Shown here piece after piece: positions 1 through 64,000 of a stretch of 64,000 nucleotides of DNA. A program made the position numbers and the translations under genes. The first letter of the stretch is position 1, and each line of letters starts with the position of its first letter. Below the pieces are notes generated by a model, which was given only the letters and a program-made list of their open reading frames with translations, made no database searches and was not told the DNA's origin. Location: assembly GCA_019058445.1 (NCBI GenBank), contig JAHPZA010000003.1:32001-96000 (forward strand), read 5' to 3'. Source of the stretch: Promethearchaeota archaeon (lineage in GTDB: Archaea > Asgardarchaeota > Lokiarchaeia > Sigyniarchaeales > SOKP01).

Positions 1-696
1 ACCTCTTTAAAAAATTCACTTAAACTCATACAAGAAGGATTGGATATTGGGGTTGACGGATTTGTAGCTACGGTTCCACAATATTTCTTATTGGATAATA
101 GACAAATCAAGACATACTTTACATCTATTAATGAGCATTGTAATGGTAAGCCATTATTTGCCTATGATGTTAGCGAGGTAGTTCCGACGACAGCAAGTCT
201 ATCACCTAAACTGATTGTTGAACTATTAGATAATAAAATAATTAATGGAATGAAATATTCTGGAGTACTTTGGGAAGATTATGCAAAAATTGTTCTCGAA
301 GGAGTAAGTGACAGGGAATCTATAAAATTTTTTGCAGGTTCTGAGATTGTCAGTCGTAAAATTTATGAAGCGGGGTTTAAATTTGATGGCGGGATATACT
401 CTGCCTTGAATTTATTTCCTCGTTTATATGTCAACACGTTTAAAGCAATCACATCAAAAGATGAGGCTCTAATCTCAAAATGCTTACCCCTCTTTCTTAG
501 TGCAGGTGGGCTTATGGGAGCGATGGGAAGTGCGGGAACTCAAAGTGTAATGAAAGAAACATTAAAGGCAATTGGTCTCCCCATCTCCGCTAAAGTACGA
601 TCACCGTTGCCACCATTAAAAAAACATGTTCATAAAAAAATCAACAATGTAATTGAAATGTTATCTAAGGAGGGTTATGTAGATAAATATCAATAA
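1..696 (+). CDS. DapA/DHDPS-family class I aldolase (KDG/KDX aldolase-like), 5'-truncated by the window edge
   Basis: The frame is open from base 1 (TSLKNSLKLIQEGLDIGVDGFVATVPQYF). It has the DapA-type segment PLFAYD and the Schiff-base Lys motif GMKYS, plus the C-terminal VRSPLPPL. Confidence 0.75.
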   Translation, partial: TSLKNSLKLIQEGLDIGVDGFVATVPQYFLLDNRQIKTYFTSINEHCNGKPLFAYDVSEVVPTTASLSPKLIVELLDNKIINGMKYSGVLWEDYAKIVLEGVSDRESIKFFAGSEIVSRKIYEAGFKFDGGIYSALNLFPRLYVNTFKAITSKDEALISKCLPLFLSAGGLMGAMGSAGTQSVMKETLKAIGLPISAKVRSPLPPLKKHVHKKINNVIEMLSKEGYVDKYQ

Positions 697-730
697 CACA
701 TCAATATTGTACATATAATTTTAAAATTCT

Positions 731-2416
731 ATGAGGTTAAAACTTATGAATGAACATGAAAGAGATATGAAAGAAAGAAGTAAAAGTATATTTGAGCCTA
801 TTAAAGACACCCCTAATTATTATGGACCTTATGGCGTATGGAGAGGGGTGGGATTAGAAATTAAAGAGATTGATAAAAAACCGCTTATTGGGATAGCAAA
901 TACTTGGAATGAGTTTCATCCAGGGCATAAACATTTAAGGATATTAGCAGAGGGAGTAAAATGGGGTATTTTAGAATCAGGTGGAATTCCATTTGAATTT
1001 AACACTATTGCTCCCTGTGATGGAATTGCTCAAGGAAATGAAGGTATGAGGTATATTCTTCTTCAAAGGGAGATAATAGCAGATTCAATCGAGGCCATGA
1101 TGGAAGCGCAACGCTTGGATGCATTAGTCACGCTTTCTTCATGTGATAAAATAAACCCTGCTGTGTTAATGGCAGCAGCACGATTAAATATTCCTACTAT
1201 TTGCGTTCCAGGAGGACCTGGACATATGGAAATAGAATTTAAAGCAGGCTTTCAAGGACTGGACCACCATTTCTACGATGCAAGAGAAGACGTGTTTAGT
1301 TGTCATACTTGTGTTACTCATGGCGCATGTGCGTTTATGGGAACCGCTAATTCTGTTCAATGTCTTACTGAAGCATTGGGAATGACTCTCCCTAACGCTG
1401 CAACAGCTCCAGGTGTAAGCCAAATGAAATATATTATAGCCAAGCAATCAGGTCGCCAGATCATTCAACTTCTCAAGGATGGAATCACACCATCGCAAAT
1501 AATGACCCGAGAAGCATTTGAGAATGCAATTATGGTAGATATGGCAATTGGGGGATCGACTAATGTAGTGTTGCATTTACTAGCTATTGCACATGAGATG
1601 GGTATTGAATTGGAATTAGATTTATTTAATAAATTTAGTAAAATGATCCCAACCATTGTAGGAGTTCAACCAAACGGTGTTCATTCCGTATCGGAATTAT
1701 ATGGAGCAGGTGGAATACCCGCTGTAATGAAAAGGATTGAAGAATTTTTGCATCTGGACTGTTTGACTGTATCAGGAAAAACCTGGAAACGTCTACTTAA
1801 AAGAGTGAAGTTTAGAGAACAAGAAATTATTCGACCTCTCTCAAATCCATATTTTCCTGAAGGTGGGACCGTTATTTTAAAGGGTAACTTGGCTCCCGAA
1901 GGTGCAGTGATCAAAGAATCAGCTATAAAAGATAAGGATATGTTAACGTTTACTGGCAATGCCCGAGCTTTTAATTCGCAGTATGAGGCAATGCAAGCTC
2001 TCGCGGCGAATAAAATTAAAAGTGGAGAGATAGTAATAATAAGATATGAAGGACCTAAAGGGGCCCCTGGAATGCCTGAGAATCACAGTTTTACTGAATT
2101 ACTTTACGCTCGTCGAGATATTACTAAGGTAGCTATGTTGACTGACGGAAGATTTTCAGGAGCGTCAATGGGACCTTGTATAGGGCATGTATGTCCAGAA
2201 GCATATGTAGGAGGACCAATAGCTATTGTAGAAGATGGTGATCGCATCACAATAGATATTCCTAACCGGAGACTTGATATTGATCTTACAGAAGCTGAAA
2301 TCAAGGAACGATTAGCAAATTGGAAACCTATTGAGCATGAAGTAAAAAGCAAGGTCTTATCAAGATACAAAAAGTTGGTAACATCGGCAGCCAAGGGGGC
2401 TGTCTTGAAATATTAG
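731..2416 (+). CDS. ilvD: Dihydroxy-acid dehydratase / IlvD-Edd family dehydratase
   Basis: Motifs PGHKHL, PCDGIAQG, SCDK, GACAFMGTANS, GGSTN, GNLAPEGAVIK, RYEGPKGAPGM, TDGRFSG, GHVCPEA. Confidence 0.9.
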   Translation: MRLKLMNEHERDMKERSKSIFEPIKDTPNYYGPYGVWRGVGLEIKEIDKKPLIGIANTWNEFHPGHKHLRILAEGVKWGILESGGIPFEFNTIAPCDGIAQGNEGMRYILLQREIIADSIEAMMEAQRLDALVTLSSCDKINPAVLMAAARLNIPTICVPGGPGHMEIEFKAGFQGLDHHFYDAREDVFSCHTCVTHGACAFMGTANSVQCLTEALGMTLPNAATAPGVSQMKYIIAKQSGRQIIQLLKDGITPSQIMTREAFENAIMVDMAIGGSTNVVLHLLAIAHEMGIELELDLFNKFSKMIPTIVGVQPNGVHSVSELYGAGGIPAVMKRIEEFLHLDCLTVSGKTWKRLLKRVKFREQEIIRPLSNPYFPEGGTVILKGNLAPEGAVIKESAIKDKDMLTFTGNARAFNSQYEAMQALAANKIKSGEIVIIRYEGPKGAPGMPENHSFTELLYARRDITKVAMLTDGRFSGASMGPCIGHVCPEAYVGGPIAIVEDGDRITIDIPNRRLDIDLTEAEIKERLANWKPIEHEVKSKVLSRYKKLVTSAAKGAVLKY

Positions 2417-2489
2417 TTATGGTAACCACTTAATTTCATAAAAAATACAAACAAAAAAAATATACAAACAAAATGGAGATGTAAATTTA

Positions 2490-3899
2490 ATGAGCAAAGA
2501 ACAAATAGAACACGGAAGTTCTTTAGAAAATAAACAACCTAATACGATTATTACTTCATACGGAATAGGATATTTATTAATGGAAATTTGGAATGTAATC
2601 TTTGGAGCATACGTGTTCTTTTTCTATGAAACAGAAGTAGGTTTATATGTCTGGTTATTAGTACTAGGATATGTTATTTATGCGCTATGGAATTCGTTTA
2701 ATGATCCTCTTATAGGGTATATTTTTGATAGACCGAATTTTCTCTGGAAAAAATGGGGTAAACGGTTTCCAATAATATTAGGTGCGGCAATTCCTTGGTT
2801 TGTATCGATGTTTATGATACTAACCCCTCCCAATGTTGATCCAATAGAAGGAGCAATGTTTATCTTCGCATGGATGATTTTTGCCACTTGTTTATTCGAT
2901 ACATTTTATAGTATGTTTCAAAACAACCATTATTCCCTTTTTCCAGATAAATTCCGCTTAGACAGCGACAGGAGGAAAGCAGGAGGAATTGGATTAATAC
3001 TTGGAGTTGTTGGAACCACGATTGGCGGTTTAATTCCACCTATGTTTATAAGTTATGGAAATAAATCTTCTTATTCAATAATGGCTTTATTTATGGTCTT
3101 AATCGCGTCATTCTTTCTGATATTGATGATTCCAGGTATACGGGAAACTCAAGACATGAAAGATCGATATGTTACCACGGATATACATAAAGAAACAGAA
3201 GGCTTTTTCAAAACTATGAAAAAAGCAGTAAAACAGAGGAATTTCATGACATTAGTTTTCATTACATTTATTGGAGATGTAGCTTTTGCGTGTATAACCG
3301 CTTCAATACATTACTTAGTAAAATATAATTTACAAGAAGAGGCTTCATTTTCCATTATACTTTTTGCCGCATTTTTGCTTGGAGCCATTCTATCAATCCC
3401 GATATTCTTAAAGCTTATTCAGAAAATGAATGATAATAGAAAGATGCATATTATTGGAATTATCTTATTGATCGTGTTTCTCTTGAATCTAGGATTTTAT
3501 TGGAATCTATATTCATTGATAATTGGGGTTGTTCTATTAGGGGTGGGTCAGGCTGCCTTTAAAGTAGCTCGCTTTCCTTGTTTAGCAGATACCCTTGATG
3601 AGGCAACTGTGAAAACTGGAGTCCATCAGGAATCGGTTTATATGGGGGTTCAAACCTTTTTTATGCGCTTTTCTCTCATTGCGCAAGCAATAATCTTTGC
3701 TGTAGTACATGTGTTAACTGGATTTGATCCCAATAAAGGTAATCAATCTGAATTAGCTCTTATTGGGATTAGACTTCAATCTGCAATTGTTCCCGCGTTC
3801 GTCGTTTTGTTTGGACTCTTAATATTCCTAAAATATTACGATCTAACACCAGACAAAACTGCCATTAATAAACAAAAACTAAAAGAACTTAGATTGTAA
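2490..3899 (+). CDS. MFS transporter, GPH (MelB-like) glycoside:cation symporter family
   Basis: About 12 hydrophobic segments; motifs WNSFNDPLIGYIFDR, KWGKRFP, LADTLDE and the C-terminal KYYDLT. Confidence 0.85.
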   Translation: MSKEQIEHGSSLENKQPNTIITSYGIGYLLMEIWNVIFGAYVFFFYETEVGLYVWLLVLGYVIYALWNSFNDPLIGYIFDRPNFLWKKWGKRFPIILGAAIPWFVSMFMILTPPNVDPIEGAMFIFAWMIFATCLFDTFYSMFQNNHYSLFPDKFRLDSDRRKAGGIGLILGVVGTTIGGLIPPMFISYGNKSSYSIMALFMVLIASFFLILMIPGIRETQDMKDRYVTTDIHKETEGFFKTMKKAVKQRNFMTLVFITFIGDVAFACITASIHYLVKYNLQEEASFSIILFAAFLLGAILSIPIFLKLIQKMNDNRKMHIIGIILLIVFLLNLGFYWNLYSLIIGVVLLGVGQAAFKVARFPCLADTLDEATVKTGVHQESVYMGVQTFFMRFSLIAQAIIFAVVHVLTGFDPNKGNQSELALIGIRLQSAIVPAFVVLFGLLIFLKYYDLTPDKTAINKQKLKELRL

Positions 3900-4025
3900 T
3901 TGCTTATCTTCGTTTATTCAATTTATTTTTTTTCCTAATTTCTACTCCAAAGGTATCAAAATGTAATGATAAAATTAATTTATTTGTAACAATTTACCTA
4001 ATAAAATAATTTAGGGAATGTTATT

Positions 4026-5063
4026 ATGAGCATAGGTTTTAATTCACTAAATAATCTCGCAAAAATTAGAAAAGATGCCAAGAGGAAACGAATTTCGAGC
4101 TATGACCCAACTGGAGCGAATGCTGACTTTAATTTTGTAAAATCCAAACAAAAACATATCATTTTTGACGTTAAAGGGGCAGGTATAATCAAGCACATTT
4201 GGATGACATTAGCATGCTCAGATCCTCTTTATTTGCGGAAAGCAATAATTCGAATGTGGTGGGATGCTGAGATGGAACCTTCCGTTGAATGTCCGATTGG
4301 AGATTTCTTTGGAGTAGGCCATGCAAAAGCAGTCAATTATTGGAGCTTACCACTTTCTATGGGTCCACAGGATGGAAAAGGGTTCAATTGCTTTTTTCCA
4401 ATGCCCTTTTCTAAGGGAGCTAAAATCGAAGTTGAAAATGAGACTGACGTAGAAATAGTGTGGTATTATTATTTTGATTATGAGGAATATAAAGAGTTAG
4501 ACGATAATTTCGGCAGATTTCATGTCACATGGCATAGAGAAAATCCATGTAAAGGCAGTAATAGAGAACCTTTCTATAGAAAAAATCCAACACATGAAAA
4601 TGATTTTCTATTATTCGAAGCAGAAGGAGAAGGGCATTATATAGGCTGTCATGTAGATATTCATAATCTAAAAGTGACTCACAAACACAATTGGCCAGGA
4701 GAAGGAGATGACTATATTGAGATAGATGACGGAGAGACAATATTATATGGAACTGGAACCGAGGATTATTTTTGCACTTCTTGGTGTCCTTCTCAGTATT
4801 ATTGCTCACCGTATTTTGGAATTCCTATACCAGGAGGTAAAAATTGGAGTGGCAAAATAACATATTACAGATACCATATAGAAGACCCTATTATGTTTCA
4901 CAAAAATATTAAAGTTAAAATTGAGCATGGTCATGCTAACCAGCGTTCAGATGATTGGTCAACAACTGCGTACTGGTATCAAAATGAGCCTCATAAAAAA
5001 TTTAGACCTCTCTTACCTATGGAAGAAAGATTACCTCGAGATGAGCCTAAAGAAATAGAATAA
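4026..5063 (+). CDS. DUF2961 / glycoside hydrolase family 172 protein
   Basis: Motifs ISSYDPTGANAD, GIIKHIWMT, PSVECPIGDFFG, FNCFFPMPF, WPGEGDD, GTGTEDYF, YRYHIEDPI, EHGHAN. Confidence 0.88.
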   Translation: MSIGFNSLNNLAKIRKDAKRKRISSYDPTGANADFNFVKSKQKHIIFDVKGAGIIKHIWMTLACSDPLYLRKAIIRMWWDAEMEPSVECPIGDFFGVGHAKAVNYWSLPLSMGPQDGKGFNCFFPMPFSKGAKIEVENETDVEIVWYYYFDYEEYKELDDNFGRFHVTWHRENPCKGSNREPFYRKNPTHENDFLLFEAEGEGHYIGCHVDIHNLKVTHKHNWPGEGDDYIEIDDGETILYGTGTEDYFCTSWCPSQYYCSPYFGIPIPGGKNWSGKITYYRYHIEDPIMFHKNIKVKIEHGHANQRSDDWSTTAYWYQNEPHKKFRPLLPMEERLPRDEPKEIE

Positions 5064-5066
5064 ATA

Positions 5067-5093
5067 TTTTTTTTTCACTTTTTTTTATTTTTT
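5067..5093 (+). terminator. Archaeal oligo-T terminator after the GH172 gene
   Basis: T9, T8 and T6 runs directly after the stop codon at 5063. Confidence 0.5.
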
Positions 5094-5176
5094 CAGATTC
5101 CTACATTTATTTCATTTTTTTAATCAATAACTTTCATTTTCATTCAATTATGATTAATTTTCATTCAAAAATCGGA

Positions 5177-5236
5177 ATATTTAAATATGATTGATCATAC
5201 TATTCAGTATGATCCGAATAATCCGAATGATCGGAT
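5177..5236 (+). promoter_or_regulatory. TATA box plus two inverted repeats (probable operator) upstream of the AbrB-family gene
   Basis: TTTAAATA at 5180-5187. Perfect 9-bp inverted repeat GATCATACT-attc-AGTATGATC at 5193-5214. Second inverted repeat ATCCGA-atga-TCGGAT at 5221-5236. Confidence 0.6.
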
Positions 5237-5270
5237 CCCTTAATATTTTAAAAAACCAAGGTTTTGAGAG

Positions 5271-5531
5271 ATGAACAAACATAAGAAAAATAGATACTTT
5301 TTTGGATCTGTTAAAGTAGGAACAAGAGGTCAAATTGTGATTCCACAAGAGGCAAGAGAGGTATTTAATATTAAATCAGGGGATCAAATCCTGATATTTG
5401 GGGATATCAATAAAGGATTAGGTCTTATAAAAGCGTCAAAATTAAATCAGTTTGCGACGAGGTTTTTCAAATCTTTTGAATTGGAAGAAGAAAATAATCA
5501 AAATAAAAATGGAGGTAATAACAATGAGTAA
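5271..5531 (+). CDS. AbrB/MazE/SpoVT-family DNA-binding protein
   Basis: Signature SVKVGTRGQIVIPQEAREVFNIKSGDQILI. Confidence 0.9.
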   Translation: MNKHKKNRYFFGSVKVGTRGQIVIPQEAREVFNIKSGDQILIFGDINKGLGLIKASKLNQFATRFFKSFELEEENNQNKNGGNNNE

Positions 5532-6075
5532 TTTCGAGAAAAAAAAGAAGAAAAAACATCAATCAAATATTGATTTTAAATTCATGTCGTTTTTCTTTAA
5601 GGTACGTGACATGTTAAAATCACCGGTGATAAAAATTGAAAAAGCCAATATGAAACCAGGTGATAAAGTGCTTGATTATGGATGTGGTCCAGGCAGCTTT
5701 ACACTCGCTGCTGCGGAGGTTGTTGGTCCTTCTGGTAAAGTATATGCTGCCGATATCAATTCTCTCGCTGTAAAAAAAGTCAGAAAAGCATCATCAAAAA
5801 AAGGTTTTAAAAATATAGAAACCATTCAAACTGACTGCAAAACAGGATTAGGAAATAATTCTGTAAATATGGTAATGTGTTTCGATACATTTCATGATGT
5901 AGATGATAAGGAAAGTCTATTACGTGAATTTCATAGAGTATTAAAACCGAATTCTAGCCTTGCTTTTGATGATCATCATCTAAATGAAGATGAAATAATT
6001 TCAAAAGTTACAGAGAATGGTCTTTTTGCTTTAACAGAGAAAAAAGAGAAACTCTATCTTTTTGCAAAAAGATAA
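5524..6075 (+). CDS. Class I SAM-dependent methyltransferase
   Basis: Motif I VLDYGCGPG, then VYAADIN and REFHRVLKP. The likely start is ATG 5524 (GGAGGT upstream, overlapping the abrB 3' end) rather than TTG 5452. Confidence 0.85.
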   Translation: MSNFEKKKKKKHQSNIDFKFMSFFFKVRDMLKSPVIKIEKANMKPGDKVLDYGCGPGSFTLAAAEVVGPSGKVYAADINSLAVKKVRKASSKKGFKNIETIQTDCKTGLGNNSVNMVMCFDTFHDVDDKESLLREFHRVLKPNSSLAFDDHHLNEDEIISKVTENGLFALTEKKEKLYLFAKR

Positions 6076-6166
6076 GAACAAAATCTTTTTTTTACTTTTT
6101 TAATTAGAATAAGAATCGTAAGTTCGCTCTAAAATTTTAAATATTTTTATATAGATTCTAGATTAG

Positions 6167-6913
6167 ATGACTGAAAAACAATACCTTATTTGTGATGAGG
6201 ATCTACCTATAGTTGTTCCTAAAAGGATGATGGTATTTGCAGGACATCCCGATGATGAACTGATCTCATGTGGAGGGACTATTCTAAAATACCAAAAACT
6301 TGGCTGTGATATACGAGTAGTGGTAGCTACAACGGGTCTCGGAGGGTATGCCATAAAAGAACATAAGGAAACAATTTTAGATCAAAGAGAAAATGAATTA
6401 AAGCGGGTATCTGAGGTGTTAAAATGTGAATTTATCGAACTGGGATATTCGGATTTAGAGATAACAAGAAAAAAAATCTCTAAAATAACTAATTTAATAC
6501 GCAATCATCAGCCACAGGTTATTCTTATACCCCATTATACCGATTTTCATAGAGTTCACCGAAATTTATCATTAATTTGCCGGGAAGCTATATATCATTG
6601 TACTACTGGAAAAGCCTATGGAGGTCATGAACGGAGCTGGAGTCCTTTAGGGGTATATTATTATGAATCCCCTTCATGTAAATTTCAATATATCGAAGGC
6701 TCTGTATTTGTAGTGGTGGATATTGAGAATTATTGGGAGACCAAGAAAGAGATATTTGAACATGTCTATATCTCCCAAAAAGAAGTGTTAGAACGTGTTA
6801 TTGATTGGGCAGAAGATACTGCCATATTAAGGGGCAATGAGATTAATTCAAAGTATGGAGAAGCTTTTATTCCCGAGACGACGTACACTCCTTTACGTAT
6901 TTTATTAGTTTAA
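6167..6913 (+). CDS. PIG-L/LmbE family deacetylase (N-acetylhexosamine deacetylase-like)
   Basis: Motifs AGHPDDE, CGGTI, RENE, DFHRVH, YGEAF. Confidence 0.88.
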   Translation: MTEKQYLICDEDLPIVVPKRMMVFAGHPDDELISCGGTILKYQKLGCDIRVVVATTGLGGYAIKEHKETILDQRENELKRVSEVLKCEFIELGYSDLEITRKKISKITNLIRNHQPQVILIPHYTDFHRVHRNLSLICREAIYHCTTGKAYGGHERSWSPLGVYYYESPSCKFQYIEGSVFVVVDIENYWETKKEIFEHVYISQKEVLERVIDWAEDTAILRGNEINSKYGEAFIPETTYTPLRILLV

Positions 6914-6948
6914 AAAATCTAATTATATAAAAAATAAATTTTATTAAA

Positions 6949-7974
6949 GTGGATTATATGAATCAAAATCAAAAATTTATTATTGGAGTTGATATCGGAG
7001 GAACGTGGATTCGCGTGGCTATCTGCACACAAGAATTATATGAAGAGAATATTAAAACAAAAGTAGTCAATACCCCAAAAGAACACAAGTTTTCCATTAG
7101 CAATTCGGTCGTCACCATGATATCTGAATTATTATCGGAGAATAATTTAAATAAGGATCAAATTTTAGGAATAGGATTAGCTTGTGCTGGTCCTTTAGAT
7201 ATGGTTACAGGAGAAGTTTTTAATAATGCAAATCTCGGTTTCAGAGAAATTCCTATAAAGCAACCCATCCAAGAAAAATTTCCCGACATTCCCATTTACT
7301 TGATTAACGATTGTAATGCTGCGGTATTAGGTGTCCACTATTTTGAAGCAAGTGAAGATGAGAAGGAAAATTTAGTGTATATTACCGTTTCAACAGGAAT
7401 CGGTGGGGGAGCAATCGTTAACGGTCATTTATTAATTGGTAAAGACGGAAACGCAGCCGAAGTGGGTCATGGTTTAGTAGAACCAAGGAGTAACCTTCAA
7501 TGTAACTGTGGAGCCTACGGGTGTTGGGAGGTATATAGCTCAGGAACAGGCGTAATGAGGAGAACTTTAGAAGCAATCAATGAGGGCAACTTAAACGCTG
7601 ATATCTTAATGAAGTTAGTAGAGAATGATACTTCAAAAATTACAGCAAAGGAAGTATTTCAAGCAGCCAGAGAAGGAGATGAGCTTTCTGAAAAAATTGT
7701 TGATCAATTTATTTTTTATATGAAAGTAGGTATTGGCTTAGTAAACAACTTTTATGATTGCACAGCAGTTTATTTTGGTGGAGCGATGATGAAAGATAAA
7801 GCCCAAATTTTGCCTCCTATAATTGAGCAATTTGAAAAAAATCCGATTATCTTTACAGTTAATCATCCCCCAAAGCTGAAGGCAACAATCTATCGAGAAG
7901 ATATTGGTCTTAGAGGGGCTTTAGCCTTAATAAAATACAAAACAGAAAATAGTCCTATATTGGACATGTTATGA
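6949..7974 (+). CDS. ROK family sugar kinase (glucokinase-like)
   Basis: GVDIGGT, INDCNAA, STGIGGG, AAEVGH and the zinc motif CNCGAYGCWE; no N-terminal HTH. Confidence 0.9.
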   Translation: MDYMNQNQKFIIGVDIGGTWIRVAICTQELYEENIKTKVVNTPKEHKFSISNSVVTMISELLSENNLNKDQILGIGLACAGPLDMVTGEVFNNANLGFREIPIKQPIQEKFPDIPIYLINDCNAAVLGVHYFEASEDEKENLVYITVSTGIGGGAIVNGHLLIGKDGNAAEVGHGLVEPRSNLQCNCGAYGCWEVYSSGTGVMRRTLEAINEGNLNADILMKLVENDTSKITAKEVFQAAREGDELSEKIVDQFIFYMKVGIGLVNNFYDCTAVYFGGAMMKDKAQILPPIIEQFEKNPIIFTVNHPPKLKATIYREDIGLRGALALIKYKTENSPILDML

Positions 7975-8118
7975 TTTCCTTGTTCAGTTAATTACTTACT
8001 TGAGAAATAAATAGAAAAGAATATAATCCAAAAACATTAATTACTAGATTATTTTAGTAAATCATATCAGAAAATTAAAAATAATTAAATGAAATCTATA
8101 TATCAATTTGTCTAAAAA

Positions 8119-9192
8119 ATGAACCTAAATTGGACGATAGAAGTTATTATTATTTTTATCTCAATTATTCCAATTTCAATTAGTTTTATTTTATTATTTT
8201 ACAAATATACCAAGACTCGTGATTTGGTCTACTTTATCATGATGATCGGATGGGCATGTTTCCTTATTGGCAACTTTATAGAGGCAATTGCTTGCTTATT
8301 TTTATGGAAAGATTTATTTCGGATTCGGATGTATATTTATATTTTGCAAGGATATTGTGTATTGATTTTATTGGATATCGTTGCGAGAGAAGCTATTGAA
8401 CCAATTAAGTTGACTTTCTTTTCGCTTTTCGCAGGGATGGCAATTATTTTTTCATTCGACCCAACTGCTGTAATCATATATCAATTTCCAAATGGGGAAA
8501 TATCTGTCGGTTCAAGTGGATATTTTCGAATTACAATCTTTTTTATAGCTATATTTCAAGGAATCTTGCTTTTCTACTTTTTCTTCAAAATATTTTGGAA
8601 AGCTCCCAAAAGCTTGAAATTGTTTTCTCTTCTTAATTTAATTGGAGCAATTATTGTAAGTATTATTCCAAGTATTTTTTATATTGCAGGCTTGACAATG
8701 GTGGTGCCTGGATGTGCTATGCTTTTATTTGGAGTTGGAACTTTCTTAATTTCTATAGCCTTTGTGTTGCAACCTAAGTTATCATACATTTTACCATTTA
8801 GAGTATACCATCTTATAGTCATTGAAAAGAAATCTGGACTTCCTTTATATAAACATAGCTGGAGACAAGGAGATGACTTAATAAAAATAAATCCACAAGT
8901 TTTTTCGAGCCTGTTCCATGGCATAGAATTATTTGTTGAGGATACTGTTCATCGAGGAGTCATCCAAGAAATTAATGTCGAAAAGGCAATCCTAATTATG
9001 GGGCATTACAAATCAACATCTTGTGTTCTAATTACCTCTAAAACATCTTTAGTTCTTCGTAGGGCGTTGAATAGCTTTTGTTTAAAATTCTGGCATAAAT
9101 TTTCAGATATAATTAATGATCCTTCAAAGCTCAGTCAATTTGAGTCCACTAAAGTATTAGTTGAAGAATGTTTTGCATTTATTCCCGATTAA
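8119..9192 (+). CDS. 7-TM membrane protein with a C-terminal longin-like cytoplasmic domain
   Basis: Seven hydrophobic helices in residues ~5-217, then a longin-type pattern (VYHLIVIEKKSGLPLYKHSW...FSSLFHGIELFVEDTV...IQEINVE...F...F). Confidence 0.65.
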   Translation: MNLNWTIEVIIIFISIIPISISFILLFYKYTKTRDLVYFIMMIGWACFLIGNFIEAIACLFLWKDLFRIRMYIYILQGYCVLILLDIVAREAIEPIKLTFFSLFAGMAIIFSFDPTAVIIYQFPNGEISVGSSGYFRITIFFIAIFQGILLFYFFFKIFWKAPKSLKLFSLLNLIGAIIVSIIPSIFYIAGLTMVVPGCAMLLFGVGTFLISIAFVLQPKLSYILPFRVYHLIVIEKKSGLPLYKHSWRQGDDLIKINPQVFSSLFHGIELFVEDTVHRGVIQEINVEKAILIMGHYKSTSCVLITSKTSLVLRRALNSFCLKFWHKFSDIINDPSKLSQFESTKVLVEECFAFIPD

Positions 9193-9250
9193 CCTTCAAT
9201 TACAGAATAAAGTTTTCATACTTTTTTAGAAGATAAGGTTTAATTTTTCT

Positions 9251-10678
9251 TCACAAGTTTGAAATTAAAGATTTTATGCGCTCTGATGTTGAAATTAATT
9301 TTTTTTTGGCAAAACTTTCATTACTCGCCTCACTAATAACTCGAATTATTGGTTCTGTATTCGATGGATGAATTAAAGCAAACCAATCTTTTCCCTGGCC
9401 AAACCTCAAATCTTGGTCAATTTGATTTACAGTTTCGCCATTTGAGATTAAATCAGTTTTCAATTGGCTTATTAGTTTATCTAAATTTTTACCCTTTGTT
9501 TTGATATATTCTCTAAAAGCATAATATTTTGGAAGTTTCGAAACTAAACTCGAAATCTTTTTATTCGTTTCTACTAAAATTTCAACAATTTTAGAGGCAG
9601 CAAATATTCCGTCTCTTGTATTGTTAAATTGTGGGATCATTACCCCACCACAGGATCCTTCCCCTCCAAAAACTATGGATGAGGAATGTTCTTTTTTTAG
9701 TAAATTTTCCATTTTTTCAGCAAGGAATCGTTCACCGACAGGTGTTCGAATAACCTGTATGTTATATTTTTCTGCGAGCGCTTCAAATGCTAATGAGGAA
9801 GCAAGATTTGTTACAAAAACAACTTTTTTATTAGTTTGACTATATTGCTTAAATATAAAATCGCTTATTATAGCTAATCCTATATCTTCTGGATAACAAG
9901 TACCATCATCGCCAATAATTGCAATCCGATCAGCATCGCAATCATGTGCAAAACCAATGTTATATCCTTCATCTACAACCAAATTGATTAAATCTTTTAG
10001 ATTTTTCTCGATGGGTTCAATTTCTCGTGGAAATTTATTATTTTTAAAATCATTATTAATTAATTTTATGTTGCAACCAATTTCTTTTAAGATTCGTGGA
10101 GTTGCATTCTTTCCAGCTCCAGCTCCTGTGTCAAGAGCAACTTTTAAACTGTTTTTGCTCTTTATTCTTTCAAAATTAAGCATAGTTTTGAGGCCTTGAA
10201 TGTACTCATCAATAGCAGTTAGTTTTTCAGTAATCTGTGGTTGAGAAGGTTCCTTTTGAAAATAATGATCAATTATGTTTTTCTGAAGAATTTTAGAAAT
10301 TTCATTAACCTCAGAATTATTTAAAAATGTTTTTTTAGAAAGTAATTTTATTCCATTCCATTCAGGAGGATTATGTGAACCTGAGACGATAATTCCGCCG
10401 AGAGCATGAAGCTTATTTTTCATATATATAATAATAGGTGTAGGACAAATTCCCAGATTAATTATGTTACAATTAGCATAAGTCAATCCATCAATTATTG
10501 CTGTTTCAAGGCTCTGACCGCTTGGTCTAGTGTCTCTTCCAAGTACAATTGTTTTGTCATCACTCTTAAGCCATAATCCATATGCTAAAGCAATCCTCTT
10601 TACTATTTCAGCATTCAAATTTTTTCCTACAATTCCGCGGATTCCACTGATCGTAAATATTAATTCTTTTTCTCCCAT
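9251..10678 (-). CDS. Phosphohexomutase (phosphoglucosamine mutase / PMM-PGM family)
   Basis: ISGIRG, GRDTRPSG, the phospho-Ser motif SGSHNP, the metal loop DCDADR, GGEGSCG, PSNTEPIIRV. Confidence 0.9.
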   Translation of the reverse strand: MGEKELIFTISGIRGIVGKNLNAEIVKRIALAYGLWLKSDDKTIVLGRDTRPSGQSLETAIIDGLTYANCNIINLGICPTPIIIYMKNKLHALGGIIVSGSHNPPEWNGIKLLSKKTFLNNSEVNEISKILQKNIIDHYFQKEPSQPQITEKLTAIDEYIQGLKTMLNFERIKSKNSLKVALDTGAGAGKNATPRILKEIGCNIKLINNDFKNNKFPREIEPIEKNLKDLINLVVDEGYNIGFAHDCDADRIAIIGDDGTCYPEDIGLAIISDFIFKQYSQTNKKVVFVTNLASSLAFEALAEKYNIQVIRTPVGERFLAEKMENLLKKEHSSSIVFGGEGSCGGVMIPQFNNTRDGIFAASKIVEILVETNKKISSLVSKLPKYYAFREYIKTKGKNLDKLISQLKTDLISNGETVNQIDQDLRFGQGKDWFALIHPSNTEPIIRVISEASNESFAKKKLISTSERIKSLISNL

Positions 10679-10789
10679 ATTATTTTTAATTTAAACTCAC
10701 TCTGATATAAAAAGTAAATTTTGGCTGTTAAAAACTTTTAATTAAAATTTTGGTTATAAAAGGAACAATATTTTATTGAAATATCTCCA

Positions 10790-12322
10790 CTAAACACCTT
10801 TATCAGGAATACAAGTTTTAATAAATAAAGGAGTTGGGGGAGAATTATCAATACTGAAAACTTCAAGTTTAACGAGATAAAATGATATGCTTTCAAGAGA
10901 ATTGTCGTTCAACCAATTGATTATTCTTGTATGTTCATTTTTAGGATTCTCACAAATCCAGATTACTTTTTTCGCATTATAATAAGCCACAGATTTGAGA
11001 ATTTTTATTAGATTTGCTTGATCCGATTCACCATATTGCGTTTCAATTATAACCTTATTCTCATATTTATCTTGTGCTAAAATATCTATAGCTAAACCTT
11101 CAGAAACTGCATCTTTTTCGATTGGTATAAGTGAAATATCTAAAGTTTTATTTATTTGCTCCATGTTTTTTTCAAGCCAAGGATTAAAATCTTTCTTAAT
11201 ATCGGGCCAGATTTTATTAACCGGAATTACAGTATAATCCCCTAAATCCGGTTCCTTTAAAATGATCTTATCCTCTTTTTTGGTTTCGGTTGCGATGGTT
11301 TTATACTCCTCAATTTTCGAGATTTCGTCTGCTTCTAAAAACCTCTTTAGTAATTGAAGGGCGATCATCCTAAAAGCGTCGTTTATATTCTCACCGGTTA
11401 AAGCGGATGTTTCTATATAAGAGATTCCTAAATCTTCTGCTAATTTTTCTCCTTCTTCAGTTGATACAGCTCTTGTATCTCGCAAATCTGTTTTATTGGC
11501 ACATAATATTAAGATAATATTAGGTTTAGTCCCTTTCTTAATTTCATCATACCATTTTTTAATATTGTTAAAGGTATCTCTTCTTGTTATATCATAAACT
11601 AACAACCCGGCTTCGGCATTTACTAAATAGGAACTACGAATTCGTTCAAATTGAGGTTGGCCAGCTAAATCCCATATAGTAAATCGAACATTCGATTTCA
11701 GGCCCTCAAATTTACACTCTTTTTTTGTTATTGAAGTCCCTATAGTTGCCTTATAATCTGTCCGAAAGATTCCCTCTACAAATCTTTGAACCATACTTGT
11801 TTTACCTACAGCGCCATCTCCTCCAAGAATTAATTTATATACATAGTTAGACCCGGCAGCCCTGATTTTCTGCAGTGTGCTTTCTTTGCGTTGAATAGTT
11901 TGGCTTTTTTTGTCTGTATAAATTTTTGGGATGACAGGGGAAACTGGACGACCATCAAAAATCCGAGCAACTTTTTCTGCGGCTATGTATGCATATGGAA
12001 ATACTGGTTCTGACATTGCTAGCCCATCTAAAATGGTAACAAGAATATGATTTGGACCTGCTTCGCAAAAAATAAATCGATATCTCGCTGTATCAAAAGT
12101 TCCTAATCCAAAAGAGGTAATAGTAGAATCCTCTACTATTCGTTTTAAAATTAATCCCATTAATCCTCTAACAAAATCTTCAATGGCTTTTACTGCTGGA
12201 TTTAATAAGAAATTAATTATGGAACCATCTCTATTTAATACAAAGACGGCAACTAGATCCTTACCAACTTCTTGTCTATACCATTTTAATAAAGCTTCAA
12301 GTCGTTCCTTATCATATGACAT
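10790..12322 (-). CDS. Fusion protein: roadblock/longin-like domain + Rab-like small GTPase + PD-(D/E)xK (NucS/DUF4268-type) nuclease-like domain
   Basis: G1 GDGAVGKT, G2 YKATIG, G3 WDLAGQ, G4 NKTD, G5 ETSA. The N-terminal AVFVLNRDG resembles roadblock domains. The C-terminal IWP..KDFNPWL...IDILAQD...IIETQ...VIWI...WLN...FYLV...SPPTPLF resembles the N-terminal nuclease domain of DUF4268 proteins. Confidence 0.8.
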   Translation of the reverse strand: MSYDKERLEALLKWYRQEVGKDLVAVFVLNRDGSIINFLLNPAVKAIEDFVRGLMGLILKRIVEDSTITSFGLGTFDTARYRFIFCEAGPNHILVTILDGLAMSEPVFPYAYIAAEKVARIFDGRPVSPVIPKIYTDKKSQTIQRKESTLQKIRAAGSNYVYKLILGGDGAVGKTSMVQRFVEGIFRTDYKATIGTSITKKECKFEGLKSNVRFTIWDLAGQPQFERIRSSYLVNAEAGLLVYDITRRDTFNNIKKWYDEIKKGTKPNIILILCANKTDLRDTRAVSTEEGEKLAEDLGISYIETSALTGENINDAFRMIALQLLKRFLEADEISKIEEYKTIATETKKEDKIILKEPDLGDYTVIPVNKIWPDIKKDFNPWLEKNMEQINKTLDISLIPIEKDAVSEGLAIDILAQDKYENKVIIETQYGESDQANLIKILKSVAYYNAKKVIWICENPKNEHTRIINWLNDNSLESISFYLVKLEVFSIDNSPPTPLFIKTCIPDKGV

Positions 12323-12527
12323 ATTTATCTTCTTGTGAACCCTTATTTTTCTTAGTAGTAAAAAAATATCTAAAATGCTAACTTACATCAATAGTTGAAA
12401 TATGCTTATTTCAATATTTCTAAAAACAAAGAAAGAGCATATCCTTTTAAAAATATAAAAACTTATAATCAATGCATATAATCTTAATGAAATACAAAGT
12501 TGAGATTTAGTAAAATGAGGTTCAATA

Positions 12528-13310
12528 ATGGATATTATTGATTTGGATGAAAAATATAAAGAAACATTCATGGTATGTTTAGAAGATTGGTCTGATGAGA
12601 TGAAAGAGGCGGGAAACCATAAACACAAATGGTATAATGAAATGAAAAATAAAGGTCTGGGAGTGAAATTAGCAGTTGAAAATGAGAAAGTAGTTGGAAT
12701 GATTCAATATTTACCTATTGAATATTCATTCGCTGAAGGACAAAACCTCTTTGTAATCTTATGCATTTGGGTACACGGATATAAAGAAGGCGTAGGCAAT
12801 TTTCAAAAAAGGGGTATTGGAAAAGCATTGCTCCAAGCTGCTGAAAATGATGTCAAATCCAAAGGTGCTAATGGAATGGTGGCATGGGGCTTATCATTAC
12901 CTTTCTGGATGAGGGCAAAATGGTTCAAAAAGCATGGATACCTTAAAGTAGATAAGCAAAAAATGCAAGTTCTTTTATGGAAACCTTTCACTAATGATGC
13001 TATGCCTCCAAAATGGATTAAACAAAAGAAAGTTCCTGAATTAGTACCAGGAAAAGTAAAAGTAACAGCTTTTATTAATGGATGGTGCCCTGCTCAAAAT
13101 ATTGTATTCGAAAGGGCAAAAAAAGCAACAAAAGAGTTTGGAGATAATGTGATATTTGAGGAAATCCATACCAATAACCGTGAACATTATTTAGAGTGGG
13201 GTATTACTGATGCATTATTTATAGACAATAAAGAAATGAGAACAGGACCTCCTCCATCTTACGAAAAAATAAAAAACCGTATATCTAAGAGAGTTAAAAG
13301 ATTATCATAA
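12528..13310 (+). CDS. GNAT acetyltransferase with a C-terminal thioredoxin-like domain
   Basis: VGMIQY, LCIWV, the acetyl-CoA motif FQKRGIGKALL, FKKHGY; C-terminal GWCP...GITDALFID...GPPP. Confidence 0.8.
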   Translation: MDIIDLDEKYKETFMVCLEDWSDEMKEAGNHKHKWYNEMKNKGLGVKLAVENEKVVGMIQYLPIEYSFAEGQNLFVILCIWVHGYKEGVGNFQKRGIGKALLQAAENDVKSKGANGMVAWGLSLPFWMRAKWFKKHGYLKVDKQKMQVLLWKPFTNDAMPPKWIKQKKVPELVPGKVKVTAFINGWCPAQNIVFERAKKATKEFGDNVIFEEIHTNNREHYLEWGITDALFIDNKEMRTGPPPSYEKIKNRISKRVKRLS

Positions 13311-13446
13311 ATCAAGTAAAAATTTATACTAATATATACCTCAAAATCTAATATAAATTGGGTATTAAAAATCATTTAGAATTTTTGAATAAACTTTATT
13401 AGAATACAAGGACAATAAACAATTATTAGTCAATAGGTGGTAAACA

Positions 13447-14229
13447 ATAATCGATTGGTCTAAAGCCCAGTCAAACCCTAAATCAAAGCAAAAGGTATTA
13501 GGAAGAGATCTGTTGGATTTACGGGCTAAAATAAATGATTTAGAAAAGAATCTCGCTCAAAAAAGAAAAGAGATAAAGGACTTAAATGATAGAATAAGAT
13601 CTGCTGCAACTGACGTAGAACTTGGCTTAAGTAAGGTAGAAGAGAGGAAAAGAAAATTTGAAATTCGAGATAAAGCATTAAATGAGAAAATTACTTTTTT
13701 AGAAAAGACAATATTAAACAGGAATAAAGAAATAGAGATTCTTAAAGTGGATATAGAACAGAGAAATCGTCAAATTAGTAATCTTAAAAAATTAGAAGAT
13801 CAAATCGTAGAAAAAGACAAGGATATCAATCATTTAAAACAAATCATTGAACAAATGAATAGACAAAAAGATATTGATAAAAAAGATTTTACTCAACAAC
13901 TTTTAAACAAGGATTTAGAAGTTGAAAAGAGTAATGAAATCTTAAAACAAATCAAAAAACAACTGGAAACTAACGAAAACTTAATCCATCGAAAAGATGT
14001 AGAAATCGAGAAGCTTGAAATTGAATTTGAGAATAAAGCTAAACAAATAAACGAGATTACTCAAAAATTTAGGGATCTCGAATCGAAAATATCTGATGAG
14101 ATTCAATTATCTTCCAAACTCATCAAAAAAATTGAGAAGTTAATGCATCTTAAAGGATTTGTGAGCGACAAAGAACTTGAGGATCTAAAAGAAAAAATAG
14201 AAAAAAACCAATTCTCTATCAATTATTAA
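13447..14229 (+). CDS. Coiled-coil protein, paralog 1 of 3 (conserved IDW head, KGFxxD tail); probable ATA start
   Basis: The ORF track starts at TTG 13513. The frame is open back to 13444 and encodes the IDWSKAQSNPKSKQKVLGRDLLDLR head shared with the paralogs. GGTGG at 13436-13440 precedes ATA 13447. Confidence 0.75.
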   Translation: MIDWSKAQSNPKSKQKVLGRDLLDLRAKINDLEKNLAQKRKEIKDLNDRIRSAATDVELGLSKVEERKRKFEIRDKALNEKITFLEKTILNRNKEIEILKVDIEQRNRQISNLKKLEDQIVEKDKDINHLKQIIEQMNRQKDIDKKDFTQQLLNKDLEVEKSNEILKQIKKQLETNENLIHRKDVEIEKLEIEFENKAKQINEITQKFRDLESKISDEIQLSSKLIKKIEKLMHLKGFVSDKELEDLKEKIEKNQFSINY

Positions 14230-14385
14230 TCTATTGGGCACTGCTAAACTAAAATTATTGTATGCTTTTTCAGAGGAGAAAGAGGCGCAAGACTTCATTT
14301 TTTTGTGTGTAAAAATGTTAAGAAAGCGTAGTTAGAAGTAAAATTTTTATACGAACGTAAAAATTTCTAGTATATTAGAACAGAT

Positions 14386-14400
14386 ATATTTATAAAATTA
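14386..14400 (+). promoter_or_regulatory. TATA element ATATTTATAAAATTA upstream of coiled-coil paralog 2
   Basis: An identical 15-mer lies upstream of paralog 3 (15472-15486) at a similar distance (~70 bp) from the start. Confidence 0.55.
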
Positions 14401-14473
14401 ATGTGATAACCTAATAACAAGGGTTTATATTTATATTAATTTTTAGAGGAATACCTTAAGGAGATTATAGAGT

Positions 14474-15349
14474 ATGAGAATAGATTGGGAATTAGCAACT
14501 GTAAAGCCTAATAGAAGGCAAAAAATTGAAGGGAAATATCTTTTAGATCTAAGAACTAAAATACATGATTTAGAACATGAATTATCTCAAAGTAATAAAG
14601 AAATAGAACAAGCCAAAGAAAAGTTAACAATTACCGAACAAAGTTTTAACCAACTTACAGAAAAATTCATAGCTTCTGAGAAAAATATGGATGAGATTAT
14701 ATCAGATCTTAAAAAGAAATTGCGAATGGCTGAGACGAAATTTACGGAAAAAAATGACCGAGTTGATGTATCCTTGGACAGAATTACAGAGCTGGAACAA
14801 AAAATCTTAAATAAAGATAATGAATTAATGAGAGTAAAATTTAATTTAGAAAAGACAAATAAAGAAATCGAGAAATTGAGAAATCATTTCAGTCAAAATT
14901 CTACGGGGAAAGAAAGTCAAATTGAAGAACTGAGGTCTGATTTAGAAACAACCCGAAGAGAAGTTAATTTATTAAAACAGGAACTGGAGCAGTCTGTGTC
15001 GACAAAAAGTCTTGATGTAAACCGTTTTAAAACTGAATTAGAACAAAGGAACAACCAAATTGAACAACAAAACAAACAAATTGAAATCAATAAAAAGGAT
15101 TTAGATCACACAATTTTAACTAAGGATAGTATAATAGCTAAACTTGAAAAAGATCTTGAAGATAAAATTAATCAAATTGAAGACTTAAATAACAACATAA
15201 ATGAACTGTATAGTCAAATATCGAATGTTAAAGATACTGGATTAACCATCACAAATGTACCTAATGAAAGCAGTGTTTTGAAGAGAATTAAAGAATTAAT
15301 GGACCTGAAAGGTTTTGTCACTGATAAAGAGCTTGAACAGCTTATGTAA
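14474..15349 (+). CDS. Coiled-coil protein, paralog 2 of 3
   Basis: Head MRIDWELATVKPNRRQKIEGKYLLDLRTKIHDLE, a long E/K/Q-rich heptad rod, and tail IKELMDLKGFVTDKELEQL. Confidence 0.85.
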   Translation: MRIDWELATVKPNRRQKIEGKYLLDLRTKIHDLEHELSQSNKEIEQAKEKLTITEQSFNQLTEKFIASEKNMDEIISDLKKKLRMAETKFTEKNDRVDVSLDRITELEQKILNKDNELMRVKFNLEKTNKEIEKLRNHFSQNSTGKESQIEELRSDLETTRREVNLLKQELEQSVSTKSLDVNRFKTELEQRNNQIEQQNKQIEINKKDLDHTILTKDSIIAKLEKDLEDKINQIEDLNNNINELYSQISNVKDTGLTITNVPNESSVLKRIKELMDLKGFVTDKELEQLM

Positions 15350-15471
15350 GTTCCACTTAACCTTTTTTTCTAAATTCAGAAACTTTAAACATTTAAACTA
15401 GTTCTATACACAAATCAAACTTTGTTTTTATGAAATGGAAAGTTTCTTAAAATGTTAGGAAATTTAGAGAA

Positions 15472-15486
15472 ATATTTATAAAATTA
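15472..15486 (+). promoter_or_regulatory. TATA element ATATTTATAAAATTA upstream of coiled-coil paralog 3
   Basis: Identical to 14386-14400. Confidence 0.55.
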
Positions 15487-15554
15487 GTAATAGATATACT
15501 CATTATCAACAAATATGGATTTTTAAAAGTCTGAGAATTCTTAAGTGATATATT

Positions 15555-16262
15555 TTGAGTATTGATTGGTCGAAATTAGAGTCCAAACCTGAAATGAAAA
15601 TAAAGGTTGATGGGCAAATTTTATTAGATCTTAAAGCCAAAATTCACGATTTAGAACTGGAATTGATCCAACATAAAGAAGATCTAGAAACAACAAAAGA
15701 AATATTAAGCGAAAAAGAAACCTTAATAAAAAGTTTAACCGATAAATTATCATCTACGGAAAATGAGCTGAATGACTCTGAGAAAAAAATTCAGAGTGAT
15801 GCGGAAGAAATAAACTCATTAACAAACCAAAATGCTGAATTGACGGATCAGTTGGTAAAAATTAAAGAAGAATTATCTGATAAAATGAAGGAATTAGAAA
15901 CTCTAAAGAATGAAGTTGTAAGAGATGTTACTCAGAGAGACAATGAAGTAGAAAATCTAAAAAACATTACTATCCAAAAAAATAGAGAGATAGAAAGATT
16001 CAAAATCGATTTGGAGCAAAAAAATAAAGAGATTGAAGATTTAAGAGAGATTATCACACAAAAGGAGAAAGAAATTTCTAATCTTAATGGAGAATTAGAG
16101 ACAAAATTAAAGCTAATCGATGAGTTCAAAAATAAGATTAAATTGTTGGAAGTAACTATTTCAGAGGGGCAATCATCTCAATATATTGTTGATGAAATCA
16201 AAAGTATTATGCAGCAAAAAGGCTTTTTGTCTGACCGAGAATTTGAAAACCTAATTAAATAA
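15555..16262 (+). CDS. Coiled-coil protein, paralog 3 of 3
   Basis: Head MSIDWSKLESKPEMKIKVDGQILLDLKAKIHDLE, a heptad rod, and tail IKSIMQQKGFLSDREFENL. Confidence 0.85.
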   Translation: MSIDWSKLESKPEMKIKVDGQILLDLKAKIHDLELELIQHKEDLETTKEILSEKETLIKSLTDKLSSTENELNDSEKKIQSDAEEINSLTNQNAELTDQLVKIKEELSDKMKELETLKNEVVRDVTQRDNEVENLKNITIQKNREIERFKIDLEQKNKEIEDLREIITQKEKEISNLNGELETKLKLIDEFKNKIKLLEVTISEGQSSQYIVDEIKSIMQQKGFLSDREFENLIK

Positions 16263-16420
16263 GTTGAATGGAACAGTTTACATTATAAAAAATTAATACT
16301 ATGAAATTTTATCATCAAAATTCCAAATTTTCACAAAAGCAATTAAAAATAAATAGTAATTAGAATTAAAACTAATTTGATAAAAATCAAAAAACTCTAT
16401 ACTCAAGCAAATTCGATTAA

Positions 16421-17026
16421 TTAGAGAATTTTATCATAGTGAAAATTATAATGAGTCAAGACTGTTCTAACCAATTCTTTAAAGCTAAGTTCGATATTAT
16501 AATTTGTTTTTGAAGACGTTTTTATAAAGCTACTTTCATTGTGTCTTTTGAGAAATCGGTCAATAACTAAATCATCTATAAGGGTGCCGGCATCTGGAGT
16601 ATTTGTTAAATCACTTTTGGTACCAATAACAAATCTAGGGGTATTTTGATGGTTGTATTGAACAAGCTTATCATACCACCAATCCAACATAAGTAATGTC
16701 TGAATATTTACTAAACTAAAGACTAAGAAAATACCATTTGCACCACTAAGATAATAAAGAAAGAATTTTCTAAATTGTTCTTGACCACCAAAATCCCACA
16801 ATGAGAGTCTAATAAATTTTTCCTCTCCATCAATTAATATAGCCAAATCGTGTGTATAAAAATCAACTCCAATCGTCAATTGGGTGCTAGCTTCAAACGT
16901 ATTATAACATAACCTTCTACAAATGCAGGTTTTACCCACTCCCCCCTGACCTAAGATGCATATTTTTATGATATAATGGGGTTTAATCTCATTAGCATTG
17001 CTAATTATTGGCATAAATGAATACAA
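16421..17026 (-). CDS. Rab/Roc-like small GTPase
   Basis: GQGGVGKT, LTIGVDF, WDFGGQEQF, G4 variant GTKSD, KTSSK. The true start may be ATG 17014. Confidence 0.9.
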   Translation of the reverse strand: MYSFMPIISNANEIKPHYIIKICILGQGGVGKTCICRRLCYNTFEASTQLTIGVDFYTHDLAILIDGEEKFIRLSLWDFGGQEQFRKFFLYYLSGANGIFLVFSLVNIQTLLMLDWWYDKLVQYNHQNTPRFVIGTKSDLTNTPDAGTLIDDLVIDRFLKRHNESSFIKTSSKTNYNIELSFKELVRTVLTHYNFHYDKIL

Positions 17027-17243
17027 TACCTCAAAGTGACTTTATTATCTTTAGTCCTATATATAGGGCTTTAAATTCTATTCTTATCTTCAAGAAATTT
17101 TTGCTTAAAACATGACTTTTTGAACTATACATCTAATAAAAAAATTTATTAATAAGTTTAATTTTTTAAAAAAAGATTAAAGAATTTATAAAATAATTAA
17201 GAGAAGGATCAGACGTTTTTTGGATTTTTACTATTTATTATCG

Positions 17244-17963
17244 TTAAATTCCGCATTTTTTCAAAACTTCTGGAAGATTTTGAAGTGTCCCATTATCGCT
17301 AATAATCCCTCCGTAATTTTCAACAATTTCTTTTGTAATTGGTGTATCTTTTATCTTTAGTGTATAATTCCTTGCATTGTTAAGGGACTTTAAATTACAA
17401 ACTTTGGTTCTATTAAGTCCAAGCATCTCCAAATTTTTCGGTCCATTTATCTTAGGCACTTCGATAAGTGGGCAGTCATGAAGGTGGAGTTCTAATAAAT
17501 TTTCTAATGTTTCTAATCCAATCACTTTTGTAAGGTGATTACCTGAAAGAATTAAGGTTTTTAAATTTACAAGATTTTCAAGTCCCTTAATTTCATCAAT
17601 TTCATTATAGCATAGATTTAGATATTCTAAATTTGTAAGATTTTCAAGCCCTTTAATACTAAGGATTTTATTTGAATGCAAGTCTATAGATTTAAGATTT
17701 TTAAGCTTATCAAGGCCTTCAATTTGAACTATATAATTATGGGAAAGATCTAAGTTCTCGAGATTTATAAGGGATTCTAAGCCTTTAATATCAAAAATCT
17801 CATTTTGGGACAGTTCTAAACTTTTCAAATCCTTTAAGTTCTCAAGGCCTTCTATTTCTGTAATTTCTTCAATAGATTTTAGCCATAAATCTAGTACACC
17901 ATTTTCTACCGAAAATTTTCTTCCCCCATATACTACATAATCTTTAATATTATTCAATTCCAT
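17244..17963 (-). CDS. Leucine-rich repeat protein (SDS22-like 22-residue repeats)
   Basis: About 7 repeats of GLExLxNLxxLxLSxNxIxxIx. Confidence 0.92.
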   Translation of the reverse strand: MELNNIKDYVVYGGRKFSVENGVLDLWLKSIEEITEIEGLENLKDLKSLELSQNEIFDIKGLESLINLENLDLSHNYIVQIEGLDKLKNLKSIDLHSNKILSIKGLENLTNLEYLNLCYNEIDEIKGLENLVNLKTLILSGNHLTKVIGLETLENLLELHLHDCPLIEVPKINGPKNLEMLGLNRTKVCNLKSLNNARNYTLKIKDTPITKEIVENYGGIISDNGTLQNLPEVLKKCGI

Positions 17964-18177
17964 TTGCTAACTATTGAATTATATTTTCTGATATTTAAAA
18001 CTGTTTATTTTATCCAATTTATTTTAAGTTTTTATTGATTTAGTAAAAAGCGATTGAAATTTCAAATTTTCTTGGACATAAAGATTTATATCAATAGAAA
18101 AAAAATAGAATAATTATATCATTTTTTACAAAAATAAATGAAATTTTATTTAAAATTACAAACTTAAAGGAAAAATA

Positions 18178-20334
18178 ATGGTAAAAATAAAATCTATAGC
18201 ATTAGACACAGGTGGAACGATGACAGATAGTTTTATCATCGACGAGATGGGCACTTTTACTGTAGGAAAAGCACAAACTACGCCATACAACGAATCTGAA
18301 GGAATACTCAATTCGATAGCGGATTCTCTACAATATCGAGGGATTACTCTATCCGAATCAGGTGAATCTGTAGAAGCTCTGGTTTATTCGGGTACTGCTA
18401 TGTTAAATCGGCTTTTAGAACGAGAAGGGAACAGCAATATCGGCGTCATTGTAAATGCTGGATTTGAGGATCTCCTGAGATTAGGAAGAGCTCTTCAATG
18501 TTGGATTTGGCTGGATTATGGGGGTCGCTTGCATGCGAGAGAACACGAACATCCTGAACCGCTTATACCAAGGAAGCAAATTAAGGGTGTCAGAGGCAGA
18601 ATTAACTTCTGGGGAGAAGAACTAATACCACTATATAATGAAGATGTAAAAAAAGCGGTACGCGAACTGCTTGATAAGGGAGTAGAAAGTATTTGTGTCT
18701 GTTTGCTCTGTTCATACATGAATGCTAGTCATGAAATGCAAGTTGAAAGAATTGCCAAAGAAGTAATGAAGGAAATGGGCAAAGAAATTCCAATTATTTT
18801 GTCAAGCGAGCATAATCCAGTAAGAGGTGAAACACCACGTTTGAATGCTCTCATTATAGAACAATATGCTGCTGAACCTTCGAGGAAGCAATTAATTGAA
18901 ATTGCGGAACGAATGAAAGAAAAAGGAGTGCCGGCACCTCTTAGAATTTTAACAACATATGGAGGGACTATTTCTCCTTATCACAAAACCCTTATCCCTA
19001 CCATGGTTTCAGGTCCGATCGGTGGAATGATAGGTACCCAATTTATTGCTGAAAAATATGGCATAAAAAACTTAGTATCTTCAGATGTAGGGGGCACTAG
19101 TTTCGACGTTGGGCTCGTAATGGAGCGTTATGTTCCAGCAAAATGGGAAAGTTCTCTTGGAAAATTTATATTAAATATCCCTATGATTGCTTTAGATTCA
19201 ATAGGCGCTGGTACTGGAATGTATGTAAGATATAATGAAATCTCTGATAGATTAGAATTTGGTCCTGAAAGTGCTGGATACAAAATTGGAGTATGTAATG
19301 AGCAATCTGGAGTAGAGACGGTAACCATGACTGATTGCAGTATTATTTTAGGCTACCTTAATCCGGATTATTTTCTTGGAGGGAAGATAAAACTAAATAA
19401 AAATCGAGCTTTTAAATATATCGAAGAACAAATTGCTGATCCTTTGAAGGCAGATCCTTATAGCACTGCTAGAGGTGCTCTTGACCTCATAGAAATTAAT
19501 ATGAAGAACCACCTCAATGGAATGATTCAAGGTCTTGGATTCAGACCAGAAAATTATACTTTAATTTCTTTTGGAGGAGGAGGTCCCCTTCATGTTGCTG
19601 GATACGCCCAAGATTTAAAATTTCAAGACATTTTAATACCGGAATGGGCGCCCGCTTTCTCTGCTTTCGGTTGTGCATGTGCAGATCACTCATATCGGCA
19701 TGAAAAATCTGTTGATTTAGTTATGCCTCCTGATGGCGGAATGGATGGATTTGTAGCATCCATGATGAGCTCCACATGGACTGATTTAAAAATCGAAATT
19801 TCTAAAGAGTTTGAGAAAGAGGGAAGAGATGTTAGTGAGATGGAATTCAGACCTTCCCTGCGAATGCAGTATTTCGGAATGTTTGACGACTTGGAAGTAG
19901 AATCACCCGCAGAACAATTAATTAGTCAATATTCTACGGAAAAAGATCGCTATATTTCTGAAGATTTGACAGAAATCACCAGAAGATATAATAAACTATT
20001 TGAGGAAATATTCCGCAGAGGAACAACTAGCCCGGAACTCGGATATCATATAACCAAAGCAATAGGGACAGGTATTGTACCTGTACCAAAACCTAAATTA
20101 CCAGAACAACAGCTTACTAGTGAAAAGCCTGATGATGAAGCTACCAAGGGAAATAGAGATATTTTCTGGGGAAAAGGCTGGCATGAAGCCTCACTCTGGG
20201 AAATGAGTTTACTAAAGGCAGGGAATATCATTGATGGCCCAGCAGTGATTGAAGCTCCAGCAACTACTTTAGTGGTTCCACCAGGATATCGTGTTAAACT
20301 TGATAAGCATAGAATTTTCCATATGGAGGTGTAA
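18178..20334 (+). CDS. acxA: Acetone carboxylase beta subunit (hydantoinase A/oxoprolinase family)
   Basis: DTGGTMTD, VGKAQTTP, SGTAMLNRL, SGPIGG, SDVGGTSFD, FGGGGPLH, AFSAFGCACAD; first gene of a three-gene operon. Confidence 0.85.
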   Translation: MVKIKSIALDTGGTMTDSFIIDEMGTFTVGKAQTTPYNESEGILNSIADSLQYRGITLSESGESVEALVYSGTAMLNRLLEREGNSNIGVIVNAGFEDLLRLGRALQCWIWLDYGGRLHAREHEHPEPLIPRKQIKGVRGRINFWGEELIPLYNEDVKKAVRELLDKGVESICVCLLCSYMNASHEMQVERIAKEVMKEMGKEIPIILSSEHNPVRGETPRLNALIIEQYAAEPSRKQLIEIAERMKEKGVPAPLRILTTYGGTISPYHKTLIPTMVSGPIGGMIGTQFIAEKYGIKNLVSSDVGGTSFDVGLVMERYVPAKWESSLGKFILNIPMIALDSIGAGTGMYVRYNEISDRLEFGPESAGYKIGVCNEQSGVETVTMTDCSIILGYLNPDYFLGGKIKLNKNRAFKYIEEQIADPLKADPYSTARGALDLIEINMKNHLNGMIQGLGFRPENYTLISFGGGGPLHVAGYAQDLKFQDILIPEWAPAFSAFGCACADHSYRHEKSVDLVMPPDGGMDGFVASMMSSTWTDLKIEISKEFEKEGRDVSEMEFRPSLRMQYFGMFDDLEVESPAEQLISQYSTEKDRYISEDLTEITRRYNKLFEEIFRRGTTSPELGYHITKAIGTGIVPVPKPKLPEQQLTSEKPDDEATKGNRDIFWGKGWHEASLWEMSLLKAGNIIDGPAVIEAPATTLVVPPGYRVKLDKHRIFHMEV

Positions 20335-20337
20335 TAA

Positions 20338-22557
20338 ATGACGAAAAAACCAATAGGATGGAATGGTAAGTCTTTAATTGAAATGTTGGAAGAAAGTGAG
20401 AAACTTTTTGAAGAAACAAAGTATTATTATGGATTAGACAGACTTAGCTTAAAGGAACAAGATCCATTTAATTATGAACGTTGTTACGCCAGTTTAAGGG
20501 GTGCGATCGTATCGGCCAGAGAGACCGCATTACATGTTGCAGCCTCGCCAATAGTTAAAGAAATCGGGGAACTCTGTTTTGGATTATACACCCCAGAGGG
20601 AGACTCTATAGTCGTTTCAACCGGAATATTAGTCCATATTCACACCATGAGCGAAGGAGTTAAATTTATGATACGGGAAAACTATGAAGAGGATGTCGGA
20701 ATTAATCCTGGTGATATTTTTTTAAACAATGATCCTGAATGTGGGAATGTCCATACTACAGATGTGCAAACCCTAATCCCCTTATTCTGGGAAGATGAGC
20801 TTATAGGTTGGGCTGGTGGGGTTACCCATCAAATTGATACTGGTGGTATAACCCCGGGTCATGACTTGATTTCGGCCGTTCAACGATTTGACGATGGTGT
20901 CTATTATACTTGTCGCAAAATCGGTTCAAATGATAAGATCTGGAAAGACCACTTAATAAATGCTAGAAGATCCGTAAGAACTCCAATGTATTGGGAGTTA
21001 GACGAAAAATGTAGACTTGCAGGAAATTTGATGATTAGAGACGCGGTTCATGACTTTATTAAACGTGAAGGAATTGATTACTACAAAAAGTTTGTAAGGG
21101 AAGCAATAGAAGAAGGCAGAAGAATTCTCATTGAACGTGTAAAAGAACGCTTGATTCCTGGAAGGTATAGAGCCGCATCTTTTATGGATGTAGCTATGAA
21201 AAATGAGGCGTGGCAACCTATCGCTAAAATTGATAAAATTTCCAACCAACCGTTAGAAATAATTGTTAAAGAGAATGGCGGATTTTCACTTTCTTTTGAG
21301 GGGGCAAGTGGTCCCGGACCGAATTGTATGAATTGTGCGAAAGGTGCAATGGAAGGAGGACAATGGGTTCTTCTGACCCAAATTTTGATTTATGGCGATA
21401 AAGTTAATGATGGAGCATATTTTGCTGTAGAAAAAGAATATCCTCCTGGAACATGGGCCAATCCCGGTGATCCCTATCTTTCATACCAAGCGCCATGGGG
21501 GAACTTGATTCCAGCTTACACGGGAATGATGAAATGCATCTCTTATGGTTTATTTTCCCGGGGATATAGGGAAGAGGTTGTCCCAGGTTACGGATTTACT
21601 GGAGATGCGATTCAAGGTGGAGGGATCTATTCTTCTGGACCCCTTGAAGGTCAAAGGTGGTCTTTATCTACATTTGAGATAAGTGGTCAGGGTCTAGGAG
21701 CAAGTGCCGTAAAAGATGGCCTTGATCACGGATATGCGATGTGGAACCCAGAATCTGACCTTGGAGATGTAGAAACATGGGAATTATTTCAAGGAGGGAT
21801 ACCCTATTTAGCTAGGAAGATGAAACCAAACAATGCAGGGCACGGTAAATATCGCGGAGGCGCCAATTATGCTGGAATTGCAATGATTGCTTATTCCAGA
21901 GGTGTAGAATTTTTTGGAGCTCGAGATGGTTTATGTTTTCATGGAACTGGTGGTATGCACGGAGGTTATCCCAACCCAACAGGATATCGTCTTTATGCTA
22001 AAAATACAAATATGCAAGAACTTATTCAAAATCGAAAAGAATATCCTCTCGGTGACCCCGATCCTAGCAATGGTGAATTTGAGCGATTATTGACAGGAGA
22101 TATAACTAGAAAACCCAATTGCTCAACCTTCCCGATAACTTTAGACGATTATGATGTGGTCCATTATGCACTATCTGGAGGTCCTGGATATGGTGATCCA
22201 TTAGAGAGAAAATTAGAAAGCATTAGAAAAGATCTTAATGATGAAATCTATACGAAAGACTTTGTTTATAATATCTATGGTACAGTCGCCACTTATGATA
22301 AGAATAAAGAAGAATGGACTATAGATGAGAAAGCATCCGAAGAACGTCGAGAATCAATTAAGAGGGAAAGAATGGAAAAATCGATGACTTTTGAAGAGTT
22401 CTGGGAATATGAAAGGAAGAAAATAACTGAAGATAAGCTCTATGAGGCCGTTAAACGCATGTATTCGGAAAGCATTAAATTTTCTACCAAATATTGGGCG
22501 AAAGAGTTCCGGGAATTTTGGAAGCTTCCCGAAGATTTCGAGATGGAGGTGAAGTAA
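20338..22557 (+). CDS. acxB: Acetone carboxylase alpha subunit (hydantoinase B family)
   Basis: ARETALHVAASPIV, GELCF, STGILVHIHTM, metal-ligand segments GNVHTTD and GGVTHQID, WNPESDLGDVETWE, GGPGYGDPLER. Confidence 0.88.
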   Translation: MTKKPIGWNGKSLIEMLEESEKLFEETKYYYGLDRLSLKEQDPFNYERCYASLRGAIVSARETALHVAASPIVKEIGELCFGLYTPEGDSIVVSTGILVHIHTMSEGVKFMIRENYEEDVGINPGDIFLNNDPECGNVHTTDVQTLIPLFWEDELIGWAGGVTHQIDTGGITPGHDLISAVQRFDDGVYYTCRKIGSNDKIWKDHLINARRSVRTPMYWELDEKCRLAGNLMIRDAVHDFIKREGIDYYKKFVREAIEEGRRILIERVKERLIPGRYRAASFMDVAMKNEAWQPIAKIDKISNQPLEIIVKENGGFSLSFEGASGPGPNCMNCAKGAMEGGQWVLLTQILIYGDKVNDGAYFAVEKEYPPGTWANPGDPYLSYQAPWGNLIPAYTGMMKCISYGLFSRGYREEVVPGYGFTGDAIQGGGIYSSGPLEGQRWSLSTFEISGQGLGASAVKDGLDHGYAMWNPESDLGDVETWELFQGGIPYLARKMKPNNAGHGKYRGGANYAGIAMIAYSRGVEFFGARDGLCFHGTGGMHGGYPNPTGYRLYAKNTNMQELIQNRKEYPLGDPDPSNGEFERLLTGDITRKPNCSTFPITLDDYDVVHYALSGGPGYGDPLERKLESIRKDLNDEIYTKDFVYNIYGTVATYDKNKEEWTIDEKASEERRESIKRERMEKSMTFEEFWEYERKKITEDKLYEAVKRMYSESIKFSTKYWAKEFREFWKLPEDFEMEVK

Positions 22558-23055
22558 ATGGTTCAACATGATAAAAAAACATTAGAAAGAATGATAGACG
22601 GGGATTTACCTTGGGATGAGTTAAAGCCAATCATTAGTGGAAGAAAGGATCCTAACAGGTTTGATATTATTCTGGAAATTTTGCAGGAACGGGTTTCATG
22701 GAATGAAAAAATACTTCTGCCTCTTCATGAACATTTATATGTGGTATCAAAAGAAGGTCAAAGAATTGTTAAATGCGATTGCGGATATGAGTTTGGAGAT
22801 TATCGAGAAAACTGGAAACATAAATGTCGAGTTAGGGTAAGAGATACTGAAGAATCTATTGGAGAATTGTATCCGAAATATATGGGGAGCGATCCCGACT
22901 GGGAAGAACTTAGAGAATATATTTGTCCGGGATGTCTTTCGTTGTTAGATGTTGAGGCAGTTCCACCGGGATATCCCACCATTTTTAATTTTCTGCCTGA
23001 TATTGATGCATTCTATGAGAAATGGTTAGGAAGGAAAGCACCTGATAAAAAATAA
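22558..23055 (+). CDS. acxC: Acetone carboxylase gamma subunit
   Basis: KDPNRF, ILLPLHEHLYV, the zinc motif VKCDCG...REYICPGC, VEAVPPGYP, PDIDAFY..WLG. Confidence 0.9.
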   Translation: MVQHDKKTLERMIDGDLPWDELKPIISGRKDPNRFDIILEILQERVSWNEKILLPLHEHLYVVSKEGQRIVKCDCGYEFGDYRENWKHKCRVRVRDTEESIGELYPKYMGSDPDWEELREYICPGCLSLLDVEAVPPGYPTIFNFLPDIDAFYEKWLGRKAPDKK

Positions 23056-23066
23056 CGTGAATAGAG

Positions 23067-23095
23067 TTTTCTTTTATTATCTTTTTTTTTTATTT
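23067..23095 (+). terminator. Oligo-T terminator after acxC
   Basis: T-rich tract including T10 at 23082-23091 after the stop codon. Confidence 0.45.
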
Positions 23096-23173
23096 AGTAT
23101 TTTAATTAAAATTACTTAATTGGTTTTAGATTGATGAATTTTAAAAAATTCGTTAATATTAACTATTTTATTA

Positions 23174-24424
23174 TTATTTGACCACCCACAATTCTCTAGG
23201 AAAATCTTTTGTTAAAATCTCATTACCTCCTTTTTTTACTAAGATAATATCCTCTGGCATCCCACCGCAATTCTTCATTCTGAAATCCCATGCACCGACT
23301 TCAACACAAAAACACATATTTTCTTTAACAATTGTAGGTTCACCTTCTATAATCCATGGAGGTTCATGGTTCGAAAAACCCATTCCATGTCCTACAAAAT
23401 TAATGATATGTTCTTGTTTGGGATCCTTAGCTTTTAACACATCCAAAGAAGTCTGATATGCTTCTCCAACTGTAGTACCTGGTTTAAGGGCATCGATGGT
23501 CGACTGTTCAGCTTCATAGGCTAAATCATTCAGTTTAAGCAACTTTTTTGATGGTTCTCCTACATAAAAATTACGCTGAAAATCCATTTGATATCCTTTA
23601 TAGGATGGTCCACAGTCACTTAGCCCCATATCTCCTTCCTTGATAATTCTATCCATTGCTCCCGAAATCCATCTAAAAACACCACCTTCTTCATTAGAAT
23701 TGCTACTCCATAATAACCAAGTTGATTGATTTGGAGTCTCAAGTAAATCTAAATCAGCACAAGCCTTCCAAAACGCTCTATGAACATCAAGTTCATTTAC
23801 TCCAGGCATAATTTCCTCAAAGGCTCTCATTGTAGCCTTACATGCGCGTTTACATCCTTCTCTTATAATTTCAATCTCATAATCAGTTTTTACACTTCTT
23901 TGCTCCCATAGAACTGGGTCCGCGGCAACGATTTGAGCGTCTGGAAATCTTTTTGGCAGAAGATCGTATTCCTCGAATGATAGATACGTATCTATATCTG
24001 GGCCTTTTTCAATACCCAGAGTTCCCTTGTATAATTCAAGCTCTATGAGAGTATTAGTTAACAAATCCCAGAAATCATCGGCAGGTCTCTGATCCATTAT
24101 AACCTCACCTAAAACCTTCCCTAAACTTGTCTCAATCCAAAATCTCTTGTCTTTAATGTGAGTAGTAAGATCTGTTTGCCAAAAGAATGCGCCATGAGCA
24201 ACTAAGACAGGTTCGAGATCCCTAGAGATAATCATACATGATCGCCAGACCCAGTTATGCATTTGAGCAACGTCAGTCCAGCCTCCGTAATATCTCCAAT
24301 TAATAGGCGAAAATAATATCATCGCATCCATATTATGCTTTTCCAAAAGCTCTCGAGCTGTGTTTGTCCTCTTTTTATATTCAGAATAGGGAATAGTCTC
24401 CCATTTTTTCTTAGGTTCAGACAT
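23174..24424 (-). CDS. M24 family metallopeptidase (Xaa-Pro peptidase-like)
   Basis: Creatinase-like N-terminal domain and intact metal ligands D(CG)...D(FQR), GHGMG, VE, PED. The likely start is ATG 24424. Confidence 0.85.
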   Translation of the reverse strand: MSEPKKKWETIPYSEYKKRTNTARELLEKHNMDAMILFSPINWRYYGGWTDVAQMHNWVWRSCMIISRDLEPVLVAHGAFFWQTDLTTHIKDKRFWIETSLGKVLGEVIMDQRPADDFWDLLTNTLIELELYKGTLGIEKGPDIDTYLSFEEYDLLPKRFPDAQIVAADPVLWEQRSVKTDYEIEIIREGCKRACKATMRAFEEIMPGVNELDVHRAFWKACADLDLLETPNQSTWLLWSSNSNEEGGVFRWISGAMDRIIKEGDMGLSDCGPSYKGYQMDFQRNFYVGEPSKKLLKLNDLAYEAEQSTIDALKPGTTVGEAYQTSLDVLKAKDPKQEHIINFVGHGMGFSNHEPPWIIEGEPTIVKENMCFCVEVGAWDFRMKNCGGMPEDIILVKKGGNEILTKDFPRELWVVK

Positions 24425-24623
24425 TAAAATCACTTATTTAGATTATATATCTCAAATTAATTTAATTTGGTTTTCTAATTCTTATTATTTTATATTCCTA
24501 TATAAAATTTTTAATTTTAGTAAACCAAAACTAAATTAAAATCTAAATTGCAAAAAGATGTGAAAACCACAATTAATTTTTCATCGGAAAGTTAGTTAAT
24601 TTTAATGAGAACCGATAAAATAA

Positions 24624-25532
24624 TTATTTGCCTTTTTCTGCTTTTTCTTTTTTTTTTTTCTTCTTTCGCAATTTATTCTTCTTTTGCTGCTCTATAATTA
24701 CATTACTAATAAACTGGGTTGTTGAATATGCAGATTCTGCTTCTCCAAGCATTACATCTTTTAAGTCTTCTTCAAGTTCTTCTGCTTCCTTTGCTGAAAA
24801 TGCCATTTCCGACATCACATAGTCTTTAGCGCTCGTTTTATGCCGTTTAGTCCGAAGCTCTGCGCGCTGTAAATAGTAGTGGCTTGTCATATGTAATACG
24901 ATGCCCTCGGCGTATTCAAATAAAATTACAATAGGTGCTTCTCCATATTTTTTCTCCATCTCTCTACTTCTCACTAGCACCTTCACTTTTTTCTTATCCA
25001 AAATCTGTATAGGATAAGAAGACCCTTCCAACCACCAAATAGGGTCAGATTCTCCTTCAAATAACCCCTCTAGAAATTTGTTATCTTTACTGACGACTTC
25101 TACTCGAACGCAATCATCTCCCGTAGGTCTCTGATTATATTTAACTAATTCTGGAAATATTTTCTCTAATACAAAAAAAAGTGCCCAGTCAGTGGTAAAT
25201 AAAAAACCTCCATTCTCTACATATGTCTTTATTTTCCTTAAACTCTGCGGTGATATATCACTTCCCGGGCAGTTTACAATTAGCATTTGGTCAGGATCCA
25301 ATTCAATTTGATCTAATTCATAAGCATTTATAAGAACATACGGAACATTAATTAAATCTAGTACTAATTCTATTTTATCATACGATCCAGCAATAATTAT
25401 AATAGAGCTATCTTTCACTTTCTTTAAGATATCTAGGTCTTTTGGGCGTTCTTTTTCCATTCTTTTTTGCATAATTTTAGAGGACGCTTGATAGGCCTTT
25501 TTCATTTTTTCATAGTCAGTCATTTTTAACAC
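24624..25532 (-). CDS. Hypothetical protein, possibly with a class I glutamine-amidotransferase-like fold
   Basis: Long ORF with LIVNCPG and YVENGGFLFTTDW, plus a Lys-rich tail. The fold assignment is tentative. Confidence 0.55.
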   Translation of the reverse strand: MLKMTDYEKMKKAYQASSKIMQKRMEKERPKDLDILKKVKDSSIIIIAGSYDKIELVLDLINVPYVLINAYELDQIELDPDQMLIVNCPGSDISPQSLRKIKTYVENGGFLFTTDWALFFVLEKIFPELVKYNQRPTGDDCVRVEVVSKDNKFLEGLFEGESDPIWWLEGSSYPIQILDKKKVKVLVRSREMEKKYGEAPIVILFEYAEGIVLHMTSHYYLQRAELRTKRHKTSAKDYVMSEMAFSAKEAEELEEDLKDVMLGEAESAYSTTQFISNVIIEQQKKNKLRKKKKKKEKAEKGK

Positions 25533-25734
25533 TTTATCTTATATTTTTAGAATATAGAGAAAATTAGCTCTTATATATGAATCTAGTCCAATATTTAAAA
25601 AAAAAAGTTTTTTTAATTAATAGGATTATAATTTCTTTTTTATTTTTACTTTATTTTCCTTATCAATCTAATCTAAAAAAATTCAATACAATTTTAGATA
25701 TACGAGAATAAAATATAAATAAAAAAGAGAAAAA

Positions 25735-26457
25735 TTATTCTGAACTTTCTTTTTCTTTTATAAGAAATTTAGCTATCTTATCTGGCATAAGCCAACCAAT
25801 ATAACTACAAATATTTGCGAATAAATATAATAGTGTTATACCTGTAGCAGGTATAATAATGCTCACGAATGTAGTAAAAACAAAAACCGTCGCCGATAGA
25901 AATATAAATTTTCCTTTCCAACGAATTCTTGGATCACTAGATTTAAGACTGGTATCTAAAAAAAGTATTGCTGTACTTATATAAACTATAAGCGAAAAGA
26001 GCGAAAACATAACTATGTAAAGATAAAACTCAGCAAAAATTGTTCCCGTTTTACGGCCCAAACTTCCGGGATCAGTAAGTAAGAAATACAAAAAGATAAT
26101 TACATATATACTACAAATTATTCCAAATATCAGCATTATTTTTTTAAAAGATTTCGGATATATAAGAAGAGATATTGAATATACCCATAGTATCATTGAT
26201 AACGGTGTAAATAAATGAAATGCTAAAAGAAATGTTAGATTGGGCTCATAATTCAAAAAGATAACAGTTAGAAATGCAATAATAATTGCCCACCAGATGG
26301 CAGCAGTAAAAACCATACTTAATCCAACAGTCAATAATTCTTTGCGTTTGTATGCTATGTATTTGGAGGCAATTTTTAATCCTATAACGGTTGAAATGGT
26401 TACGTTTATTATTGTATATATCGTATATACAAATTCTGTTGAGCTAATTGTTGCCAT
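25735..26457 (-). CDS. Stand-alone 7-TM membrane protein
   Basis: About seven hydrophobic helices and no soluble domain; topology similar to the N-terminal half of 8119..9192. Confidence 0.7.
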   Translation of the reverse strand: MATISSTEFVYTIYTIINVTISTVIGLKIASKYIAYKRKELLTVGLSMVFTAAIWWAIIIAFLTVIFLNYEPNLTFLLAFHLFTPLSMILWVYSISLLIYPKSFKKIMLIFGIICSIYVIIFLYFLLTDPGSLGRKTGTIFAEFYLYIVMFSLFSLIVYISTAILFLDTSLKSSDPRIRWKGKFIFLSATVFVFTTFVSIIIPATGITLLYLFANICSYIGWLMPDKIAKFLIKEKESSE

Positions 26458-26645
26458 TATTATTCACTTTTTAGACTTTTAGAAAATTGTAATTATAATG
26501 AAAATATAAAAATATATAAATTTATTAAATATTTTATAAAAACTTTTATTTGAATTTTTTATAAGGAACATCAATCTTGAGCTATATGTGGCTGATTATT
26601 ATAAATACTACTCAATACATATTTTAGAAAAAAATAGGTTAATAC

Positions 26646-27170
26646 TTATTTGGTTTGTTTAGGTTCATCAGGTTCTTGAGTAATATATTCGCGAGCAGAG
26701 GATTCTATTTTTTGGAACTTAGGAAATCTTTTTTTCCTTAAGATTTTTGGTAAGGTACAATAGAATATAAAAGGGTAAAAAAGGGATAGCGCTTCTTTAC
26801 CAAAGTCCGTTAGCTCATATTGTACTCTTATAGGGCTTTCAGTTTTTACTGTTCTTTTAACGATTTTCTTTTGTTCAAGAAATCTTAATCTATCTGTCAA
26901 GGTTCTTGAATTGATTCCAGGCAACACTTCGTTTAGAAGTTCATTGAAACTGCATTTCTTTAGCATCATTATAGAATAAAATATTTCAAGCGTCCATCGT
27001 CCTTGAATAATTTTAAAAGTTTCCCTATATAAGTTAGCTTTCTTCCTGATTTGTTCAGCATTGTATACATATGTTTTTTGATCTCGCTTAAATCCTTTTA
27101 ACACACTGGATTGAATCGAAGGGATTAGATTTATGAGTTCTTTGTAATTACTAAGAGAGTTTTTTGCCAT
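26646..27170 (-). CDS. HxlR-family winged-helix transcriptional regulator
   Basis: IQGRWTLEI, FNEL, PGINSRTLTDRLRFLE, PIRVQYELTDFG. Divergent from the DUF362 gene. Confidence 0.88.
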   Translation of the reverse strand: MAKNSLSNYKELINLIPSIQSSVLKGFKRDQKTYVYNAEQIRKKANLYRETFKIIQGRWTLEIFYSIMMLKKCSFNELLNEVLPGINSRTLTDRLRFLEQKKIVKRTVKTESPIRVQYELTDFGKEALSLFYPFIFYCTLPKILRKKRFPKFQKIESSAREYITQEPDEPKQTK

Positions 27171-27332
27171 TTTATCTGACCTCAGTTAGTGTAAAAAATT
27201 TCGCTTAATGAGATAATTCTTTCTTTTTACTTTAAATATTGAGAATTGTTTCTATTATTTAAAGGTAAATGTAAAAAATACATCTACTGAAATAAATACA
27301 TTAAAATTAAATTTAGGTTTTATTAAAAAGAA

Positions 27333-28541
27333 ATGTCAAATAATAACAAATCTTTAGTTTACTGGGCATCACCTTATGAAATTCCAGATGCTTTTTTGCA
27401 TGCTACGAAAAATATGGTCACTAATAATTTAATACAAACAAGAATTATTGCTGATAAGATTTTAGATCATATTAATGAAGGAGAAAAAGTGGGGGTTAAG
27501 GTTCACGTTGGTGAAGCCTATAACACTCGATATTTACGCGCTGACTATGTGCGTGAGGTTGTAGATGTTATTAAATCAAAAGGAGGGATCCCTACTCTTA
27601 TTGAGACTCAAGGACTTGGAATGACCCATAACATCGTTGACATCCCAAATATCTGCACGTTCAGTTTAAGATGTCGAAACACTATTGAACATCAAAAAAT
27701 CGCCAATCTTCACGGATATTCTGAATTAGTAATCGGAGCTCCTTTAAAATTTATTGATGAAGGGAGAGAAAATAATGGCAGAATTATTGAAATTGGTGGA
27801 ATTCAACTCAAAAAAGTATCTGTTGCTTCTAGAATTTATGATTATGACAAACTCGTAGTCATTTCACACTTTAAAGGTCATGGATTTGGAGGTTTTGGAG
27901 GTGCATTAAAAAATTTGGGAATCGGTTGCGTAACCGACAGAAATAAATTTCTCGCTCACTTTAATGGTCCTTTAAGCGTCTCAAAGAAATGTAATTTTTC
28001 CAAATGCAATAAGGAGTGTATTGATGTTTGCCCTGTAAATGCGATTGATATTGAAAATGGATCTGCAGTGATTGATCCAAATAAATGCATTGATTGTTTC
28101 GATTGTAGAAGTGTGTGTCCCGTAAGAAACGCTATTAAATTCCCGGGATTTAATGATTTCAGTACATTTAACGAAATTTTGATAGACAATGCTACAGGCG
28201 TGATCAAGTCCTTTGGTCCTGAAAATATTCGTTATTTTAATTTTGCGCTTGATATCCCCTCTATATGTGATTGCCTTGTAAACGCAGGTATGCCTATAAT
28301 TCCTGATCTCGGAATCTTTGGTTCAGCTGACCCTCTTTCGATAGATAAAGCTTGTATAGACGCTGAAACAAAAGCCCCCGGACTTCCAATTTTAAATGCT
28401 AAAGGAGAATGGTTACCTCCTGTAGAAGCTGGAATTGAAAAGTTCAAAGCAGTGAATCAAAGTATGGATCCATCTTGGCAAATTAATGCTGCGCTAAAAA
28501 ATAAACTAGGAAATATAAATTATAAGTTAATAAAAATATAA
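27333..28541 (+). CDS. DUF362 domain protein with a 2x[4Fe-4S] ferredoxin domain
   Basis: VKVHVGE, SHFKGH..GFGGALKNLGIGC, CxxxCP and CxxCxxCxxxCP, CDC, DPLSIDKAC. Confidence 0.88.
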   Translation: MSNNNKSLVYWASPYEIPDAFLHATKNMVTNNLIQTRIIADKILDHINEGEKVGVKVHVGEAYNTRYLRADYVREVVDVIKSKGGIPTLIETQGLGMTHNIVDIPNICTFSLRCRNTIEHQKIANLHGYSELVIGAPLKFIDEGRENNGRIIEIGGIQLKKVSVASRIYDYDKLVVISHFKGHGFGGFGGALKNLGIGCVTDRNKFLAHFNGPLSVSKKCNFSKCNKECIDVCPVNAIDIENGSAVIDPNKCIDCFDCRSVCPVRNAIKFPGFNDFSTFNEILIDNATGVIKSFGPENIRYFNFALDIPSICDCLVNAGMPIIPDLGIFGSADPLSIDKACIDAETKAPGLPILNAKGEWLPPVEAGIEKFKAVNQSMDPSWQINAALKNKLGNINYKLIKI

Positions 28542-28550
28542 TTAGAATCC

Positions 28551-29129
28551 TCATAAAAGCTTATCATATGCTAATTGATGATCCTCTAATATCTTTTCAG
28601 TTATTTTTTTAAAACTCTGGAGAATATTTACATTGTTTTTAGCAGATGTTCTTATAAAATCTTTCTCATTATGTCGATTCATGAATTGTTTAATGACCAA
28701 GTCATCCACTCTACTATGTTTATCCAGTTTTTTAACAAGATCTTCTTTTGTGCCAAGTATTATTTTCGGACAGTTTATTACTTTCTCATCAGTTAGTCTT
28801 TCATACCACCAGTCTAAGCTCAAAAGACTCTGCATATTAGTGAGATCAAAAGTCATAAATATCCCATTTGCGCCATTAATGTAGTATGTAAATAACCGTT
28901 TAAATTGCTCTTGTCCTCCGAAATCCCAAACTGACAACCTTATAAAGGATTTTTTCTTTTCAATCAATACGGGTAATTCATATGTATAGAAATCAATTCC
29001 AATCGTTAGTTTAGTGTTCGCATCAAAAGTGTCATAGCATAATCTTCTTGCGATGCATGTCTTCCCGACTGCACCAGCACCTAATAAACATATCTTGAAA
29101 ATATATGCAGGTTGTGGTTTTTCTGGCAT
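28551..29129 (-). CDS. Rab/Roc-like small GTPase (paralog of 16421..17026)
   Basis: GAGAVGKT, LTIGIDF, WDFGGQEQF, GTKED, RTSAK; both paralogs end YDK(I/L)L. Confidence 0.9.
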   Translation of the reverse strand: MPEKPQPAYIFKICLLGAGAVGKTCIARRLCYDTFDANTKLTIGIDFYTYELPVLIEKKKSFIRLSVWDFGGQEQFKRLFTYYINGANGIFMTFDLTNMQSLLSLDWWYERLTDEKVINCPKIILGTKEDLVKKLDKHSRVDDLVIKQFMNRHNEKDFIRTSAKNNVNILQSFKKITEKILEDHQLAYDKLL

Positions 29130-29311
29130 TATTTTTACCGATTATAATAAATTAATTTGTTTTAGAAGAATAAAATCTTTAATTGGTCTTAATTAATTTA
29201 TTAAATTTCCAATTATATAGAATTAAAAAAATTCCCTTCTTTAAATTTAAGTTTTTTTATATTATTATAAATTTTAAAAAAGAAAAATTTTTTGAAATAT
29301 GCTAAATTCGT

Positions 29312-31309
29312 TTATTTTCCAAATTGTTCTCGAATTTTCGATCTTAAAACCTTTCCCACAGGCGAGATGGGAAATTCTTGGGTGAATACAACAGACCTTG
29401 GTTTTTTATAACTAGCAATTTTCCCCTCAACAAATTGTATGACCTCTTCTTGAGTCATTGCTTTGCCTTCCTTTAAAATGACGACAGCTCGTACTGTTTC
29501 ACCCCACTCTTCATCGGGAATTCCAATGACACAAACTTGATCTATCTTCGGGTGTTCAATTAGAACTTCTTCCACTTCAATAGGAAACACTTTTTCACCA
29601 CCAGTATTTATACACTCTTTCATTCGTTCCACAACGAAAAATTGTCCATTTTTTACGTAACCAAGATCGCCACTGTGGAGATACCCATCATCATCGATCG
29701 TTTGGGCGGTTTTATCGGGATCTTTATAATAACCTTTCATTACAGATGCACCTCGATAGCAAATTTCACCTATCTCACCATCTGGAACTGGATTATTATT
29801 CTCATCGACTACTTTCATTTCCAATCCCTCAAGAAGAGTGCCCACACATCTATCTTGCACATTATCGACATCTCCGTCCACTTTCATTGTAGTTACAGGA
29901 GCTGTTTCAGATTGGCCAAAAGCATCCACAATCACAGCATTGGGAAAATATTGTAAAATCTTTTTCTTATATTTTCCTTGCAGTACTGCTGCCCCAGATA
30001 AGCCGATAGAAAGGGATGATAAATCATACTCACTTCCTGATGTCTCTAAGGCATCTAAAACTCGCTTCCACATGGTAGGGACAAGAAATAGAGTTTTTAA
30101 CTTCTGTTGTTCAATCATTTCTAATAATTCTATAGGGTCAAATTTTTTACTGGTAAGAAAGACCACCGTGGAACCTCGAAACATCCAACTTATCAAAAAT
30201 ACGGCATATGACGCAAGATGAAAAAGGGGTGGAACCATTGTATTCTTTTCGATTTCTTCATGTTCAGGTCTGTTTCGCATTGCCTTTTTCAAAGCTTTAA
30301 CAACTTCCTTTTCTCCAGAAACTCTTATTTTCTTCTGCATCATTAATCTAATCATCTTGAACATTAATTTCACTTTTCCCCTTCGAGAATAGGACAGAGT
30401 GCTGATGTTTGCATATTCGCGTAGTCTACTTGCCAATTCCATATGTACTAATCCATGATACTTGCCTTCTGGGGGTTTCCCGAAAAAATGCTTCAATTTC
30501 CCTTCCCGTATTGTATATGTCATCTCTGCAAGAGAAGGTCCAATCTCACTTGGTGTTTCTATTACGATAACCTTATTCTCCCTCTCTGGATTCTCAAAAA
30601 ATACTTCGGGAATACCAGTTAATGATTCTGTATATTCTAAGAGCCGCCTTTGTAGCTCATTTTTTGCATAGACCGGTTCATCGAGTTCATCAACAGGAGG
30701 TAATAACCTCGAAAGAAAAGCTAATGCCATTTCTTCATTTGAAAGAATATTTTCATAGGTTAACATAACCCCCTTAGGACGTCCTGTAGTTCCGCCTGTA
30801 TATATAATTACAGCGATATCATGAATATCGATATCAACCTTAATCTCTTTATCTTTTGCTTCTTGAATAAATTTGGAATAATTTAACATACCAATGGGCG
30901 TATTCGGACCATCATGGATCAAATATTTGACATTTGGGATCCTATCATGGATTTTCTGAATCTCTAGAAGGGCATCATCATCAAATATAAATGCAATAGA
31001 GTCACTATTATTAAGTAAAAATTCCATTTCAGAAGCAACATACCGAAAGTTCATTGGTACTGGAATTGCTCCCAATTCTTGTATTCCTATATTCGTAATG
31101 ATAAATTGTGGAGAATTATAAAAAAGAAATGCAACCTTATCGCCTTTTTTAATTCCCAGATTTTTTAGAGCATTAGCCATTTTATTTATTAGCGAATTTA
31201 ATTCCTTCCAGGTGATTTGTTTGTCGCCATAAATAATTGCTAATCGATTTTTTGGATAATGCGTGGCTTTGATATATACTGCTTCTTTAAATTTTCCTAA
31301 ACGGACCAT
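29312..31309 (-). CDS. Long-chain acyl-CoA ligase (ANL family) with an internal ~150-aa SCP2-like insertion
   Basis: YTGGTTGRPKG, PPLFH, FGQSE, LHSGDLG, GGEKVFPIEVE, PVGKV. An extra segment lies between the P-loop and PPLFH. Confidence 0.88.
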   Translation of the reverse strand: MVRLGKFKEAVYIKATHYPKNRLAIIYGDKQITWKELNSLINKMANALKNLGIKKGDKVAFLFYNSPQFIITNIGIQELGAIPVPMNFRYVASEMEFLLNNSDSIAFIFDDDALLEIQKIHDRIPNVKYLIHDGPNTPIGMLNYSKFIQEAKDKEIKVDIDIHDIAVIIYTGGTTGRPKGVMLTYENILSNEEMALAFLSRLLPPVDELDEPVYAKNELQRRLLEYTESLTGIPEVFFENPERENKVIVIETPSEIGPSLAEMTYTIREGKLKHFFGKPPEGKYHGLVHMELASRLREYANISTLSYSRRGKVKLMFKMIRLMMQKKIRVSGEKEVVKALKKAMRNRPEHEEIEKNTMVPPLFHLASYAVFLISWMFRGSTVVFLTSKKFDPIELLEMIEQQKLKTLFLVPTMWKRVLDALETSGSEYDLSSLSIGLSGAAVLQGKYKKKILQYFPNAVIVDAFGQSETAPVTTMKVDGDVDNVQDRCVGTLLEGLEMKVVDENNNPVPDGEIGEICYRGASVMKGYYKDPDKTAQTIDDDGYLHSGDLGYVKNGQFFVVERMKECINTGGEKVFPIEVEEVLIEHPKIDQVCVIGIPDEEWGETVRAVVILKEGKAMTQEEVIQFVEGKIASYKKPRSVVFTQEFPISPVGKVLRSKIREQFGK

Positions 31310-31622
31310 ATTTAATTCCCTTGGATTTTAATTAACTTTTCATATTATTTCTTTTTTAATCAACATTTGAGAAAAAGTAATTTAAATGTTTTCTTATCAT
31401 TTTAAGCCGAAGTTAAATTTTCGCTCATCTAAAAAGCCAGTATAGTTCTTAAGGTGATATACGATAATTTACTTTTTTAAAAATTTTTACTGTCATTATG
31501 AAAAACTTGACAAAAAGATTAAATACTTTAGATTAAAAACATTAAACTATAAAATAAATCATTTCGAATATACTATCAAATTAAAATAAAAAAAACCAAT
31601 TGGGAATTTAGGAGATATTTAT

Positions 31623-32495
31623 ATGTGTCAATGGTGTATGAAACACGGCGCAGGTAAAAAATGGTATCTTAATTCAAAAAATTATTTTGCCGATCAGATT
31701 GCTCCCGAAAATGAAATGAGAGAATATTTAGAAGAACAATGGAAGAATATGGAAAATTTATTCATTCGAAAGATCAAGGGATTTAGTTCAGTTGGCTTAG
31801 GATATAAAATGAAGATGCCTATTATTGGACGGGTACTCCGGGCTGCTGCTGAAGGGATGATTCACAGTGAGAAACAACACAGAAATCCCGTAAGAGCTGA
31901 TGGTCATTTTGGGCAAGCAATTCCGTTAGAAGAAGCAAAATTAATTATGTCTGAATTGGCAGCAGAACCAATCATTGAAAATTATTGCTTATGCCGATAC
32001 ATGCAGCGCGGCACTAAAGAGTGCTGTTGCATTAATTTCGGGGTATTATCTGAAATAATTGAGAAAATTCCTCGATATATTCCAAAGGATCGCGTAGTGA
32101 GGATAGATCGGGAAACGGCTATGGAACGTTTGGAAGAGCATAATAAAAAAGGCTATATTGCCTCTGTATGGTTTCAACCAGTACCATATATCAATGCAAT
32201 ATGTTCTTGTGAAAGCCCTGAATGTGGAGGGCTCCGTTTGAGAACTAGTTTTGACTTAAATGCATTTTATAAAGCAGAATATATCATTCAATTAGATCAA
32301 GATAAATGTCAGGGATGTAAACAATGTGTGTCCATGTGCCAATTTGGTGCATTGCGCTATATACCCTCTCAAAAAAGAGTTATCGTGGATTACGATAAAT
32401 GCTTCGGATGTGGAGTTTGCAGACATGCGTGTAATAATGATGCGCTGAAACTAATCCCACGAGAAGAATTCCCTGGATGGGATGGAACATATTAG
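31623..32495 (+). CDS. Cys-rich 4Fe-4S dicluster (ferredoxin-domain) protein
   Basis: N-terminal MCQWC, CLCR, ICSC..PEC, and two C-terminal CxxCxxCxxxC motifs. Confidence 0.85.
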   Translation: MCQWCMKHGAGKKWYLNSKNYFADQIAPENEMREYLEEQWKNMENLFIRKIKGFSSVGLGYKMKMPIIGRVLRAAAEGMIHSEKQHRNPVRADGHFGQAIPLEEAKLIMSELAAEPIIENYCLCRYMQRGTKECCCINFGVLSEIIEKIPRYIPKDRVVRIDRETAMERLEEHNKKGYIASVWFQPVPYINAICSCESPECGGLRLRTSFDLNAFYKAEYIIQLDQDKCQGCKQCVSMCQFGALRYIPSQKRVIVDYDKCFGCGVCRHACNNDALKLIPREEFPGWDGTY

Positions 32496-32503
32496 GTGGT
32501 GAT

Positions 32504-32785
32504 ATGAGTAAAGCAAAAGGGAGATCAAAAATGAAAAAAACGAAAATTAAAATCGATTATACAAAGTGTGGGGATAAGGGAGGGATTGATCCTCGAGAAT
32601 GTACAATATGTCTGAAAGTATGTGATCCTTGTGTGTTTTTGATGCATAGTGTAATAGGAGCAGAAGAAGAAGATCCGAATGATCCCCAAGTATGGCGTAT
32701 AACAGCAGTCTGGCCTTCAGTTTGTATGAGATGTATGGCATGTGTTGAGGCTTGCCCTGAACAGGCCATAACTGTCAAATGGTAA
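32504..32785 (+). CDS. Small ferredoxin-like protein
   Basis: C..CTICLKVCDP and CMRCMACVEACP. ATG 32504 follows the ribosome-binding site AGGTGGTG. Confidence 0.8.
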   Translation: MSKAKGRSKMKKTKIKIDYTKCGDKGGIDPRECTICLKVCDPCVFLMHSVIGAEEEDPNDPQVWRITAVWPSVCMRCMACVEACPEQAITVKW

Positions 32786-32840
32786 TTCTAAATAATATTA
32801 TAATTTTTATATCTGCAGATCTCAGCCATAGCATGAAATT

Positions 32841-33359
32841 TTAAGCTGATGTGAAATGATCTATAAATTTTTTTTTGTCTTTTTTAAAATTTTCAATAAT
32901 TCTACTTTCATTATTCCTATTAGGACAAGAATCACATTCAGAATTTTCTCCGCAATTACCTTTAGCAATATTCTTTTCGATTAATATCTTTCCAAAATTT
33001 TTAAATTGACCTATATTGCCGTTAAAATGCTCAATTTTTTGAAAATATAGTTGAGAAAATAGATCTCCAATTTTCCGAATTTTATTACTTATAGTTTTTT
33101 GATTATCATCGATATCTGCCACAATTATATAAAATAATCCTGAAATTTTAGTATCTATATAAAAATGAAAAGCTATTTCATTAAAATTTATGCTTTTAAT
33201 GGAGGATCCTGTTATTTCTTCAGAAATCATCTGAAGTGCTGATATATAGCTAGTAATTAAGTTAACGTCATGAGTTAAAGAATGACACTCTCCAAAATTT
33301 TGATTTACCAATGCAATACCATCTTTGACAATAAATAAATTCTGAATCAATATACCCAA
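32841..33359 (-). CDS. Longin-like domain protein with a Cys-rich tail
   Basis: IQNLFIVKDGIALV...LITSYISALQMISEEITGSSIKSINF...FYIIVAD...F...FNGNIGQF; tail CGENSECDSCP. Confidence 0.7.
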   Translation of the reverse strand: MGILIQNLFIVKDGIALVNQNFGECHSLTHDVNLITSYISALQMISEEITGSSIKSINFNEIAFHFYIDTKISGLFYIIVADIDDNQKTISNKIRKIGDLFSQLYFQKIEHFNGNIGQFKNFGKILIEKNIAKGNCGENSECDSCPNRNNESRIIENFKKDKKKFIDHFTSA

Positions 33360-33570
33360 GGTTAACTTATTCGTGACTTATTTAGAGTTAAACAACTTCC
33401 AAGATATTAAAAAGTATTTCTTATGGAATATTATAGATTTTCTCATTTTATCTTCTTTAAATAAATCAATGATACAGAGATTCTATTCACAAAAAAGTCA
33501 CATGCTTAATAGACTCATTTAAAACAAGATTTTTAAAATTAAATTAACTATCCTTTAAATTATTTGAATC

Positions 33571-34611
33571 CTACTTAGACTTTTCATAGAGGTATTTTGC
33601 CATTTTATAAAAAGATTCTTTAACATTATCGCCCGTTAAAGCAGACGTTTCAATGTACTCCAAATTTAGTTCATTAGCCAAATTCATAGCTTCTTTTTTC
33701 GTTATTTTCCTTTCTTCAACTTTATCACTTTTATTTCCTAAGATGAACCCGACTAATTGCTCTTCTATGTCGACATGTCTCTTTATATCCTTGTGCCAAT
33801 TTCTAATGTCATTGAAACTCTTTGGATTAGTCAAATCAAACACCAAAAGAACTCCTCTGGCGCCTTTATAAAATGCGCTCCTCATAGTTTCAAATTTCGA
33901 TTGTCCCGCAATGTCCCAGAGTACTAGTTGTATGTTAGATTTTTTAAAGCGAATAATTTTATCTTTTACGTTTATCCCGATTGAGGGGATATATTTTCTA
34001 TCAAAAGCACTTTCAGTAAATCGAAGTATTGTGCTTGTCTTGCCAACCATTGGATCACCACAGACTATAATTTTGAATTGGTAATCTATTTTACCTTTAT
34101 CTTCGATATATTCTTCAGGAAATGCTTCTGATTCTTGGAGTGAAGATTCTTTAATTCGAAGTTCGTTTAAAATTTTTAAAACTTTTACACGAAGATTCTT
34201 TATTTCCTTTTGAATTTTTTTCCTTTCAGCTTTTGATTCTTCAATTTTAATAATATTTTGTGCGACTTCATTGAAGTCAGGATTAAAATATTCCATCCCC
34301 TTATAAAAAACGATATCATCAACCTCATTAAATAATAACGTAATTGCCGCTTGCCCAACCCCTCCACGACGGTCCTCATCTTTGTATTGGATATATTTAA
34401 TCAATCCCTTTAAACCAATAGAGGGAAAAGGAATAATGGCAATAGATTCTGGAATTAACCCTTGCTCAGCAGTCAAAAGAGTTATAGCTTTTATGCTAAC
34501 ATGAGTTAAGAGATCATCAGATAAATCAATAGGCTCCCAAATCTGCGGATCTGGTCCTATTTCCTCATCAACTTCAGTGTAAATAATACCATATACAAGA
34601 GATTCATCCAT
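33571..34611 (-). CDS. uDENN/longin-like domain fused to a Rab-like small GTPase
   Basis: N-terminal IIYTEVDEEIGP...P and KDEDRRGG motifs. C-terminal GDPMVGKT, YIPSIG, WDIAGQ, NKSD, ETSA. Confidence 0.82.
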   Translation of the reverse strand: MDESLVYGIIYTEVDEEIGPDPQIWEPIDLSDDLLTHVSIKAITLLTAEQGLIPESIAIIPFPSIGLKGLIKYIQYKDEDRRGGVGQAAITLLFNEVDDIVFYKGMEYFNPDFNEVAQNIIKIEESKAERKKIQKEIKNLRVKVLKILNELRIKESSLQESEAFPEEYIEDKGKIDYQFKIIVCGDPMVGKTSTILRFTESAFDRKYIPSIGINVKDKIIRFKKSNIQLVLWDIAGQSKFETMRSAFYKGARGVLLVFDLTNPKSFNDIRNWHKDIKRHVDIEEQLVGFILGNKSDKVEERKITKKEAMNLANELNLEYIETSALTGDNVKESFYKMAKYLYEKSK

Positions 34612-34898
34612 GTTAGTTCCTTTCGTTGGTTAATTCTCAATTCGTTGCATTAAATACTTTACAATAACTCCATTTAACAAGTATCATTATTATATAGCAA
34701 TAATAGTTTACGTTCTTTTAACTTCTTGTGTTTTTCCTTATGAGAATATTAACATTTATGTTACTTTTCTTTAAAAAATTTTTGACTCAGAATATCTCTC
34801 ATTTTTGTACAAGAATGCCTTTTTGAGTATATTAGAAAATCTTTCCAAAGGATAAGAAGAGGTATTTTTAATTTGAAAAATAACCTTTAGTGCTTAAG

Positions 34899-36044
34899 TT
34901 AAAGTGGTAAGGTAAAGTGGAAAGATGTTCCATGACCAACTTGGCTTAAAACCCCTATTTGACCATTGTGGCTTTCAATAATTTTTTTGGAAATAGCAAG
35001 TCCTAATCCAGTACCTTTCTCTCCATTTTTAGGTTTTATACTAGTAGTTTGGAACTCTTTAAATAATTTAGAGATCTCCTCTTCAGGAATTCCTGGTCCT
35101 TTGTCGATCACTCTAGTAATTACTTTATGGGGTTCTTGTTTAATTTTCACTAATATTTTTGATCCTTCCGGAGAGAATTTGATTGCATTGCCAATTAGAT
35201 TATTTATTACTTGCTGCATTTTATTCGAGTCAAATTCTAAAGTAAGAATTTCTCCATCATATTCCATTTCTATATCAATTGACTTCTCTTTTGAAATTAA
35301 TCTATTGTATATTAAGCATTCTTCAACGAATTCTTTATAGTTTCTTCTCCTTAAGTCTAAATGTAAATTTCCAGATTCGATTTTAGAAATGTCTAATAAG
35401 TCATTTACTAAATTGCCCATAAATTTGCTAGAATTTTGAATCATGGAGAGTAATTCAGATTTTCCTTGAATTGTAATACTATCTGGGTGTTCTAAAAGTA
35501 ATTGAGATGCAGATTTGACTACATTTATAGGATTTCTAAGATCATGGGCGGCAATTCCTAAGAATTCGTTTTTGAAATAATTTAACTCTTCAAGATGTTT
35601 TCTTTGGTTCTCTAATTCGGATATGTCTTGAATCATGACTAATGCATAATCAACCGCATTAAATTCAAGATAATTTGTTGTTACATAGAAATGCTTCATA
35701 ACGAACTCTTCTCCGATAAAAAACTCACGCGTAATAAGAGCATTTAGGTTTCCCTCTTTATCTTTAAGACATATAATTAGATTTTTCCTTATCTCACAAT
35801 TATTGCAATTCATTGTTTCTCCACAATCCGTTTGTTCTTTCACAGGAAAAATACACCCCAAAGCATTGCCACAAAGTTCATTATAGACTTCATCCCAAGA
35901 TTTATGAAAAAGTTTAGTAAAGGACTTATTTACATTTTGTACCCGTACATGTTCGTCAACGATAAACACAGCTGTTGGCATATTATCAAATAGTTTTCTT
36001 AAGAAATCATTTTTTCCTATTAACTCTTTTAAATGCTCTGACAT
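34899..36044 (-). CDS. Cytoplasmic PAS-domain sensor histidine kinase (HisKA + HATPase_c)
   Basis: AAHDLRNP, NNLIGNAIKFS, DKGPGI, GTGLGL. The PAS domain carries a Cys cluster. The likely start is ATG 36044, after GGGAG. Confidence 0.9.
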   Translation of the reverse strand: MSEHLKELIGKNDFLRKLFDNMPTAVFIVDEHVRVQNVNKSFTKLFHKSWDEVYNELCGNALGCIFPVKEQTDCGETMNCNNCEIRKNLIICLKDKEGNLNALITREFFIGEEFVMKHFYVTTNYLEFNAVDYALVMIQDISELENQRKHLEELNYFKNEFLGIAAHDLRNPINVVKSASQLLLEHPDSITIQGKSELLSMIQNSSKFMGNLVNDLLDISKIESGNLHLDLRRRNYKEFVEECLIYNRLISKEKSIDIEMEYDGEILTLEFDSNKMQQVINNLIGNAIKFSPEGSKILVKIKQEPHKVITRVIDKGPGIPEEEISKLFKEFQTTSIKPKNGEKGTGLGLAISKKIIESHNGQIGVLSQVGHGTSFHFTLPL

Positions 36045-36221
36045 AATGCTCCCTAATTCCACAAATTCTAATAAAGATTCAATTTTAATAAAATAACTCA
36101 AACATTTATAATTTTTATTTTTTTAAATTGATCGAGATTAAAGAACGAATTAATTATTTATAAGCCTATAATTTTAAAAACAGTAATGATTTAAACTCTC
36201 AAATAATCGTTAGAGAAAAGG

Positions 36222-36512
36222 TTAATCTTTTATAGTCTCTAAGAGTGAGATGATTCTGTAAATAACCGTCCTTGAATGGAAAGGAATGTTTGGATCTTGT
36301 GAAAGATCACCCACCAAATACATCACGTTTGATGCAAGAATTCCTGGAGAATCGTTGCTCTCATTAATAATATTAATTCCTTGTTGGGCAAGTCGCTTGA
36401 TATTTCGAGGCACAGATCTATCTTGCAACATTCCTTGTAAAAGAATAATTACATTTTTAAAAGCCTCTTCTTGTTCTTTGGTAAGTTTTTCTTTTGGCAC
36501 TATTGCAGACAC
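36222..36512 (-). CDS. UPF0147 family protein (archaeal)
   Basis: QDRSVPRNIKR and SQDPNIPFHSRTVIYRIISLLE. Confidence 0.88.
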   Translation of the reverse strand: MSAIVPKEKLTKEQEEAFKNVIILLQGMLQDRSVPRNIKRLAQQGINIINESNDSPGILASNVMYLVGDLSQDPNIPFHSRTVIYRIISLLETIKD

Positions 36513-36699
36513 CTTAACTGTATTTTAAGTATTAGAATGAATGTAAAAAAAATCGAGGAAAATTAATCTTTTAAATTAATAAATAAATATAATTTTTTTG
36601 ATTTGATCAAATCCCTTTTAAGAATAGGAAAGGTAATGATTAGTACTCGTAAAATGAGAGAGAATACAATCTTTTAAGTATTGATCAATTAATTCCTTA

Positions 36700-39609
36700 T
36701 CAATAAATTCCAAATTCTCGGATGTGTTTTCTTATTGCTGGGATTTTTTCTCCAAATTCCTTTATATAATTGTTATATTTGTCATAAATCGCATTGAAAT
36801 GAGAAATATCTTCATTATCTAATTCTTTTACAAACTCATAAGAGGCTTTTTGAATCCCATTGAAAATCTCATCAAATTTCCCCGAAAATTCTTGAAGGTT
36901 TGAATCCACATTTTGTCCTCTTTGTTTTCTTAGCATATTTCGTAATTTCCCACGAGGTACTCTAATTTTTTCAATCAACTCATCACAATCATGTAGGAAC
37001 TGATATGATTTATTCCTCGCATCATCTTTTAATTTAGCTTCAATAATTTCGGTTCTCCATGTATTAATCCTCCCCCGCGCATATGTATCAAAATTCAGTG
37101 AGATAGAGTCAATATCCTCTCTAACTAAAAATCTGAGGAATTCTGGATCATCTGATGGGGCTTGTCCACAAATTCCAACCTTTTTTCCATGCTCATGTGC
37201 GGTTTTAATTAGATGGGATACTGATCTTCTAATTGATTCACTATTGGTAATATAATTAAATTCCTTGGATAAGGGTATTAGTCTTTCATTATCCCTTCCA
37301 GCACCATAGATGAGTTGTGTAAGGTCATTCGATCCAATTGAGAAGCCGTCGAAATAGTTGCAAAAAATATCTGCGCAAATAATATTTGAGGGAATTTCTG
37401 CCATACAATAGATCTGTAATCCCTCCTCTCCACGAATTAAGCCCTCGGTCTTCATGATTTCTTCAATTTGTTTAGCTTCTTCAGGTGTTCTACAAAATGG
37501 TATCATAGGAATGATATTGGTTAAGCCCCATTCTCTTGCTTTCGCAATTGCTCGTAATTCTAAAATAAAGGCATTTTGAAAATCATCAGACACATATCGC
37601 GATGCTCCTCTAAATCCTAACATAGGATTATTCTCATCTCCTTCATAGATCCATCCTCCAATTAGATTTCGATATTCATTGGTTTTGAAATCTGAGAGTC
37701 TTACAACACAAGGACCAATAGTTCCATCTGGTAATTCCTTCCATACACCTGCGGCAATAGTAGCGATTCCCTCAGCTAGTTTTTCTACATAAAAATCCTC
37801 TTTATCATCATAACCCACTGTTAATTCTCTAATTTTATCCAAAGTGAGTTTTAATTTTTTAATTTCTTCGTTAAATGGGTCCTTATAATAAAGAACGCTC
37901 TTTTTAATCCCCTCTATTTTTTTTCTTTGATCAACTAATATATCATATCTCATTACCAAAGCTTCGTAATCGATGAGTGCGTTAGGATGCATTTGAATCT
38001 CATCATTTATTATGAATTCCAATCTCGCGAGTCCCGTTCCATCGGGATATTTCCCAGAAGATAAAGCACCCTTAGGAATCCCTAAATTAACTAAAACTTG
38101 AGTCTTAGTGTGAGGAAGTAGAGCAAATTCTATGGTATCAGAATCATATTCTACTGATTTAAGCCAAATTCTTGGCTCACCCTCACTACAATCTATAGTC
38201 ACATTTTCAAGACCATCACGTAGCTTTTCATTTATAATTTCAACGATATTATCAGCCCCTACAATAGATGCGATGTTTAATTCTCGTGAAACTATCGCAG
38301 CATGGCATGTAGGACCGCCTCTCTCTGTGATAACACCTCCCAAGTTTTGCATATAAGAGGTCCAATCGGGGTTGGTCTCTTCCGTTACTAAGATATCTCC
38401 TTCCGATAATAGATGAGCATCGTTAATCGATTCTATTACTTTAATTTTTCCATAATCAATCCTTCTCCCAATAGCTGTACCAGAATTTTCAACTAATAAA
38501 CCTTCTTTTTCGAGTTTGATAGGATCTTCAAGAAGATAGAAAATCTCCTCAGTATCTCCTTTCTGAGAATGTACTGTTTCAGGGCGTGCTTGAACAATAT
38601 AGATTTTATCATTATTACCGAGCGCCCATTCGATATCCATAGGTATGCCGTAATGTTTCCGTATTTTTATTGCATAATCCGCTAAAGTTAATACTTGCTC
38701 ATCGGATAAACAAAATTTTGATTGTTGTTTTTCAGGGATTGGTATTATAATGGTACCTACTTTTTTATCAGGATCGAAGATCATCATTTTTTCTTTCTTA
38801 ACCAATTCACGACGAATAATTCTGAGCGTTGGTGCATGTTTAAAGACAATAAATTCATCCCCTTTTTCCACTCCTTGAACGATTAATTCTCCTAAGCCCC
38901 AAGTTCCACGAATAGTGACCACATTTGGAGAGCCTGAGTCTGGGTCCTCTGTAAACATCACCCCTGAAGCCTTTACACCTCCTGTCCCTCCAGCCATCTC
39001 CTGAACACCTACGCTGAGTTTAACTGCAAAATGGTCAAATCCTGCTCTTTCACGATACATTGTGGCTCTAGTTGTAAAGACCGAAGCCATATCTTTAAGG
39101 ATATATTCTATAACATCATTCTCTCCGCTAATATTTAAATGGGTATCTTGTTGTCCGGCAAAAGAAGCATCCGGCAAATCCTCAGCAGTAGCAGATGATC
39201 GTATTGCAAAGGTGGTTTCTTCCCCGATACGCTTTACTAATTCTCGATACGTACTCAAAATCTCATCAGCTAAGCTATCAGGTATTTTTGCTTGCTCAAT
39301 ATGCGTTCTTATGTTCGAGCAAATCTTATCGACAGTTTGAATTGATTGGATATCTTCTTTTTGCAACTCTTCAGAAATGGTTTTAATTTGCTGATTAATA
39401 TATTCTTTTAATGAAATTAATTCTCGATTATACAAGATATCATTAGCTTCTAATACATAATCATAAGCACCAGCTACAACGGCAAAACCTAATGGCACGG
39501 GGATGCCGAAACTCAAAAGCTCACCTAAGCTGGCATTCTTGCCCCCTACTAAAGGTACATCTTCCTTTCTTAAGTCATCAAAAAATTTAATATAGCGATA
39601 ATCACTCAT
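36700..39609 (-). CDS. ppsA: Phosphoenolpyruvate synthase (pyruvate, water dikinase)
   Basis: VGGKNASLGE, RSSATAEDLPDASFAGQQDT, QARPETV, catalytic TCHAAIVSRE, RLSDFKTNEY, NPMLGFRGASRY, SIGSNDLTQ, GICGQAPSD. Confidence 0.95.
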   Translation of the reverse strand: MSDYRYIKFFDDLRKEDVPLVGGKNASLGELLSFGIPVPLGFAVVAGAYDYVLEANDILYNRELISLKEYINQQIKTISEELQKEDIQSIQTVDKICSNIRTHIEQAKIPDSLADEILSTYRELVKRIGEETTFAIRSSATAEDLPDASFAGQQDTHLNISGENDVIEYILKDMASVFTTRATMYRERAGFDHFAVKLSVGVQEMAGGTGGVKASGVMFTEDPDSGSPNVVTIRGTWGLGELIVQGVEKGDEFIVFKHAPTLRIIRRELVKKEKMMIFDPDKKVGTIIIPIPEKQQSKFCLSDEQVLTLADYAIKIRKHYGIPMDIEWALGNNDKIYIVQARPETVHSQKGDTEEIFYLLEDPIKLEKEGLLVENSGTAIGRRIDYGKIKVIESINDAHLLSEGDILVTEETNPDWTSYMQNLGGVITERGGPTCHAAIVSRELNIASIVGADNIVEIINEKLRDGLENVTIDCSEGEPRIWLKSVEYDSDTIEFALLPHTKTQVLVNLGIPKGALSSGKYPDGTGLARLEFIINDEIQMHPNALIDYEALVMRYDILVDQRKKIEGIKKSVLYYKDPFNEEIKKLKLTLDKIRELTVGYDDKEDFYVEKLAEGIATIAAGVWKELPDGTIGPCVVRLSDFKTNEYRNLIGGWIYEGDENNPMLGFRGASRYVSDDFQNAFILELRAIAKAREWGLTNIIPMIPFCRTPEEAKQIEEIMKTEGLIRGEEGLQIYCMAEIPSNIICADIFCNYFDGFSIGSNDLTQLIYGAGRDNERLIPLSKEFNYITNSESIRRSVSHLIKTAHEHGKKVGICGQAPSDDPEFLRFLVREDIDSISLNFDTYARGRINTWRTEIIEAKLKDDARNKSYQFLHDCDELIEKIRVPRGKLRNMLRKQRGQNVDSNLQEFSGKFDEIFNGIQKASYEFVKELDNEDISHFNAIYDKYNNYIKEFGEKIPAIRKHIREFGIY

Positions 39610-39803
39610 TCCAAGTCATTAATGAGGTATTTTTATTTTTAAATTTATGCGCAATTTAACTATTGTATATTAAATTTATGAATAATTAAAAGTATTACTT
39701 TTGCTCAGAAAATTTAGGTAAAACTGTCATTCTAATAAAAAAAAGGAAAAAAAAATTATTTAAATTTTTTCTTTAGGAATGAAGATATTGCTAAAAAGAA
39801 ATT

Positions 39804-40544
39804 TCAAGGAAGTAAGATTTTGAAATGTTTCTTATAAAAGTAAGTAAAAATAGCTGTAAGAATGAAAATGTAGAAAACCTGAACCACTACACTCAATTCC
39901 GTAAATATAGCTCCCATATCGGTTATCTCTATTAATCTTGAATAATTATCATAATTGCTTAGGAAGATTATATAAAAAAGGAATCCAATTAAGAGAAATC
40001 GTTTGCTTATATAAATTCTTTTATTAAAAACGATATATAATTGAAAAGCAGCCATAATGCCATGTAATATAGGTCCACCAATCCATAAGTAAATATCTTT
40101 TGAGCTATTAATGAGAAATAAAGAGATCAACAAAAATCCTACAGAAGACACAGAGACAAATGAATTTAACAGAGCTGATTCAAATTTATTAATACAGGTT
40201 AAGCTTATTAAAATCAATGTGAGGTATGTGGTATGCGTTAAGGGTACATAATCGTGAACTATAAAGAAAAAATAAATCCAATATCCAACACAAAAGCCAA
40301 GTAAAATGTAACCAAAAACCTTAACCCCAACCGAATATTCTTTTTGCTCTATTACCTTATTTTTTGGTTCTAATAATTTCAAGTAATCCTCGGAATTTTT
40401 CCTTGAGAATTCTCTGTTTTTTAAGTTCTTGTTAATTCTTTTAATAATCTGGTCTGTAATAAGTTCAAGATCGGCATCCGTAAATTTTAGGGGATTTTCG
40501 TTGTGTTGGGATAATAAATTTCCAAGATCCTTATTTTTTTTTAT
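39804..40544 (-). CDS. Multi-pass membrane protein (paralog of 42241..43017); start uncertain
   Basis: The ORF track gives TTG 40382. The frame stays open to 40568 and encodes KFTDADLELITDQIIKRINK, similar to HLSEEQIQQIAEYALAKLNE in the paralog. ATA at 40544 is in frame. Confidence 0.65.
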   Translation of the reverse strand: MKKNKDLGNLLSQHNENPLKFTDADLELITDQIIKRINKNLKNREFSRKNSEDYLKLLEPKNKVIEQKEYSVGVKVFGYILLGFCVGYWIYFFFIVHDYVPLTHTTYLTLILISLTCINKFESALLNSFVSVSSVGFLLISLFLINSSKDIYLWIGGPILHGIMAAFQLYIVFNKRIYISKRFLLIGFLFYIIFLSNYDNYSRLIEITDMGAIFTELSVVVQVFYIFILTAIFTYFYKKHFKILLP

Positions 40545-41142
40545 TAATCCAACATCTTCTGTAATTTTTTACATCAACCCCGACAAGGAACTAAATAAAA
40601 ACTTATAAAAAAAAAAAATAATAATAATACTAATAAGAATATGTAAGATAAGGTATTTAAATGTTTTGTTGTAAAATTTTTGATTCATTTAAATATAACA
40701 TTTTCAAGATTCTCAAAATTTGTACAATTTTGCATTTTTTTACCACAAAATGTGGTTTTTTTTTCTGATATATTAATTAAAGCAACCAGCGTAATCCTGC
40801 TAAAGAGTCTACCTATGATTTAATTGCTAAGATGAATTTTTAAAAAATTAAATTAAAATAATTAAAATTCTCTAATTATACTCAAAGATTAATTTATTAA
40901 ATTTTTTTTCTTACAAAATACAAACAATCCATCGGAGATAATATCAAAGGGGTATAAATTTGGGAAAAAAGTTAACTCCAGAAAAAATATATGAAGGAAA
41001 ATTTTTTTCCTTCTTTCTTCTTGAAATGTTTCGATATCGAAAGACGCCAAAAATGAATTTTTATCATTAAAATGATAATTACTTCTTTTTAATACTCTCT
41101 CCTCGAGTATAGTTTATCTTTTTTAATTAAAATTTCTTAATT

Positions 41143-41182
41143 ATTATTATTGAAAAATTCAAATTATTATTGAAAAATTCAA
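41143..41182 (+). repeat. Perfect 20-bp tandem duplication ATTATTATTGAAAAATTCAA x2
   Basis: 41143-41162 and 41163-41182 are identical and end at the GTG of the next ORF. Confidence 0.85.
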
Positions 41183-41392
41183 GTGAGGAATATGGGAGAA
41201 GAAATTAAAGGTTTTGAGAAAATAGAAAAGATAATAGGAACTATTTGGGTCATTATTTTAGTGTTTTTATGGATCAGCTATCCTTTTCTTCCTGGGGATA
41301 TATTTTTCTGGATGTGGGTTGCAATAATCTGGTCGATTGCTGGAGGTATTATGGGATTAATCTTTTATTTAATTAAAAGATCAAAAAAGTAA
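41183..41392 (+). CDS. Small 2-TM membrane protein
   Basis: Two hydrophobic helices and a basic tail. The start may be ATG 41192, after GAGGA. Confidence 0.6.
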   Translation: MRNMGEEIKGFEKIEKIIGTIWVIILVFLWISYPFLPGDIFFWMWVAIIWSIAGGIMGLIFYLIKRSKK

Positions 41393-41394
41393 AA

Positions 41395-42129
41395 TTAATT
41401 CTTCTTTTTTCTCTTTTTCTTTGAAGGTATTACTACACCCTGTTTGCGTACCATTCGCAACCGTTCGATCCGTATTTTCATGCTATGAACAATTACACCA
41501 ATAAAGAGGAACGATAAAAGAATTGTAGCCCATTCCATAATAGGGATAATAAAAAACCATAAAACGAGATTAACTGCTGCTGCTGAAAAGCCAAATTTTG
41601 CTACATTTCGAGTAAATTTATATTTATAGAGTGCGATGGATGGGAATAGAAAAGTCAAAACACTAACAACAAAAAGGCTCATAGACCAGAATATATGTAT
41701 GAGGAAATTATTCTCTGGGAATATTCCACACATAATCATAGCGAATGCGCAATACAATCCCGATAACTGAGTCAACATCGTAAGCCTTTTATTCCTTCTA
41801 CCACCAATGTACCACTCATATAAACCAATAAAGAACGGAATGAGGGCAATTCCAGCGGCAATTATACCGATATTAAAATAAATTGCCCCTTCTGGATTTA
41901 GATTAGAGTTCCCTAGGTTACTCATCCAGTTCATAAACGGATTATATGTCCCAGGAAAGAATGCCATTGAAATAAACGCAAAACTCCAAAAAATTATGAT
42001 AGCAAAAAGCCCGGACACAACACTAATTGGCCATTTAGAGGGAATCGGAAATGTTTCAATTGCTTTTTTTATTTTCTCTGACTCAATTATCTTTTTTATT
42101 TTCTCTGATTTCAATAATAACCTCTCCAT
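41395..42129 (-). CDS. DUF998-like multi-pass membrane protein
   Basis: YNPFMNWMSNLG, GAIYFNIG, GIFPEN...IH; about six TM helices; Lys-rich tail. Confidence 0.75.
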   Translation of the reverse strand: MERLLLKSEKIKKIIESEKIKKAIETFPIPSKWPISVVSGLFAIIIFWSFAFISMAFFPGTYNPFMNWMSNLGNSNLNPEGAIYFNIGIIAAGIALIPFFIGLYEWYIGGRRNKRLTMLTQLSGLYCAFAMIMCGIFPENNFLIHIFWSMSLFVVSVLTFLFPSIALYKYKFTRNVAKFGFSAAAVNLVLWFFIIPIMEWATILLSFLFIGVIVHSMKIRIERLRMVRKQGVVIPSKKKRKKKN

Positions 42130-42240
42130 TTATTATAAGAACTATGAAGCAAAAAACGATGGACGAAAAAAATTTAGAAAATTTTGAGTTTATTAAATAC
42201 AATATCTATAAAAAAATTTTGTTTAATAATTCATTGCATT

Positions 42241-43017
42241 CTAGGGAAGTAGAATTCCGAATTTTTTCTTGTAGAAATATATAACGATAAAAGTTATACC
42301 CAGAATGTAGAAAGACAAGACTGCTGTGGCAAGCTCGGGAAAGATATCTTCCGTTCCTATTATTACATTGATATGTGAGAATGACTCAAAGCTGCTTATA
42401 AAAAGCAAATAAAACAAAAACCCCCAAAACATATACCTTTTAGAAACAGCGATTTTACGGTGAAAAACAAGAAATAATTGGAAACTAGCCACAAGTCCAT
42501 ATAAAACAGGACCTGTAAAAAAGCTATATATATCTGTAGCTACTCGAATTGAACCAATCGAAATCATAATAAATCCATATACCGTAATAGATGTAATAGA
42601 ATTAAGTAATACTGACTCAAATTTATTAATGAGCGTTAAAGCAACTAGAATCATTGTTATATATACCGAATATGTCAAGGGTTCGAGCTGTTGTACTATG
42701 AAGAAAAACCATATCCAATACCAAATACATATTCCTAAAAGAGCAATTCCTCCGATGCGCACTCCAGTAGAAAATTCTTTTTGTTCAAGAACTTTTTTCT
42801 TAGGTTCTAAAACATCAGAGTCAAGTGTGCCATAATAACCGTTTAAACCATTAAGAACTGGTTTTTTATCGCCAAACTTTTCATTTAATTTAGCCAATGC
42901 ATACTCTGCAATTTGTTGAATTTGTTCTTCGCTTAAATGTATGTGATCTTCTTCAAATGACGACTTTTTACTTTTAAATTCTATTTTCCTAAGGATATGT
43001 TTTACTCTCTCAATCAA
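42241..43017 (-). CDS. Multi-pass membrane protein (paralog of the gene ending at 39804)
   Basis: Shares LEPKxKVxEQKExSxGV, PLT, INKFESxLLNS, GP, ISKR and the C-terminal YKKxFxILLP with the paralog. Confidence 0.75.
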   Translation of the reverse strand: MIERVKHILRKIEFKSKKSSFEEDHIHLSEEQIQQIAEYALAKLNEKFGDKKPVLNGLNGYYGTLDSDVLEPKKKVLEQKEFSTGVRIGGIALLGICIWYWIWFFFIVQQLEPLTYSVYITMILVALTLINKFESVLLNSITSITVYGFIMISIGSIRVATDIYSFFTGPVLYGLVASFQLFLVFHRKIAVSKRYMFWGFLFYLLFISSFESFSHINVIIGTEDIFPELATAVLSFYILGITFIVIYFYKKKFGILLP

Positions 43018-43123
43018 TTTTTATTCTTGACTATCTTTATATGAATCTAACAAATCAATTAATGCTCTATTAAAACTATAAAACCGGAATTTAAAAATTT
43101 AAGTAAAAAGAAAATTAGAGATT

Positions 43124-43906
43124 TTATTTTTTAGCACTGATAAACAGTCTATCCAATTTAAGCTGTAATGGATTAGGTTGGTTTATTTCAAAAAGTAATG
43201 CTTTATATCTTTGAATAAACTCATCATGAAGGGATTTAGGCAATACAGCCGCAAATGGTACAAATCCGGCAGCTTTAAAATAATTAATCAAATCTGCATC
43301 ACTTTCAAATTCTACAGTGTACGGGTAGACTTCTACAAAGATTTCCTTAAATTTAACCCCCTTGAGTATTTTTTCAGTTTCTCTCTCAGTAAGGAAACGC
43401 CATGGAGGTTTAAAATTTTTTAAATAGTCCTTAAATTCTATGCCGACTTTGATTAACGCTTGGGAATATGCTGAAATCCGCTTTAAACCCGTCTGAATCA
43501 TGATTCTCCCGTTATTTTTAAGAGATTTGTAGATTAACTTATAAAGTAATTCTTGCTTTCTTATCCAATGAATAGCGCTATTAGAAAATACAGCATCAAA
43601 TTGGTTTTCATAATTCATTTTGATCGCATCTATGTTAACCACCTCAACATTTGTAATTCCGTGATCGTTAAGATTTTCTTTTGCTTGTTTGGTCATTTCT
43701 TTAGAGGATTCAAGTGCAATAATTTTCCCGTATGGTATTCTTTTTGCAAGTAACATAGTGAGAATTCCATTTCCACATCCGATTTCTAAAATATCCTCAT
43801 TATCTTCAGGAAGTAATTTTTCGATTACCCGTAGACCCAGCTCATATTGAACAGGAGAGTGTTTTTGATAGAATTTTGCGTCCCATTTAAGATCAATATC
43901 CTTCAT
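43124..43906 (-). CDS. Class I SAM-dependent methyltransferase (Tam-like)
   Basis: WDAKFY...Q, ILEIGCGNG, FDAVFSNSAIHW. The likely start is ATG 43906. Confidence 0.85.
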   Translation of the reverse strand: MKDIDLKWDAKFYQKHSPVQYELGLRVIEKLLPEDNEDILEIGCGNGILTMLLAKRIPYGKIIALESSKEMTKQAKENLNDHGITNVEVVNIDAIKMNYENQFDAVFSNSAIHWIRKQELLYKLIYKSLKNNGRIMIQTGLKRISAYSQALIKVGIEFKDYLKNFKPPWRFLTERETEKILKGVKFKEIFVEVYPYTVEFESDADLINYFKAAGFVPFAAVLPKSLHDEFIQRYKALLFEINQPNPLQLKLDRLFISAKK

Positions 43907-44015
43907 AATAATATTAAATACCCGAATTTCTATAAATTTTATATAATTAAACAAAAATAGAAAAAGATTACAAAATTTAATAACCCACAATTTTAATTAT
44001 ATTAACAACATATCA

Positions 44016-44792
44016 ATGGTGAAAAAAGAAGTGGCAATAGATTACGAACAAGCAGTTAAAGATTTAAAAACGGAATCTGATATAAAGTCTGTAGCGGTTA
44101 TTGAAGGAAAATACAAAATCGTATATTCAACGGAAGATTGGGATATAAGTGGAGATATTAAGAAGCTTGTTGGAATTTGGGACTCAATGCATGGAAAGTC
44201 TTTAACGGTTTCTGAAAATAAATATTCAATCCTTCAAGCTACGCCGGAAAGATTAGTGGCAACTTCAATTAAAGGAAAAGGGCATATTTTGGGAGCTAAG
44301 GATGATGAAAGAAAGGTTATCGTTTATGCAAAACCAAAAGGGAATATGCTGACTGCTTATACTGCTGCTGCCAGAGCATTAGAAGCAATGAGCTCGAAAG
44401 AGCCTTATATGGATGAAAAGACAGAATTAGGAAATGTAGAAAAATTTCCTTCGGAATGGGATACTCCAAGATTAAGAGAAGAAATGATGAAAGGTCTCAT
44501 AGAGTTCTTTACAAAAGGCGGAAAACTTGAAAGAGTTGATGAGACTGATTTAAAGCGCAGAGAAAAAGAAAGAGGACAGAGAATGGAAGAATTAAGTAAA
44601 GTATTACATGCATTAGAAATAACCAAGGAAGAAAAAGATAAACTGGTAAGTATCACAATAAAATCGAAATTTGTTACTGATTACATCTATGATGATTTCC
44701 AACTGTTAAGAGTGAAACATAAAATTGAGAAACTCATTGAGAAAGAGTTTCAAGTGCATGATATTGAGACGAGAATTGTGAAAAAAATATAA
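44016..44792 (+). CDS. Asgard profilin-like protein with a ~130-aa C-terminal extension
   Basis: Residues ~8-125 (SVAVIEG..IVYSTEDWDISGDI...SLTV...KYSILQATPERLVATSIKGKGHILG...IVY) match the pattern I recall for Lokiarchaeal profilins (TxxWD, KY, TxER, GKGHI). Confidence 0.72.
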   Translation: MVKKEVAIDYEQAVKDLKTESDIKSVAVIEGKYKIVYSTEDWDISGDIKKLVGIWDSMHGKSLTVSENKYSILQATPERLVATSIKGKGHILGAKDDERKVIVYAKPKGNMLTAYTAAARALEAMSSKEPYMDEKTELGNVEKFPSEWDTPRLREEMMKGLIEFFTKGGKLERVDETDLKRREKERGQRMEELSKVLHALEITKEEKDKLVSITIKSKFVTDYIYDDFQLLRVKHKIEKLIEKEFQVHDIETRIVKKI

Positions 44793-44834
44793 GGTTACTA
44801 GTTTTTAAGTTAAAATTAAAGCCGAAACAGCAGA

Positions 44835-46268
44835 CTATTTTATTTTTTTAAGATTAGCAAAGTCTACAATATGTTTCGGTATTCTATAACTTGGACTTTT
44901 AATTTGAGCGGCACCACTTTCAATAGCTAATCTTGGCATGCCATACAAAATACATGTTTCTTGGGATTCGGCAATTGTTTTTCCTCCGATTCGTTTAATT
45001 GCCTCTAATCCATCGACACCATCCTCTCCCATACCGGTCAGTAAAATTCCCAAGGTTTTTTTTCGAAAGACTTTACAAGCAGAAAAGAATAACACGTCAA
45101 TTGAGGGAATACAATAATGCACTGGGTCACCTGAAAATATGTGGATACAAGGCTTATTATTTTTAACAAAAATTGACATGTGTCTGCCACCTGGTGCAAA
45201 ATAGACAATTCCTGGTTGAAGATACTCTCCTTCAATGCCTACCTTAATATGAATGGGACAAGTCTCATTTAAACTGCTAATGAAAGAATGAATAAATGGA
45301 TCGCTTAAATGTTGGACTACTAAAATTGGACATGAGATATTAGGAGGAATCTCCTTTAATACGGTTTTTAATGTTCGTGGACCGCCTACACTCGCTCCAA
45401 TAACAATTACATTAGATCCTAAATGAACCCCTTTTAATGGGGTTAGATCGGTTCTTTCTAATACTTTATTTCTTTTTATTTCTTTCTTTAAAATAGATTT
45501 TGATTTATGCGTTAAAGGATGAATTGCGTTTTCTGGTTTTTTGACTGAAATTTTTATCGAATGCTTTGCTTTTTCAGCTTTTGTTTCTTTAACTTCTTTT
45601 TGTTTGATTGATTCTTTAATTCCTTCCTTTTGTATCGACTTTTGCGCCTCAACTTTCTTAGTTTTTGGCTTTATTTTAACTTCTGTTGTTTCATTGGATT
45701 TTTTCACGCTGGTCAAGTCTAATTTATTGGTCTCCTCTGTTTCTAGTATAGGTTTTAATTCATTTATGTATTTACCAAATTTAAAAATCTCACTCACTAG
45801 CTCTTGTCGAATATAGGTCTTTTTAATTATGCTATTTTCTTTTTCAAATATTCTTTTAATTTGGGACTTCGAGGCTAGAAGAACTTTAGCAAGCAGTTCT
45901 TCTTTAAACCTTGGTAAATTTTTTGCTCCTAATCCTCCCGGTTTAATTACATAATCAAAGGCTCCCATTAATAACGCTTGGATTGAAGTATCCATAGTTT
46001 GAGGATTAACTGCTGATAAGATAATTGTCGGAGTAGGATTATAGTCCATTATTTTTTTAAAGGCATCAAGACCGTTCATTTCGGGCATAATTAAATCAAG
46101 GATTAATACATCTGGATGATGTTTTTTTACTAAATTTATTGCCTCTACTCCATTTTTTGCATAATCAGCAATTTTAATTGTTTCATCAATTGAAAGAATA
46201 TTTGTAATCGATTTTCTTAAAAACTCTGAATCATCAGCGATTATAACGCTTATTGTCTCACTACTCAT
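44835..46268 (-). CDS. cheB: Chemotaxis methylesterase CheB (REC + long Lys-rich linker + esterase)
   Basis: REC domain ADDS..LDLIMP..KP; esterase triad GASVGGP, VQHL, TGMGEDG; YGMP. Confidence 0.93.
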   Translation of the reverse strand: MSSETISVIIADDSEFLRKSITNILSIDETIKIADYAKNGVEAINLVKKHHPDVLILDLIMPEMNGLDAFKKIMDYNPTPTIILSAVNPQTMDTSIQALLMGAFDYVIKPGGLGAKNLPRFKEELLAKVLLASKSQIKRIFEKENSIIKKTYIRQELVSEIFKFGKYINELKPILETEETNKLDLTSVKKSNETTEVKIKPKTKKVEAQKSIQKEGIKESIKQKEVKETKAEKAKHSIKISVKKPENAIHPLTHKSKSILKKEIKRNKVLERTDLTPLKGVHLGSNVIVIGASVGGPRTLKTVLKEIPPNISCPILVVQHLSDPFIHSFISSLNETCPIHIKVGIEGEYLQPGIVYFAPGGRHMSIFVKNNKPCIHIFSGDPVHYCIPSIDVLFFSACKVFRKKTLGILLTGMGEDGVDGLEAIKRIGGKTIAESQETCILYGMPRLAIESGAAQIKSPSYRIPKHIVDFANLKKIK

Positions 46269-46333
46269 ATTTTAGAAAACCTCTTTGTTCTTTATTTTTT
46301 TTCTTAATATTTTGTCCCTTACTTTAATGATAT

Positions 46334-47299
46334 TTATATCCCTAAATTTGATGTTAAACACATAAAAAGTTCATCTAAACCCTCTCCTGTCAAAGCGGAA
46401 GTTTCAAAAAATTGAAAGTTATATCGGTCAGCAAATTTGTAGGCATTGCTTCTGATTTCTTCTCTATTCTCTACTTTATCAATTTTATTCCCTACAATTA
46501 TGTAAAGGATCGAAGAATTTTTGATGAAATGGCGGGCTTCTTCAATCCACTCGTTAATCATTCCTAATGTTTCTTGTTTAGAATAATCGAATACAATTAG
46601 AACTGCCTTTGAGTGGTTATAGAAATGCCTACGTATCTTTGCAAAACTTTTTTTGCCTCCTAAGTCAAACAGTGAAAATGTTATTTTCATATCTTTCAAA
46701 ATTTGAAGTTCTTTTTCAATTATTGAAAGACCTATAGTAGGTTTATATTGCTCAATAAATTCACCATTAACAAACATGTTTGCTATGGCACTTTTGCCCA
46801 CATTATCTGGTCCAATTAGTACAATCTTATTTATTGAATTTTTACTATTAGAATGGTTGTTGGATTCTAGTTCTACGTTTCCGCCATTAACAAGATTAGG
46901 AAGTTTCGTCGAAATTTTTCGATCATTTAGAATTTGTGATGCTTTTTCTGCCACAATGTATGAATACGGGATAAATTTGTCAATATCAGAGTAAGCATCT
47001 GCTACTAATACAAATAATGCTCTAGTTGGTCCAACATTTCCCAGTTCTAAATAGAACAAACGATAGTCATTAGTATCAAATGTACCACTGCCATAAGATG
47101 TATCGGCGAATCTTTTAATTTTATTAAGAGCCCCTTCAAGGATGCTCATAATCGCTCCAATAATCTCTTCATTAAAATTTTTTACTGATTGGCGAGCAAT
47201 AATTAATCCATCCAAATCTACAATTAACGTAGCAATTAATTCATCAACTTTTTTCAAAAAATTGGCTAACAATTCTTCTAATAGCGTGACGCGCAACAT
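46334..47299 (-). CDS. Roadblock (MglB-like) domain fused to a Rab-like small GTPase, inside the che cluster
   Basis: N-terminal LIATLIVDLDGLIIA...IIGAIMS. GTPase motifs GPDNVGKS, YKPTIG, FDLGGK, NKID, ETSA. Confidence 0.85.
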   Translation of the reverse strand: MLRVTLLEELLANFLKKVDELIATLIVDLDGLIIARQSVKNFNEEIIGAIMSILEGALNKIKRFADTSYGSGTFDTNDYRLFYLELGNVGPTRALFVLVADAYSDIDKFIPYSYIVAEKASQILNDRKISTKLPNLVNGGNVELESNNHSNSKNSINKIVLIGPDNVGKSAIANMFVNGEFIEQYKPTIGLSIIEKELQILKDMKITFSLFDLGGKKSFAKIRRHFYNHSKAVLIVFDYSKQETLGMINEWIEEARHFIKNSSILYIIVGNKIDKVENREEIRSNAYKFADRYNFQFFETSALTGEGLDELFMCLTSNLGI

Positions 47300-47428
47300 T
47301 TTTAATTTATTCTAACTTTAAGTTAGAGAATTTATACTCAAAATCTTAATATTTTAGCTATTTTTAAACTCAATGATAAACAAAAATTTTTATAGCGATA
47401 GAACAACAATAAATTCCTTTCAAATCTA

Positions 47429-48610
47429 TTAAGCTCTAGAAAATTTTGACGCATATCTTACTATATAATCCTTAATGTGGTAATTTGGACTTATTATTTC
47501 GGCAAAACCATATTTGGCTGCAAATTTTGGCATTCCGTAGAGAATAGCTGTTTCTTCAGATTCTGCAATTGTAACCCCTCCCGATTTTTGAATTGCCCCC
47601 AATCCTTGAACTCCATCCTTACCCATTCCAGTTAACAAAATACCTAAAGTATTTTTATTGAATGCTTTTGCTGCCGAATAGAATAACACATCAATAGAAG
47701 GTTTACAAAAATTAACCGGTTCCCCATTAAAGATTCTGATTGTTGGAGATCTTAAGTTCCTATTTTTTACCATAATTTCCATGTGTTTGTCCCCTGGAGC
47801 AATATAAATATATCCAGATTTAATTATTTCACCATTATTTGGAATTTTTACTTTTAACTTGCACAAATCATTCATTGATTCAGCAAATTGATTCATAAAA
47901 AAGAGATTTAGATGTTGTACAATGAATATAGATCCTGGAAAATTTGAGGGAATTCCCTTCAAGATTGATTTTAAGGTTTTGGGACCACCTACACTGGATC
48001 CCATGACTATGATGCATGGTACCTCAGATCCACTCTTAACTTGCGGGATTTTAGATGCTTTTTCTTGAACAACTACTTTTAAATCATGATGATTTGTGAT
48101 TTTAATAGGGACTATTTTCTCTGAATTTAATTTTTTCTCTAAAATTTCTTTTTTAACCTTAATTTCTGAAGCTAAAAGCACTTTATTTATTAACTGCGTT
48201 TTAAATTTAGGAAATTCCTCTTTCCATACTCCAGTAGGTTTAATAATATAATCAAAAGCTCCCAATAGGAGGGTTTGAATCGAATCATTTAATGTTTTTG
48301 ACGCTTCAGAGGGATTGAGAGCAGAAAAAACGATTGTTGGCACGGGATAATGCTTTGAAAGATATCGATATAACGTAATTCCATCCATTTTAGGCATAAT
48401 TAGATCTAAAAGCAAAACATCTGGATTTGTTTTTTCAATTTTTTCGATGGCTTCTTCTCCATTTCTTGCGATATCAACTACTTCGATTTGAGGGTGTTCC
48501 GAAAGCATATCTGATAATATTTTTCTCTGATAAGAAGAGTCTTCTGCTATGAGGACTTTGACCTTCTTATGTGAACTATCCTCAGTTTTCATGTTCTTGA
48601 GAGCACTCAT
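47429..48610 (-). CDS. cheB: Chemotaxis methylesterase CheB (second copy)
   Basis: REC domain AEDS..LDLIMP..KP; GSSVGGP, VQHL, TGMGKDG; YGMP. Confidence 0.93.
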   Translation of the reverse strand: MSALKNMKTEDSSHKKVKVLIAEDSSYQRKILSDMLSEHPQIEVVDIARNGEEAIEKIEKTNPDVLLLDLIMPKMDGITLYRYLSKHYPVPTIVFSALNPSEASKTLNDSIQTLLLGAFDYIIKPTGVWKEEFPKFKTQLINKVLLASEIKVKKEILEKKLNSEKIVPIKITNHHDLKVVVQEKASKIPQVKSGSEVPCIIVMGSSVGGPKTLKSILKGIPSNFPGSIFIVQHLNLFFMNQFAESMNDLCKLKVKIPNNGEIIKSGYIYIAPGDKHMEIMVKNRNLRSPTIRIFNGEPVNFCKPSIDVLFYSAAKAFNKNTLGILLTGMGKDGVQGLGAIQKSGGVTIAESEETAILYGMPKFAAKYGFAEIISPNYHIKDYIVRYASKFSRA

Positions 48611-48677
48611 AAATGATTCTACTTTAGTCCTTTGAATACCTTAAAATTGATTAAAATAAATAGTTTTAAAACTATTT

Positions 48678-49067
48678 CTAGGCTTTGGCCATAGTGTGCC
48701 TTGTTAGAATTTGTTCCACTTGGTCCTTCTTGAAGGGTTTACGAATAAAATCCTTTGCGCCTAGTTGAGTCGCTTCAAGTATTAAATCCTGTTGGCCAAT
48801 TGCAGACACTACAATAATTGATGCTGTTTTATCAAAGTTTAGAATACCTTTAATGGCATCTAGTCCTCCTAGCTGTGGCATGATAAGATCCATAGTAACC
48901 AAATCTGGCTTTAATTTTTTATATAGTTCAATTGCTTCATTTCCATTTTTCGCTTCTGCAATGACTTCAGCAAAATTAGTGCCGTTTATAATGTTCTTAA
49001 GCATGGCTCTAGTGAATCCAGCATCATCAACAATTAATACCTTTTTTTTGTGATTCTCTTTAGACAT
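48678..49067 (-). CDS. cheY: Chemotaxis response regulator CheY
   Basis: Single REC domain: IVDDAGFTR, VTMDLIMP, VSAIGQ, FIRKPF. Confidence 0.92.
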   Translation of the reverse strand: MSKENHKKKVLIVDDAGFTRAMLKNIINGTNFAEVIAEAKNGNEAIELYKKLKPDLVTMDLIMPQLGGLDAIKGILNFDKTASIIVVSAIGQQDLILEATQLGAKDFIRKPFKKDQVEQILTRHTMAKA

Positions 49068-49159
49068 GTTAACATTCCCCTAATTTTTCATAAAATTTAT
49101 GATAGGTTAATTTGAAAAATTTTCGTACTTTTTGTGAGTTTAACTAAGACGTACTTTTA

Positions 49160-49256
49160 TATAATTTTGATAAAGTAAGTATTTAAAAAATTAATGAAAT
49201 GCAAAATAGTTGCCCAGAATAACACAAAAAATTTGAAAAAAATTTGATTTAAATAT
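49160..49256 (-). promoter_or_regulatory. Duplicated promoter, copy 1 (upstream of cheY-cheB-GTPase-cheB)
   Basis: 34-bp exact match TTGATAAAGTAAGTATTTAAAAAATTAATGAAAT (49167-49200) to 61019-61052, with similarity over ~100 bp. Contains a minus-strand TATA box TTTAAATA. Confidence 0.8.
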
Positions 49257-49313
49257 TAATTCTATTTTGGATTTTGAGAGTTTAAGATCAGTAATCTTAT
49301 CTAAATTACTTAT

Positions 49314-49964
49314 CTATTTAATTTTAAGAAGGTCAAATATTATTTTAATAGTATCTATACTTGGAATAAAACAAATTATCCCATCTATACTTAATTCTTC
49401 AATTTTTATATTTGTGTTAATTATTATTATAGAATCTGTGAGCTCTGAATAATTTGCAGCCACTGAATTACATATTGCGCCAATTGAATCTAAAGCTAAA
49501 ACAGGAACATTAGGAATTAGTTTGATGCCCATTAAATTTGCTAATGAGCTTGCATAATGTCCCGCTAATATATTGCCGATTTCAGAAATGATACTCCTCG
49601 TCAAATCATCTAATTCCTCGATTTCGTGTATATCATCAATAGATATCTCAGAAATCGAATTGATCATGTTAATCATGGATTCTTTAGTAAAGATTTGTAG
49701 TACAGTTAAGTTATGCTTTCCTGTTATATTTGAACAAATTCCAAAGATATTAGTTTCTTGATCGGGAAAAATATTATTTAACTCCCAAAAAGGAATGATT
49801 TTAATGCCAGTTAAAGAAACTTCAACTCGCTTATTAACAAGTTCTGATAACGCAACAACAGCATTACCGGACCCAATATTTCCTAATTCTTTTAACGAAT
49901 CTAACTGCTCAGGACTCAATTTTATTGAGTTATTTACCCCTTCAAGACCTTCATTTAATTTCAT
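49314..49964 (-). CDS. cheC: CheY-P phosphatase CheC
   Basis: Two active-site motifs, DSLKELGNIGSGNA and SIISEIGNILAGHY. Confidence 0.92.
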   Translation of the reverse strand: MKLNEGLEGVNNSIKLSPEQLDSLKELGNIGSGNAVVALSELVNKRVEVSLTGIKIIPFWELNNIFPDQETNIFGICSNITGKHNLTVLQIFTKESMINMINSISEISIDDIHEIEELDDLTRSIISEIGNILAGHYASSLANLMGIKLIPNVPVLALDSIGAICNSVAANYSELTDSIIIINTNIKIEELSIDGIICFIPSIDTIKIIFDLLKIK

Positions 49965-49984
49965 ATTCTTTAAACCTCTAAATT

Positions 49985-50530
49985 TTAATTAATTTTTTTA
50001 GTAATTGTATCTTTGCTTGTTTTTATTTGGATTATATCATCGCCTATATTATATATGATTGTTCTCCCTTTTTTTCCTCCAACTTCCTCAAATAGAATTT
50101 TAATATTTAATGAGCTTAATACTTCTCTTGCGATTTTAATATTTTGCTTACCGATACAGTTAAATTCATTATCAAAAATAGTTGCACCTCCAATCATAAC
50201 TGCTTTTAAATTCTTTAATTTTGCTCCGCTCTGTATCATTTTGTCCACTAAATCTTTTATAGAAGTATTTACAAATTTATGAGGTAATTTTATCTGGGAA
50301 GCTTCTTTATTTTCAGAGGTCGGAAGTAAGACATGGGACATAGCATGTATATGATTTATCGAATCTGTTAACAGAATTGCGATACATGAGCCCAATCCAT
50401 ATATAGAAATCGTTTTGTAGTTTTTATATTTCTTACTCGAGTTTACTAATGCATAATGTGCGATGGGTAAAAAAATCTCTCCGTTTTGATTAGGTTTGAT
50501 TATGCGATCAATTCGTTCTTCATAAACCAT
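49985..50530 (-). CDS. cheD: Chemoreceptor glutamine deamidase CheD
   Basis: GLGSCIAI, SHVLLP, KF, MIGGA, IGKQN, EEVGGKKGRTI. Confidence 0.92.
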   Translation of the reverse strand: MVYEERIDRIIKPNQNGEIFLPIAHYALVNSSKKYKNYKTISIYGLGSCIAILLTDSINHIHAMSHVLLPTSENKEASQIKLPHKFVNTSIKDLVDKMIQSGAKLKNLKAVMIGGATIFDNEFNCIGKQNIKIAREVLSSLNIKILFEEVGGKKGRTIIYNIGDDIIQIKTSKDTITKKIN

Positions 50531-50544
50531 AATGAATTAACTTT

Positions 50545-51444
50545 TTAACTTTTAATATAAAAATGATTCCTTCCATCAAGTAACTTGAGATTGAGATTGG
50601 AATTTAAAAGAGTTTCAGTTTTTCCAAGGACCAATAATCCGCCATTCGTTAATTTATCTTTTAAAATCTTTAATAGTTTCTCTCTAAAACCTCTATTTAT
50701 ATATATCAATAAATATCTACAAAAAATAACATCATACTTTTGAGATCTTTGATGTCCCTTTGTGACATCCTCTATGATAAAATCTACTTTTTTTTTAATA
50801 TCATTGCAAATTAAATATTTGGGTCCTAATCGATCATGAAATTTAGTAAAATATGCTAATTTATATCTCTCAGGAGTTTCTTTTAAAGCCTCTTCACTAT
50901 AGAATCCCATTCGTGCCATTTTAATAATATTACTATCAACATCAGAAGCAACTAGATCATAGGTAGGAAAATCATTGATTTCTTCCCTTAATTGCTCAAG
51001 CATCATAGCTAGAGAATAAGGTTCCTCGCCTGAGGCACATGCACATGACCAAATTTTCAACCCCTCCTCTTTATAAGCATAATCTCTGCGAATTTTGTCA
51101 TAAATAGAAAGCTTAGAGACATCAATATTATCAGAATAATTTTGAAATTTTCCATTTTTACAAGCAAGAATAATCTGACGAAGTTTTTCATAAATTTCGA
51201 TGTTTCTAAAGAAATAAGTATAATTTATAGTAAACCTGTCCAAAAACAATTCAATTTCTTGGGGATTTGATGAAATATAATCAAGATAACTTTGGTCGGT
51301 TGTCAAACCGACTCGAATCATTCGAGCTTTAATCCTTCTTTCAAGAAAATTCCTTCGATAACATTCAAACTCTATACCGGTTGAATCTTTCAATTTTTCT
51401 ATCAAATTGTTGATGGATTTAGGGTTAAATGCTATACTTTCCAT
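50545..51444 (-). CDS. cheR: Chemotaxis methyltransferase CheR
   Basis: RRIKARM, TINYTYFFRN, IWSCACASGEEPYSLAM, ASDVD, DVIFCRYLLIY, LGKTE. Confidence 0.94.
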   Translation of the reverse strand: MESIAFNPKSINNLIEKLKDSTGIEFECYRRNFLERRIKARMIRVGLTTDQSYLDYISSNPQEIELFLDRFTINYTYFFRNIEIYEKLRQIILACKNGKFQNYSDNIDVSKLSIYDKIRRDYAYKEEGLKIWSCACASGEEPYSLAMMLEQLREEINDFPTYDLVASDVDSNIIKMARMGFYSEEALKETPERYKLAYFTKFHDRLGPKYLICNDIKKKVDFIIEDVTKGHQRSQKYDVIFCRYLLIYINRGFREKLLKILKDKLTNGGLLVLGKTETLLNSNLNLKLLDGRNHFYIKS

Positions 51445-51467
51445 TGAATTCTCTTCCTTTAAGAATT

Positions 51468-52037
51468 TTAAAGATTTTTCAATAACTCCTCGAGTTGGCT
51501 AATCCTTTTATCTATATGTTGAATTGAATATTTCACATGAGAATGAATTTCTTTAATTTCATTTACGATATGTGAAATTTTAATATGAACACTTCTGTTT
51601 ATTTGGGGTTTTAAAGTGCTCATAGCTTTTGATTGTTGAACTTGAAGTAATTGAGAACCTAAATTATTTGAAGCGGTTGTTTTTGCGATCTGAGCTGAGT
51701 TGTTTTTTTGTCTAGATTCGCCAGGAAAACCATATCTTTCAGGACCTCTCTTGATTTCGCTTGATATATATTGAAATTCAATAGGTTCTCTTCCCTCTTT
51801 TATAACCTCATATTTAAAACCATTAAATTCTTTATTATTTTTGAGTTTGCCTGCCCAATTTGCGGCAATATATCTATGAAATAAACGAGATTGTAACCCT
51901 GCCCAAATCCAAATTAAATTTAATGGTTTATCTACAAACAAATATACACTATTAGTTTCAAAGAGCTTATCGGGATTTTTTGTGAGATTTTCACCGTTGA
52001 TTTTATATACATAATTAAAGTATTCGTTTTGTTGCAT
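51468..52037 (-). CDS. Gelsolin-like domain protein with a C-terminal coiled coil, inside the che operon
   Basis: FETNSVYLFVD...LIWIWAG..S....RYIA...A..L.......YEVIKEGREPIEF matches the gelsolin/villin repeat consensus. A Q/S/N-rich linker and the heptad tail IDKRISQLEELLKNL follow. Confidence 0.75.
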   Translation of the reverse strand: MQQNEYFNYVYKINGENLTKNPDKLFETNSVYLFVDKPLNLIWIWAGLQSRLFHRYIAANWAGKLKNNKEFNGFKYEVIKEGREPIEFQYISSEIKRGPERYGFPGESRQKNNSAQIAKTTASNNLGSQLLQVQQSKAMSTLKPQINRSVHIKISHIVNEIKEIHSHVKYSIQHIDKRISQLEELLKNL

Positions 52038-52114
52038 ATCCCTTAGCCATTTTGATATTTTTTGTAAAAATTTGGATTATGTGGGAATTAAAAAAATATT
52101 CCCCATGTTTTTTT

Positions 52115-54025
52115 TTAAACTTCGTAAAATGTGGAGAGTGTATCTAATAATTCTTGTAAAGTCTCGAGTTCTGGAATAAAGAGAAAAGTGCCCTGAATCT
52201 CAAATTCTTTAATAATAACATTTGTAGTGATTACTAAAGAAAGTTCTTTCATCAATCCAATTTCTTCATTTAGGATTTTAAACAATTTCATGCCGGTATC
52301 TAAACTTATGTCCGGCGGCTCAGTCATCAATCTTATACTTAATAAATTCCCTAAAGCTGTAGTATAATGACTGGCTAATATATGACCGAGTTCTTTCATT
52401 GCATCAATATAAATTTCAGGAAAATCATTGATAGATTTCACGCTTCTTAAATCTATTTTTGCTTTTCCGTTATCACCTATTATGATAGAAGTCAAATTAG
52501 TGATGTCTGGTACTTTAAATAAAGTTAGAACTGTTGCTCTGGTTTTTCCTTGAACTCCACTCCAGGAGACAAATAATTTCATATTTTTCTTGCTCATTTT
52601 TTTGGCAAACTGATCAATAGAAACGACCTCTACTGAGGGAATATTGATATCTACTCGCTTATTTATCATTTTTGCTAAGGCGTTAGCAGCATTACCAGCA
52701 CCAATGTTTCCAACTTCTCTTAAAGCATCTTTCTGAATATCTGTAAGTTCTAAGTCAATGAATTTATCGAGCGCTCCTCCCGGTTTAACAGGTTCAACCT
52801 TATCATAGATATCTAATTTATTGAATAGACTTTTTATAGCTTTTAAGTCTGGTATATAGAAAAAGATACCATTCATCTGTAAATCAGTAACTTTAATTGC
52901 TGTTTTTATAATTACCACATATTCAGATTGCTCTTGAAGCTCTTTAGCTAAGAAATTTCCTAAATTGCCCGCATTGCTCATAGCAAATTCAGGAACATCA
53001 AAAATCATTTTTGTATTTAATAAATCTGCTAATGCTGAAGCATAATGTCCCGCGAGAATATTTCCAAATTCCGTGACTGTAGAAATAGCAAAATCATCTA
53101 AATCTTTTTTAGTTTTTACTTTATCCGGATTAATCTTTGACTTTTTGCCCGCTAGATCTGCTATTAATTTCATTAATGGAGTTAATTCAAACACTTGAAG
53201 TATTGTAGATAATGAAGGCTTTCTTATATGCGAAAATATTCCACAGACAACTTCTGACTCATTACCAAATTGACGAGGTAACTGTTCTAGAGAAATAATA
53301 CCAACATCCGTAAGATCTACATCTATTCGTTTATTTATTAATCTTGAAAGAGCTGTGACTGCATTTCCACTTCCAATGTTCCCTACCTCCTGTAGTGTAT
53401 CTTTTTGCATTTTGGTAAGCTTCACTATATCGTGAACTATCGGCTGATGTGGTTTATCACTTGAAGGGATTATAATATCTTCAGTTCTTATTCTAGCAGG
53501 AAGCTTTTCTGGGATATAACGCTCTGGTAATTGATTGATATCTTGAGAATTTCTCATTAATTGTTGATCAGGAGCTAATGGAACTATTAATGACTCAAGA
53601 TCTAAAACAACATATGTTTCCTCATCTAAGACTCCTACAGATCTAATGTATTTCATATCAATTTCAGTCTTGATAATCGCAGATTTATTCTGAAAAATTG
53701 AAATTGGGACTTCTCTCATGCTAATAACTGAATCCACATAGAGTGCAATATTAATATCCTGTAATTCTAATAAAACTAAGCGAGTATTTTTTGATAACTT
53801 TAAATGATCTCCATTTGAGTGAATCCTTTGTCCCATGGCTATTATTGTATAAATCTCCCCTCTAACATCAGCAATTCCCACAATTGATCTTTCTGCTAAA
53901 GGGATTGGAATAATTAATTCTGGAACATAAATTTCTCTTACATCTGTTATTTCAAGAAAATATATTCGATCATCTACATTAATTTCTACTAATTTTATTG
54001 TTTGTACATATTCGTTTTCTAACAT
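52115..54025 (-). CDS. CheW-CheC-CheC fusion protein
   Basis: N-terminal CheW (VREI..P..IIPIP....IVGIADVRGEI, ALYVDSV, VVLDL), then two CheC domains (DTLQEVGNIGSGNA / TEFGNILAGHY and DALREVGNIGAGNA / KELGHILASHY). Confidence 0.88.
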   Translation of the reverse strand: MLENEYVQTIKLVEINVDDRIYFLEITDVREIYVPELIIPIPLAERSIVGIADVRGEIYTIIAMGQRIHSNGDHLKLSKNTRLVLLELQDINIALYVDSVISMREVPISIFQNKSAIIKTEIDMKYIRSVGVLDEETYVVLDLESLIVPLAPDQQLMRNSQDINQLPERYIPEKLPARIRTEDIIIPSSDKPHQPIVHDIVKLTKMQKDTLQEVGNIGSGNAVTALSRLINKRIDVDLTDVGIISLEQLPRQFGNESEVVCGIFSHIRKPSLSTILQVFELTPLMKLIADLAGKKSKINPDKVKTKKDLDDFAISTVTEFGNILAGHYASALADLLNTKMIFDVPEFAMSNAGNLGNFLAKELQEQSEYVVIIKTAIKVTDLQMNGIFFYIPDLKAIKSLFNKLDIYDKVEPVKPGGALDKFIDLELTDIQKDALREVGNIGAGNAANALAKMINKRVDINIPSVEVVSIDQFAKKMSKKNMKLFVSWSGVQGKTRATVLTLFKVPDITNLTSIIIGDNGKAKIDLRSVKSINDFPEIYIDAMKELGHILASHYTTALGNLLSIRLMTEPPDISLDTGMKLFKILNEEIGLMKELSLVITTNVIIKEFEIQGTFLFIPELETLQELLDTLSTFYEV

Positions 54026-54050
54026 AGTAAATACTCTACCTCTTTAATTT

Positions 54051-54887
54051 TCAAATGTCATTTTTAATGATAATTCCTTTCCAAATGAGTTCTTTTTCCC
54101 TTTCTTCTTTAGAATGTTCAGAAAAAAAATCGGGTTGTTTAAATATTGAAATTTGACCCCCATTCGAGAATTCATACACATAATCTAGCATATCATCCAT
54201 ACTTGTGAAGTTAAAGCCTGCTATGCTCAATTCGGAATTGTTAACTATTAATAAATCCTCACTATTGAATAGGGTATATTCATCGTTAATTTCTAACCAT
54301 AATTCAGGAATTATCTCTTTTTTATCAATTGTAATTATATCATCCAGGGGTATATCCCGATACGTTTTATTTGTAGCAAAAATTATCTGGTCTGGAATAG
54401 TTTTAAGGAGTTTAGCAGTTTTATTAATCCCCTCTATTGCTTGAGTATATTTTTGTGAATCGAAGACATCATAGCACAAAACAAAAATAACTCCGCCTCC
54501 ATCTAATTTAGCTATTAAATCTACCACGTTTTCTGCATCTGAAGTTGGATTAATTTGTATATTCTCTACAAAAATATCACGAATATACTTAAAATATTGA
54601 TAAAATCTCCATTTCACTGCAGATTTATCATTTATCTCTCGACTAATGAAAGTCTGATAGAGATTTTGTAACTGCTTCTCTGATAGTTTTGAATAATCAG
54701 CGCTCGTGTCATAGTCATCCCCAATATTAACAAATTCATTTGATTTATTTGATTTTGATTTTTTCGCAACTTCATCTACATAAATCTTAAGTTCCTCTAT
54801 AGTAAATCCAGGCGCAATATATTCTACTAAATAAAGCAATCTCTTTTTGGATTTATCCTGTAATAAATCATAATATTGTATTGTCAT
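54051..54887 (-). CDS. Hypothetical cytoplasmic protein in the che operon
   Basis: 278-aa ORF with a GGAG ribosome-binding site and 25-31 bp gaps to its neighbours. No family recognised. Confidence 0.7.
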   Translation of the reverse strand: MTIQYYDLLQDKSKKRLLYLVEYIAPGFTIEELKIYVDEVAKKSKSNKSNEFVNIGDDYDTSADYSKLSEKQLQNLYQTFISREINDKSAVKWRFYQYFKYIRDIFVENIQINPTSDAENVVDLIAKLDGGGVIFVLCYDVFDSQKYTQAIEGINKTAKLLKTIPDQIIFATNKTYRDIPLDDIITIDKKEIIPELWLEINDEYTLFNSEDLLIVNNSELSIAGFNFTSMDDMLDYVYEFSNGGQISIFKQPDFFSEHSKEEREKELIWKGIIIKNDI

Positions 54888-54918
54888 TTTTTTTCTCCTT
54901 TATTTATTTAATATACAT

Positions 54919-56940
54919 TTAACCAAAGAAATATGATTCTAAATCAGAAATACTCATTTTTTCTTCTCCTTTATTTTTCAGATAGTACATAATTTCTTTT
55001 TCTTGATATGCTAACACATTTTTAATAGAGAATGAGATTATATACTCATTTTCTTCTTTAGATTTTGAAACTTTATTTTCGGTATTTGAAGATACTAATT
55101 CAAAGGTATCTGGTATTGTGTCTGTTATTAATACATCCTTTATTTCCACATTCGAATTATTTCTCATTGTAATACTTATCGCAAATTCATCTGCATCACG
55201 TCCAGGAAAGATTTCTTTTCCAATTGTCAGATTACGACGCTTATGTGTGACCTTTATCTTAGGTTTTTTCATGTCTGATAAGATATTTTTCACTACATAA
55301 TATTCAGGTATTTCGATTTCTGCCAGATTCTTGTTTTTTATATAATAACAGCTGACTTCTAACGGAAATTCATATGCTTTATTATAATCTGGAGTCATTG
55401 CCCGAATTGGATATGTCAGTTCTAATTGTCCATTTATCCCTATTAAATCCCTTATTTGATTATTCGTTAAATTTATAATTAATTCTAAAGCATGTTCCTT
55501 AGATGGATCATCATCTTGAGGTGTAATTTTGAGGGTAATATCATCTATTTTCATGTCTCCTGAAGAGTTTTTAAGCTTAATTTGTGCAAGATCAATAGGA
55601 GGCTTAAAATCTTCTGGAATTGTCTCATTAATTATAATACCTTTAATAGGAACAATGCCCGTATTATGAATAATAATTTTATTAAATAATTCTGATTCTT
55701 CAAATGACTTGATTTCTTTTTGAGAGATATCTTTTTCAAAATAAAATCCTATCACTTCAATTGTTGTATCTTCCACTTGTAAGCTTACATTAGTGTTTCT
55801 CTCAATAGCATAATCCAATGAATAAGTTAGCTTTCTTGAAAATTTAGGTTCATTCTCCTCATGAAGTTCCCATTTATTAGTATTAAATGTTTCACCAGGT
55901 CGTAAAATAACTTTATTTCCTTCCTTAGTCATATCTAAATCTACATATTTTGTAGATCTCGTTTTATCGGTAATTAAAACGTTTTTCAATTGCATAGTAA
56001 AATCACTATGATTCGCAAAGATAAATGAGCATTCCCATTGATTTGGTTCTGTTTCTTTCTCTTCCACATCTATGACATGCTTTGCGTGGGAATATGCTGA
56101 GAATTCTTTAATATCAGTTTCTGAGACAATATAATTTTCTAATTCATATGTCATAGTAATAATCCCCGTCCTAATCTGCTTATTTTTTTCTGGAATTATT
56201 TTAGCTATAATAATTACCTGTCTCTGTTCTCCAGGTTTTAATTCTCCTAAATTCCAAGATAATTTATTGTTTTTAATTTTTATATCTGCTTTCGAGTCGC
56301 TTGAACATTCTAAATCATAAAAATCCTTAGGAATTTCTTTTTCAGCATGAATATTTTTAATGATATAATTTGATTGATTATGTAAATCAATTAAAAATTT
56401 AACTGTATTTTCTTGACCAAATAACAAAATATATCGATCATCTTGACCAATCATAGGAATTTCTGTAAAATCCTTTACTGCTTTTATATCCTTATTAAGA
56501 ATCTCTATTGATTCATAAATCTTAAGAGGATCTGATAGATCATCTAAACTACTAATGTTGTATCTAATATTCTTATTAGTTTGTGGTTCAAATATCCCAA
56601 GACTCAACTCATTTTGAATATCTAAATTGGTATATTGAGAGCCTAAGATTTGAATGCGAGTATCCCACATTCGATCTTTATATGAATTATTTATTATTGA
56701 TACATTGCCATAGCCATTAGCAGATTTTCTTTGCATAGTATGATCATACTGAAATTCTAAAGTTTCCTCATTAACTATTGTAATTTCAGATATACTTTCT
56801 GCTGTTTTTGAAATTTGAACCTCATTTGTTTCATATTTTCCTAAGTGCTTTGTTTCTTCCATAAATTTGAGAGGTACTCCCAAAAAATTTGGACCGATTT
56901 TGGTCCTTAATTCAGTTTGATTAATGCATTTAAATCCCAT
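54919..56940 (-). CDS. Multi-beta-sandwich (DUF11/Ig-like repeat) protein with no signal peptide or TM helix
   Basis: Recurring motifs: IDLHNQSNYIIKNIHAEKEIP..F, IIIHNTGIVPIKGIIINETIP..F, ITMRNNSNVEIKDVLITDTIP..F, and SWNLGELKPGE. Confidence 0.65.
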   Translation of the reverse strand: MGFKCINQTELRTKIGPNFLGVPLKFMEETKHLGKYETNEVQISKTAESISEITIVNEETLEFQYDHTMQRKSANGYGNVSIINNSYKDRMWDTRIQILGSQYTNLDIQNELSLGIFEPQTNKNIRYNISSLDDLSDPLKIYESIEILNKDIKAVKDFTEIPMIGQDDRYILLFGQENTVKFLIDLHNQSNYIIKNIHAEKEIPKDFYDLECSSDSKADIKIKNNKLSWNLGELKPGEQRQVIIIAKIIPEKNKQIRTGIITMTYELENYIVSETDIKEFSAYSHAKHVIDVEEKETEPNQWECSFIFANHSDFTMQLKNVLITDKTRSTKYVDLDMTKEGNKVILRPGETFNTNKWELHEENEPKFSRKLTYSLDYAIERNTNVSLQVEDTTIEVIGFYFEKDISQKEIKSFEESELFNKIIIHNTGIVPIKGIIINETIPEDFKPPIDLAQIKLKNSSGDMKIDDITLKITPQDDDPSKEHALELIINLTNNQIRDLIGINGQLELTYPIRAMTPDYNKAYEFPLEVSCYYIKNKNLAEIEIPEYYVVKNILSDMKKPKIKVTHKRRNLTIGKEIFPGRDADEFAISITMRNNSNVEIKDVLITDTIPDTFELVSSNTENKVSKSKEENEYIISFSIKNVLAYQEKEIMYYLKNKGEEKMSISDLESYFFG

Positions 56941-56998
56941 GTTTATTTTGCTCCATTTGATTTATCTTTTATTTTTTATTACATATTTTTGACTAATT

Positions 56999-59089
56999 TT
57001 AATAAATATCATTTAATTGTGAGTATTGCAATTCGTTTAATTTAGAGTTTATAATATTAAAAACATCAAGTATTAAACAAATAGAACCGTCGCTCAGGAT
57101 TGTTGAGCCTGAAATATAGTTGGTAATAGAATATTCTGATTGAAATGGTTTCACCACCGCATCAATTTGTTCAAGAAGCTCATCTGCAATTAATATTGCT
57201 GATGAATTCTCATCTTTCTGACATAAAACTGCCAATTTAGTGTGTGAATTTTTCTTTACTTTACCATTACTATTTAGTTTCAAAAGTTTATCCAATTTAA
57301 TTATGGGTAGAAGACTTGAGTTGATTTTATAATATTTTGACTCTCCAACATACTCCAGAGAATCGGGACTATAAAAATAAATTTGTTTTATGTTTTCCGT
57401 AGGAATCGCGAAGATATCACCTGCGATTTTTAATAATTGTGCCTTAATAATTGCCCTACTAAAGGGTACAATTACTGAGAATTTCGTTCCGATTCCTTTT
57501 TCTGTGAAAATTTGAAAAGAACCTCCAAGTTTTTTAACCTTTTCATCAACAATAGCTAAACCCATTCCTCGTCCAGAGATCATATCTGCATCCGTAAGGG
57601 TTGAAAAGCCAGGCATCAAAAGAAATTTATTCAAAACTTCATTTGAAAGAAGTTCTACCTCGTTGGGAGTGTAATATCCCTTAGCAATGATATTTTCTCT
57701 TATTTTATCATAATTAATCCCTTTTCCATCATCAGAGATTTCAATATAGATTAATCCTGCTCTTCGATATGTCTTTAGTTTTAAGACTCCTGTTTCATTC
57801 TTATTTTTAGAAATCCTTTCTTTTGGTGATTCAATTCCATGATAAATTGCATTTCTAAGAAGATGGACTAATGGTGAATTAAGTTCTTCTAAAATTTTTC
57901 TGTCCATCTCCACATTAATGCCTTCTAGGATGAATTTTATTTTTTTACCTGTTTCTACCGCAACATCACGTACCAATCTTTTATATTTCCTAAAAGTTGA
58001 TTCTACTCTGACAAGTTTTAAGTCAAAAATGATTTCTTGAATATCAAGGAGGGATTTATCAATATTATCAAAAAGGATACTTATCTCCTGATCTTGTCTC
58101 TCCTTGAGTATTTGACTAATTTGATTTTTAATTATGATTAATTCTCCAAAGTAATCCATTAATTTTTCCAATGTATCAATATCAACTTTTATTCTTGAAA
58201 TTGTCGCTCTTTCATTCTGGAAATTGTCTATTATCTTAGACACCGGTTCAATTTCTCCATCAATGATTTCTTCTTCGTAAGTGTTTTCTTTTTCACTTTC
58301 CAGGCTACTTTCAAATGTGTTCTCATCCTGCATCTTTATACTAAAGTTAGTCAGAAGAGCTTCAAATTTGTCATGATTTAACTCTGTTATAACTTTATTA
58401 TCAATTTCAAGGATTTCTTCCAAAATTTGAGAAATTTGGGCTGAATTTTTTTGAGTAATATAGTAAATTTCAAAATCTCTATCAAAATTTCCAATTTCTA
58501 ATAATCGAGGTTCAGGATTACTATAACAAATTTGACCAACTTCATTGAGCGCTCTAAAAATAATAAATAAGCGTACTTTTTTAAATACACAAGTGGCCTG
58601 TAATCTGAGATATATCTTATAATATTTATTATTTTTAACGCTTAGTGTTTGTTTAATTTTATCCTGAGGAATTGGTTTAATAAAGGTAATTTCATATTCA
58701 TTCTCGAAATCATCAAAGGTATCTTTAATTTCGTCTAAAAATTTAACATCAATATCAGTATTATCCCCTTTTTTAAGTCTGCTCACTACTGTTCGAAGAA
58801 CATCAAGACTTTCAAAAAAGATTGAAGTAAATTTACTGATTTTTTCGGTTGAAACTTTATTATCTTTAGCCTTGTTCAAAAAATCTTCTAAAAAATGGCA
58901 GAATTTTGAAACGTTTTCAAAACCTGCCATGGCAGTCAATCCTTTTAAAGTATGGAATGCGAAAAAAAGTTCTTGAACTGGTTTTTTATTGCGAGGATTT
59001 TCTTCTAGCTTGAGAACTTCATCTTCTACTTTTTGGATAAGATCTTCGGATTCATTTATAAAAAGCTGAATATCTTCTTTAGATGCCAT
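56999..59089 (-). CDS. cheA: Chemotaxis histidine kinase CheA
   Basis: Hpt FHTLKG, a P2 domain, dimerization IKVDIDTLEKLMDYFGELII, HATPase HLLRNA.HGIE / DDGKGI / PGFST / SGRGMGL, and a C-terminal CheW-like P5. Confidence 0.95.
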   Translation of the reverse strand: MASKEDIQLFINESEDLIQKVEDEVLKLEENPRNKKPVQELFFAFHTLKGLTAMAGFENVSKFCHFLEDFLNKAKDNKVSTEKISKFTSIFFESLDVLRTVVSRLKKGDNTDIDVKFLDEIKDTFDDFENEYEITFIKPIPQDKIKQTLSVKNNKYYKIYLRLQATCVFKKVRLFIIFRALNEVGQICYSNPEPRLLEIGNFDRDFEIYYITQKNSAQISQILEEILEIDNKVITELNHDKFEALLTNFSIKMQDENTFESSLESEKENTYEEEIIDGEIEPVSKIIDNFQNERATISRIKVDIDTLEKLMDYFGELIIIKNQISQILKERQDQEISILFDNIDKSLLDIQEIIFDLKLVRVESTFRKYKRLVRDVAVETGKKIKFILEGINVEMDRKILEELNSPLVHLLRNAIYHGIESPKERISKNKNETGVLKLKTYRRAGLIYIEISDDGKGINYDKIRENIIAKGYYTPNEVELLSNEVLNKFLLMPGFSTLTDADMISGRGMGLAIVDEKVKKLGGSFQIFTEKGIGTKFSVIVPFSRAIIKAQLLKIAGDIFAIPTENIKQIYFYSPDSLEYVGESKYYKINSSLLPIIKLDKLLKLNSNGKVKKNSHTKLAVLCQKDENSSAILIADELLEQIDAVVKPFQSEYSITNYISGSTILSDGSICLILDVFNIINSKLNELQYSQLNDIY

Positions 59090-59121
59090 ATAATCCCCTT
59101 TATCATTCTTTTTCCATATAT

Positions 59122-59511
59122 TTATTTCTTATCTTTAATTTTTAGAATACGCTCCATAACTTCTACAATCTGTTCAGTTTTGAAAGGCTTTTGAATAAAA
59201 TCTTTAGCTCCTTTTTTTGCCGCTTCAAGTACTAAAGCTTCTTGACCTAAAGCAGATACAACCACGATGATCGCCTTTGGATCAACCTTTAAAAGATCTT
59301 CAATAGTTTCAATGCCTCCCTTTTCAGGCATTACAAGATCCATCGTGACCATATCTGGTTTTAATTTTTTGTATAGGGCAATCGCTTCTTTTCCATTTTT
59401 CGCTTCACCGACGACTTCACCGTAATTAGTTTTTGAAATTATATTCTTCAGAATATTTCGTGTAAATTGGGCGTCATCAACTACCAATATTTTACTTTTA
59501 TTATTTGACAT
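59122..59511 (-). CDS. cheY: Chemotaxis response regulator CheY
   Basis: VVDDAQFTR, VTMDLVMP, VSALGQ, FIQKPF. Confidence 0.92.
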   Translation of the reverse strand: MSNNKSKILVVDDAQFTRNILKNIISKTNYGEVVGEAKNGKEAIALYKKLKPDMVTMDLVMPEKGGIETIEDLLKVDPKAIIVVVSALGQEALVLEAAKKGAKDFIQKPFKTEQIVEVMERILKIKDKK

Positions 59512-59538
59512 TTTTCTAACTCCTATTTTTGGTTAATA

Positions 59539-60063
59539 TTATTTTGTTATTGTTTGTTCTTTTTCTATAATGGTTTGTTCTACTTCAGTTAATATTCTAC
59601 TCAAATCGAGTAAAATTCTAGGTCTATCTTTAAACTTTATAATTCCTTTGATATATTCAATTCCAACACTAGTTTGGAATATTGGACTTAAACCTTCAAC
59701 TAAATCAATATCAATATTGGCTATATCCAAAATACGATCAACTAAAAATCCTGTGTTCACATTATTAACACTAACAATGATGATGTATTTTTTCTCTGAA
59801 CTATATTTTTCTTCATTTTTCTTAGAATCTTGTATTCTATATTCGTTCAGATTTAATTTCTTGCTCAAATTTACAATATGTATAATTTCTCCTCTGTAAT
59901 TATAAATTCCATCAATAAAATCATAACTTTGAGGCAATTTTCTAATTTGGCCTGCCAATATTATTTCTTTAGTATCATAAATATTAATAGCAAATTGTTC
60001 GCCTTCTGTTTCAAATAAAATAACTGAAAGCTTATTTCCTTGAGTATAATATTCTTCTTGCAT
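59539..60063 (-). CDS. cheW: Chemotaxis coupling protein CheW
   Basis: FAINI..TKEII, LPQSYDFIDGIYNYRGEII, GFLVDRI, YIKGI, ILLDL. Confidence 0.9.
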   Translation of the reverse strand: MQEEYYTQGNKLSVILFETEGEQFAINIYDTKEIILAGQIRKLPQSYDFIDGIYNYRGEIIHIVNLSKKLNLNEYRIQDSKKNEEKYSSEKKYIIIVSVNNVNTGFLVDRILDIANIDIDLVEGLSPIFQTSVGIEYIKGIIKFKDRPRILLDLSRILTEVEQTIIEKEQTITK

Positions 60064-60121
60064 ATTTTTTTCTCCTAATCTTTTTTTTACGCATTACAAA
60101 CTTTTTTTTATCTAAATTTTC

Positions 60122-60949
60122 TTACAAATTAAAATATCTGTTAATATTTTTCTCAAATTCGTAAAATGCCGTAATATCTCCATTAAAATTTTCAAGATGG
60201 GTTTTATATTTCTCCAGAAATTCATCAGCCATAAGATACATATATCTTTTAATAAGCGGAGTTATCTTTTCAACTAAGAAAGCAAAAATTACATTTTTCT
60301 TAGTAATCGTGTAAAATAGCTGATTTCCGAAATTTATCTCTTTTAATTTCCCCCCTGTCTCTTTACCGATGACAAATTGTGAAAATGAAAAAAGTGCTGA
60401 AATAAAACCTCCTATTTGAACTTCTCCATCAATAATGTCAGTCCGTTTTCCCATAATTTTTGTAAAAAGTGGACATCCAGCAGTATCAATAATAAAAATA
60501 CCAATTATTCCCTCTATTACAGGTATTTCGATTGAGTTTTTAATAGTATTCTTAATCTCATCGATAGTATGATTATCAGTACAATATTTAATAATACTCT
60601 TAGAGTGTAAATATAATTCAGAATATTGGAGAGTACTTTCTTTTTCATAAAGATAAATTAGAATTAGTTTCTCTAACTCTTTTTTATTCTTGAAAAAGTT
60701 AAGAAATACAGAGAAATCATCTAAAGGAATAATGGAATTTCCACTATCTTTTTTGATTATTTCCATCTTGAAAAGATGTAATATATTTTGTATCATGGGC
60801 ATTCCAATACCAATTTGGTAAAGTACTTCAGAACTAAAATCTTCTGACTCAATGTTTTTGAAAGTAATTTTGATCAAACCAATGCCTAGCACTTCCAACA
60901 TTCTTGGATTATTAACACGTCTGTCCATGCTTATCATCGAGACTACCAA
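60122..60949 (-). CDS. Longin-domain protein, first gene of the che operon
   Basis: The C-terminal half has a longin pattern (GIFIIDTAGCPLF...IGGFISALFSFSQFV...LKEINFGN...IFAFLV...EFLEKY...FNGDITAF..F). The exact start is uncertain. Confidence 0.72.
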   Translation of the reverse strand: MVVSMISMDRRVNNPRMLEVLGIGLIKITFKNIESEDFSSEVLYQIGIGMPMIQNILHLFKMEIIKKDSGNSIIPLDDFSVFLNFFKNKKELEKLILIYLYEKESTLQYSELYLHSKSIIKYCTDNHTIDEIKNTIKNSIEIPVIEGIIGIFIIDTAGCPLFTKIMGKRTDIIDGEVQIGGFISALFSFSQFVIGKETGGKLKEINFGNQLFYTITKKNVIFAFLVEKITPLIKRYMYLMADEFLEKYKTHLENFNGDITAFYEFEKNINRYFNL

Positions 60950-61011
60950 ATTAGCTTTCTATAAATATATCCCCTAAATATACAATAATTCATTTATTGA
61001 TACTTATATTT

Positions 61012-61108
61012 TATAATCTTGATAAAGTAAGTATTTAAAAAATTAATGAAATACAAAATATTACGCTTTAACGATACAAAAAACTCTGAAAAAAAATAAT
61101 TTAAATAT
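61012..61108 (-). promoter_or_regulatory. Duplicated promoter, copy 2 (upstream of longin-cheW-cheY-cheA...cheC)
   Basis: Exact 34-bp match (61019-61052) to 49167-49200; minus-strand TTTAAATA. Confidence 0.8.
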
Positions 61109-61162
61109 AAAACGTTTTCAATAGGATTTTAAAAATTTGAGAGACACGACAAAATAATGATT

Positions 61163-61681
61163 TTATTTCAATTCTTCCTCAAATACTTGAAAATCAGAAG
61201 AAGTGAATAAACAAAAAATTACTTCTTTAATCTGAGTATCTTTTGATAAATACTCTTTAGCGGTTGCAATCATTATTTTTGCACATCTCTCAATAGGATA
61301 CCCAAAAATCCCTGTAGAAATTGCTGGAAATGCAATCGATTTTAGCTCATGTTCATCCATTAATTTTAGACTATTTAGAGTGGCATTTTTCAATTTTTCA
61401 TCTTCATTCCCTTCCCCCATCCGTGGCCCTACCGCATGAATAACATGTTTCGCTTTTAATTCTCCCCCTGTAGTAATCACTGCTCCTCCAACAAATGTAG
61501 GGGATTTCTTATTACATTCTTCTTGAATTTTAGGGCCGCCTTTCCGGCGAATTGCTCCGGCTACACCGCCCCCCAAGATTAATTGCGCATTAGCCGCATT
61601 GACAATAGCATCAGTAGCCAATTCAGTAATATCTCCTTGGACCAACTTAATTTTTGAACTTTTTATTATTAATTCTTTCAT
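61163..61681 (-). CDS. Macro domain protein (ADP-ribose-binding / O-acetyl-ADP-ribose deacetylase, YmdB-like)
   Basis: QGDIT, DAIVNAAN, GGGVAGAI, VIHAVGP, AFPAISTGIFGYP. Confidence 0.95.
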   Translation of the reverse strand: MKELIIKSSKIKLVQGDITELATDAIVNAANAQLILGGGVAGAIRRKGGPKIQEECNKKSPTFVGGAVITTGGELKAKHVIHAVGPRMGEGNEDEKLKNATLNSLKLMDEHELKSIAFPAISTGIFGYPIERCAKIMIATAKEYLSKDTQIKEVIFCLFTSSDFQVFEEELK

Positions 61682-61829
61682 ATTAAAACCTTAAATATTA
61701 TCAATTTCAAATATATTTACTAGTATCTGGTATAATAGTATATAATAACAGTTTAAGTAACCATAATAATAATATATTTTCTAAGATAATCATTTCATAT
61801 TATAAGCTTATATTTGAAGGCGGGAATTA

Positions 61830-63035
61830 ATGAGCATACATTTTCGTAAAAAAGAAGCATCGATTGTCTTATTTTTATTCTTAAGCTTATTTGTTTCACT
61901 CCTTCTCATCAATACAGAGATTTCTGGGGCTAATTCCGAAAAGAATGAAGCGATAAATGAGAATAATAATAGAGAATCTCATCTCGAAGAATCCGGATTC
62001 TGGAATCTTACCGAATCTCCCATAGTTATTGATGATTATCAACCCAATTGTAATTGGAAAAAAACCGCCTCTAAGCATGAGTGGTGTTTTGGTAGTGGGA
62101 CTTTGGATGATCCTTACATTATAGAAAATGTTATTATAAATGGACAGGAGTCTACAAGTTGTATTACTATTAGAAATTCTAATGTGTATTTTATTATTAG
62201 GAATTGTATTCTCTATAATTCTGGTTGGTCCTTATTTAACTGGGACTCCGGGATTAAATTAATTAATACAAATAACGGGAACATATTAAATAACAACTGT
62301 TCATATAATAATGGTTTTGGGATTCTACAAATTGGATGTTCTAATAACAATTTTTCTGGAAACATTGTAAATCATAATTCTCATCATGGAATTTATAGCT
62401 GGAGTATCGATAAAATCAATATTTTTGAAAATGAAATTAATTATAACCAAATAACTGGGATATATTTTTGGTTTAGTTATAAAAACAACATTTCGGATAA
62501 CATCATAAATTCCAATCAAAATGGAATATACTTAATTATGAGTAGTAATAACTTTATCACGTCCAATTATTTAGTCGATAATAATGTGAGTATATATCAA
62601 TTCTGGTCTGGGGGGAATTTTATTAGTGAAAATAAATATGAATATGACCTGCCACCTCCTGCAATACCTGATGAGAACGCTAAAATAGATGGTGATGACA
62701 ATGATGACGATGACGACGATACTGAAGAAATTGAAGCTAAAGAGATCCCCTATATTAGTTTAATATTAATTGGTACTTCTATAGGATTTGTAAGCGGAGG
62801 AATTATTGGTTACCTCATTCAAAAAAAAAGAATCGAAAAAAAAAGCCTTTTTCTATTCAGTAAACCCATGAAAGAAAAATCTAAAGCGGAATCATCTTTA
62901 AATTTAGAGGAGAAGGTTGTTCCTGAACCAGAGTTAGAATTTGTACCAAAAGGAGCAATTATGAAATTTGGAGATATGAAAAAATTGATTGAGGAACAAG
63001 AAGATTTGAAAAAAAATGAAAATGAAAAAAAATAA
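61830..63035 (+). CDS. Membrane-anchored cell-surface protein with a NosD/pectin-lyase-like parallel beta-helix
   Basis: N-terminal signal-like helix, GSGTLDDPYIIEN, repeated GIxLxxSxNNxIxxNxxxxN, an acidic linker, a TM helix and a cytoplasmic tail. Confidence 0.82.
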   Translation: MSIHFRKKEASIVLFLFLSLFVSLLLINTEISGANSEKNEAINENNNRESHLEESGFWNLTESPIVIDDYQPNCNWKKTASKHEWCFGSGTLDDPYIIENVIINGQESTSCITIRNSNVYFIIRNCILYNSGWSLFNWDSGIKLINTNNGNILNNNCSYNNGFGILQIGCSNNNFSGNIVNHNSHHGIYSWSIDKINIFENEINYNQITGIYFWFSYKNNISDNIINSNQNGIYLIMSSNNFITSNYLVDNNVSIYQFWSGGNFISENKYEYDLPPPAIPDENAKIDGDDNDDDDDDTEEIEAKEIPYISLILIGTSIGFVSGGIIGYLIQKKRIEKKSLFLFSKPMKEKSKAESSLNLEEKVVPEPELEFVPKGAIMKFGDMKKLIEEQEDLKKNENEKK

Positions 63036-63055
63036 TAATATCAATAAAAGAAAAA

Positions 63056-63790
63056 TTAGCCTTGCTCTTGGTCTTTTTTGAAAATTTCATCTAATTTGGC
63101 TTTATCTTCGTCAGACATCTTACTCATTGCTTCCATTTGCTGCTGCATTAGGATCCTCATGAAGTTATTACTTATGATTTGGTTTAAAACGGGCAATGCT
63201 ATCCGCATTCGAGTTAGTTCATAATTCATAAGTTTTGCAGTCTCCCTCATCTCTTTCAGTTCCTCTTTTGTCATCCCCTCCTGTCCTATTCCTGGACATT
63301 CTACATCCACAACTGTAAAATTTTTTCCATCGAACTCTAACGGGTATGTTCGACAGCTTAAAGGACGATTCTCATAGATTAAACATTTTTTTTGCTCAGC
63401 ATTGTATAAAGGGCATTTCTCCTCTAGTAATTCCTCTACAGGAGTTCCTGTAAGCATTTGTGTTGGTGATTTTTCATCATCTTCTTTTTGTGGAGGTAAT
63501 GGTTTTAAGATTAGGTCAAATACACCGTCAGGCTTACTATAGACATCCAAATAAGGAAGGAAATTGGCTACTACTCCATTTCGAGCCCACATCTCTAAAT
63601 CCCAAAGTGTAATGGGGATAGGTCCTCTAGCAAGACAGCATTTATCACATCTCGTACATTTAAATGTAAATTTTGCTTTTTCTTTTTCAGGTTCAGCCTG
63701 ATCATCTACAGGTTCTTCATTTTTAATTTCTTCTTTCTTTTCAGAATTTTGATTTTCTTGGTTATTTTCAGTCAATTCACATCTTTCCAT
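63056..63790 (-). CDS. YkgJ/FliB-family cysteine-cluster protein
   Basis: FKCTRCDKCC, CPLY...CLIYENRPLSCRTYP, CPGIG. Confidence 0.88.
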   Translation of the reverse strand: MERCELTENNQENQNSEKKEEIKNEEPVDDQAEPEKEKAKFTFKCTRCDKCCLARGPIPITLWDLEMWARNGVVANFLPYLDVYSKPDGVFDLILKPLPPQKEDDEKSPTQMLTGTPVEELLEEKCPLYNAEQKKCLIYENRPLSCRTYPLEFDGKNFTVVDVECPGIGQEGMTKEELKEMRETAKLMNYELTRMRIALPVLNQIISNNFMRILMQQQMEAMSKMSDEDKAKLDEIFKKDQEQG

Positions 63791-63941
63791 TTAGTTTTTT
63801 TGGATATTTTCTAATGAGTAGATTTATTAAAAATTCAAAATTAATCCTAGAAAAAAAATTTTATCTTTATCTATGATAAATGATTTAACATTATATCCAA
63901 ATAATAGATAAATTACAATAGACATGGAGTTTGTATATAAT

Positions 63942-64000
63942 ATGACATTTGAATCAGATTTCCAAATAATTAAAAATCTTACTGAAATTCAAGCGTGCTC
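63942..64000 (+). CDS. 5' end of a gene running off the window (possibly an M42-family peptidase)
   Basis: The open frame MTFESDFQIIKNLTEIQAC(S) resembles the M42 N-terminus (LKxLxExxGxSG). Only ~19 codons are visible. Confidence 0.35.
   Translation, partial: MTFESDFQIIKNLTEIQAC

Follow-up and report, generated by a model that had tools for sequence, protein, structure and literature searches.

A duplicated non-coding element, probably a terminator–promoter cassette, upstream of two che units in a Lokiarchaeum-like Asgard archaeon

A non-coding sequence occurs twice within one chemotaxis (che) gene cluster of an Asgard archaeon, each time ahead of a separate gene unit. This raises the question of whether the copies are one promoter serving both units, the signature of a larger regulon, or a relic of cluster rearrangement. 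The DNA analysed (the window) is a stretch of 64,000 nt. The most likely identity of the element is a copied promoter that only a few close relatives have, at these two sites, rather than a wider-regulon motif.

Genomic context of the two copies

The main features of the cluster are as follows.

44835–49067, minus strand: unit A, encoding CheY_A, CheB, a Roadblock-Ras GTPase fusion and a REC-CheB-like protein (477 aa)
49140–49287, minus strand: copy A of the non-coding element, in the 246-nt gap between CheC (stop 49314) and CheY_A (ATG 49067)
49314–60937, minus strand: unit B, first part, encoding p275 (tandem longin/roadblock-like), CheW, CheY_B, CheA, a DUF11 protein and p278
within 49314–60937, minus strand: unit B, rest, encoding a CheW-CheC fusion, p189, CheR, CheD and CheC
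60993–61142, minus strand: copy B of the non-coding element, in the gap between a Macro-domain gene (stop 61163) and p275 (ATG 60937)

As originally predicted, the copies have the same orientation and precede the first gene of each unit (the CheC|CheY_A and Macro|p275 gaps). They are direct repeats, 11.85 kb apart within one cluster, and the gaps that hold them (246 and 213–225 nt) are the only large ones, the other gaps of the cluster measuring about 20–130 nt. The p275 start codon at 60937 agrees with the MIxM N-terminus of the orthologs. At the sequence level p275 (60122–60949) has no Pfam match; its AlphaFold2 model (pLDDT 83.7) has two beta-beta-alpha-beta-beta-beta-alpha domains, and the Foldseek matches of the model (E = 2e-4 to 5e-3) include AP-2 sigma/mu, Fuzzy-Inturned, Mon1-Ccz1, TRAPP, LC7, LAMTOR and a lokiarchaeal Roadblock-Longin protein (8yqg), consistent with a longin/roadblock fold.

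Extent and uniqueness of the repeat

An exact 34-mer core is common to the two copies (49167–49200 and 61019–61052), confirming the core originally described, and the surrounding stretch of about 49 bp with two mismatches was reproduced by blastn (49 nt). The weaker similarity, predicted to reach about 100 bp, was recovered by a repeat search of the window as 103 nt at 80% identity (49157–49259 against 61009–61111), and gapped blastn stretched it to 152 nt at 75% (49140–49287 against 60993–61142; E = 1.7e-24). The match lies far above chance expectation. Given 82 matches in 103 positions, a perfect run of at least 34 has a probability of 0.0014.

No third copy was found in the 4.6-Mb genome by exact and fuzzy searches with the 34-mer (up to 7 substitutions allowed), by blastn-short, or by nhmmer with full and core profiles. 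A genome scan with the 34-mer or a profile, as had been proposed, gave no site beyond the two che gaps (nhmmer E = 1e-18), and the third-best nhmmer matches had E = 0.94 or worse with both profiles. A common dispersed repeat, named at the outset as the outcome that would count against a promoter, is excluded by this restriction to two sites in the whole genome. Nor does the element behave as a miniature mobile element, there being two copies in this genome (G000) and two in a related one (G003), always in che gaps. A weak third match at 40824–40851 in the repeat search was absent among the best 25 matches listed for each nhmmer profile, and was treated as an AT-rich chance similarity.

Organisation of the element

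On the gene strand, the element begins about 20–27 nt beyond the preceding gene's stop codon. Its parts are listed below in 5′ to 3′ order. Invariance was judged on six copies (A and B of G000, A and B of G003, and two metagenome A-type copies), two of which were recovered by searching with the invariant 21-mer itself, an ascertainment bias in any statement about that sequence.

49248–49255 (copy A) and 61100–61107 (copy B): distal TATA-like box, TTTAAATA on the plus strand and TATTTAAA on the gene strand
49226–49242, minus strand: two oligo-T tracts (T6, T7), candidate terminator, 72–88 nt past the CheC stop
61078–61096, minus strand: two oligo-T tracts (T6, T8), 67–85 nt past the Macro stop
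49180–49200, minus strand: 21-mer ATTTCATTAATTTTTTAAATA (gene strand), copy A, identical in 6/6 copies from four genomes or contigs
61032–61052, minus strand: the same 21-mer, copy B, identical in 6/6 copies from four genomes or contigs
49180–49187 and 61032–61039, gene strand (minus): TATA box TTTAAATA, the last 8 nt of the 21-mer, inside the 34-nt core
49154–49179, minus strand: TATA-to-start spacer, copy A, with a start predicted near 49157 from the box position
61006–61031, minus strand: TATA-to-start spacer, copy B, with a start predicted near 61009 from the box position
49068–49153, minus strand: predicted leader of about 90 nt, unit A, with TTAGGGGA 8 nt before the ATG; 74% identical to the G003 ortholog
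60938–61005, minus strand: predicted leader of about 72 nt, unit B, with TTAGGGGA about 35 nt before the ATG; 84% identical to the G003 ortholog

The gene-strand TTTAAATA conforms to the TATA-box pattern TTTAWATA and is invariant in the six copies, as is the oligo-T tract sequence TTTTTTGT. The distal box, TAT(T/A)TAAA, is likewise kept in 6/6 copies. It was this distal box that the original prediction cited: TTTAAATA does occur in both copies, but the box named is antisense to the genes and sits at the end of the element farthest from them. The spacer contains an imperfect dyad, TTTAT(C/A)A-N3-TTATA(A/T)A, a candidate operator. Either the ATTTCATTAAT flank or the TTTAT-N-ATAAA dyad of the 50-nt core may be contacted by a regulator.

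Archaeal transcription is expected to start about 22–27 nt downstream of the TATA box. Copies A and B cease to be homologous about 23 nt beyond the box, at 49157/61009, and past this edge the A and B leaders are unrelated, with 42–50% identity between paralogs against 74–84% between orthologs. Genome-wide, sense TTTAWATA boxes are in excess from about −50 to −110 before start codons, with a tail to −140, and a weak T/A step follows them after 22–23 nt. The boxes of the element, at −120 (unit A) and −102 (unit B), fall within the range of the genome, on its long side or in its tail. These box statistics are based on crude ORF calls. Directly upstream of the gene-strand box is CATTAATTT, and in generic boxes A is only slightly favoured from −3 to −5; the plus strand likewise offers a purine-rich flank beside its box. 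The orientation of the box rests on context because TATA-like octamers are abundant in this genome (31% GC) and generic flanks carry almost no BRE information, too little to fix orientation. A consensus from promoters upstream of tRNA genes was dropped since aragorn gave too few reliable tRNAs, most of them with introns.

T6+ runs are enriched past stop codons genome-wide, with a peak at 0–40 nt. In archaea, poly(T) mediates termination and terminators between genes tune operons (PMC10665913); activators there occupy sites directly ahead of the BRE/TATA, and repressors sites over or after the promoter (PMC5512572).

Conservation, age and gene conversion

Both copies occur at orthologous sites in the same-genus MAG, G003, and A-type copies lie upstream of CheY_A on two metagenome contigs. 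Invariant columns are concentrated in the core (39 of 50, against 23 of 58 in the distal part; Fisher P = 8e-5), and in a 22-mer 21 of the 22 columns are invariant (P = 3e-6). Conservation between species weighs little by itself because G000 and G003 are closely related and other intergenic regions also show perfect runs of 20–33 nt. Distant orthologous upstream regions are too diverged to be aligned for footprinting.

In three other genera (G014, G015 and G023) the same p275-CheW-CheY-CheA cluster is preceded by a single-copy upstream region, with no duplication of the element, and the second unit is organised differently. The duplication is therefore young and lineage-specific, a feature of one lineage that comprises G000, G003 and the two metagenome relatives. 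Copying of this kind is fairly frequent, as the genome has 19 further pairs of intergenic repeats whose flanking genes are not paralogous.

Copy A of G000 carries B-type states at diagnostic sites, a private G is common to both G000 copies, and in the distal part the A copies are closer to the B copy of their own genome than to each other. These patterns resemble the concerted evolution of short non-coding duplicates, and the perfect 34-nt identity is in part a gene-conversion tract in G000. Unlike in plain concerted evolution, the tract is only about 34–45 nt long and the block around it is invariant between genomes as well, so that conversion and selection are not fully separable.

Two simpler origins were considered and rejected. 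A single segmental duplication of promoter plus cheY does not fit the proteins, CheY_A and CheY_B being only 61% identical, less than CheY_B and its orthologs in other genera (68–83%). Recombination between element copies does not account for the L146 arrangement, in which the Macro 3′ flank is joined to a CheC 3′ remnant, as that junction is about 800 nt away from the element, on its upstream side. The che-deleted arrangement of contig SMTZ1_10002871 may be genuine or an assembly chimera.

Interpretation of the element

The element is probably a duplicated terminator–promoter cassette, providing both units with the same core promoter and possibly the same operator. The co-regulation of the two units put forward in the original prediction is retained as the best reading, because a TATA box is found on the gene strand and the homology between the paralogous copies ends at the expected start site. 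From these signals we infer promoter activity, start sites, termination at the T-tracts and, more tentatively, a regulator. Read 5′ to 3′ on the gene strand, the proposed cassette would consist of the TAT(T/A)TAAA box, the two oligo-T tracts and about 20 variable bases, followed by the invariant ATTTCATTAATTTTTTAAATA ending in the TATA box and by a well-conserved 22-nt spacer. The oligo-T tracts probably end the transcript of the upstream gene. RNA polymerase would be expected to start where the spacer ends, about 23 nt beyond the box, so that the leader would measure roughly 90 nt in the CheY_A unit and roughly 72 nt in the p275 unit, the two being mutually unrelated. The copying event is placed in a recent common ancestor of G000 and a few close relatives, separate from the older cheY duplication. 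Near-identity would have been held by purifying selection on the TATA block together with at least one gene-conversion event in G000. One core promoter sequence would then drive two units, the che core (11 genes) and CheY-CheB-Roadblock-GTPase-CheB2 (4 genes), and both would respond to a factor that recognises either the TATA-to-start spacer or the 13 nt ahead of the TATA box. It is rather unlikely that, in this Asgard archaeon without an archaellum, the 21-mer and the spacer are the site of a dedicated regulator that jointly switches on the che core and the CheY-CheB-Roadblock-GTPase module. If true, the copied promoter would be the step by which chemosensory signalling in this lineage recently gained a small-GTPase output module.

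The youth of the duplication, the conversion signature (B-type states in A of G000, the private G in both copies), the distal A copies that group with the B copy of their own genome, and the 19 comparable repeat pairs would all be expected if the element were a neutral relic, that is, a chance copy made during rearrangement of the cluster, similar through youth and conversion, with the real promoters elsewhere in the gaps. Such a relic is nonetheless unlikely, since the rates of change are strongly uneven (the 21-mer is unchanged in every copy, whereas the neighbouring ~20 nt changed at about half of their sites in the two G000 copies), the homology breaks off just where transcription is expected to begin, and G003 has not kept another TATA-like sequence that lies closer to the start of CheY_A. 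It is distinctly improbable that the element acts mainly at 3′ ends, with the TTTTTTGT tracts and the distal box serving to terminate or process the transcripts of CheC and Macro, and with a TATA-like core that is incidental. The invariance of the T-tracts in all copies, the genome-wide enrichment of T6+ runs past stop codons, the start of the element 20–27 nt past the upstream stop codons and the known tuning of archaeal operons by intergenic terminators (PMC10665913) are in keeping with a 3′-end role, but conservation is highest in the TATA block, 40–60 nt downstream of the T-tracts; the tracts themselves lie at 67–88 nt, against the genome-wide peak of 0–40 nt, and the upstream genes, Macro and CheC, are functionally unrelated.

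A marginally less probable possibility again is an element acting at the RNA level, as a small RNA, a plus-strand antisense promoter directed into the 3′ end of the preceding gene, or a leader motif transcribed from the distal box. The distal box is kept in 6/6 copies, the core box is quasi-palindromic, and the plus strand has a purine-rich AAAGTAAG just 5′ of TATTTAAA, a possible BRE. Against this, positions 44000–64000 gave no Rfam match at E up to 1, RNAalifold found no consensus structure (−0.81 kcal/mol), conservation is lowest in the region that plus-strand transcription would span, and on the gene strand, transcription from the distal box would start inside the terminator-like T-tracts. 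A small protein gene or the footprint of a mobile element is scarcely credible: a 17-codon plus-strand ORF begins at the same ATG in both G000 copies, but in both copies of G003 a stop follows two codons after that ATG, which effectively refutes the gene, and a mobile element is opposed by there being only two copies per genome; terminal inverted repeats or target duplications were not noticed in passing either.

Comparison with known systems

If the cassette is a promoter, it has a counterpart in the fla promoter of Methanococcus maripaludis, an archaeal core promoter with adjacent regulator sites, the EarA sites lying just upstream of the BRE (PMC5512572). As in the fla promoter, TTTAAATA is found on the gene strand here and heads a multi-gene taxis operon, and as in archaeal promoters generally, the conserved sequence occupies the zones upstream of the box (activators) and between box and start (repressors). 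Unlike the fla promoter, the conserved flank resembles no described binding site, and neither archaellin nor CheF was found in this Asgard archaeon. In the arl cluster of Pyrococcus furiosus, intergenic poly(T) terminators subdivide a motility operon (PMC10665913). The oligo-T tracts here, candidate terminators only, likewise lie in a gap of a long same-strand cluster, and expression would likewise resume in the genes downstream of them; unlike those of the arl cluster, they are inside a copied cassette that includes a TATA box of its own.

The bop regulon of Halobacterium has a common upstream activating sequence adjoining the TATA box, with short motifs at several unlinked promoters. Functionally linked units carry the same sequence beside the TATA box here also, but in contrast to the bop regulon about 150 nt, including the core promoter, were copied whole, only twice, and within one cluster. 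The case shows, base by base, how a probable promoter was copied within a cluster and how, as we infer, selection and gene conversion have since kept the copies alike. The 50-nt core at two sites is a concrete short target for start mapping and regulator pull-down in a Lokiarchaeum-like Asgard archaeon, and it matters because this che system has no obvious motor output and stands beside longin-like and Roadblock-GTPase genes.

Wider regulon and synteny

A regulon-wide cis element is not what the exact, fuzzy, blastn and nhmmer searches describe, as they returned two sites only. The expectation that the motif would find further regulon members was not borne out: there is no third copy, and sub-motifs of the element (14-mers) are not enriched upstream of 15 MCP genes. 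The receptors that had been called missing are present, about 15 MCP genes being encoded on other contigs. The element is not a regulon marker, and will not find receptors or cytoskeletal genes. It is also too young to inform on the ancestral wiring of che to GTPases, for which conserved gene order does better. The gene order from p275 to p189 is kept in five other genomes, and the RbRas-CheB2 pair in three other genera. p275 and the Roadblock-GTPase had been proposed as members of the che regulon, and conserved synteny ties both to che; the repeat, which was taken to place them there independently, adds little independent evidence. Synteny across genera ties p275 and the Roadblock-GTPase to che more firmly than the repeat does.

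The che cluster and its two intergenic repeats

The che genes in the studied Promethearchaeota genome (G000; 4.6 Mb, 31% GC; window C3:32001–96000) are all on the minus strand and, read in the direction of transcription, are arranged as follows.

Macro-domain gene, then gap B with copy B of the repeat (60993–61142), minus strand
Unit B: p275, CheW, CheY_B, CheA, DUF11 protein, p278, CheW-CheC fusion, p189, CheR, CheD, CheC, minus strand
Gap A with copy A (49140–49287), then unit A: CheY_A, CheB, Roadblock-Ras GTPase fusion (RbRas), 477-aa REC-CheB-like protein, minus strand

Gaps B (213–225 nt) and A (246 nt) are the only large gaps in the cluster, the others being about 20–130 nt, and each copy begins 20–27 nt past the preceding gene's stop codon. 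The start of p275 is best placed at ATG 60937, in agreement with the MIxM N-terminus of its orthologs. Elsewhere in the window, crude gene calls leave a 1785-nt gap (39610–41394) that is 73% identical to the same-genus MAG G003 (19% gaps, 26-nt perfect run); within it, about 1 kb (40383–41394) has no ORF of at least 70 codons and lies between minus-strand ORFs of 192 and 244 aa.

The original observation of a shared 34-bp core within about 49 bp carrying two mismatches was confirmed by exact comparison (49167–49200 = 61019–61052) and by blastn (49 nt, two mismatches). Similarity reaches 103 nt at 80% by ungapped extension (49157–49259 vs 61009–61111) and 152 nt at 75% by gapped blastn (49140–49287 vs 60993–61142; E 1.7e-24). 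The copies are direct repeats spaced 11,852 nt apart. No further 34-mer site was found elsewhere in the genome with up to 7 substitutions allowed, and nhmmer profiles derived from four copies of the element returned the two che sites only (E 1e-18 and 7e-18; next best E 0.94). This establishes a real, non-random element and rules out a dispersed repeat.

Among 2,739 intergenic regions of G000, 36 two-member repeat pairs were found at E < 1e-8, and in 19 of these, the che pair included, the flanking genes are non-homologous. Intergenic copies of promoter size are uncommon in this genome without being exceptional; the distinctive feature of the che pair is that it stands ahead of two neighbouring units within a single signalling system. 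The other 18 pairs, such as C6:610809–612314 vs C6:613952–614518 (318 nt, 85%) and C3:156235–156530 vs C3:242038–242443 (227 nt, 80%), may represent further copied promoters, small RNAs or small genes that escaped annotation.

Anatomy of the repeat

Each copy has five parts, given here 5′ to 3′ on the gene strand.

Part 1: TAT(T/A)TAAA box, conserved
Part 2: two oligo-T tracts, the terminal TTTTTTGT invariant
Part 3: about 20 variable bases
Part 4: ATTTCATTAATTTTTTAAATA, invariant
Part 5: 22-nt spacer, C(T/C)TACTTTATCAA(G/A)ATTATA

The spacer holds an imperfect dyad, TTTAT(C/A)A-N3-TTATA(A/T)A. The motif TTTAAATA, previously noted in both copies, is indeed present (49248–49255, 61100–61107), but it reads on the plus strand, opposite to the genes, and occupies the element's far end; on the gene strand, TTTAAATA is found within the 34-nt core (49180–49187 and 61032–61039). 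Similarity between copies A and B stops at 49157/61009, 23 nt past the TATA box. The predicted leaders beyond this boundary (about 90 nt in A, 72 nt in B) are unrelated to each other (42–50% identity), whereas orthologous leaders are conserved (74–84%). These otherwise unrelated leaders have TTAGGGGA in common (gene strand, 49076–49083 and 60970–60977), 8 nt from the ATG in unit A and about 35 nt in unit B, and both G003 leaders contain it too. This octamer is rare, with 15 occurrences across 731 kb of sequence upstream of genes, and unlike the usual ribosome-binding motif, GGAGGTGA.

Proposed assignment as a promoter

The original observation is confirmed and its interpretation supported in part. 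The element is interpreted as a duplicated promoter shaped by selection and concerted evolution, a new case of a known feature. It is probably a copied terminator-promoter cassette that provides both units with the same core promoter. Promoter activity and start sites are predicted from sequence, and any regulator is putative. By crude gene calling, TTTAWATA boxes on the sense strand are over-represented in G000 50–110 nt upstream of start codons, and the che boxes, at −120 and −102, are on the long side of this range. A weak T/A step follows such boxes at 22–23 nt. Runs of T6+ are 2–3 fold enriched within the 40 nt that follow stop codons, as expected from archaeal poly(T) termination (PMC10665913); the T-tracts of the element are 67–88 nt past the stops. 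BRE information in G000 boxes is too weak to fix orientation, and the gene-strand orientation is taken from the homology boundary and gene context.

An alternative TATA-like sequence nearer the CheY_A start is not conserved in G003, and a 17-codon plus-strand ORF in both G000 copies was rejected, being interrupted in G003. No Rfam family and no consensus RNA structure were found in the element. Within the putative promoter, candidate activator or repressor sites would be the 13 nt preceding the box and the spacer that separates it from the predicted start, going by general archaeal regulator positions (PMC5512572). The element is useful as a defined experimental target within an unusual che cluster.

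Conservation and origin of the copies

G003 carries both copies at orthologous positions. Scanning 185,579 species genomes for the invariant 21-mer found no Asgard genome beyond G000 and G003, while public collections gave genuine A-type copies upstream of CheY_A on two metagenome contigs of relatives, L146 and L185. G000 and G003 are closely related (identity 73–90% in coding and 56–94% in intergenic DNA), and their other gaps also contain perfect runs of 20–33 nt, so conservation between these species is weak evidence by itself. The informative signal is the unevenness of rates inside the element: in the four unbiased copies, invariant columns make up 39/50 of the core vs 23/58 of the distal part (Fisher P 8e-5) and 21/22 of the TATA block (P 3e-6).

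The order p275-CheW-CheY-CheA-DUF11-p278-CheW/CheC-p189 is kept in five other genomes (G008, G014, G015, G023, G031). In G014, G015 and G023 the CheB or RbRas genes differ in arrangement, and the 300 nt upstream of p275 are single-copy in the genome, so the duplication is restricted to the G000/G003 lineage. Copying of the element along with cheY was rejected, as CheY_A and CheY_B are 61% identical, less than CheY_B and its orthologs in other genera (68–83%). In a six-way alignment, two spacer sites separate A-type (G003, L146, L185) from B-type copies, yet copy A of G000 matches the B type at both; only the two G000 copies have a G immediately 5′ of the invariant block. Distally, A copies are 53% identical to each other vs 62–71% to the B copy within the same genome. 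Such a pattern is characteristic of gene conversion, and the perfect 34-nt identity is in part a G000 conversion tract of ~34–45 nt over a universally invariant block.

The region upstream of the element appears to be an insertion hotspot. The CheC–CheY_A gap, 246 nt in G000, is about 930 nt in L185 (Ga0209536_100196512, 724–1652) and in L146, where the matching stretch upstream of the element (3170–3790) contains an opposite-strand ORF of 206 aa; G003 has a ~100-nt insertion at the corresponding place. In L146 (SMTZ1_10002871, 2553–4932), the Macro gene runs, 15 nt past its stop, into the final 64 nt of CheC; next come a long gap of A type, the element, CheY_A and a CheB 1–101/CheB2 440–477 hybrid (CheB2, the REC-CheB-like protein). 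Unit B and the Roadblock-GTPase are absent from this arrangement. Either it is a natural variant with a che deletion, or assembly produced a chimera across paralogous sequence. Upstream regions of p275 orthologs in three genomes (L028, L029, L030; G010, G019, G022) carry 3–4 copies of a palindromic TTTTGTACA(C)AAA-like motif, and an invariant TTTTTTGTAT occupies a comparable position in the G000/G003 element; these may be a conserved regulator site of the cluster family.

Receptors and cluster membership

Receptors thought to be missing are present, since about 15 MCP genes are encoded on other contigs of G000. This agrees with a reported 15 in ‘Ca. Lokiarchaeum ossiferum’, in which chemoreceptor arrays were observed (PMC9834061). 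The proposal that the motif could reveal further regulon members did not hold: the element is absent upstream of all 15 MCP genes, and its 14-mers are not enriched there (at most 4/15 vs a background of 9–21%). The element therefore marks a two-promoter set, not a regulon. Archaellin (PF01917) and CheF (PF04283) were not found in the 92.6%-complete genome. Aragorn reported only 23 tRNA genes in G000, mostly with introns at unusual positions, and its calls include doubtful SeC, Pyl and Stop; tRNA detection here needs an intron-aware archaeal tool.

The longin label proposed for p275 (60122–60949) holds at the level of fold. The protein has no Pfam match; its AlphaFold2 model (confident, pLDDT 83.7) predicts two tandem beta-beta-alpha-beta-beta-beta-alpha domains, with best structural matches among longin/roadblock proteins (AP-2 sigma/mu, Fuzzy-Inturned, Mon1-Ccz1, TRAPP, LC7, LAMTOR and a Lokiarchaeal Roadblock-Longin protein). 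Synteny across genera, where a CheB-like gene is always the neighbour of the Roadblock-GTPase, indicates that both p275 and the GTPase belong to the che cluster, and is stronger and older evidence of membership than the young promoter copy. G014 and G008 have no CheY_A gene ahead of CheB. RbRas (46334–47299) is directly followed by the REC-CheB-like gene (44835–46268), likewise in G015, G023 and G031 (L051, L052, L053), so the pair is a conserved module.
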